Shown here: piece by piece, positions 1 through 24,000 of the stretch | Layout: every line of letters starts with the position of its first letter | Numbering within the stretch: position 1 is the stretch's first letter | Source: Actinomycetota bacterium | Lineage (GTDB): Bacteria; Actinomycetota; Actinomycetes; Propionibacteriales; Propionibacteriaceae | Direction of reading: 5' to 3' | DNA length: 24,000 nucleotides | NCBI GenBank assembly: GCA_020161755.1 | Contig: JAIUOS010000001.1 | Coordinates: 186,633 to 210,632 of the forward strand | Position numbers and translations under genes: made by a program | The notes under the pieces: generated by a model | What the model was told of the DNA's origin: nothing | Databases searched by the model: none | The model's input: the letters and a program-made list of their open reading frames with translations, nothing else

Positions 1-873
1 CCGGCCGAGGCCAAGGGTTTCCAGGCGAAGTACGGCTACGCCCTGGCGCCGGCCAAGACCTGGGACCAGTACCGGGACATCGCGGAGTGGTTCACCCGGG
101 CGGCCGGCAAGGACGCCGGCGGCAAGGCCCTCGAGCAGCCCCTGTACGGCGTCACGCTGGCCGGCAAGCGCCATGTCTCCACCGTGCTGGAGTGGATGAA
201 CTACTCCTGGACGTTCGGCGGAGCGATCTTCGACAGCTCCGGGAACGTCGCGATCAACTCACCGGCGAACGTGGCCTCCCTGGAGTACGAGAAGTCCCTC
301 ACCGCCTTCGCTCCTCCCGGGTTCACCTCCGCGACCTGGGACGAGATCACCGCGCAGTTGCAGCAGGGCACCGCGGCCCAGTCGATCACCTGGGGTGACA
401 CGGCGGGCGCCATGGAGGACCCCACGTCGTCGAAGGTCGTCGGCAAGATGGGGTACGCCAGCATTCCCGTGAAGAGCGACGGCGATACCCCCGAATCGCA
501 CCTGGGTAGCTGGACGTACACGATCAACGCCGCATCGAAGAACGCCGAGGCGAGCTACGAGTTCATGGCGTGGGCGCTGTCGAAGCCCGTCCAGCAGAAG
601 CTCGCCGAGGGCGGCGGCCTGCCCGCGCTGACGTCCGTGCTCACCGATGCCGGTCTGACGTCGAAGCTGCCGTACTGGAAGCAGATCTACACCAGCCTGA
701 CCCAGGCGAAGTCGCGTCCGCGCCTTCCGCAGTGGAGCGGCATCGCCGACTCGCTGGCCCTCGACCTGTCCCGGGCGCTGAGCGGGCAGGCGTCCCCGCA
801 GGAGGCGCTCGACTCCTCGCAGCAGAAGGTGACAGAGCTCATGGCCGGAGCGCTTCCGGTCACCTATCAGTGA
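1..873 (+). CDS. ABC transporter extracellular solute-binding protein (carbohydrate, family 1/CUT1), 5'-truncated by window edge
   Basis: Frame 1 is open from nt 1 (PAEAKGFQAKYGYALAPAKTWDQYRDIAEWF...) and continues into the listed ORF 184..873. The sequence is SBP-like and is followed immediately by MalF- and MalG-type permease genes. Confidence 0.8.
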   Translation, partial: PAEAKGFQAKYGYALAPAKTWDQYRDIAEWFTRAAGKDAGGKALEQPLYGVTLAGKRHVSTVLEWMNYSWTFGGAIFDSSGNVAINSPANVASLEYEKSLTAFAPPGFTSATWDEITAQLQQGTAAQSITWGDTAGAMEDPTSSKVVGKMGYASIPVKSDGDTPESHLGSWTYTINAASKNAEASYEFMAWALSKPVQQKLAEGGGLPALTSVLTDAGLTSKLPYWKQIYTSLTQAKSRPRLPQWSGIADSLALDLSRALSGQASPQEALDSSQQKVTELMAGALPVTYQ

Positions 874-916
874 CCCCTGCCGGACCGTTCGGCCTACCCT
901 CACGGAGAGAACCGCA

Positions 917-1867
917 ATGGGCATTCAAGCAAGCGTGGAGGTCGGTTCGGCGACCGCGGCACAACCGCGGACGCCGGGCCGTCGGCCCTCCCACCGGAAG
1001 CGGCGCGACTGGGCCGGGCTGGTCTTTCAGGCGCCGAGCCTGATCGTGCTCGCGGCCGTCGTGTTGTTCCCGCTGGCGTACAGCATCGACCTCAGCTTCC
1101 GCTCCTTCAGCCTGGTTGTTCCCGGAAGAACTGGTCAGTACATCGGCCTCGGGAACTACCAGAAGATGTTCCGGGACGGCGACTTCGGTCAGGCGCTGGC
1201 GACCACGCTCATCTTCATCGTGGTCGCCGTGACGCTCGAGACCGTTCTGGGTGTGGCGGCCGGCATGTTGCTGGACCGCCTGCGGCGCCTGAAGCGCCTG
1301 GTCACGTCGATCCTGCTCCTGCCGATGATCATCGCGCCGCTCGTGGTGGGCCTCGTCTTCAACTTCGCCCTCAACGCGCAGTTCGGCTATCTCACCTGGG
1401 CACTGCACGCGCTCGGTCTCCCCGGTGGTGATGGAGCCCTGAACTACGGCCCGACAGCACTGCTGGCCCTCATCCTCGTGGACGTGTGGGAGTGGGCCCC
1501 GTTCATGACCCTCATGGTCGCTGCCGGACTCAGCGCGCTGCCCAAGGAGCCGTTCGAGGCGGCGAGTGTGGACGGGGCAGGGCCGTGGCAGACATTCCAG
1601 ATGCTGACGCTACCCATGCTGCGGCCGGTGCTGGCGGTGGCCATCCTCTTCCGTGCCACCGAGGCGATCCGGGAGTTCGACAAGGTGTACGTGCTCACCG
1701 GGGGCGGGCCGGGCTCCTGGACGACCGTCAACGACCTGTACCAGTACCGGGTGAGCTTCGCGGAGTGGGACCTGAGCTACGGCGCAGCTCTCGGCCTCGT
1801 GACCTTCCTCGCCGTCCTCGTCCTCGCCATCAGCGCCTTTCGGATGCTGGCCCCCAAGGAGGTGTGA
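917..1867 (+). CDS. ABC sugar transporter permease (MalF/UgpA-type)
   Basis: 316-aa ORF with multiple hydrophobic TM segments and an EAA-loop-like motif FEAASVDGAGPWQTFQMLTLP. RBS GGAGAGA at 904..910, 6 nt before the ATG at 917. Confidence 0.85.
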   Translation: MGIQASVEVGSATAAQPRTPGRRPSHRKRRDWAGLVFQAPSLIVLAAVVLFPLAYSIDLSFRSFSLVVPGRTGQYIGLGNYQKMFRDGDFGQALATTLIFIVVAVTLETVLGVAAGMLLDRLRRLKRLVTSILLLPMIIAPLVVGLVFNFALNAQFGYLTWALHALGLPGGDGALNYGPTALLALILVDVWEWAPFMTLMVAAGLSALPKEPFEAASVDGAGPWQTFQMLTLPMLRPVLAVAILFRATEAIREFDKVYVLTGGGPGSWTTVNDLYQYRVSFAEWDLSYGAALGLVTFLAVLVLAISAFRMLAPKEV

Positions 1868-1872
1868 CCCAC

Positions 1873-2697
1873 ATGACCCGTCGCTGGAGAAGGATCCTGA
1901 TCGGAACGGTCGCGGCCGTCGTGATCGTGTTCTATATCTCGCCGCTGATCTGGCTCGTGCTGGCGTCGTTCAAGAATCGCGTGGACCTGTTCACCCCCAC
2001 ACCGACGCTGTTCTTCTCGCCCACGCTCGACAACTACGTCCAGGCGTTCGTCAGCAAGGGGTTCACGCGCAACCTGGTCAACTCGCTCGTGGTCTCGCTG
2101 TTCGCCAGCGCGATCGCGCTGGTTGTCGGCGTCCCGTCCGCCTACAGCCTGACGCGTCGGTCCGGGCGCCTGCTGGGCGCCTACCTGTTGGGGCTGCTCG
2201 CGGCCAGGCTCCTGCCGGCCATGGTCCTGGTCCTGCCGTTGTTCATCCTCGCGACCAAGCTCGGGATCTCGGGCACGTACGTCGCCGTGGTGGCCGCGCA
2301 CCTCACCTTCGCGATCCCGTTCACCGTCTGGATGATGCGCGGCTTCTTCATGGGCGTCCCCAAGTCGCTCGACGAGGCCGCCAGGATCGACGGTTGCGGG
2401 GAGTTCCAGGCGTTCTTCAAGATCGTGCTGCCGCTCACCAAGAACGGCCTGGTGGCGACCGCGATCTTCCTGGTCATCAACTCGTGGAACGAGTTCCTGT
2501 TCGGCCTGATCCTGACCAGCCGCGCGACCGCGACGATGCCCGTTGCGCTCCCGACGCTGCTGACGCCGATCGGGACGTTCTGGGGCCAGATCGCGGCGGT
2601 GGCCACGGTCACCGTGGTTCCGGTCGCCATCTTCGCCTTCGTCGTGCAGAAGCACATCGTCGCCGGAATGACGGGTGGCGCGTTGGCCGGTGAGTAG
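1873..2697 (+). CDS. ABC sugar transporter permease (MalG/UgpE-type)
   Basis: Lies within track ORF 1486..2697, but the upstream part of that ORF overlaps the previous gene out of frame. ATG at 1873 (MTRRWRRILIGTVAAV...) is preceded by AAGGAGG at 1856..1862. EAA motif DEAARIDGCGEFQAFFKIVLP. Confidence 0.85.
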   Translation: MTRRWRRILIGTVAAVVIVFYISPLIWLVLASFKNRVDLFTPTPTLFFSPTLDNYVQAFVSKGFTRNLVNSLVVSLFASAIALVVGVPSAYSLTRRSGRLLGAYLLGLLAARLLPAMVLVLPLFILATKLGISGTYVAVVAAHLTFAIPFTVWMMRGFFMGVPKSLDEAARIDGCGEFQAFFKIVLPLTKNGLVATAIFLVINSWNEFLFGLILTSRATATMPVALPTLLTPIGTFWGQIAAVATVTVVPVAIFAFVVQKHIVAGMTGGALAGE

Positions 2698-2721
2698 GGG
2701 CGGCGGCCGTGACTGGGGGCG

Positions 2722-3540
2722 TCAGCCCTTCACCGCTCCGCCGAGCAGGCCGGCGATGAACTGCTTCTGGAAGAACAGGAACACCAGCAGCAGCGGTAGC
2801 GTGGCGAGCAGCGAGCCGAGCATCAGGCCGGAGTAGTCCACCCGGGTGAGGCCGATCATGCGGTTCAGGGCCAGCGGGACGGTGTAGCTGGTCTCGGTGT
2901 TCAGCATCAGCAGCGGCCAGATGAACGCGTTCCACTGGCTCATGAAGGTGTAGATGACCAGGGCGGCCAGCTGGGGCAGCGCGACCGGCATCACGACCCG
3001 GTAGAACGTCCGCAGCTCACCGGCCCCGTCGATCCGCGCTGCCTCGACCAGCGAGTCGGGGAAGTCGAGGAAGGCCTGGCGCATCAGGAAGATGCCGAAC
3101 GCGTTGGCCAGGAACGGCAGGATCACCGCCTGGTAGGTGTCGATCCAGCCCATGCTCGCCATCATCTGGAACAGCGGCACCAGCAGCACCTGCATCGGGA
3201 TCATCATCGTCAGCAGCACCAGGCCGAGCAGCACCCCGCGTCCGCGGAACCGGAACTTGGCCAGCCCGTAGCCGGCCATCGCCGAGACGAGCGTGCTGAA
3301 CGCGGTGTAGACCACGGCGATCCCCAGCGAGTTCAGCATCACCCGGGCGAACGCGGTGCTCTCCTGGAGCCGGGCGAGGTTCTCCAGCAGCTGGCCGCCG
3401 GGCAGCCACGGCAGCGGGGTGGCGAACAGTTCGGACGTGGTGTGGGTGGACGCGATCGCCATCCACCAGAACGGCAGCAGGCTGGCCACCGCGCCCACGA
3501 CGAGCGCCAGGTAGGCCGCGGCCAGGCCGAGCCGCTTCAC
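2722..3540 (-). CDS. ABC sugar transporter permease (MalG-type)
   Basis: C-terminal 272 aa of track ORF 2722..4392. GTG at 3540 (VKRLGLAAAYLALVV...) overlaps the upstream stop as GTGA. EAA motif VEAARIDGAGELRTFYRVVMP. Start choice rests on the overlap and on where the hydrophobic segments begin. Confidence 0.8.
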   Translation of the reverse strand: MKRLGLAAAYLALVVGAVASLLPFWWMAIASTHTTSELFATPLPWLPGGQLLENLARLQESTAFARVMLNSLGIAVVYTAFSTLVSAMAGYGLAKFRFRGRGVLLGLVLLTMMIPMQVLLVPLFQMMASMGWIDTYQAVILPFLANAFGIFLMRQAFLDFPDSLVEAARIDGAGELRTFYRVVMPVALPQLAALVIYTFMSQWNAFIWPLLMLNTETSYTVPLALNRMIGLTRVDYSGLMLGSLLATLPLLLVFLFFQKQFIAGLLGGAVKG

Positions 3541-4472
3541 CGCGCGCTCCGTCGCGGACGCGCGTCCCGGTCGCGCGTGAACCAGAACTGCAACGCGGAC
3601 GCGATGGTGATGATCACCACGAGCAGCCAGGCGATCGCGCTGGCGTAGCCGAAGTCGAACTGCCGGAACGCGACCTTGTACAGGTACAGCACCGGGGTGA
3701 GCGTGGCGTTGTTCGGCCCACCGCCGGTGAGGATGAAGTTCTCGTCGAACAGCTGGAGTGCGCCGATTGTCGAGGTCACCGTGGTGAACACCAGTACGGC
3801 GCGCAGTTGCGGCACCACGACCCTGCTGAAGATCGCCCAGGCGCCGGCGCCGTCCACCCGCGCGGCCTCGTACTGCTCGGCCGGGATCGCCTGGAGCCCG
3901 GCGAGGATGATCACCATGTTGTAGCCGGTCCAGCGCCAGGTGATGGACGCGATCACCGCGACCTTCGCCCACACCTCGTTGTTCAGCCAGTCGACCGGCG
4001 CGATGCCGACCAGGCCCAGCAGCTGGTTGACCAGGCCGCCGTCGGTGGCGAGCATCACCCGGAACACCACCGAGTAGGCGACCAGGGTCGTCACCGCGGG
4101 CAGGAAGTAGGCCAGCCGGAACCCGGTGCGCCACTTCAGCCAGGACTGGTTCAGCACGTAGGCGATGCCGAGCGCCAGCGCGATCATCAGCGGCACCTGC
4201 ACCACCAGGATGATCCCGGCGTTCACCAGGGACTGGGCGACCAGCGGGTCCTCGGCCAGCCGGGCGTAGTTCGCCGTCCCGACCGGACGGGACACCCCGC
4301 CCTTGGTGCTGAAGAAGCTCTGGATCAGGGACGCGACCAGCGGGTAGGCGAAGAACAGGCCGAACAGTGCCAGCGCCGGCAGCGAGAACCACAGGCCCGG
4401 CCGGGCGAGCCGGCGGCCGAGGCGGGTGGATCCCCGCACCCGGCCGCCGGGCCGCGTCGCCGTCGCGGTCAT
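3537..4472 (-). CDS. ABC sugar transporter permease (MalF-type)
   Basis: Lies within track ORF 3537..5642. ATG at 4472 (MTATATRPGGRVRGSTRLGRRLARPGLWFSLPALALFGLFF...) overlaps the SBP stop as ATGA. EAA motif YEAARVDGAGAWAIFSRVVVP. Confidence 0.85.
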   Translation of the reverse strand: MTATATRPGGRVRGSTRLGRRLARPGLWFSLPALALFGLFFAYPLVASLIQSFFSTKGGVSRPVGTANYARLAEDPLVAQSLVNAGIILVVQVPLMIALALGIAYVLNQSWLKWRTGFRLAYFLPAVTTLVAYSVVFRVMLATDGGLVNQLLGLVGIAPVDWLNNEVWAKVAVIASITWRWTGYNMVIILAGLQAIPAEQYEAARVDGAGAWAIFSRVVVPQLRAVLVFTTVTSTIGALQLFDENFILTGGGPNNATLTPVLYLYKVAFRQFDFGYASAIAWLLVVIITIASALQFWFTRDRDARPRRSAR

Positions 4473-5782
4473 CAGCCTGCGATCTGCCGGCCCGTCGCGG
4501 TTGCGATCTGCTTCGCCGCGTCGTCCAGGACCGTCTTCGGGTCCTTGCCGTTCAGCACCGCCGCGACCACGGCGTTGCCGACGATGTCGGACGCCTTCGC
4601 CGCGTCGCTGGTGAAGTTCACCGGCGGGATCTTGCCGGTCTGCTCGGCGAACAGCTCGTAGACCTTCTGGCCACCGAAGTAGGCGGACGGCTCGGTGAAG
4701 ATCGGCTCCTTGAGCGCCGGCAGGTAGGACGGGAACAGGCCCTCGTTCTTCATCATCGAGGCCTGGTTCTTGGCGTCGGCCAGCACCCAGGCGGCGAAGT
4801 CGGCGGCCAGCGTCGGGTTCTTCGCCTGTGCGGGGACGGCGAGGTTGGAGCCGCCGTTGGCGGCCGTCCGGGCGCTGTCGCCGAATGCGGGCAGCGGCAC
4901 CACGCCGAACTTGCCGGAGAGTTCCTTCATCTCCCCCTCGAGCGTGCCGATCCACCACACCGCCTCGGGGTGGACGGCGGAGTCGCCGGCCTTGGTGGAG
5001 CTGACCCGGCCGTCCCAGCCCTTCACGTTCTTCAGCAGGCCCTCGTCGTGGATCTTCTTCAGCACGGTCAGCGCCTGCACGGCCTTGTCGCTGTTGACCG
5101 AGACGTTGCCCTGCTCGTCGAAGATCCAGGCGCCCTGCTGCTGCATGAGCATGCCGAAGGTGGCGCCGCTGGAGACGTCGATCGACATCAGGGTGTGGCC
5201 GGTGGCGGCCTTGATCTTCTTGCCGGCCTCGATCAGCGCGTCCCAGGTGGTCAGGGAGTTGGGGTCGACCCCGGCCTCCTTGAGGTAGTCGGAGCGGTAG
5301 TAGAGGGCCACCGTCCCGGAGTCCCACGGGACCATGTAGATGCCGCCGTCGGTGCCGGTCGCGGCAGCCCACTTGGACGGGTCGAAGTCGGTCTTCTTGT
5401 CGCCGATGACCTGGTCGAGCTTGACGAAGCCCTGCGGGAACTGGCCGAGGTAGCCGGACGCGTGGTCGGTCTCGATCGTGACCAGGTCGGGGAGCCCGCT
5501 GCCGGCCTGGAGGCCGACCGAGATCTTGTCGTAGGCGTTGTCGTAGCCGATGTCGACCACGTCGATCGTGGTGTCGGGGTGGCTCGACTGGTAGTCGGTG
5601 GCCAGGCGCTTGAGCGCGGTCGCGGCGACGTCCCACGACCACACCGTGATCGAGCCGGTGGGCTTGGCGGACGCGGTCACGGCCGGGGCGGTGGACGCCG
5701 CCGGGGCGGTGCCGCCCATCGCGCAGCCGGTCAGGGAGAGTGCGGTCGCTGCCGCCAGGGCGATGGCGATGCGTCGCTTCAT
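4472..5782 (-). CDS. ABC transporter sugar-binding lipoprotein
   Basis: Track ORF 4472..5797. I prefer the ATG at 5782 (MKRRIAIALAAATALSLTGC...) because AGGAGG lies 6-11 nt upstream and occupies the earlier in-frame ATG codons. Lipobox LSLTGC, family-1 SBP-like sequence. Confidence 0.85.
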   Translation of the reverse strand: MKRRIAIALAAATALSLTGCAMGGTAPAASTAPAVTASAKPTGSITVWSWDVAATALKRLATDYQSSHPDTTIDVVDIGYDNAYDKISVGLQAGSGLPDLVTIETDHASGYLGQFPQGFVKLDQVIGDKKTDFDPSKWAAATGTDGGIYMVPWDSGTVALYYRSDYLKEAGVDPNSLTTWDALIEAGKKIKAATGHTLMSIDVSSGATFGMLMQQQGAWIFDEQGNVSVNSDKAVQALTVLKKIHDEGLLKNVKGWDGRVSSTKAGDSAVHPEAVWWIGTLEGEMKELSGKFGVVPLPAFGDSARTAANGGSNLAVPAQAKNPTLAADFAAWVLADAKNQASMMKNEGLFPSYLPALKEPIFTEPSAYFGGQKVYELFAEQTGKIPPVNFTSDAAKASDIVGNAVVAAVLNGKDPKTVLDDAAKQIATATGRQIAG

Positions 5783-5809
5783 GGAAGACCTCCTCATTGA
5801 GTTCTCAAT

Positions 5810-5838
5810 ACTGTATTCAGAATACGGGGCGGCGTACA
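5810..5838 (-). promoter_or_regulatory. Putative promoter plus GntR-type operator (site 1) of the 5782..2722 importer operon
   Basis: Palindrome TGTATTCAGAATACG at 5812..5826, 30 nt upstream of the ATG at 5782. On the minus strand: TGTACG (5838..5833), 17 nt, TACAGT (5815..5810). The operator overlaps the spacer and the -10. Confidence 0.5.
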
Positions 5839-5875
5839 GGGGCGGCGGTCAGGTTCTTCGCCGGCCTGCTCTCCT

Positions 5876-5947
5876 GTCCGCTTCCCTCCCCCGTCCGCTT
5901 CCCTCCCCCCGTCCGCCTCCCTCCCCCGTCCGCTTCCCCCGGCCCCC
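5876..5947. repeat. Tandem repeat, about 4 copies of 17-18-bp unit GTCCGCTTCCCTCCCCC (C-rich on +, G-rich on -)
   Basis: Units read directly at 5876..5892, 5893..5910 and 5911..5927, with a degenerate copy at 5928..5947. Non-coding region between the importer promoter and the hairpin repeat. Confidence 0.8.
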
Positions 5948-5951
5948 GTGC

Positions 5952-6028
5952 AAACGCCCCCGAAGTTGACAAACGCCCCCGAAATTTCGGGGGCGTTTGT
6001 GAGTTTCGGGGGCGTTTGCGGGGGACGG
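5952..6028. repeat. 77-bp direct repeat, left copy. Two-tier hairpin built from 4 copies of CAAACGCCCCCGAA (2 direct, 2 inverted). Probable terminator downstream of the 6113..7039 gene.
   Basis: 74/77 identical to 7176..7252. Outer arms 5951..5964 and 6005..6018, inner perfect 15-bp arms 5970..5984 and 5985..5999. Lies 85 nt past the stop at 6113. Confidence 0.85.
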
Positions 6029-6043
6029 GTGACGGGCGGACGG

Positions 6044-6099
6044 GCGTGCCGGGCTGGGCCGGACGGACGACGAGCGTGCCGGACCGGGCCGGACGGACG
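6044..6099. repeat. Imperfect tandem repeat, 2 copies of GCGTGCCGGRCYGGGCCGGACGGACG (30-bp period), G-rich on +
   Basis: Copies at 6044..6069 and 6074..6099, 24/26 identical. Embedded in GGACGG-rich sequence from 6019 to 6112. Confidence 0.7.
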
Positions 6100-6112
6100 G
6101 GCGTCCGCGGGC

Positions 6113-7039
6113 TCAGAGCCGGACGAGGGGCACGGCGTGGCCGGTGATCCGCTCGGGACGGGCCTGGGCGAAGGCGCCGCGGACGCGGCGTCCCAGCTCG
6201 ACGGCGCGAAGGTCCGACCAGCCCCAGCGCACCACGATCCAGCCGGCGTCGCGCAGGAGCGCCTCGCGACGCCTCTCGCGCATCACCACCTCGGTGACCT
6301 CGTCGGACGGTCCGATGTACTTCACCCTGCCGTCGAACTCGCCCAGGACCCCGAGCCCGAGCCAGCCGAAGTCGGAGCGGGCCAGCCAGTTGCCGGCGGC
6401 GTCGTAGACGTTGAGCTGGAGTTCGGGCGCGGGCAGCCGGGCGTCCGACAGCCGGATGCGGCTGAGCGACTCCCCGACGCTCTCCGACCGTCCGTCGGCG
6501 AACGCGAGGACCGCCCGCGCCGTCCCCACGCCGGACCGTCCGCGCGCGAGGGCAAGAGCGTCCGCGATCGTGGCCCGGTCGGCACCCGCGTGCAGCGCGG
6601 CGTCCAGGATCGCCACCCCCTTCTCGTAGGGCAGCGTGCGTGCGAGGTCGAGGGCGGTGCGTTCGATCGTGGTCACGCGGAGCCCCTCGACCTCGGTGAC
6701 CTCGCCGGTGGTGAGGGGTGCCAGGCGCACCCGCAGGTGGGGCGCCGTCCGGCCGTGGCCGCCCGACTCGCGCGTGATCGACACCCGCTCCAGCATCCCG
6801 TCCCACAGCGGGAGCCCGTGGAGGACGGCCGCGCTCCCGTGGCTCAGCACCGCCGCTTCGCCGAGCAGCGTCCACGTCCCGGCGACGAGCTGGCGGTGCC
6901 GCGCGAGCGCATCCGTCCCGAGCTCGGTCGCGTACGCGCCATGCCGGACGCGGCCCAGCATCCCGGCTTTCGCCTGCCTCCGCAGCGCCTGGGGAGAGGT
7001 CCCCTGGTGCACGAGCTCCTGCGCCCTCGTCACGTCCAT
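6113..7039 (-). CDS. AbiEi-like wHTH domain / DUF559 (Vsr-like PD-(D/E)xK endonuclease-fold) fusion protein, function unknown
   Basis: Track ORF 6113..7168. I prefer the ATG at 7039 (MDVTRAQELVHQGTSPQALRRQAKAGMLGRVRHGAY...). The N-terminus resembles AbiEi_4-type antitoxin/regulator domains. The C-terminus (SDFGW...GEFDGRVKY...RERRREALLRDAGWIVVRW) resembles DUF559. The family call is from memory of these domains, not from a search. Confidence 0.6.
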   Translation of the reverse strand: MDVTRAQELVHQGTSPQALRRQAKAGMLGRVRHGAYATELGTDALARHRQLVAGTWTLLGEAAVLSHGSAAVLHGLPLWDGMLERVSITRESGGHGRTAPHLRVRLAPLTTGEVTEVEGLRVTTIERTALDLARTLPYEKGVAILDAALHAGADRATIADALALARGRSGVGTARAVLAFADGRSESVGESLSRIRLSDARLPAPELQLNVYDAAGNWLARSDFGWLGLGVLGEFDGRVKYIGPSDEVTEVVMRERRREALLRDAGWIVVRWGWSDLRAVELGRRVRGAFAQARPERITGHAVPLVRL

Positions 7040-7091
7040 GACCCCAGCCGACAGCTCCGCGCGAGGCCTGCGCAAGGGCTCGGACCAGACG

Positions 7092-7163
7092 GACAACACC
7101 TGCGGGCAAATTGACAACACCCTGTGAGTCGCCGGACAACACCTGGCCCCGCCGGACAACACC
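7092..7163. repeat. Four phased direct repeats (iterons) with core GACAACACC, upstream of the 7039 start
   Basis: Cores at 7092..7100, 7113..7121, 7135..7143 and 7155..7163, spaced 21, 22 and 20 bp. The last two copies share 14 nt, CGCCGGACAACACC (7130..7143 and 7150..7163). Confidence 0.8.
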
Positions 7164-7175
7164 GCCACCCCGCAG

Positions 7176-7252
7176 AAACGCCCCCGAAGTTGACAAACGC
7201 CCCCGAGATTTCAGGGGCGTTTGTCAGTTTCGGGGGCGTTTGCGGGGGACGG
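7176..7252. repeat. 77-bp direct repeat, right copy (hairpin slightly degenerate). Probable terminator downstream of the GntR gene.
   Basis: 74/77 identical to 5952..6028. The 3 differences (7207, 7213, 7225) weaken the inner stem and change the internal loop. Lies 30 nt past the GntR stop at 7282. Confidence 0.85.
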
Positions 7253-7281
7253 ACGGCTGCGGCCAGCAGGGCCGGAAGGAG

Positions 7282-7938
7282 TCAGGCGGTCAGGTAGGTG
7301 CTGCTGGCCTGCATCAGGATGCGCTTGGCGCCGTTCACCCAGTTGGCCTGGAGGGCGTCCTTGGCGCCGGGGATGTCGCCGTCCTCGAGGCAGCGGGCGA
7401 TTGCGGCGTGCTCGGCGGCCACGCGTCCCATCACGGCCTCGTTCGGCACCAGCAGCGACTCGTACCGGTGGAACGACTGCCGGACGGTCGCGATCAGCGA
7501 CAGCAGCCTCTGGTTCGGGCACGCGCTCAGCATCACGCCGTGCCACTCGTCGTCGCGGGTCATGATCATCGAGTGGGCGGCCACCTCGCTGTCGAACTCG
7601 GCGGCCAGTTTGGCCAGTCGCGCGGCGAGCTTCTGCATCTTCGCCGGCGGGCTGAGCTCGATCGCCAGCCCCTCCAGGGCCGAGATCACGGGTGCCAGCT
7701 CCTCGAACTCGCGCGCGCTGAGGGCGGCGAACCGGAACCCCTTGCCGCTCTCGCTCTCGATCTGGCCCTCGGTCTCCAGCGCGATCAGCGCCTCGCGCAG
7801 CGGCGTCCGGCTCACGCCGATCTCGGCGGCCAGCTGCACCTCGTTGATGCCCTCTCCCGGCGTCACCGCCCCGGTGCGCATGCGGGTGAGGAGTTCGTCG
7901 CGGACCTGCTCACGCAACGCTCGGCGCTCGATTGCCAT
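7282..7938 (-). CDS. GntR-family transcriptional regulator (FadR/FCD subfamily)
   Basis: Lies within track ORF 7282..8283. ATG at 7938 (MAIERRALREQVRDELL...) is preceded by AGGAGGAG. wHTH INEVQLAAEIGVSRTPLREALIALETEG, followed by an all-helical C-terminal domain of FCD size (218 aa in total). Confidence 0.85.
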   Translation of the reverse strand: MAIERRALREQVRDELLTRMRTGAVTPGEGINEVQLAAEIGVSRTPLREALIALETEGQIESESGKGFRFAALSAREFEELAPVISALEGLAIELSPPAKMQKLAARLAKLAAEFDSEVAAHSMIMTRDDEWHGVMLSACPNQRLLSLIATVRQSFHRYESLLVPNEAVMGRVAAEHAAIARCLEDGDIPGAKDALQANWVNGAKRILMQASSTYLTA

Positions 7939-8010
7939 GGACTCCTCCTGCGGGGTTGGTCGGCAGCATACGGCCTGAGGTGCCCCGTCCGGCCGGTGGG
8001 GGCCGGAGGC

Positions 8011-8040
8011 TTGCGGTTTTGTATTCAGTATTCCTAGTGT
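8011..8040 (+). promoter_or_regulatory. Putative promoter plus GntR-type operator (site 2) in the divergent GntR/ebgA-like intergenic region
   Basis: TGTATTCAGTATTCC at 8020..8034. Candidate -35 TTGCGG at 8011..8016, 18 nt spacer, -10 TAGTGT at 8035..8040. The site is 48 nt before the ATG at 8082 and 82 nt from the GntR ATG. Confidence 0.45.
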
Positions 8041-8072
8041 GGCGGGTGGACGTTGAGCGTGCAACACAGTAG

Positions 8073-11542
<3,470 letters not shown>

Positions 11543-11582
11543 CGGGCTCGGTAACGATTCGGTAAGGGCAGCCTCACAACCA

Positions 11583-11614
11583 TTGACGTCCCAGAACACT
11601 GTATGCAGAATACA
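11583..11614 (+). promoter_or_regulatory. Putative promoter plus GntR-type operator (site 3) of the second importer/GH63 operon
   Basis: -35 TTGACG at 11583..11588, 17 nt spacer, -10 CAGAAT at 11606..11611. Near-perfect palindrome TGTATGCAGAATACA at 11600..11614 overlaps the -10. It lies 37 nt before the ATG at 11651. Confidence 0.5.
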
Positions 11615-11650
11615 AACGTCGAGCGACGTCCGAGCAGAGAGGCTTTCCAC

Positions 11651-12979
11651 ATGTCGATGCGCTCAAGAACCCACAAACTCCTGGCCGGCCTGGCCGCCGC
11701 AGCGCTGGCTCTCGGCCTGGCCGCGTGCAGCGGTGGCGGGGGCACCGCGTCCGCGCCGTCGACCGGCGGCAGCGCGGCGGGCACCCCGTCCGGCACCGTG
11801 GTCTGGTCCACCTGGGGCACGCCCGAGGAGCTCACCCGCTTCAAGGACTTCAACACCCAGTTCATGAAGAAGTACCCGACGATCAAGGTCACCCTGAACC
11901 CGGTCGCCTCGTACTCCGACTACCACTCCAAGCTGCTCGCCCAGCTCACCAGCAACACCGCGCCGGACGTGTTCTACATCGGCGACGACAAGCTCGGCCA
12001 GTTCGTGAGCGCGAACGTGCTGCTGCCCCTGAACGACCGCATGGCCGCTCCGGGCAGCAAGATCACCAAGGACGCCTTCTTCGACGGCCTGTTCGGTGCT
12101 GCCCAGACCGACGGCCAGACCTACGCCGCTCCCAACGACGTGAACCCGGACCTGTTCTGGTATGACAAGAAGGCGCTCGCGGCCGCCGGCATCACCGAGG
12201 ACCCCGCGACCCTGGCCGCCAGCGACCAGTGGACGACCGCCAAGTTCCTGGAGATGAACGACAAGCTGAAGGCCGCCGGCCTCACCGGCTCGATGTACTG
12301 GAACTACTGGGCCACCCACTACAGCTGGATCTCCGCCCAGGGCGGCAAGGCCTACGACGGCAACACCTTCGTCGGCAACACCGATCCCAAGACGGTCGCC
12401 GCGGTCACCACGCTCGGCCAGTACTTCCAGAACAAGACGTTCGTCGTCGCCGACACGCTCCCCGAGGGCGCCGGGGCCGACAGCATCTTCGTCCGGCACA
12501 AGGCCGGCTTCTTCGTCCAGGGCCGCTACACCATCGGCACCCTGAAGTCCGCGGGCGTGCAGGCCGACTACGACGTCGTCCGCTGGCCGACCGCTGACGG
12601 CAAGGCCGCCCCGACCGGTGTCGCCGCGTCCTACCTGGCGATCAACAAGAACACGAAGAACGCCGACGCCGCCTTCCTGTTCTGGAGCGAGTTCCTGAAC
12701 GCGGACGGCCAGAAGTTCCGTCTCGCCGGCGGCGGCAACGCCGTCCCGTCGGTGAAGGGTGCCGACGAGGTCGTCCTCGAGGACAACTACCCGGCCAACG
12801 CCCAGGGGATCCTCGACGCCCGCAACATCGGCTTCGTGAACTACCCGGCCGAGGCCAAGGTGCCGGCGCTGTCCTCCGACATCAGCGACCTGTTCCTGAA
12901 GCTGTACGAGGGCAAGGCGGACGCACAGGGCACGCTCGACGCGGTCGCCGCCCTGGCCAAGGAGAAGATCGGATCGTGA
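11651..12979 (+). CDS. ABC transporter sugar-binding lipoprotein
   Basis: Track ORF 11603..12979. The ATG at 11603 lies inside the operator, so I prefer the ATG at 11651 (MSMRSRTHKLLAGLAAAALALGLAAC...), which has a signal peptide and the lipobox LAAC. Family-1 SBP-like. Confidence 0.85.
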   Translation: MSMRSRTHKLLAGLAAAALALGLAACSGGGGTASAPSTGGSAAGTPSGTVVWSTWGTPEELTRFKDFNTQFMKKYPTIKVTLNPVASYSDYHSKLLAQLTSNTAPDVFYIGDDKLGQFVSANVLLPLNDRMAAPGSKITKDAFFDGLFGAAQTDGQTYAAPNDVNPDLFWYDKKALAAAGITEDPATLAASDQWTTAKFLEMNDKLKAAGLTGSMYWNYWATHYSWISAQGGKAYDGNTFVGNTDPKTVAAVTTLGQYFQNKTFVVADTLPEGAGADSIFVRHKAGFFVQGRYTIGTLKSAGVQADYDVVRWPTADGKAAPTGVAASYLAINKNTKNADAAFLFWSEFLNADGQKFRLAGGGNAVPSVKGADEVVLEDNYPANAQGILDARNIGFVNYPAEAKVPALSSDISDLFLKLYEGKADAQGTLDAVAALAKEKIGS

Positions 12980-13905
12980 CGACCACCCGTCCCGCGCCGG
13001 CCGTGCCCGCCGTCCGCCGCACCGCGGCGTGGCGGCGGCGCGACCGGCGCTGGGGCTGGGTGTTCGTCGGACCCCAGCTGATCGGCATGGTGCTGTTCAT
13101 CCTGGGTCCGTTCGTGGCCAGCCTCGTGCTGGCCTTCGCCTCCTGGGACGGGCTCACCGCCCTGAAGTGGGTGGGGCTGGCCAACTTCGTCGACCAGCTC
13201 ACCGACGAACTGCTGCTGAAGTCCATCGTCAACACCCTGCTGATCGCCCTGATCACCGTGCCGGTCGGCCTGGCGCTGGCCCTGCTGATCGCCGTCGCCC
13301 TGGAGAAGCTGCGGACGCGGTCGCTCTACCTCGTCCTGTTCTTCGCCCCGGTGGTGACCAGCACGGTGGCGGTCGCGATGATCTGGCAGCAGCTGTTCCG
13401 CGCCGACGGCGTGCTCAGCGGCTTCATCGCCAGCACCTTCCACATCGACCCGCCCGACTGGCTGGGCGACCCGCACCTTGCGCTGATCTCGGTCTGCATC
13501 GTCACGATCTGGAGCTCGGTCGGCCTCAACGCGGTGATCTTCCTCGCCGGCCTCCAGGGCATCTCGCCGTCCCTGATCGAGGCCGCGCAGCTGGACGGTG
13601 CCGGCGCCTGGTCACTGCTCACCCGGATCCGGATGCCGCTGATCTCGCCGATCATCTTCTTCTCCACGATCGTGGCGTTCATCTCCTCGCTGCAGACGTT
13701 CGACACGGTGTTCGTCCTCACCGCGGACGCCGGTCCCGACAACGCCACCCGCACGATCGTCTACCACATCTACGACCTGGGCTTCGGCCGCTTCGAGTTC
13801 GGCCCGTCCAGCGCCGCGTCGGTGATCCTGCTGGTGCTCACGCTGGTGATCACCGGCCTCCAGTTCGCCGCGCAGAAGCGCTTCGTCCACTACGAGAGCG
13901 ACTGA
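12976..13905 (+). CDS. ABC sugar transporter permease (MalF-type)
   Basis: GTG at 12976 overlaps the SBP stop (GTGA). EAA motif IEAAQLDGAGAWSLLTRIRMP. Multiple TM segments. Confidence 0.85.
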   Translation: MTTTRPAPAVPAVRRTAAWRRRDRRWGWVFVGPQLIGMVLFILGPFVASLVLAFASWDGLTALKWVGLANFVDQLTDELLLKSIVNTLLIALITVPVGLALALLIAVALEKLRTRSLYLVLFFAPVVTSTVAVAMIWQQLFRADGVLSGFIASTFHIDPPDWLGDPHLALISVCIVTIWSSVGLNAVIFLAGLQGISPSLIEAAQLDGAGAWSLLTRIRMPLISPIIFFSTIVAFISSLQTFDTVFVLTADAGPDNATRTIVYHIYDLGFGRFEFGPSSAASVILLVLTLVITGLQFAAQKRFVHYESD

Positions 13906-13907
13906 GC

Positions 13908-14792
13908 ATGGCTGCCACCGACACCATCGCCCCGGCGACCCTCGGCGACCGCCAGGCTCGCACCGGACGCACCCTGCGCAAGGTCGGCCTGCACGTCGTG
14001 CTGCTCGGGGCCGGCCTGGCCATGGTCTTCCCGTTCGTGTGGATGCTGCTGACCTCGTTCAAGACCCTGCCGCAGCTGTTGGAAGACCCGCTGAGCTTCC
14101 TGCCGAACCCGTGGACGATCGCCAACTACGTGCAGGCGTGGACGTCGGTGCCGTTCGGCCAGGCGTATCTCAACAGCGCCTACATCTGCCTCCTGTCGGT
14201 CGCCGGCACCCTGGTCACCGCGTCGATGGCCGGCTACGCGTTCGCGCGCATCGAGTTCAAGGGCGCCAAGGCGCTGTTCATCGTCTTCCTGGCCACCCAG
14301 ATGATCCCCAAGCAGGTCACGCTGATCCCGTTCTACCTGCTGATGAGCAAGTTCGGCTGGGTCGACTCCCACCTGTCCCTGATCGTCCCGGCGATGCTGG
14401 TGAACCCGTTCGCGGTGTTCCTGATGCGCCAGTTCGTGCTCACCCTGCCCAAAGAGCTGGAGGAGGCCGCCCGCGTGGACGGCTGCGGGCGCTGGCGCAT
14501 GTTCTGGCGGATCGTGCTGCCCAACCTGCGTCCCGGGCTCGCGGCGCTGGCGATCATCGTCGCGCTGGACGTCTGGAACAACTTCCTGTTCCCGCTGGTG
14601 CTGCTGAACACGCCCGACCTGTTCACCGTCCCGTTGCTGCTGACCAGCTTCCGCGGCCAGTTCGGCACCATCAACTACGGCCTGGTGATGGCGGCGTCCG
14701 CGATCGCGACCGTGCCGATGCTGGTCGCGTTCGTGATCGGGCAGCGCAAGATCATCGCCTCGCTCGCGTCCTCGGGGTTGGGCGGACGGTGA
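13908..14792 (+). CDS. ABC sugar transporter permease (MalG-type)
   Basis: Lies within track ORF 13029..14792. ATG at 13908 (MAATDTIAPATLGDRQ...) is 3 nt after the previous stop. EAA motif EEAARVDGCGRWRMFWRIVLP. Confidence 0.85.
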   Translation: MAATDTIAPATLGDRQARTGRTLRKVGLHVVLLGAGLAMVFPFVWMLLTSFKTLPQLLEDPLSFLPNPWTIANYVQAWTSVPFGQAYLNSAYICLLSVAGTLVTASMAGYAFARIEFKGAKALFIVFLATQMIPKQVTLIPFYLLMSKFGWVDSHLSLIVPAMLVNPFAVFLMRQFVLTLPKELEEAARVDGCGRWRMFWRIVLPNLRPGLAALAIIVALDVWNNFLFPLVLLNTPDLFTVPLLLTSFRGQFGTINYGLVMAASAIATVPMLVAFVIGQRKIIASLASSGLGGR

Positions 14793-16438
14793 CCCGGGCC
14801 GCCGCGCTGGCCGACGCCGCGGCCGCGTTCCTCGACCTCCGGACGCTGCCGTTCACGCTGCCCGGTTCCCGGCTGCTGGTCCGGGAGACCGACGGCGGGC
14901 TGTCGGTCAGCCGCGCCGAGTACGAGGTGGACGCCGACGACGCCCTCGCCGTGCGCCGGCTGCGGCTGTACGGCGCGGACGGGGAGGCCCTCGCGGTCAG
15001 TCGGGTCCGGGTCGACCGGATCGAGTTCGGCGACGGCTCGGCGTCCCTGACCTTCGGCGCCCCCGACGAGCTCAGCATCGGCGGCGCGGCCCGGTGCACG
15101 TTCGAGTTGCCCGACGGCAGCACGATCGGTGACAGCGGTCCGGGCGTTGCCCCGGACGCCGGTGCCCCGGAGGTCGGCGTCCTGGTGAGCGTGGACGCCG
15201 ACCGCCGGGTGCGCGTCCGCCGCGACGCCGGGCACGCCGCGCGGCTCGCCCGCACCGAGCAGGTCTGGCTGGACTGGTTCGCGCGCTGCCCGGTGGTCAG
15301 CGCCGACCTGGAGGCGACCGCCGCGCACTGCTGGTGGGTGCTCGGTGCCAACCAGGTCGAGCTCGACCTCGCGCCCGGCACGCGGGCGGTGGTGCCGTCG
15401 AAGCTCGGCTACGTCGCCCTGTGGCAGTGGGACGCCTACTTCATCGCGATCGGCCTGCGGCACGGCGACCTCGACCTGGCGATGCAGCAGCTCGACCTGG
15501 CCCTCACCCACCAGCGCCCGGACGGGCAACTGCCCGACGTCGTCCACGACACGGGGGTGCTCGCCGGCAGCGACGACCTGCCGCCGGTCGACCAGGCGCG
15601 GCTGCGCGAGCTGGGCTCGCCGGCCGCCGACCCCGGCGTCCCGGTCCCGCTGACCAAGCCCCCGCTGACCGCGCTCGCGGTCACCCGGCTGATCGACGCC
15701 GGCGCACCGGCCGAATGGGTGCACCGGGTGCTGCCGGCGTTGCGCGCGTCCCAGCAGTGGTGGTTCGACCACGCTCTGGCCCCCGACGGACTGCCCGAGT
15801 ACGCGCACCCGTACTCCTCCGGACTGGACGACAGCCCGGTGTTCGACGCCGACCTGCCGGTCGCCACCCCCGACCTGGCCGCCTACCTCGTGCTCCAGGA
15901 CGTGCTGCTGGCCGACCTCTCCGACCCCGAACAGGCCGCCCGGCACCGCGGGCGGGCGGCCGACACCCGGGAGTTGCTGCACCGGCTCTGGCAACCGTCC
16001 GCGCACCGCTTCGCCCCGCGCGGTCGCCGCGGGCCGGTCGCCGCGCACACCGTCGTCGACCTGCTGCCGCTGCTCACCGGCACCCTGCCGCGCGACGTGG
16101 CCGCGTCCCTCGCCGACGACCTCGCCGACCCGGCCACCTTCGCCGCGGCGTTCCCCGTCCCCACGGTCGCGCTCGACGACCCCGCCTTCGACGCCGGACG
16201 GATGTGGCGCGGCCCGGTCTGGGTGAACACCAACTGGCTGCTCATCGAGGGACTGGAACGCAGCGGGTTCGGCGCGGCCGCGGCCGCGCTCGCCGCGCGG
16301 ACGCTGGCCCTGGTCGGCGCCGGCGCGTGCGAGTACTACAACCCGCTGACCGGGGCACCCCCGCCGCGGTCGGCGCCCATGTTCAGCTGGACGGCAGCCC
16401 TGTTCATCGACCTCGCCGTCCGCTACGCCCGCCCTTGA
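14789..16438 (+). CDS. (alpha/alpha)6-barrel glycoside hydrolase, GH63/MGH1-like (trehalase/glucosidase-like), with an uncharacterised N-terminal domain of about 190 aa
   Basis: Lies within track ORF 14039..16438. GTG at 14789 overlaps the permease stop (GTGA). Motifs typical of GH63/GH37-clan enzymes: ALWQWDAYFIAIGL, YSSGLDDSPVF, GPVWVNTNWLLIEGL, EYYNPLTG, FSWTAALF. Confidence 0.7.
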   Translation: MTRAAALADAAAAFLDLRTLPFTLPGSRLLVRETDGGLSVSRAEYEVDADDALAVRRLRLYGADGEALAVSRVRVDRIEFGDGSASLTFGAPDELSIGGAARCTFELPDGSTIGDSGPGVAPDAGAPEVGVLVSVDADRRVRVRRDAGHAARLARTEQVWLDWFARCPVVSADLEATAAHCWWVLGANQVELDLAPGTRAVVPSKLGYVALWQWDAYFIAIGLRHGDLDLAMQQLDLALTHQRPDGQLPDVVHDTGVLAGSDDLPPVDQARLRELGSPAADPGVPVPLTKPPLTALAVTRLIDAGAPAEWVHRVLPALRASQQWWFDHALAPDGLPEYAHPYSSGLDDSPVFDADLPVATPDLAAYLVLQDVLLADLSDPEQAARHRGRAADTRELLHRLWQPSAHRFAPRGRRGPVAAHTVVDLLPLLTGTLPRDVAASLADDLADPATFAAAFPVPTVALDDPAFDAGRMWRGPVWVNTNWLLIEGLERSGFGAAAAALAARTLALVGAGACEYYNPLTGAPPPRSAPMFSWTAALFIDLAVRYARP

Positions 16439-16470
16439 CCGGCACCCGACGTCGCCGGATACTGAATACA
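16435..16470 (+). promoter_or_regulatory. Putative internal promoter plus GntR-type operator (site 4) upstream of the P-protein-like operon
   Basis: -35 TTGACC at 16435..16440 contains the GH63-like TGA stop. 17 nt spacer, then -10 GATACT at 16458..16463. CGGATACTGAATACA at 16456..16470 is the reverse complement of TGTATTCAGTATCCG. It lies 30 nt before the ATG at 16500. Confidence 0.5.
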
Positions 16471-16499
16471 ACATACAAAGTGCAGCCAGGAGGATGCCG

Positions 16500-17867
16500 A
16501 TGAGCGCGCCGTACGTCCACCCCTACGTACCGAACACCGCGCCCGAGGCGAGGGCGGCGATGCTGGCCGCCGTCGGCGCCGCATCGGTCGAGGACTTCTA
16601 CGTCGACATCCCGGACGCGCTGCGCCTGCACCGGCCGCTCGACCTGCCGCCGGCCCTGGTCGCCGAGCAGGACCTGGTGCGCCACGTCAGCGGCCTGCTC
16701 GACCGCAACCGGCCGGTGGCGCCGGGCCGCAGCTTCCTCGGCTCCGGCACCTACCACCACCACGTCCCCGCCGTCGTCGACGAGGTGATCGGACGCAGCG
16801 AGTTCCTCACCGCCTACGCCGGCGAGCCGTACGAGGACCACGGACGCTTCCAGGCGCTGTTCGAGTACGAGTCGCTGATGGCCGAACTGCTGGCGATGGA
16901 CGTGGTCACGGTCCCGACCTACGACAGCTTCCAGGCGGCCTCCACCGCCCTGGCGATGGCCGGCCGGATCACCGGCCGCCGCACGGTCCTGGTCGTCTCC
17001 GACGTGCTGGCCGACCGCCGCTCGCGCGTGCACGACTTCGTCCGCAGCCACCTCGACCTGGTCGACGTGCCGACCCGCGACGGGGTGGCCGACCTGACCG
17101 CGGTGCAGGCCGCCCTCGACGGCGGCGTCGCCGCGATCTGGGTGGAGACGCCCAGCCGCACCGGCGCGGTCGAGACCGCGCTGGCCGCCCTCGCCGAGGC
17201 CGCCCACGCGGTGGGCGCCGTGGTCGTCGTCAGCACCGACCCGATCTGCTACGGGGTGCTCACCCCGCCGTCCGAGCAGGGCGCCGACATCGTCTGCGGC
17301 GACCTCCAGTCGCTGGGCCTGCACGCCCACTACGGCGGTGCGCACGGCGGGTTCCTCGCCGTCCACGACGACCCGCGCTTCGTGATGGAACTGCCGTCGC
17401 GGCTGTTCGGGCTGGCGACCACCGACGTCCCCGGCGAGTACGGGTTCGGCGACGTCGCCTACGAACGCACCTCGTTTGCGGTGCGCGAGGAGGGCAAGGA
17501 GTGGGTCGGCACGGCCGCCGCCCTGTGGGGCATCGCCGCCGGTGTCTACCTCGCGCTCCACGGGCCCCGGGGCATGGCCGAGCTCGGCGAGACGATCCTC
17601 GCGCGCACCCGGTACGCCCAGCAGCGGCTGGCCGCGCTCCCGGGCGTCGTGGCCGGCGACGACGCGGTCCACTTCCGCGAGTTCACCGTCGCGCTGCCCG
17701 TCGACCCGGCGGACGTCGTCCGACGCCTCGCCACGCAGGGGTTCGCCGCCGGCGTCCCCCTCGACGACCACCGCCTGCTGGTCTGCGTGACCGAGGTCAA
17801 CACCGCCGACGACATCGACGCGCTGGTCGCCGCCGTCGCCGACGCCCTCACCGAGGAGCACCGATGA
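16500..17867 (+). CDS. gcvPA: Glycine-cleavage P-protein subunit 1 (GcvPA)-like protein, divergent paralogue
   Basis: Track ORF 16494..17867. GGAGGA ends at 16493, so I prefer the ATG at 16500. N-terminal pattern HPYVPNT...MLAAVGAASVEDFYVDIPDALRL..LDLPPAL, FLGSGTYHHHVPAVVDEV and FEYESLMAELLAMDV match the GcvPA layout. Where canonical GcvPA has TPYQPE(I/V)SQG, this protein has AGEPYEDHGR. Confidence 0.75.
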   Translation: MSAPYVHPYVPNTAPEARAAMLAAVGAASVEDFYVDIPDALRLHRPLDLPPALVAEQDLVRHVSGLLDRNRPVAPGRSFLGSGTYHHHVPAVVDEVIGRSEFLTAYAGEPYEDHGRFQALFEYESLMAELLAMDVVTVPTYDSFQAASTALAMAGRITGRRTVLVVSDVLADRRSRVHDFVRSHLDLVDVPTRDGVADLTAVQAALDGGVAAIWVETPSRTGAVETALAALAEAAHAVGAVVVVSTDPICYGVLTPPSEQGADIVCGDLQSLGLHAHYGGAHGGFLAVHDDPRFVMELPSRLFGLATTDVPGEYGFGDVAYERTSFAVREEGKEWVGTAAALWGIAAGVYLALHGPRGMAELGETILARTRYAQQRLAALPGVVAGDDAVHFREFTVALPVDPADVVRRLATQGFAAGVPLDDHRLLVCVTEVNTADDIDALVAAVADALTEEHR

Positions 17868-19435
17868 GCCTTCCCGTCGCCGCCAAGCCGGCGCTGCGTC
17901 GCTTCCACCAGGCCCGCTGGGACGAGCCGGTGATCTTCGAGCTGACCGCCGCCGGCGAGCGCGGCGTCGTCCCCAGCCAGGTGGAGCCGGGCGTCCGCGA
18001 CAGCGTCGGCGACGTGCTCGCCGGGCTCCCGGACGGCCTGCGCCGCACCGCCCCGCCGGCCCTCCCCGAACTCGGCCAGCTGCGGGTGCTCAAGCACTAC
18101 CTGCGCCTGTCGCAGGAGAACCTCGGCGCCGACCTGAACGTCGACGTCGGCCAGGGCACCTGCACGATGAAGTACTCCCCGAAGGTCAACGACCGGCTGG
18201 CCGCGCACGCGTCCCTGCTCGACCTGCACCCGCTGCAGGACCCGGCCGACGCGCAGGGCATCCTCGAGATCATCTGGCGCACCCAGCGCATGCTCGCCGA
18301 GATCTCGGGCATGGACGAGGTGGGCCTGCACACCCAGGGCGGATCGGCGGCGATCTGGACGAACATCGCGATGATCCGCGCCTGGTTCGAGGCGCGCGGC
18401 GAGGCCGAGCAGCGCACCGAGGTGATCACCACGATCTTCAGCCACCCGTCGAACGCCGCCACCGCGAAGGCCGCCGGGTACGACGTGATCACGATCTACC
18501 CCGACGCGGACGGGTACCCCGACATCGAGGCGTTCAGGCGGGCCCTGTCGCCGCGCACCGCGGCGATCATGGTGACCAACCCCGAGGACACCGGCATCTA
18601 CAACCCGCGGATCGCCGAGTGGGTGGAGCTCGCGCACAGCGTGGGTGCGCTGGCGTCCTACGACCAGGCCAACGCGAACGGCATCCTGGGCATCACCCGG
18701 GCCCGCGACGCCGGCTTCGACGTGTGCCACTTCAACCTGCACAAGACCTTCGGGACGCCGCACGGCTCGGGCGGCCCGGGGGCCGGGGCGAACGGGGTGG
18801 CTGCCCACCTGGCGCCGTTCCTGCCGCGTCCGCTGGTGGTCCGGGACGAGGACGGCACCTTCCGGCTGGACGACGACCGCCCGCTCTCGATCGGAAAGGT
18901 GGCCCCGTTCTACGGGGTGGTGCCGAACATCGTCCGCGCGTACGCGTGGATCCGGGCGCTGGGGGCCGAAGGGCTGCGGGCGGTCGCCGAGACCGCCGTG
19001 CTGAACAACAACTACCTGATGGCGAGGGTGCTGGCGATCCCGGGGGCGTCCGCGCCGTACGCGACCGGCCGGCGGCGGATCGAGCAGGTGCGCTACTCCT
19101 GGCAGGACCTGTTCACCGACACCGGCATCACGTCGGAGGAGCTCGGCGTCCGCGCGTCCGACTACGGCATGCACTACTGGACGAGCCACCACCCCTACGT
19201 GGTGCCGCAGCCGTTCACGCTCGAGCCGACCGAGTCGTACTCGATGGCCGAACTGGACGAGTACGCGGACGTGCTGGCCCAGGTGGCGCGCGAGGCCCGC
19301 GAGACCCCGGACGTGGTGCGTACCGCGCCGCACAACCAGACCGTCCACCACACCCACCACGACGACCTCGACGACCCCGCGCGCTGGGCCACCAGCTGGC
19401 GGGCCTACCAGCGCAAGTACGGCTCGGGGACGTGA
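17864..19435 (+). CDS. gcvPB: Glycine-cleavage P-protein subunit 2 (GcvPB)-like PLP-dependent protein
   Basis: ATG at 17864 overlaps the previous stop (ATGA). GTCTMKYSPKVN, the PLP-lysine motif FNLHKTFGTPHGSGGPGAG, and FLPRP match the GcvPB layout. Confidence 0.8.
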   Translation: MSLPVAAKPALRRFHQARWDEPVIFELTAAGERGVVPSQVEPGVRDSVGDVLAGLPDGLRRTAPPALPELGQLRVLKHYLRLSQENLGADLNVDVGQGTCTMKYSPKVNDRLAAHASLLDLHPLQDPADAQGILEIIWRTQRMLAEISGMDEVGLHTQGGSAAIWTNIAMIRAWFEARGEAEQRTEVITTIFSHPSNAATAKAAGYDVITIYPDADGYPDIEAFRRALSPRTAAIMVTNPEDTGIYNPRIAEWVELAHSVGALASYDQANANGILGITRARDAGFDVCHFNLHKTFGTPHGSGGPGAGANGVAAHLAPFLPRPLVVRDEDGTFRLDDDRPLSIGKVAPFYGVVPNIVRAYAWIRALGAEGLRAVAETAVLNNNYLMARVLAIPGASAPYATGRRRIEQVRYSWQDLFTDTGITSEELGVRASDYGMHYWTSHHPYVVPQPFTLEPTESYSMAELDEYADVLAQVAREARETPDVVRTAPHNQTVHHTHHDDLDDPARWATSWRAYQRKYGSGT

Positions 19436-20673
19436 CCGATGCCAACCGTCATCCCGACGCCCACCGGGATCCCCGGTTCAACGTGGCGGCGACGACGGGT
19501 TCCCGGCACAGGCCCGGGATGGCGGGGGGAGAAGGAGGTCCCGGCGAAAGCCGGGATCTCCGACTCGGGCTGGTGGTGAACCCGGTCGCCGGCCTCGGTG
19601 GCCCGGCTGGGCTGAAGGGCAGTGACGGCGCCGACACCCAGGAGCTGGCCCGCGTCCGGGGGGCCGAGCCGCACGCGGGCGAGCGGGCGATCCGGTCGCT
19701 GCGCGTCCTGGCCGCCGCCGTCCCGGACGCCGTGGTGCTGACCGCGGGCGGGCCGATGGGGGCGGACGCGGTGACCGCGGCCGGGCTGCGGCCCGAGGTG
19801 GTCTGGACGCCCGACTCGCCCACCACCGACGGCGCCGACACCACCGACGCCACGGCCGCCCTGGTCACCGCCGGCGCCGGCCTGGTGCTGTTCGTCGGCG
19901 GGGACGGCACCGCGCGCGACGTGGTCGCCGGGAACACCGCGGACGGGCTCGTGCTCGGCGTCCCGGCGGGGGTCAAGATGTACTCCTCGTGCTTCGCGGT
20001 CAGCCCCGAGGCCGCCGGTGCGGTCGCCGTCCGCTGGCTGGCCGAGGGCGTGCCGACCCGTGAAGCCGAGGTCCTCGACATCGACGAGGAGGCACTGCGC
20101 ACCGGCCGCACCGAGCCGCGGCTGCACGCACTGGTCCGGGTCCCGACCTGGGCGTCCCGCACCCAGGCCCGCAAGGCGCCCACCCCGGAGTCCGAGGCCG
20201 CCGCCGTGTTCGCGGCCGCCGCCGGGCTGCAGGCCGGCCTCGAGCCGGGGGTGCGCTACCTGCTGGGGCCGGGCGGCACGGTGGCCGAGCTCGGTCGTCA
20301 GCTCGGCCTCGACGTCTCCCTGCTGGGCGTGGACGTGGTGCTCGACGGCGCGCTGCTGGCCAGGGACGCGTCCGAGGCCGAACTGTTCGTTCACGCCACC
20401 GCCGGCCCCGCTCGCGCGGTGGTCACGGTGATCGGCGGCCAGGGCTTCCTGCTCGGCCGGGGCAACCAGCAACTGTCGCCGCGGGTACTGCGCGCGCTGG
20501 CGTCCGAGCCCCTGTTGGTCGTGGCCACGCAGCGCAAGCTGCTCGACCTGGGCGGGCGTCCCCTGCTGGTCGACACCGGCGACCCCGCGCTGGACGCCGC
20601 GCTGGCCGGCCACGTCCGCGTGGTCACCGGGCCGGGCAGCGTCGCGGTGTACCCGATCGCTTCACCACAATGA
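19432..20673 (+). CDS. ATP-NAD kinase family (NAD kinase/DAG kinase fold, AcoX-like) protein
   Basis: GTG at 19432 overlaps the previous stop (GTGA). The ATG at 19519 (MAGGEGGPGESRDLRLGLVVNPVAGLGG...) is an alternative start. Motifs LGLVVNPVAGLGG and FVGGDGTARDV (GGDGT) are typical of the PF01513-type fold. Confidence 0.7.
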   Translation: MTDANRHPDAHRDPRFNVAATTGSRHRPGMAGGEGGPGESRDLRLGLVVNPVAGLGGPAGLKGSDGADTQELARVRGAEPHAGERAIRSLRVLAAAVPDAVVLTAGGPMGADAVTAAGLRPEVVWTPDSPTTDGADTTDATAALVTAGAGLVLFVGGDGTARDVVAGNTADGLVLGVPAGVKMYSSCFAVSPEAAGAVAVRWLAEGVPTREAEVLDIDEEALRTGRTEPRLHALVRVPTWASRTQARKAPTPESEAAAVFAAAAGLQAGLEPGVRYLLGPGGTVAELGRQLGLDVSLLGVDVVLDGALLARDASEAELFVHATAGPARAVVTVIGGQGFLLGRGNQQLSPRVLRALASEPLLVVATQRKLLDLGGRPLLVDTGDPALDAALAGHVRVVTGPGSVAVYPIASPQ

Positions 20674-20696
20674 GTTCGAACACGAAGGAGCAGCAG

Positions 20697-21455
20697 ATGA
20701 GGCTGGCAGGCAAGGCGGCGATCGTCACCGGCGGTGGCGGCGGGATCGGGCGGGCGACCGCGCTGGCGATGGCCGCGGAGGGCGCGAAGGTGGCCGTCGT
20801 CGACATCGACGCGGACGCGGCGACGCGCGTCGCCGACGAGATCACGGCGGCCGGCGGGACGGCGATCGCCGCGCCCGCGGACGTGTCCAGCGAGGCCGAC
20901 ATCAAGGCCGTGGTGGCCGCCGCGGTCGAGGCCTTCGGCACGGTCGACGTGGTGTTCAACAACGCGGGCATCATCCGCCGCACCACCGTGGAGGACATCT
21001 CGGTGGACGAGTGGGACCGGGTGTTCGCGGTCAACGTCCGCTCGATCTACCTGATGTGCCGCGAGGTGGTACCGATCATGGCCGCGCACGGCGGCGGCTC
21101 GATCATCAACACCGGGTCGGGCTGGGGGCTGAAGGGCGGCGGCCGGGCGGTCTCGTACTGCGCGTCCAAGGGCGCCGTGGTGAACCTCACCCGCGCGCTG
21201 GCGATCGACCACGGCCCGCAGGGCATCCGGGTGAACTCGGTGAACCCCGGCGACGTGAACACCGACATGCTCCGCAACGAGGCCAGCCAGCTGCACCAGG
21301 ACGCGCAGAGCTTCCTCGCCGAGGCCGCCGACCGTCCGCTCGGTCGGATGGGTGAGCCGTCGGAGATCGCCGCGGCGGTCGTCTGGCTCGCCAGCGATGA
21401 CGCCAGCTACGTCACCGGCTCCGCGCTCAGCGTGGACGGCGGCGGCAACGCCTGA
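20697..21455 (+). CDS. Short-chain dehydrogenase/reductase (classical SDR)
   Basis: Track ORF 20670..21455 (ATGA overlap at 20670). I prefer the ATG at 20697 (MRLAGKAAIVTGGGGGIG...) because GAAGGAG lies at 20684..20690. Motifs TGGGGGIG, NNAG and YCASK. Confidence 0.85.
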   Translation: MRLAGKAAIVTGGGGGIGRATALAMAAEGAKVAVVDIDADAATRVADEITAAGGTAIAAPADVSSEADIKAVVAAAVEAFGTVDVVFNNAGIIRRTTVEDISVDEWDRVFAVNVRSIYLMCREVVPIMAAHGGGSIINTGSGWGLKGGGRAVSYCASKGAVVNLTRALAIDHGPQGIRVNSVNPGDVNTDMLRNEASQLHQDAQSFLAEAADRPLGRMGEPSEIAAAVVWLASDDASYVTGSALSVDGGGNA

Positions 21456-21512
21456 CGGCAGGTCGTTCGGGACGGTCGGAGCGGGACGGACGGAGCGCGA
21501 GGGGCGCCGGGC

Positions 21513-22526
21513 CTACGTGGCGTCCGGTGGCGCGGTCTCGCCCGAGCCGCGCGGGACGTAGTGGACGCCGATGACGGCGGTCTCGGGCACCCCGGTCGGG
21601 TCCTCGAGTCGCTGGAAGGCGAGCTCGACCGCGCGGCGGCCGAGTTCGGCGGGGTCGTGGGCGATGACCGAGATGCCGAAGGCGTCCGCCATCTCGAAGT
21701 CGTCGAACCCGATCAGGGCCAGCTCGAGCCCGCGTCGGCGCAACTGGCGCACCGCGGCCACCGTCGCCCGGTTGTTGCCGCCCACGATCGCCGTGGGCGG
21801 GTCGTCGGAGTCGAGCAGTTCGGCCACGAGGTCGTCCAGCGACCGCTCGGGGTCATCCGAGGTGCGCTCCCAGCGGGCGGTGTCCTCGACGCCGGCCTCG
21901 GCGAGCGCCTGCCGGTACCCCTTCAGGCGCTCCTGGGTGGTGTGAATGGCCGCCGGGTTCGCCACGAACCCGATGCGCCGGTGGCCGTGGGCGACCAGGG
22001 CGGACGCGGCCTGGTAGCCCCCGTCGGCGTCGGCGAGCAGCACCGTGTCGGCGAGCAGGTTCTGGATCGGACGGTCGACGGCCACGATCACGGTGCCGAG
22101 GTGGCGCTCGCCGTCCAGGTAGGAGTAGTCGCCGCCCAGCGGCACCAGCAGGATCGCCTGGACGCGCTGCGCAACCAGCGTCTCGATGACGTCGCGCTCC
22201 CGGTCGGTGCTGTCGGTGGCCGAGGCGAGGATCATCGTGTACCCGCGTCGTGAGCACTCCTGCTCGATGCCGGCGGCGACCTGGATGTAGAACGGGTTGG
22301 TGAACTCGGCGGTCACGAAACCGATCGTCCGGGTGACGCCGCCGAGCCGCAGGTCCCGGGCCAGCACGTTCGGGGTGAAGCGGAGCCGTTCGGCCGCCTC
22401 GCGCACCCGCGTCCGGGTGTCGTCGCTCACCAGTTCGGGCGAGGAGTAGACGCGCGAGACCGTCTTGGCGCTCACGCCGGCGAGCTTGGCGACATCCGCC
22501 AGCGTCGCCCGGACCAGTGCAGCCAT
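21513..22526 (-). CDS. LacI-family transcriptional regulator
   Basis: Track ORF 21513..22568. ATG at 22526 (MAALVRATLADVAKLAGVSAKTVSRVYS...) is preceded by AGGAGGAGGA. N-terminal HTH followed by a periplasmic-binding-protein-like sugar-binding core. Confidence 0.9.
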   Translation of the reverse strand: MAALVRATLADVAKLAGVSAKTVSRVYSSPELVSDDTRTRVREAAERLRFTPNVLARDLRLGGVTRTIGFVTAEFTNPFYIQVAAGIEQECSRRGYTMILASATDSTDRERDVIETLVAQRVQAILLVPLGGDYSYLDGERHLGTVIVAVDRPIQNLLADTVLLADADGGYQAASALVAHGHRRIGFVANPAAIHTTQERLKGYRQALAEAGVEDTARWERTSDDPERSLDDLVAELLDSDDPPTAIVGGNNRATVAAVRQLRRRGLELALIGFDDFEMADAFGISVIAHDPAELGRRAVELAFQRLEDPTGVPETAVIGVHYVPRGSGETAPPDAT

Positions 22527-22664
22527 CGTCGTCCTCCTCCTGTCCGCGGGCCAGCCTAGCAGGGTCATGACATCGAAGGACAGTCATGCGCCGGGCCGCA
22601 TCCTTGAACGAATTTTGCCATCTATCTTACCTAGTCAGAAAGCTGAAATCGACTTCCTGTGAAC

Positions 22665-22714
22665 TAAAGCGCTTAATGTCAGCGTTGACATTGGATCGGA
22701 CACGGAGCTACCTT
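22665..22714 (+). promoter_or_regulatory. Two LacI-type operator palindromes plus the putative promoter of the downstream SBP gene
   Basis: AATGTCAGCGTTGACATT at 22675..22692 has 7-bp perfect arms and a central CG. TAAAGCGCTTAA at 22665..22676 has the core AAGCGCTT. -35 TTGACA at 22685..22690 lies inside the operator arm, followed by an 18 nt spacer and TACCTT at 22709..22714. Confidence 0.5.
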
Positions 22715-22788
22715 TGCCGCGTCGTGACCCGAGCCCGCAGAGCCTGCCGGCCGGACCAAACAACCCAACTTCGAAGGAGAAGCAGTCG

Positions 22789-24000
22789 ATGGCCAAGAAG
22801 CTCATCGCAGGCGTGGCGGGGCTCCTCGTCCCGCTCCTCGCGCTCACCGGGTGCGGTGCCACCGCGACCCCGAGCAGCGAGCCCAGCACCGCCGAGCAGG
22901 TCTCGGGCACGGTCAAGGTGCTGACCAACCGCACCGACCTGGTGCAGGACGGCACGTTCGACAAGTACGCCGCCGAGTTCAAGAAGCTGTACCCCGACGT
23001 GACCGTGTCGTTCGAGGGCATCACCGACTACGCGGGTCAGGTCGCGATCCGGCTCAACACCAAGGACTACGGCGACGTGCTGGCGATCCCCAGCAGCGTG
23101 AAGGAGTCGCAGCTGTCGACCTTCTTCGAGCCGCTGGGCGCGCAGGCCGACCTGGAGAAGACGTTCCGGTTCACCGCCGAGCACGCCGCGGACGGCCAGG
23201 TCTACGGCCTCGCGACCGGTGGCAACGCCAACGGCGTCGTCTACAACAAGAAGGTCTTCGCCGCGGCCGGCATCACCACGCTGCCGAAGACCCCGGAGGA
23301 GTTCCTCACCGACCTGCAGCTGATCAAGGACAAGACGGACGCGATCCCGCTGTACACCAACTACAAGGACGGCTGGCCGCTGTCGCAGTGGTTCGGCAAC
23401 CTGGGCAGCGCCTCGGGCAGCGCGGACGCGAACACGCTCCTGTCCGACGATGACGCCCCGTGGACGCAGGGCAAGGACATGTACGCCATCGACTCCCTGC
23501 TGTTCGACGCGGTCAACAAGAAGCTGACCGAGGACGACCCGCTCACCACCAACTGGGAGAAGTCGAAGAACCTGATCGGCACCGGCAAGGTCGCCACCAT
23601 GGTCCTCGGCTCCTGGGCGATCTCGCAGATGCAGGCCGCCGCCAAGACCGCCGGCGGCAGCGCCGACGACATCGGCTACATGGCCTTCCCGGTGACCGCG
23701 GCCGACGGCAAGCAGTACGCGGTCGACGGTGGCGACTACGCCTTCGCGGTGAACGTCAACTCCTCGGTGAAGCCGGCGGCGAAGGCCTTCGTCAATTGGT
23801 TCGTGACCAAGTCCGGCTACGCGGCCGACCAGGGCATGATCTCGGCCGACCGGAGCGTCGCACTGCCGTCCAACCTCAAGGACCTGACCGACAACAACGT
23901 CGAGCTCCTCGAACTGGCCCAGAACCCGACCCGCGACGAGCTCATCAACGAGTCGCAGATCGACCTGACCGGCAACACCTACCGGCAGAAGCTGGTCGAC
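22789..24000 (+). CDS. ABC transporter substrate-binding lipoprotein (carbohydrate), 3'-truncated by window edge
   Basis: Absent from the ORF track because it has no stop within the window. ATG at 22789 is preceded by GAAGGAGA (22773..22780). My translation is MAKKLIAGVAGLLVPLLALTGCGATATPSSEPSTAEQVSGTVKVLTNRTDLVQDGTFDKYAAEFKKLYPDVTVSFEG..., open to nt 24000. It has a lipobox LTGC and strong GC3 codon bias. Confidence 0.8.
   Translation, partial: MAKKLIAGVAGLLVPLLALTGCGATATPSSEPSTAEQVSGTVKVLTNRTDLVQDGTFDKYAAEFKKLYPDVTVSFEGITDYAGQVAIRLNTKDYGDVLAIPSSVKESQLSTFFEPLGAQADLEKTFRFTAEHAADGQVYGLATGGNANGVVYNKKVFAAAGITTLPKTPEEFLTDLQLIKDKTDAIPLYTNYKDGWPLSQWFGNLGSASGSADANTLLSDDDAPWTQGKDMYAIDSLLFDAVNKKLTEDDPLTTNWEKSKNLIGTGKVATMVLGSWAISQMQAAAKTAGGSADDIGYMAFPVTAADGKQYAVDGGDYAFAVNVNSSVKPAAKAFVNWFVTKSGYAADQGMISADRSVALPSNLKDLTDNNVELLELAQNPTRDELINESQIDLTGNTYRQKLVD

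What the first reader, a model, noticed from the sequence alone, without database searches (positions are those of the whole stretch)
5952..7252. AbiEi-wHTH/DUF559 nuclease-fold gene bracketed by 77-bp direct repeats between a regulator and its target operon
Seen in sequence:
- 5952..6028 and 7176..7252 are direct repeats, 74/77 identical and 1224 bp apart.
- They enclose exactly one gene (6113..7039, minus strand) and its upstream region.
- The right copy lies just downstream of the GntR stop.
- The left copy lies just upstream of the operator and promoter of the importer operon.
- The left hairpin is perfect. The right one carries two stem-disrupting changes and one internal-loop change.

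Inference:
- The simplest ancestral layout is GntR, then one terminator hairpin, then the importer operon.
- The gene would then have arrived next to or inside that hairpin with duplication of the hairpin. This would be an insertion or recombination event targeted to a structured repeat.
- No transposase, integrase or canonical short target-site duplication is visible. Any mobility would therefore depend on the encoded PD-(D/E)xK-like nuclease (homing-like) or on recombination between dispersed hairpin repeats.
- No AbiEii nucleotidyltransferase partner is present, so this is not a canonical type IV toxin-antitoxin pair.
Basis: partly seen in the sequence, partly recalled or inferred. Interest (0 to 1): 0.66.

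Follow-up and report, generated by a model that had tools for sequence, protein, structure and literature searches.

The report
Nuclease gene cassette bounded by palindromes
A 1.4-kb insertion in this actinobacterial genome carries one gene for a DNA-binding nuclease flanked by two near-identical 85-base palindromes; the same gene-plus-two-palindromes layout recurs across a very large, uncharacterised protein family, and I found no paper describing it.

Summary
Window 5944-6028 and 7168-7252 are 93% identical nested palindromes. They bracket one 308-aa gene (6113-7039, minus strand) and its 5' region.

The protein has an AbiEi-type winged-helix and antitoxin-like part (PADLOC E 1e-14; Foldseek 6y8q and 1zel). 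This is fused to a Vsr-like PD-(D/E)xK nuclease domain with invariant D223, D236 and K240 and near-invariant E234. It does not match Pfam DUF559.

Three related genomes have gntR followed by the importer gene after only 80-92 bp, with no gene and no hairpin. The cassette is therefore an insertion, and both palindromes came with it.

Among 55 homologous loci with full flanks, 36 have a long palindrome at the same position and 19 have one on both sides. The sequences differ between loci. The design is constant: four copies of a 9-13 nt motif, arranged two forward then two reverse, with a 19-20 nt period.

No solo copies, transposase or consistent target duplication were found. Most distant members carry a DnaA-box-like motif upstream.

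Best reading: the palindromes are binding-site arrays for the encoded protein and form a unit with the gene. How the unit moves is unknown.

The parts
5844..5854 (.). 11-bp direct repeat GGCGGTCAGGT, copy 1. It marks the outer junction of the insertion on the importer side.
   Evidence: These are the only two copies in the window (0.04 expected). It aligns with ancestral TGACCGCCG in the empty site of L210. It may be microhomology or pre-existing sequence rather than a target duplication, because there is no family-wide target duplication.
5855..7284 (-). The whole inserted cassette, about 1.43 kb: 5' palindrome, box region, gene, 3' palindrome and G/C-rich tandem repeats.
   Evidence: It is absent from the orthologous gntR-importer spacer (80-92 bp) of L210, L211/L212 and L213.
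5876..5938 (.). 17-bp tandem repeat (GTCCGCTTCCCTCCCCC, 3.6 copies) outside the 3' palindrome. It is G-rich on the gene's sense strand.
   Evidence: TRF. Similar G-rich repeats follow the 3' palindromes of L132 and L133.
5944..6028 (.). 3' palindrome, downstream of the gene's stop: four AAACGCCCCCGAA units arranged two forward then two reverse.
6031..6099 (.). 30-bp tandem repeat (2.3 copies) between the 3' palindrome and the stop codon.
   Evidence: TRF.
6113..7039 (-). Gene for a 308-aa protein: AbiEi-like wHTH plus AbiEi C-domain (residues about 1-180), fused to a Vsr-like PD-(D/E)xK nuclease domain (about 183-308).
   Evidence: PADLOC AbiEi E 1e-14. AF2 pLDDT 91.5. Foldseek 6y8q E 1.3e-5 and 1zel E 6e-5. 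C-terminal domain model: top hits Vsr 1cw0 (prob 0.97) and I-Bth0305I 3r3p (prob 0.90). D223, D236 and K240 invariant, E234 in at least 90%. Pfam DUF559 is not matched.
7092..7163 (-). Four exact GGTGTTGTC boxes at 20-22 nt spacing, 53-124 nt upstream of the ATG. They occupy the position of the family-wide upstream box.
   Evidence: these are all four exact copies in the window. Homologues carry GGTGTTGTC(C/A), or GTT(G/A)TCCACAGAT, at the same place.
7168..7252 (.). 5' palindrome, upstream of the gene's box region and 30 nt downstream of the gntR stop.
7285..7295 (.). 11-bp direct repeat GGCGGTCAGGT, copy 2. It lies inside the 3' end of gntR.

Best explanation
**What it is.** Window about 5855-7284 is a self-contained single-gene cassette that was inserted between gntR and the sugar-importer operon. 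It consists of, in order:
- a 5' palindrome;
- a short region with repeated boxes;
- a gene for an AbiEi-type DNA-binding protein fused to a Vsr-like PD-(D/E)xK nuclease;
- a 3' palindrome.

**Shown**
- The insertion, including both palindromes.
- The domain make-up of the protein, and purifying selection on the gene in family members.
- Homologues at many other chromosomal sites carry their own pair of palindromes at the same positions.
- All palindromes share one design but differ in sequence: four copies of a 9-13 nt motif, two forward then two reverse, with a 19-20 nt period and an AT-richer centre.
- The two palindromes of one gene resemble each other more than those of other genes.
- Palindrome similarity tracks protein similarity.

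**Inferred**
- Each palindrome is an array of four binding sites for the encoded protein. This follows the way AbiEi and Rv2827c bind two or four 23-bp inverted repeats as monomers.
- Binding at the 5' array, and perhaps at the boxes, autoregulates the gene.
- Binding at both arrays marks the ends of the unit. There the nuclease domain could nick or cut, possibly on extruded cruciforms. That would occasionally promote duplication of the unit to a new site, or its exchange by recombination.
- The gene and its two arrays therefore evolve and move as one unit.

The step that moves the unit is the weakest part of the account.
For: **Insertion**
- Three relatives have no gene and no hairpin between gntR and the importer gene.

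**Protein**
- AbiEi-like part.
- Vsr-like part.
- Conserved catalytic-type residues.
- dN/dS of 0.08-0.34 in ten family pairs.

**Family-wide architecture**
- L006, whose protein is 69% identical, lies between ilvC and an ATPase gene and has its own pair of related palindromes.
- 39 long palindromes lie within 350 nt of the gene, against 7 elsewhere in 505 kb.
- Of 55 loci with full flanks, 19 have a palindrome on both sides, 10 upstream only and 7 downstream only, using the 99th-percentile control threshold.

**Binding-site design rather than a mere hairpin**
- Within-arm autocorrelation peaks at an offset of 19 nt (0.456) and 20 nt (0.376), against about 0.28 elsewhere, over 70 palindromes.
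- Motif sequences differ between subfamilies.
- Mismatches show no wobble bias: A.C 39 against G.T 31.
- Most palindromes lack a T-run, and the terminator scan is negative here.

**Coupling of gene and palindromes**
- Within-locus palindrome identity has a median of 0.78. It exceeds the best match in any other locus in 22 of 28 loci.
- Spearman rho with protein identity is 0.44.
- There are no solo copies in 452 kb of surrounding DNA, and only these two in the window.

**Precedent**
- AbiEi-family proteins bind arrays of two or four inverted repeats (PMC7319586).
Against: - No binding or cleavage has been tested.
- Nothing shows self-mobility:
  - identical proteins occur in a single context (window protein; P0024 in 24 contigs);
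  - no consistent target duplication;
  - no outer terminal repeats;
  - hardly any plasmid or phage copies.
- The ilvC-linked copy is syntenic over many genomes. Its divergence can be explained by fast evolution in place.
- 19 of 55 loci show no significant palindrome.
- The upstream box is conserved across the family. It might therefore be the site bound by the conserved wHTH, which would leave the palindromes to some other factor.
- The Foldseek E-values for the nuclease fold are weak (0.13), although the two top hits agree.
Confidence: 0.5

Rival explanations
1. gntR was originally followed by one terminator hairpin. The gene inserted into or next to that hairpin, and the hairpin was duplicated as a long target-site duplication.
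For: - The two copies are direct repeats that bracket exactly one gene.
- The 5' copy lies just after the gntR stop, where a terminator would be expected.
Against: - The empty sites in L210, L211/L212 and L213 have an 80-92 bp spacer with no hairpin.
- Homologues at unrelated sites each have their own, different pair of palindromes.
Confidence: 0.04
2. The palindromes are only bidirectional transcription terminators or insulators acting as RNA hairpins. They keep the cassette from interfering with its neighbours and are not recognised by the encoded protein.
For: - In the window the GC stems are flanked by AAA and TTT.
- The simple hairpin AAACGCCCCCGA..TCGGGGGCGTTT occurs as a generic hairpin in Pseudomonas, Hymenobacter and many others.
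- The positions, after the gntR stop and after the cassette stop, suit terminators.
- The fold energies are very strong.
Against: - A hairpin does not require the outer and inner stems to carry the same motif at a fixed 19-20 nt period.
- There is no G.U-over-A.C bias.
- The terminator scan finds no T-run here, and most family palindromes lack T tracts.
- The sequences co-diverge with the protein and stay matched within a locus.
Confidence: 0.15
3. It is an ordinary, vertically inherited chromosomal gene for a regulator or repair nuclease, with operator-like sites. The window copy is a paralogue that arrived by ordinary duplication or horizontal transfer. The encoded protein plays no part in movement.
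For: - The ilvC-linked copy is syntenic in at least 11 loci (L006, ten of the 80 metagenome loci, and L192 by its downstream flank) and in all 24 contigs read for one IlvC protein.
- The gene is under purifying selection.
- Identical proteins are seen in one context only.
- There is no target duplication or terminal repeat.
- The rate excess seen in the orthologous pair L174/L198 could account for about 50% identity elsewhere.
Against: - There is presence/absence at the gntR site.
- There are many different contexts, and copies at the ilvC site interleave with copies at other sites in the tree.
- The inserted DNA is delimited by the palindromes, with no other gene carried along.
- The family is very large and diverse, with 25,277 clusters at 50% identity.
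Confidence: 0.3
4. It is a single-chain toxin-antitoxin or abortive-infection module. The Vsr-like nuclease is the toxin, held in check by the fused AbiEi part. The palindromes and boxes are its autoregulatory operators. The function is phage defence or addiction.
For: - The AbiEi part matches PADLOC AbiEi models at E 1e-14.
- AbiEi proteins autoregulate through inverted repeats.
- The family is diverse and fast-evolving.
Against: - There is no AbiEii partner.
- It is not found in defence-island contexts in the loci examined, where the neighbours are housekeeping genes.
- This model does not explain an array downstream of the gene.
- There are no PHROG matches and almost no phage matches.
Confidence: 0.12
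5. It is a REPtron-like system. The nuclease disperses its palindrome around the genome, as RAYT does with REP elements, and the gene sits between two of them.
For: The geometry, a gene flanked by two palindromic repeats, is like a REPtron. Assembly contigs break inside the palindromes.
Against: - There are no solo copies of any of 76 palindromes in 452 kb of DNA around the cassettes, and none in the rest of the window.
- The protein is not an HUH/Y1 enzyme.
Confidence: 0.04

Closest known systems
AbiEi / Rv2827c antitoxins of type IV AbiE toxin-antitoxin systems
   Same: - The N-terminal wHTH and the following domain match in sequence profile and in fold.
- Those proteins bind arrays of two or four roughly 23-bp inverted repeats as monomers and autoregulate (PMC7319586). 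This resembles the four-unit, 19-20 nt period arrays here.
   Different: - There is no AbiEii nucleotidyltransferase partner.
- A Vsr-like nuclease domain is fused at the C-terminus.
- The arrays lie 100-150 nt upstream and also downstream of the gene, not over the promoter.
- The unit behaves as an insertion cassette.
Vsr / DUF559 / I-Bth0305I (EDxHD) branch of PD-(D/E)xK nucleases
   Same: - The top structural matches of the C-terminal domain are Vsr 1cw0 (prob 0.97, TM 0.62) and the catalytic domain of the homing endonuclease I-Bth0305I, 3r3p (prob 0.90).
- The conserved pattern D...ExDGxxK parallels the ExDGxxH pattern of DUF559. That pattern is quoted from my own recollection.
   Different: - There is no Pfam DUF559 or Vsr match. 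Two members weakly hit REase_MTES_1575.
- The gene is not in an intron or intein.
- There is no evidence that it cuts an empty allele.
REPtrons (RAYT transposase gene flanked by REP palindromes) and IS200/IS605 (hairpin ends)
   Same: A single nuclease-type gene is bracketed by palindromic repeats. There is no target duplication.
   Different: - The enzyme class differs: PD-(D/E)xK plus wHTH, not HUH/Y1.
- The palindromes are not dispersed as solo copies.
- Each end is a complete four-site palindrome.
Free-standing homing endonuclease genes
   Same: - It is a nuclease gene.
- It is a small single-gene unit lying between conserved host genes.
- It shows presence/absence between relatives.
   Different: - The empty site carries nothing like the palindrome motif, so no cognate target is visible there.
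- It is chromosomal rather than phage-borne.
- Two intact copies of the presumed recognition array flank the gene.
Iteron-type replicon control regions (wHTH Rep protein, 19-22 bp iterons, DnaA boxes, inverted-repeat operator)
   Same: This is a resemblance recalled from memory only. The shared features are a wHTH protein gene next to repeats of about 20 bp period and, in most distant family members, a DnaA-box-like 9-mer.
   Different: - The cassette is chromosomal and rare on plasmids.
- The protein carries a nuclease domain.
- No AT-rich unwinding region was identified, and replication was not tested.

Membership tests
AbiE type IV toxin-antitoxin system | Antitoxin with an AbiEi-type wHTH and C-terminal domain | tested here: met
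   - PADLOC AbiEi models match at E 1e-14 over residues 10-178.
- Foldseek gives 6y8q at E 1.3e-5 and 1zel at E 6e-5.
- Pfam AbiEi_4 matches 21 of 26 family members, though the window protein itself is below the Pfam cut-off.
AbiE type IV toxin-antitoxin system | Adjacent AbiEii (DUF1814) nucleotidyltransferase toxin in a bicistronic operon | tested here: not met
   The neighbours are gntR and a solute-binding protein gene. The inserted DNA holds one gene only. There is no conserved partner in L006, L204 or L214.
AbiE type IV toxin-antitoxin system | Negative autoregulation through inverted repeats bound by the antitoxin | not testable with these tools
   Repeat arrays exist. Binding and repression would need experiments.
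DUF559 (Pfam PF04480) | Match to the family HMM above threshold | tested here: not met
   There is no hit, even at E up to 10 for the window protein and E up to 1 for 26 members. NCBIfam gives none.
Vsr-like PD-(D/E)xK nuclease fold | Alpha-beta-beta-beta-alpha-beta core with conserved acidic and basic residues on strands 2 and 3 | tested here: met
   - The C-terminal model has pLDDT 91.
- The top Foldseek hits are Vsr 1cw0 (prob 0.97, TMq 0.62, rmsd 3.8) and I-Bth0305I 3r3p (prob 0.90), though E is only 0.13.
- D223, D236 and K240 are invariant; E234 is present in at least 90%.
- Catalysis was not tested.
Homing endonuclease gene | A cognate cleavage site is present in alleles that lack the gene | tested here: not met
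   The empty gntR-importer spacers contain no palindrome and no AAACGCCCCCGAA motif.
Homing endonuclease gene | Presence/absence polymorphism between related genomes at one site | tested here: met
REPtron (RAYT/REP) | HUH/Y1 transposase-like protein | tested here: not met
   The protein is AbiEi-like plus Vsr-like.
REPtron (RAYT/REP) | The same palindrome is dispersed in many extragenic solo copies | tested here: not met
   There are no solo copies in 452 kb around 80 or more cassettes, and only two copies in the 24-kb window. Whole genomes could not be scanned.
Classical insertion sequence / transposon | A transposase or integrase, terminal inverted repeats, and a fixed-length target duplication | tested here: not met
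   - There is no such gene.
- Similarity of the outer flanks is not significant.
- The longest flanking direct repeats equal the null expectation across 23 loci, 7.65 against 7.51. The window's 11-mer is an isolated outlier.
Intrinsic terminator | GC-rich stem-loop followed by a U-run | tested here: inconclusive
   The stems are very strong. However, the scan calls no terminator at either palindrome, most family palindromes lack T tracts, and there is no wobble bias.

The most novel reading that the evidence does not exclude
These are a previously unrecognised class of actinobacterial selfish or mobile units.
- Each is a single-gene cassette whose AbiEi-Vsr nuclease recognises co-evolving four-site palindromes at both ends of its own gene.
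- It uses them as element ends, perhaps cutting extruded cruciforms, to copy or exchange the cassette without any transposase or integrase.
- A DnaA-box-type promoter element would tie its expression to the replication state of the cell.
Probability: 0.22. Interest if true: 0.85.

Novelty: new variant of a known kind. Interest (0 to 1): 0.68.

Why it matters
- **Size of the family.** It comprises 25,277 clusters at 50% identity. It is annotated only as 'AbiEi antitoxin domain protein' or 'hypothetical'. Searches of the paper library found nothing linking it to flanking palindromes.
- **A testable prediction.** If the palindromes are the protein's own sites, each cassette gives a natural matched pair of DNA-binding nuclease and roughly 19-bp recognition unit, in thousands of diverged specificities. 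That would serve as a recognition-code data set and a possible source of programmable site-specific binders or nucleases.
- **A possible new route of movement.** If the unit moves by itself, it would be a route of DNA mobility that uses a restriction-fold nuclease and palindromic ends instead of a transposase.
- **A caution for annotation.** It shows that 'orphan antitoxin' annotations can hide a different kind of element.
- **Effect on this genome.** The insertion separates a GntR regulator from the operon it sits next to in relatives, without touching the operator.

Tried and rejected
1. **Genome-collection scan** with AAACGCCCCCGA..TCGGGGGCGTTT.
2. **Rfam**. The only hits were sub-threshold eukaryotic miRNA families, which are artefacts of a long hairpin.
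3. **Sequence searches for the protein.** PDB, NCBIfam and PHROGs gave nothing useful.
4. **Same-strain contigs**. All are 100% identical to the window, so none is an empty site.
5. **P0024, seen in 53 contigs**. All 24 contigs read share a single context, so there is no sign of recent multi-site copies.
6. **Look-ups of P0065 and P0055** failed because the proteins are not on record.
7. **Outer terminal inverted repeats beyond the palindromes.** Not significant: 258 of 500 shuffles score as well.
8. **Family-wide target duplication.** None.
9. **'Cassette replacement at an ilvC hotspot'.**
   - Cassette proteins are only 41-61% identical where IlvC is 81-98% identical.
   - But the clearly orthologous pair L174/L198 already shows dS 4.8 times and dN 12 times those of ilvC. 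Fast divergence in place cannot be excluded, so I do not claim replacement.
10. **Empty ilvC site.** None was found; all contigs read carry the cassette.
11. **Plasmid and phage collections.** Only weak, rare matches.
Full report
**1. The observation**

The window is high-G+C actinobacterial DNA. Homologues of its genes come mostly from Propionicimonas and relatives.

The repeat finder reports an 85-nt direct repeat, 5944-6028 versus 7168-7252, 93% identical and 1224 bp apart.

Each copy is a nested palindrome made of four copies of AAACGCCCCCGAA, two forward and then two reverse. There are eight matches in the window against 0.46 expected, and no shuffle reaches eight.

Either strand folds into one long hairpin:
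- as RNA, -70 to -76 kcal/mol with z about -10 to -12;
- as DNA, -43.0 and -41.1 kcal/mol.

One of the three changes in the right copy closes the internal loop, so the two copies are equally stable.

The repeats bracket one ORF, 6113-7039 on the minus strand. Its ATG at 7039 agrees with the MDVTRA start of homologues. They also bracket its 128-nt 5' region, which holds four exact GGTGTTGTC boxes at 20-22 nt spacing.

gntR (7282-7938), the cassette gene and the solute-binding-protein gene (start about 5797) are all on the minus strand.

**2. The protein**

Sequence evidence:
- Pfam gives only sub-threshold AbiEi_1 and AbiEi_4 hits for the window protein and no DUF559 hit. NCBIfam gives nothing.
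- PADLOC AbiEi models match residues 10-178 at E 1e-14.
- AbiEi_4 matches 21 of 26 aligned family members.

Structural evidence:
- An AlphaFold model built on that alignment is confident, with pLDDT 91.5.
- Its best PDB matches are AbiEi (6y8q, E 1.3e-5) and Rv2827c (1zel, E 6e-5), with Vsr next.
- A separate model of residues 180-308 has pLDDT 91. Its two top hits are Vsr (1cw0; prob 0.97, TM 0.62, rmsd 3.8 A) and the catalytic domain of the homing endonuclease I-Bth0305I (3r3p; prob 0.90). The E-values are only 0.13.

Conserved residues lie in SES.GES, ARSDFGW and GEFDGR.KY. D223, D236, K240, E186 and E190 are invariant, and E234 is present in at least 90% of members.

In ten related pairs the gene has dN/dS of 0.08-0.34, like the real genes beside it. 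The family therefore consists of working genes.

A profile search finds 25,277 clusters at 50% identity with E up to 1e-3, and 3,337 with E up to 1e-30. The best-scoring members listed are mostly about 300 aa.

**3. It is an insertion, and both palindromes came with it**

GntR orthologues 86-88% identical were located on long contigs: L210 (a Propionicimonas MAG), L211/L212 and L213. In all of them the same neighbours are present: beta-galactosidase, gntR, the solute-binding protein gene and the permease genes.

In these genomes gntR is followed by the importer gene after only 80-92 bp. That spacer has no ORF and no hairpin. The operator-promoter segment (…CCCTGTACG…GTATTCTGAATACAGTAT…GAGGAGG) aligns with the window.

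The roughly 1.43 kb between the gntR stop and that segment is therefore extra in the window. It refutes the proposed ancestral state of one hairpin that was later duplicated.

At the two junctions there is an 11-bp direct repeat, GGCGGTCAGGT, at 5844-5854 and 7285-7295. These are the only two copies in the window. One copy lies within the gntR coding end and the other matches ancestral spacer sequence in L210. Both may predate the insertion or reflect microhomology.

Across 23 other cassettes the longest flanking direct repeats equal the null expectation (7.65 against 7.51). Only 1.6% of null pairs reach 11. There is therefore no family-wide target duplication. There are also no significant outer terminal repeats.

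**4. The same architecture recurs across the family**

*The closest homologue.* P0001 (69% identical) lies in a different context, between ilvC and a P-type ATPase gene. It is flanked by its own pair of related nested palindromes.

*The wider survey.* A metagenome scan gave 80 further loci at 37-60% identity.
- In 505 kb of these loci, 39 palindromes of 50-104 nt lie within 350 nt of the gene and only 7 lie elsewhere.
- With a gapped self-complement score and a threshold set at the 99th percentile of 430 control windows, 55 loci have complete flanks. Of these, 19 have a palindrome on both sides, 10 upstream only, 7 downstream only and 19 have none.
- The positions are constant. The upstream palindrome ends about 70-150 nt before the start, and the downstream one begins about 5-120 nt after the stop.

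*Design.* The sequences differ between subfamilies. Examples are CGCTCCCGAA, GTCTGCTCG, GGTGTTCGA, GTTGCTCAG and GCGCACC. The design is the same throughout: each arm carries two direct copies of a 9-13 nt motif.
- Over 70 palindromes the within-arm match frequency is 0.456 at an offset of 19 nt and 0.376 at 20 nt, against about 0.28 at other offsets.
- The centre is AT-richer (0.42 against 0.27-0.32). The C-rich arm always comes first.

*DNA-level rather than RNA-level.* A hairpin alone does not require the inner and outer stems to carry the same motif at a fixed period, whereas an array of four protein sites does.
- Mismatches in the stems show no G.U-over-A.C bias (31 against 39), which argues against selection on an RNA structure.
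- The terminator scan calls nothing at the window's palindromes.

*Coupling to the gene.*
- The two palindromes of a locus are more alike (median identity 0.78) than either is to any palindrome of another locus, in 22 of 28 loci.
- Palindrome similarity rises with protein identity, rho 0.44.
- The window's palindromes are closest to those of L006, which also has the closest protein.

*No solo copies.* None of 76 palindromes has a convincing copy in 452 kb of DNA away from the cassettes. They are therefore not a dispersed intergenic repeat.

**5. A second conserved element**

The 160 nt upstream of the genes are strongly enriched in GTT(G/A)TCCACAGAT.
- TCCACAGA occurs in 29 of 68 upstream regions against 1 of 1907 control windows.
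- TT(G/A)TCCACA with at most one mismatch occurs in 44 of 68 loci. It is concentrated at -110 to -50, and 43 of 51 hits are on the gene's strand. The background rate is 0.02 per 260 nt.
- In an alignment anchored on this motif, no other position reaches comparable conservation apart from one marginal column.

The 9-mer equals the published high-affinity DnaA box: TTGTCCACA in M. tuberculosis and S. coelicolor, and TTATCCACA in E. coli (PMC4285127).

The window's subgroup lacks it. At the same place it has two to four GGTGTTGTC(C/A) boxes. I cannot tell whether DnaA, the cassette protein's conserved wHTH or a sigma factor reads this box.

**6. How mobile is it?**

Evidence for movement:
- the filled and empty gntR site;
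- many unrelated contexts;
- a distance tree in which copies at the ilvC site interleave with copies at other sites. The window copy pairs with the ilvC-site copy of L006.

Evidence against recent self-transposition:
- identical proteins are seen in one context only;
- the ilvC-linked copy is syntenic in every contig read;
- plasmid and phage copies are very rare.

At the ilvC site the cassette proteins are 41-61% identical where IlvC is 81-98% identical. That looked like replacement at a hotspot. However, the clearly orthologous pair L174/L198 already shows dS of 0.73 against 0.153 and dN of 0.152 against 0.012. Fast divergence in place could therefore give the same picture, and I leave this open.

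**7. Mechanism**

AbiEi and Rv2827c bind two or four 23-bp inverted repeats as monomers and autoregulate (PMC7319586). By analogy, I take each palindrome to be a four-site array for the encoded protein.

Binding upstream would regulate the gene. Having a matched array at each end defines the unit that is inherited, and occasionally copied, together. The attached Vsr-type nuclease is the obvious candidate for making the breaks that start such events, possibly on cruciforms favoured by the AT-richer centres.

The coupling of gene and palindromes is shown. Binding is inferred. Cleavage and movement are speculation.

**8. Comparison with known systems**

The protein belongs to the AbiEi fold family, but the unit is not an AbiE toxin-antitoxin pair because it has no AbiEii.
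- It resembles a REPtron or IS200/IS605 in geometry. It has a different enzyme and no dispersed repeats.
- It resembles a free-standing homing endonuclease gene in size and in presence/absence. The empty site shows no target.

Literature searches for DUF559 or AbiEi together with palindromes, Vsr or Actinobacteria found nothing describing this arrangement.

I rate it a new variant of a known kind: an AbiEi-family DNA-binding module with cognate repeat arrays. There is a real but unproven chance that it is a new kind of mobile unit.

Noticed in passing
window 5813-5825, 8021-8033, 11601-11613, 16457-16469: The palindromic operator-like motif GTATTCWGWATAC occurs four times (0.07 expected). Each copy lies in front of a sugar-utilisation gene or operon: the importer, the gntR/beta-galactosidase divergent region, a second solute-binding protein gene, and a gene starting near 16494. 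This is probably the regulon of the GntR/FCD regulator at 7282-7938.
   Followed up: partly
Loci L138-L203, 50-110 nt upstream of the family gene; absent from the window: A DnaA-box-identical motif, GTT(G/A)TCCACAGAT, lies upstream of most distant family members, mostly on the gene strand. In the window's subgroup it is replaced by repeated GGTGTTGTC(C/A).
   Followed up: partly
window 5876-5938 and 6031-6099; L132 and L133 downstream of their 3' palindromes: Tandem repeats flank the palindromes: 17 bp x 3.6 and 30 bp x 2.3 in the window. They are G-rich on the gene's sense strand, with many G3+ runs, so they could form G-quadruplexes. C-rich-then-G-rich skew extends to +/-90 nt around palindromes family-wide.
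   Followed up: no
L006, L128, L130, L132, L133, L134, L137, L160, L174, L198, L192, L214-L216: A copy of the family sits immediately downstream of ilvC in many Propionicimonas-like genomes. In L006 it starts 4 nt after the ilvC stop. Its synonymous divergence is several-fold higher than that of ilvC (0.73 against 0.153 in L174/L198).
   Followed up: partly
L122 and L123 end at window 7216; L005 spans 5998-7205; L004 starts at 6011: Independent metagenome assemblies of the same strain break inside the two palindromes, as expected for a repeated palindromic sequence.
   Followed up: no
L006 18904-18966 and L175 4366-4421: Two unrelated loci carry a different long palindrome that shares GGGACGGTTCC...GGAACCGTCCC. 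It lies far from the family gene and is possibly another repeat family.
   Followed up: no
window 3809-3939 versus 13509-13639: There is a 131-nt inverted repeat at 73% identity. It lies in the two ABC-importer gene clusters on opposite strands and is most likely paralogous permease coding sequence.
   Followed up: no
protein P0119 (678-kb contig): One family member reads out of frame after the SDFG motif, so it is apparently a frameshifted pseudogene.
   Followed up: no
window 5949-6020: Rfam E-value mode reports eukaryotic miRNA precursor families (mir-4477, mir-4436) at 31-42 bits against a gathering score of 74. This is an artefact of a long perfect hairpin.
   Followed up: yes

What the first reader, a model, noticed from the sequence alone, without database searches (positions are those of the whole stretch)
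16435..21455. Orphan split P-protein pair (GcvPA/PB-like) with an NAD-kinase-fold protein and an SDR, forming an operon wired into a glycoside regulon
Seen in sequence:
- Four genes are chained by start/stop overlaps (ATGA at 17864, GTGA at 19432, ATGA at 20670).
- They sit behind their own TTGACC-17-GATACT promoter, which carries the same palindrome found in front of the sugar importer and beta-galactosidase operons.
- The PB-like subunit keeps the PLP lysine motif NLHKTF and PHGSGGPG, so it is probably catalytically competent.
- The PA-like subunit replaces the segment I recall as TPYQPE(I/V)SQG in canonical GcvPA with AGEPYEDHGR.
- No gcvT, gcvH or lpd lies anywhere in the 24 kb.

Established knowledge: actinobacteria such as M. 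tuberculosis and S. coelicolor use a single-chain GcvP of about 950 aa for glycine cleavage. A split PA/PB pair in a high-GC actinobacterial sugar locus is therefore unlikely to be the housekeeping enzyme.

Inference: this is a PLP-dependent decarboxylase-type module for an amino-group-bearing product released by the neighbouring EbgAC-like and GH63-like hydrolases. The kinase-fold protein and the SDR would process that substrate or product.

One purely speculative substrate class is Glc-alpha1,2-Gal-beta-O-hydroxylysine-type glycosides. An alpha-glucosidase and a beta-galactosidase would release them, and the aglycone would then be degraded by a kinase and a PLP enzyme.
Basis: partly seen in the sequence, partly recalled or inferred. 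Interest (0 to 1): 0.72.

Follow-up and report, generated by a model that had tools for sequence, protein, structure and literature searches.

The report
Misnamed glycine-cleavage-like enzyme module
These four genes are not the ordinary glycine-cleavage enzyme but a widespread, uncharacterised enzyme set, auto-annotated as GcvPA/GcvPB plus NAD kinase, that this bacterium switches on together with sugar-import and sugar-cleaving genes, most likely to break down an amino acid carried on a sugar.

Summary

- **Gene structure.** Four genes (PA-like, PB-like, NAD-kinase-fold, SDR) have overlapping junctions. They sit behind a promoter-like site whose -10 overlaps a TGTAT-N5-ATACA operator. The operator recurs before two ABC importers, with a weaker copy before the GH2 gene.
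- **Conservation.** The order PA'-PB'-kinase-like-SDR holds in about 72 of 74 related genome loci from several actinobacterial orders. It nearly always sits with a GntR/FCD regulator, a beta-galactosidase (GH42 or GH2), a sugar ABC importer and often a GH63-like hydrolase. The operator is present in 68 of 72 loci.
- **Not canonical GcvP.** PA' falls in a separate clade (200/200 bootstraps). The active-site motif YTPYQPE.SQG is replaced by an invariant YAGEPYEDHGR. PB' carries clade-specific changes of its own. No gcvT, gcvH or lpd lies nearby.
- **Wider distribution.** The same clade occurs in Archaea, Clostridia, Chloroflexi and Deltaproteobacteria. There it usually has the kinase-like gene and often SDRs, next to peptide or amino-acid genes.
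- **Arthrobacter.** The same operator links the module to a polar-amino-acid ABC importer.

Best reading: a GntR-controlled route for a polar, probably hydroxylated, amino acid, here released from a Glc/Gal glycoside. Chemistry and substrate are inferred; Glc-Gal-hydroxylysine remains a viable candidate.

The parts
2722..5797 (-). Second CUT1-type sugar ABC importer: SBP 4472-5797 and two permeases. Probably part of the same regulon.
   Evidence: Pfam SBP_bac_1 and BPD_transp_1. An operator copy lies immediately upstream at 5812-5826.
5812..5826 (.). Operator copy TGTATTCAGAATACG (one mismatch to TGTAT-N5-ATACA)
7282..7938 (-). GntR/FCD-family regulator, the presumed repressor that binds the operator
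   Evidence: Pfam GntR plus FCD. An orthologue is present in 57 of 63 full-length related loci, always beside the operator.
8019..8031 (.). Weaker operator-like copy TTGTATTCAGTAT in the GntR/GH2 divergent intergenic region
   Evidence: It is the exact reverse complement of 16459-16471; sequence shown.
8076..11126 (+). GH2 beta-galactosidase (EbgA/LacZ-like)
   Evidence: Pfam Glyco_hydro_2_N, Glyco_hydro_2, Glyco_hydro_2_C, LacZ_4 and Bgal_small_N
11120..11542 (+). EbgC-like small protein (YhcH/YjgK/YiaL, DUF386); its start overlaps the GH2 stop
   Evidence: Pfam PF04074, E = 3e-8
11583..11614 (+). Promoter-like TTGACG-17-CAGAAT overlapping a perfect operator, TGTATGCAGAATACA (11600-11614)
11651..14792 (+). 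CUT1 sugar ABC importer: SBP (the ORF opens at 11603, but the likely start is 11651) and permeases 12976-13905 and 13902-14792
   Evidence: Pfam SBP_bac_1 and BPD_transp_1. The best solved relative of the SBP binds arabino-oligosaccharides.
14789..16438 (+). GH63-like (MGH1-like) glycoside hydrolase, presumed alpha-glucosidase or alpha-mannosidase type
   Evidence: Pfam MGH1-like_GH, 7.6e-65, and a weak Glyco_hydro_63 match. Nearest solved relatives: TTHA0978, a mycobacterial hydrolase, and YgjK.
16435..16478 (+). Promoter-like TTGACC-17-GATACT (16435-16463) overlapping operator copies: ATACTGAATACAA at 16459-16471 and TGAATACAACATACA at 16463-16477
16494..17867 (+). PA': alpha subunit of a non-canonical P-protein-like PLP enzyme, with the invariant motif AYAGEPYEDHGRFQ
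   Evidence: Pfam GDC-P. NCBIfam GcvPA 446 bits against a cut-off of 364. The motif is invariant in more than 70 loci. Separate clade in 200/200 bootstraps.
17864..19435 (+). PB': beta subunit carrying the PLP lysine (NLHKTF), with clade-specific signatures and a conserved C-terminal extension
19432..20673 (+). NAD-kinase/DAG-kinase-fold protein (COG3199-type, by memory) with an invariant GGDGT motif; the true start may be ATG 19519
   Evidence: Pfam NAD_kinase and NAD_kinase_C. No NCBIfam match. No solved relative by sequence. Weak fold matches to DgkB/YegS-type kinases and SphK1. Alignment.
20670..21455 (+). Classical SDR oxidoreductase (TGGGGGIG and YCASK motifs)
   Evidence: Pfam adh_short and adh_short_C2. 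Passes the NCBIfam glucose 1-dehydrogenase subfamily cut-off. Orthologues of 52-59% identity sit in archaeal-type loci.

Best explanation
The finding is the enzymatic core of a GntR/FCD-controlled catabolic regulon for a polar, probably hydroxylated, amino acid. In this organism the amino acid arrives as a Glc/Gal glycoside.

Proposed working:
1. The GntR/FCD repressor (7282-7938) binds TGTAT-N5-ATACA operators that overlap the -10 regions of the promoters. An inducer carrying a carboxylate releases it.
2. One or two CUT1 ABC importers take up the glycoside.
3. The GH63-like hydrolase removes an alpha-linked hexose, and the GH2/EbgC-like beta-galactosidase removes galactose.
4. The freed aglycone is handled by the four-gene module.
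   - The NAD-kinase-fold protein phosphorylates a hydroxyl group with ATP.
   - PA'/PB' is a P-protein-like alpha2beta2 PLP enzyme. Its glycine pocket is rebuilt: the second Tyr and the QPE are lost, and Asp-His-Gly-Arg/Lys is gained. It performs a PLP-dependent elimination or decarboxylation on the amino-phospho intermediate.
   - The SDR oxidises or reduces the resulting, or the preceding, carbonyl or hydroxyl.

Shown here:
- the gene structure, promoter and operator;
- conservation of the module, the regulon and the operator;
- a distinct clade with altered active-site motifs;
- absence of GCS partner genes nearby;
- linkage to an amino-acid importer in Arthrobacter.

Inferred:
- repressor function;
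- the order of the enzymatic steps;
- kinase activity;
- the reaction type of PA'/PB';
- the substrate.
For: - **Junctions, promoter and operator.**
- **Module conservation.** PA'+PB' lie directly upstream of the kinase-like gene in 72 of 74 genome loci. The SDR lies directly downstream in 77 of 79.
- **Regulon conservation.** Of 63 loci with full flanks, 61 have a beta-galactosidase (57 GH42, 4 GH2: a non-orthologous replacement). 57 have GntR/FCD, 58 have CUT1 permeases and 51 have a GH63-like gene.
- **Operator conservation.** It is present in 68 of 72 loci, 87 sites against 2 in shuffles. It always lies in the regulator/operon or SBP promoter regions.
- **Arthrobacter locus L039.** The same operator precedes a polar-amino-acid ABC operon, the kinase-like gene and PA'/PB'. 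The SBP is of SBP_bac_3 type, with Gln/Arg- and Lys/Arg/Orn-binding proteins as nearest solved relatives. No glycosidase is present.
- **PA' clade.** It is monophyletic in 200/200 NJ bootstraps. The window protein is about 33% identical to canonical GcvPA and 44-51% identical to non-actinobacterial PA'.
- **PA' motif.** AYAGEPYEDHGRFQ is invariant. The replaced Tyr residues correspond by sequence position (my inference from YTPYQPE) to human GLDC Y161/Y164, which PMC7259800 classes as active-site residues.
- **PB' signatures.**
- **Wider distribution.** The module is shared with archaeal and other lineages at 51-56% (PA'), 58-67% (PB'), 43-47% (kinase-like) and 52-59% (SDR) identity. Neighbours there are an M20 peptidase, an Opp-type ABC, class-III and class-I/II aminotransferases, ornithine cyclodeaminase and GntR/FCD.
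- **Kinase-like protein.** GGDGT is invariant.
- **No GCS partners.** No GCV_T, GCV_H or lpd in the window. No GcvH-like ORF in 2.5 Mb of related loci.
Against: - Both subunits score above NCBIfam's GcvPA and GcvPB equivalog cut-offs and keep the PLP-binding residues, so glycine activity is not excluded.
- No biochemical data exist, and no paper on this clade or on COG3199 was found.
- The kinase-like gene is missing next to about a third of the metagenomic loci of the same motif class. It may not be obligatory.
- The kinase-like protein has no close solved relative, and its model is only moderately confident (pTM 0.55).
- The GH63-like enzyme's nearest characterised relatives cleave glycosyl-glycerates. 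That points to an aglycone without an amino group.
- The SDR matches a glucose 1-dehydrogenase subfamily, which would also fit sugar oxidation.
- I could not verify that these genomes carry a separate canonical gcvP-gcvT-gcvH set.
Confidence: 0.55

Rival explanations
1. It is a genuine, if divergent, glycine-cleavage P-protein (GcvPA/GcvPB). It uses the housekeeping H, T and L proteins encoded elsewhere, and merely sits next to sugar genes.
For: - NCBIfam equivalog scores are above cut-off: PA 446.5 against 364, PB 552 against 441.
- The PLP lysine, the stacking His and the Asp are conserved.
- The best solved relative is the T. thermophilus P-protein.
Against: - Separate clade in 200/200 bootstraps.
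- The conserved active-site motif of the alpha subunit is replaced and one residue shorter, invariantly.
- Beta-subunit signatures are changed.
- It is never next to gcvT or gcvH in about 170 loci.
- It is almost always next to a kinase-fold gene and an SDR.
- It is co-regulated with glycoside or amino-acid importers through a GntR operator.
- PA' is split, apparently by a frameshift, in Leifsonia xyli subsp. cynodontis.
Confidence: 0.05
2. The module degrades an amino sugar acid, in the manner of the glucosaminate route recalled from memory.
- The SDR oxidises an amino sugar at C1 to a 2-amino-aldonate.
- The kinase-fold protein phosphorylates it.
- PA'/PB' acts as a PLP ammonia-lyase or dehydratase on the phosphorylated 2-amino acid, giving a 2-keto-3-deoxy sugar acid phosphate.
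For: - The SDR passes the glucose 1-dehydrogenase subfamily cut-off (263.7 bits against 215).
- FCD-type GntR regulators typically sense sugar acids (own knowledge).
- The context is rich in glycosidases and sugar ABC importers.
- A 2-amino-aldonate is a polar amino acid, so it could fit the Arthrobacter SBP_bac_3 importer.
- A new Arg/Lys in the PA' motif could bind a phosphate.
Against: - I know of no natural glycoside that joins beta-Gal or alpha-Glc to a free amino sugar or amino-aldonate.
- No aldolase or dehydratase gene recurs in the loci.
- Archaeal and other loci have peptide and amino-acid neighbours, not sugar genes.
Confidence: 0.12
3. The locus degrades glycosyl-glycerate-type compatible solutes. 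The module then interconverts glycerate, hydroxypyruvate and serine-type C3 compounds: the SDR as a glycerate or serine dehydrogenase, the kinase-fold protein as a glycerate or serine kinase, and PA'/PB' acting on serine, phosphoserine or aminomalonate semialdehyde.
For: - The nearest characterised relatives of the GH63-like enzyme are mannosylglycerate and glucosylglycerate hydrolases (PMC6608630 and PMC5381378 listed).
- The FCD regulator fits a carboxylate effector.
Against: - The invariably present beta-galactosidase has no role with known glycosyl-glycerates.
- Ser and glycerate have standard catabolic enzymes, so a dedicated module conserved across domains is unexpected.
- Similarity to the glycerate hydrolases is weak: E = 2e-31 in two stretches, and E of about 1e-17.
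Confidence: 0.1
4. PA'/PB' still transfers an aminomethyl-type or amino-alkyl fragment to a lipoyl or dithiol acceptor (the housekeeping H-protein or another carrier), but from a substrate other than glycine. The kinase-fold protein is an accessory or regulatory partner rather than a small-molecule kinase, as AcoX is suspected to be beside acetoin dehydrogenase E1 (own knowledge).
For: - The P-protein scaffold and PLP site are strongly retained.
- COG3199-type genes also accompany another lipoyl-dependent E1-type enzyme in acetoin operons (own knowledge, not tested here).
- The kinase-like gene is dispensable in about a third of metagenomic loci.
Against: - No lipoyl-protein gene lies in or near any locus.
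- GGDGT, the phosphotransfer motif, is invariant.
- The conserved C-terminal extension of PB' suggests a remodelled entrance rather than the canonical H-protein channel (inference).
Confidence: 0.1

Closest known systems
Heterotetrameric glycine-cleavage P-protein GcvPA/GcvPB (e.g. Thermus thermophilus, PDB 1WYT)
   Same: - Same fold and two-subunit architecture.
- The PLP lysine motif NLHKTF, the stacking His and the Asp are conserved.
- Strong full-length alignments to 1WYT: E = 1e-63 for the alpha and 1.8e-94 for the beta subunit. PA' is 37% identical to the T. thermophilus alpha subunit over trimmed columns.
- Passes NCBIfam equivalog cut-offs.
   Different: - Separate clade.
- The alpha-subunit motif YTPYQPE.SQG is replaced by YAGEPYEDHGR, one residue shorter.
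- Beta-subunit changes: SAHGTNPA to FSHPSNAA, DGANMNA to DQANANG, GSCTMK to GTCTMKY, plus a conserved C-terminal extension.
- No gcvT, gcvH or lpd linkage.
- Linked instead to a kinase-fold gene, an SDR, a GntR/FCD regulator and importers.
COG3199 / AcoX-type 'ATP-NAD kinase family' proteins (function unknown; known from acetoin operons, own knowledge)
   Same: - NAD_kinase N- and C-terminal domains and the GGDGT motif.
- Encoded beside an alpha/beta two-subunit enzyme.
   Different: - Here the partner is a PLP P-protein-like enzyme, not a TPP-dependent E1.
- No NCBIfam family, no solved relative by sequence, and only weak fold matches to DAG and sphingosine kinases.
Mammalian 5-hydroxylysine degradation: hydroxylysine kinase plus 5-phosphohydroxylysine phospho-lyase (own knowledge)
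   Same: - The logic of a kinase followed by a PLP enzyme acting on a hydroxy-amino acid.
- The only well-known natural glycoside that combines alpha-Glc, beta-Gal and an amino-acid aglycone is Glc-alpha1,2-Gal-beta-O-hydroxylysine.
[quoted passage not shown]
   Different: - The enzymes are not homologous. By memory, the mammalian kinase has an aminoglycoside-phosphotransferase fold and the lyase is a class-III aminotransferase-type enzyme.
- Nothing here tests hydroxylysine.
E. coli ebgAC evolved beta-galactosidase and GH63 YgjK; Thermus and mycobacterial glycosyl-glycerate hydrolases
   Same: - GH2 large subunit plus a YhcH/EbgC-like small protein.
- MGH1-like/GH63 (alpha/alpha)6 catalytic domain.
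   Different: - In most relatives the GH2/EbgC pair is replaced by a GH42 enzyme.
- Similarity of the GH63-like protein to characterised enzymes is low, so its specificity is open.

Membership tests
Canonical GcvPA/GcvPB (aminomethyl-transferring glycine dehydrogenase) | Score above the curated equivalog HMM cut-offs | tested here: met
   NF001696 446.5 bits (cut-off 364); NF003346 552 bits (cut-off 441)
Canonical GcvPA/GcvPB (aminomethyl-transferring glycine dehydrogenase) | PLP-binding lysine and surrounding motif in the beta subunit | tested here: met
   NLHKTF..PHGSGGPG aligns with the canonical NLHKTF..PHGGGGPG
Canonical GcvPA/GcvPB (aminomethyl-transferring glycine dehydrogenase) | Alpha-subunit active-site motif YTPYQ[PA]E.SQG | tested here: not met
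   Replaced by YAGEPYEDHGR, one residue shorter, and invariant in more than 70 orthologues. About 100 of 104 other full-length representatives outside the PA' clade keep TPYQ[PA]E or a close variant. The Tyr residues correspond by sequence position (my inference from YTPYQPE) to GLDC Y161/Y164, which PMC7259800 lists as active-site residues.
Canonical GcvPA/GcvPB (aminomethyl-transferring glycine dehydrogenase) | Phylogenetic placement inside the canonical clade | tested here: not met
   42 non-canonical PA' sequences, including the window's, separate from 41 canonical GcvPA in 200/200 NJ bootstraps
Canonical GcvPA/GcvPB (aminomethyl-transferring glycine dehydrogenase) | Functional partners gcvT, gcvH and lpd, whether by linkage or presence elsewhere in the genome, and a glycine riboswitch | tested here: inconclusive
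   None in the window. No recurrent GcvT- or GcvH-like family, and no GcvH hit, in about 170 loci. The rest of the genomes could not be searched, and no riboswitch scan was run.
Canonical GcvPA/GcvPB (aminomethyl-transferring glycine dehydrogenase) | Glycine decarboxylation dependent on lipoyl-H protein | not testable with these tools
   Needs an enzyme assay
NAD kinase (NadK/PpnK) | NAD_kinase N- and C-terminal domains with a GGDG motif | tested here: met
   PF01513 1.3e-16 and PF20143 7e-16. GGDGT is invariant in 15 homologues.
NAD kinase (NadK/PpnK) | Recognisable as NadK by curated family models or by similarity to solved NAD kinases | tested here: not met
   No NCBIfam family at E <= 0.01. 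No PDB sequence hit at E <= 0.5. The best fold matches are DAG and sphingosine kinases, at TM 0.2-0.35.
NAD kinase (NadK/PpnK) | Phosphorylation of NAD(H) | not testable with these tools
   Needs an assay. Constant linkage to PA'/PB' argues for another role.
Classical short-chain dehydrogenase/reductase | Rossmann TGxxxGxG motif, catalytic YxxxK and SDR domain models | tested here: met
   TGGGGGIG and YCASK in the sequence. adh_short 1.2e-59 and adh_short_C2 4.2e-66.
GntR/FCD-regulated catabolic regulon | GntR HTH plus FCD domain regulator, with a palindromic operator repeated before the regulated operons and conserved in relatives | tested here: met
   Domains. Operator counts: window 3 sites against 0.04 expected; 68 of 72 related loci. 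Binding itself was not tested.
Hydroxylysine kinase / phosphohydroxylysine phospho-lyase pathway (mammalian type) | Homology to the known kinase and lyase families | tested here: not met
   The window proteins belong to the NAD_kinase and GDC-P families, not to the families of the mammalian enzymes as I recall them. Only the logic is analogous.
GH63 / MGH1-like glycoside hydrolases | MGH1-like (alpha/alpha)6 catalytic domain | tested here: met
   PF22422 7.6e-65 and a weak PF03200 match. PDB relatives TTHA0978, a mycobacterial hydrolase, and YgjK. Specificity not testable.

The most novel reading that the evidence does not exclude
PA'/PB' plus the COG3199 kinase-fold protein, with one or two SDRs, form a previously unrecognised pathway spanning Bacteria and Archaea for 5-hydroxylysine or a closely related 1-amino-2-hydroxy acid.
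- The kinase activates the hydroxyl group.
- A repurposed glycine-decarboxylase scaffold acts as a PLP phospho-lyase or decarboxylase.

In Actinobacteria this module has been wired to importers and glycosidases so that the collagen glycosides Gal-Hyl and Glc-alpha1,2-Gal-Hyl can be eaten. A corollary is that many 'GcvPA/GcvPB' calls in Bathyarchaeota, Asgard archaea, Chloroflexi and Clostridia are not glycine-cleavage genes.
Probability: 0.2. Interest if true: 0.85.

Novelty: new variant of a known kind. Interest (0 to 1): 0.72.

Why it matters
- **Annotation.** A large clade of 'GcvPA/GcvPB' and 'NAD kinase' annotations is very probably wrong. NCBIfam scores pass the equivalog cut-offs. Yet the active site, the phylogeny and the gene context all differ.
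- **Metabolic reconstruction.** Reconstructions that infer glycine cleavage or the reductive glycine pathway from these genes may be affected. Lineages where the clade occurs include Bathyarchaeota, Njordarchaeota, Brockarchaeota, Chloroflexi and Clostridia.
- **Enzymology.** The P-protein scaffold was thought to be devoted to glycine. It appears to have been re-used for another substrate, together with an uncharacterised kinase-fold family (COG3199/AcoX-type) whose function has been open for decades.
- **Tractability.** The actinobacterial regulon gives a testable handle. It has cultivable hosts (Agromyces, Leifsonia, Microbacterium, Arthrobacter, Streptosporangium), a clear operator, and two kinds of importer that bracket what the substrate can be.
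- **Ecology.** If the substrate is glycosylated hydroxylysine, this would be the first microbial route for a major collagen breakdown product.

Tried and rejected
- **Literature.** Searches for GcvPA/GcvPB with NAD kinase or galactosidase, AcoX with NAD kinase, COG3199, hydroxylysine kinase/phospho-lyase in bacteria, bacterial use of galactosyl-hydroxylysine, and GcvP paralogues found nothing on this clade.
- **P-protein structure papers.** The T. thermophilus paper is not held, and the Synechocystis paper did not surface in a search. Contacts with glycine's carboxylate and the lipoamide channel could therefore not be mapped. I relied on GLDC active-site annotations in PMC7259800.
- **Kinase-like protein.**
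  - The PDB sequence search gave no meaningful hit.
  - Foldseek gave only weak DAG-kinase and SphK matches.
- **Extra pathway genes.** I looked for recurrent genes such as aminoadipate-semialdehyde dehydrogenase, an aldolase or a lipoyl protein. No family beyond the core locus recurs in the 80 genome loci or the 80 metagenome loci. Some clusters were antisense artefacts of my ORF caller.
- **Uninformative contexts.** The Acidimicrobiia locus L049 told nothing. The SBP and SDR searches against PDB did not narrow the substrate.
- **Technical failures.** A first tree with Biopython timed out and was redone with a numpy NJ. A fused PA+PB structure prediction was not attempted, because coordinates are not returned.
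- **Rejected ideas.**
  - That this is the housekeeping GCS: see the first rival explanation.
  - That the palindrome is chance: 0.04 sites expected against 3 observed, and it is conserved in 68 of 72 loci.
  - That the module is specific to glycoside loci: the archaeal, clostridial and Arthrobacter contexts contradict this.

Full report
**What is in the window**

The window is about 70% G+C. Pfam, NCBIfam and ORF analysis give the following map.

| Coordinates (strand) | Feature |
|---|---|
| 1-2697 (+) | partial sugar ABC operon |
| 2722-5797 (-) | CUT1 sugar ABC importer |
| 6113-7168 (-) | 351-aa ORF without a Pfam match |
| 7282-7938 (-) | GntR/FCD regulator |
| 8076-11126 (+) | GH2 beta-galactosidase |
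| 11120-11542 (+) | overlapping EbgC-like DUF386 protein |
| about 11651-14792 (+) | SBP plus two permeases |
| 14789-16438 (+) | MGH1-like/GH63-like hydrolase |
| 16494-17867 (+) | PA-like subunit (PA') |
| 17864-19435 (+) | PB-like subunit (PB') |
| 19432-20673 (+) | NAD-kinase-fold protein |
| 20670-21455 (+) | SDR |
| 21513-22568 (-) | LacI-type regulator |
| 22663 onward (+) | another SBP |

The kinase-like protein is found 100% identical on short public contigs. The closest long contigs are Propionicimonas MAGs. The window therefore most likely comes from a member of the Propionibacteriaceae.

**Check of the observation**

- The three junctions ATGA, GTGA and ATGA are present.
- TTGACC-17-GATACT at 16435-16463 is the only sigma-70-like site in 5.4 kb; 0.1 are expected.
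- The 'palindrome' is TGTAT-N5-ATACA. With at most one mismatch it occurs at 5812, 11600 and 16463, against 0.04 expected.
- A weaker copy lies at 8019-8031 before the GH2 gene. It is the exact reverse complement of 16459-16471.
- A second promoter-like site, TTGACG-17-CAGAAT (11583-11611), also has the operator over its -10.
- PB' keeps NLHKTF and PHGSGGPG.
- PA' carries AYAGEPYEDHGRFQ.
- No GCV_T, GCV_H or lipoamide-dehydrogenase domain is present in the window.

Minor corrections:
- The PA' start is more likely ATG 16500, which is well spaced from the AGGAGG ribosome-binding site.
- The first ~40 residues of the kinase-like ORF are not conserved and are disordered in the model. The GTGA overlap may not be the true junction.
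- The SBP ORF as listed starts inside the operator, so ATG 11651 is the likelier start.

**Conservation in related genomes**

A genome-collection scan with the kinase-like protein returned 80 loci. They come from Propionibacteriaceae, Microbacteriaceae, Georgenia, Arthrobacter, Phytoactinopolyspora, Acidimicrobiia and Streptosporangiaceae. tblastn with the window's proteins gave these counts.

| Feature | Loci with it / loci with room |
|---|---|
| PA'+PB' directly upstream of the kinase-like gene | 72 / 74 |
| Orthologous SDR directly downstream | 77 / 79 |
| Beta-galactosidase (57 GH42, 4 GH2) | 61 / 63 |
| GntR/FCD orthologue | 57 / 63 |
| CUT1 permeases | 58 / 63 |
| GH63-like gene within 10 kb | 51 / 63 |

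The last four rows count only the 63 loci with full 10-kb flanks.

GH42 replacing GH2/EbgC is a non-orthologous replacement. It says that beta-galactosidase activity itself is what is selected.

The operator is present in 68 of 72 loci, 87 sites against 2 in shuffled sequence. It always lies in the regulator/operon intergenic region or before the SBP operon.

**Not the canonical P-protein**

- Both subunits pass NCBIfam's equivalog cut-offs, so pipelines will name them GcvPA and GcvPB.
- In a search of 1.8 billion cluster representatives, the closest full-length relatives of PA' (39-56% identity) all lack the canonical motif. They carry variants of AY.G..Y.D.G[KR].Q, one residue shorter. Nearly all of the remaining full-length representatives keep AYTPYQ[PA]E.SQG or a close variant.
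- In the orthologues from the genome loci the motif FLTAYAGEPYEDHGRFQ is essentially invariant, although overall identity falls to 59%.
- The two tyrosines of YTPYQPE correspond, by sequence position, to human GLDC Y161 and Y164. This is my inference. PMC7259800 classes those residues as active-site residues.
- An NJ tree separates 42 non-canonical PA' sequences from 41 canonical GcvPA in 200 of 200 bootstraps.
- PB' has clade-specific changes against the Thermus, human, E. coli-type and Synechocystis enzymes:
  - GTCTMKY for GSCTMK;
  - TTIFSHPSNAA for SAHGTNPA;
  - TNPEDTGI;
  - DQANANG for DGANMNA;
  - a conserved C-terminal extension, APHNQT.HH..LDDP.RW..TWRAY.RK.
- PLP-binding residues are kept, so the enzyme is probably active, but its pocket differs.
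- In Leifsonia xyli subsp. cynodontis PA' is split into two ORFs. This fits an accessory gene.

**The module is older and wider than the glycoside locus**

- Contexts of non-canonical PA' were read from Alkaliphilus, a Njordarchaeota contig, a deltaproteobacterial MAG and three more contigs. All six have PB' and a COG3199-type kinase-fold gene.
- The exact EPY[DE]DHGR motif class is common in archaeal-type and other metagenome contigs.
- Eighty such metagenome loci mostly show PA'-PB'-kinase-like-SDR(-SDR).
- Of 33 loci with at least 2.5 kb of sequence after PB', about 22-23 have the kinase-like gene, 27 have an SDR and 32 have at least one of the two.
- Identities to the window proteins are 51-56% (PA'), 58-67% (PB'), 43-47% (kinase-like) and 52-59% (SDR). 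The four genes therefore travel as a unit.
- Recurrent neighbours there include:
  - an M20 peptidase just upstream;
  - MttB with a corrinoid protein and a URO-D-like methyltransferase;
  - class-III and class-I/II aminotransferases, and a PALP enzyme;
  - ornithine cyclodeaminase;
  - GntR/FCD and IclR regulators.

  Other motif classes have Opp-type peptide importers. This is an amino-acid or peptide setting, not a sugar one.

**The Arthrobacter locus**

- In Arthrobacter sp. 21a14 (L039) the same module is 67-74% identical to the window's. It sits with a polar-amino-acid ABC importer, a GntR/FCD regulator, another SDR and an arginase-family protein. No glycosidase is present.
- The importer has an SBP_bac_3 binding protein, a permease and an ATPase.
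- The SBP's nearest solved relatives bind Gln/Arg and Lys/Arg/Orn.
- The same TGTAT-N5-ATACA operator lies before the importer operon, before the kinase-like gene and before PA'.
- One regulator and one operator thus couple the module to a free-amino-acid importer in one lineage, and to glycoside importers plus glycosidases in the others.
- The simplest reading is that the module's substrate is a polar amino acid that also occurs in glycosylated form.

**The kinase-fold protein**

- It matches the Pfam NAD_kinase N- and C-terminal domains and has an invariant GGDGT.
- It has no NCBIfam family, no solved relative by sequence, and only weak fold matches to DgkB/YegS-type DAG kinases and sphingosine kinase.
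- A phosphotransferase role is likely from the fold and the motif. The substrate is unknown.

**Proposed mechanism**

Shown:
- the regulon architecture;
- the distinct clade and rebuilt pocket;
- the link to amino-acid import.

Inferred:
- the GntR/FCD protein represses by binding operators over the -10 regions;
- the glycoside is imported and stripped by the GH63-like enzyme and the beta-galactosidase;
- the amino-acid aglycone is phosphorylated by the kinase-fold protein;
- the intermediate is processed by PA'/PB' through PLP-dependent elimination or decarboxylation;
- the SDR handles an adjacent alcohol or carbonyl step.

The new Asp-His-Gly-Arg/Lys in PA' could bind a phosphate or a second charged group (inference).

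**Substrate candidates**

- By memory, mammals degrade hydroxylysine with a kinase and a PLP phospho-lyase.
- Nothing here tests this candidate. I put it at about 0.2.

**Rivals**

- A true GCS P-protein (about 0.05).
- An amino-sugar-acid route in which the SDR is an aldose 1-dehydrogenase (about 0.12).
- A glycosyl-glycerate/C3 route suggested by the GH63-like enzyme's nearest relatives (about 0.1).
- A lipoyl-dependent cleavage of another substrate, with the kinase-like protein as an accessory (about 0.1).

**Comparison with what is known, and novelty**

- No paper on this clade, or on COG3199, was found in the library.
- The parts belong to known superfamilies. The combination, the altered P-protein pocket and the regulon are undescribed, so I class it as a new variant of a known kind.
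- The practical consequence is systematic mis-annotation of GcvPA/GcvPB and 'NAD kinase' across many bacterial and archaeal lineages.

**Limits**

- I could not search whole genomes for canonical gcvP, gcvT and gcvH.
- No coordinates were available to inspect the pocket.
- ORF calling in the related loci was my own and is imperfect.
- The COG3199 assignment is from memory; no tool returned it.

Noticed in passing
window 5812-5826 and 2722-5797 (-): An operator copy (TGTATTCAGAATACG) lies just upstream of the minus-strand SBP gene. A second CUT1 ABC importer is therefore probably in the same regulon.
   Followed up: partly
window 6113-7168 (-): A 351-aa ORF with coding-like GC3 (0.91), no Pfam match, and no counterpart in the related loci. 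It lies between the second importer and the GntR gene.
   Followed up: no
window 19432-19560: The first ~40 residues of the kinase-like ORF are absent from homologues and have pLDDT below 50. The real start may be ATG 19519, which would remove the GTGA overlap with PB'.
   Followed up: partly
window 11600-11660: The SBP ORF listed from ATG 11603 begins inside the operator. ATG 11651 (MSMRSRTHK..., lipoprotein-like) is the more plausible start.
   Followed up: partly
L005 7011-8386 (= L042), Leifsonia xyli subsp. cynodontis: PA' is split into 125-aa and 332-aa ORFs, apparently by a frameshift, while PB', the kinase-like gene and the SDR are intact. This may be decay of the module in a plant-restricted pathogen.
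   Followed up: no
L039 2065-17704, Arthrobacter sp. 21a14: An arginase-family gene, an argininosuccinate-synthase-like gene and a PdxS (SOR/SNZ) gene flank the module. This may hint at a guanidino or basic amino-acid substrate.
   Followed up: no
L090, L097, L104, L109, L153 (metagenome loci): A non-Pyl MttB-family methyltransferase sits next to PA'; at L109 and L153 a B12-binding protein is also nearby. URO-D-like methyltransferase genes occur in other loci of this class (L121, L135, L149, L150). This suggests that in some anaerobes a methylated (quaternary) amine is demethylated to feed the module.
   Followed up: partly
L121, L135, L150 (metagenome loci): A 650-aa molybdopterin oxidoreductase is inserted between the kinase-like (or PB') gene and the SDR pair. 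Its role is unknown.
   Followed up: no
L087, L089, L092 and representatives P0123-P0141: Other PA' motif classes (CGDTYSDHGK, AGGTYSDHGK, VGAAYADHGKY and others) keep the kinase-like partner but lack SDRs. Some sit with an Opp-type peptide ABC, an M20 peptidase or an MR/MLE enzyme, so the clade probably has several substrate specificities.
   Followed up: partly
window 21513-24000: A LacI-family regulator is divergently transcribed from a further CUT1 SBP gene. This appears to be a separate sugar locus without the TGTAT-N5-ATACA operator.
   Followed up: no
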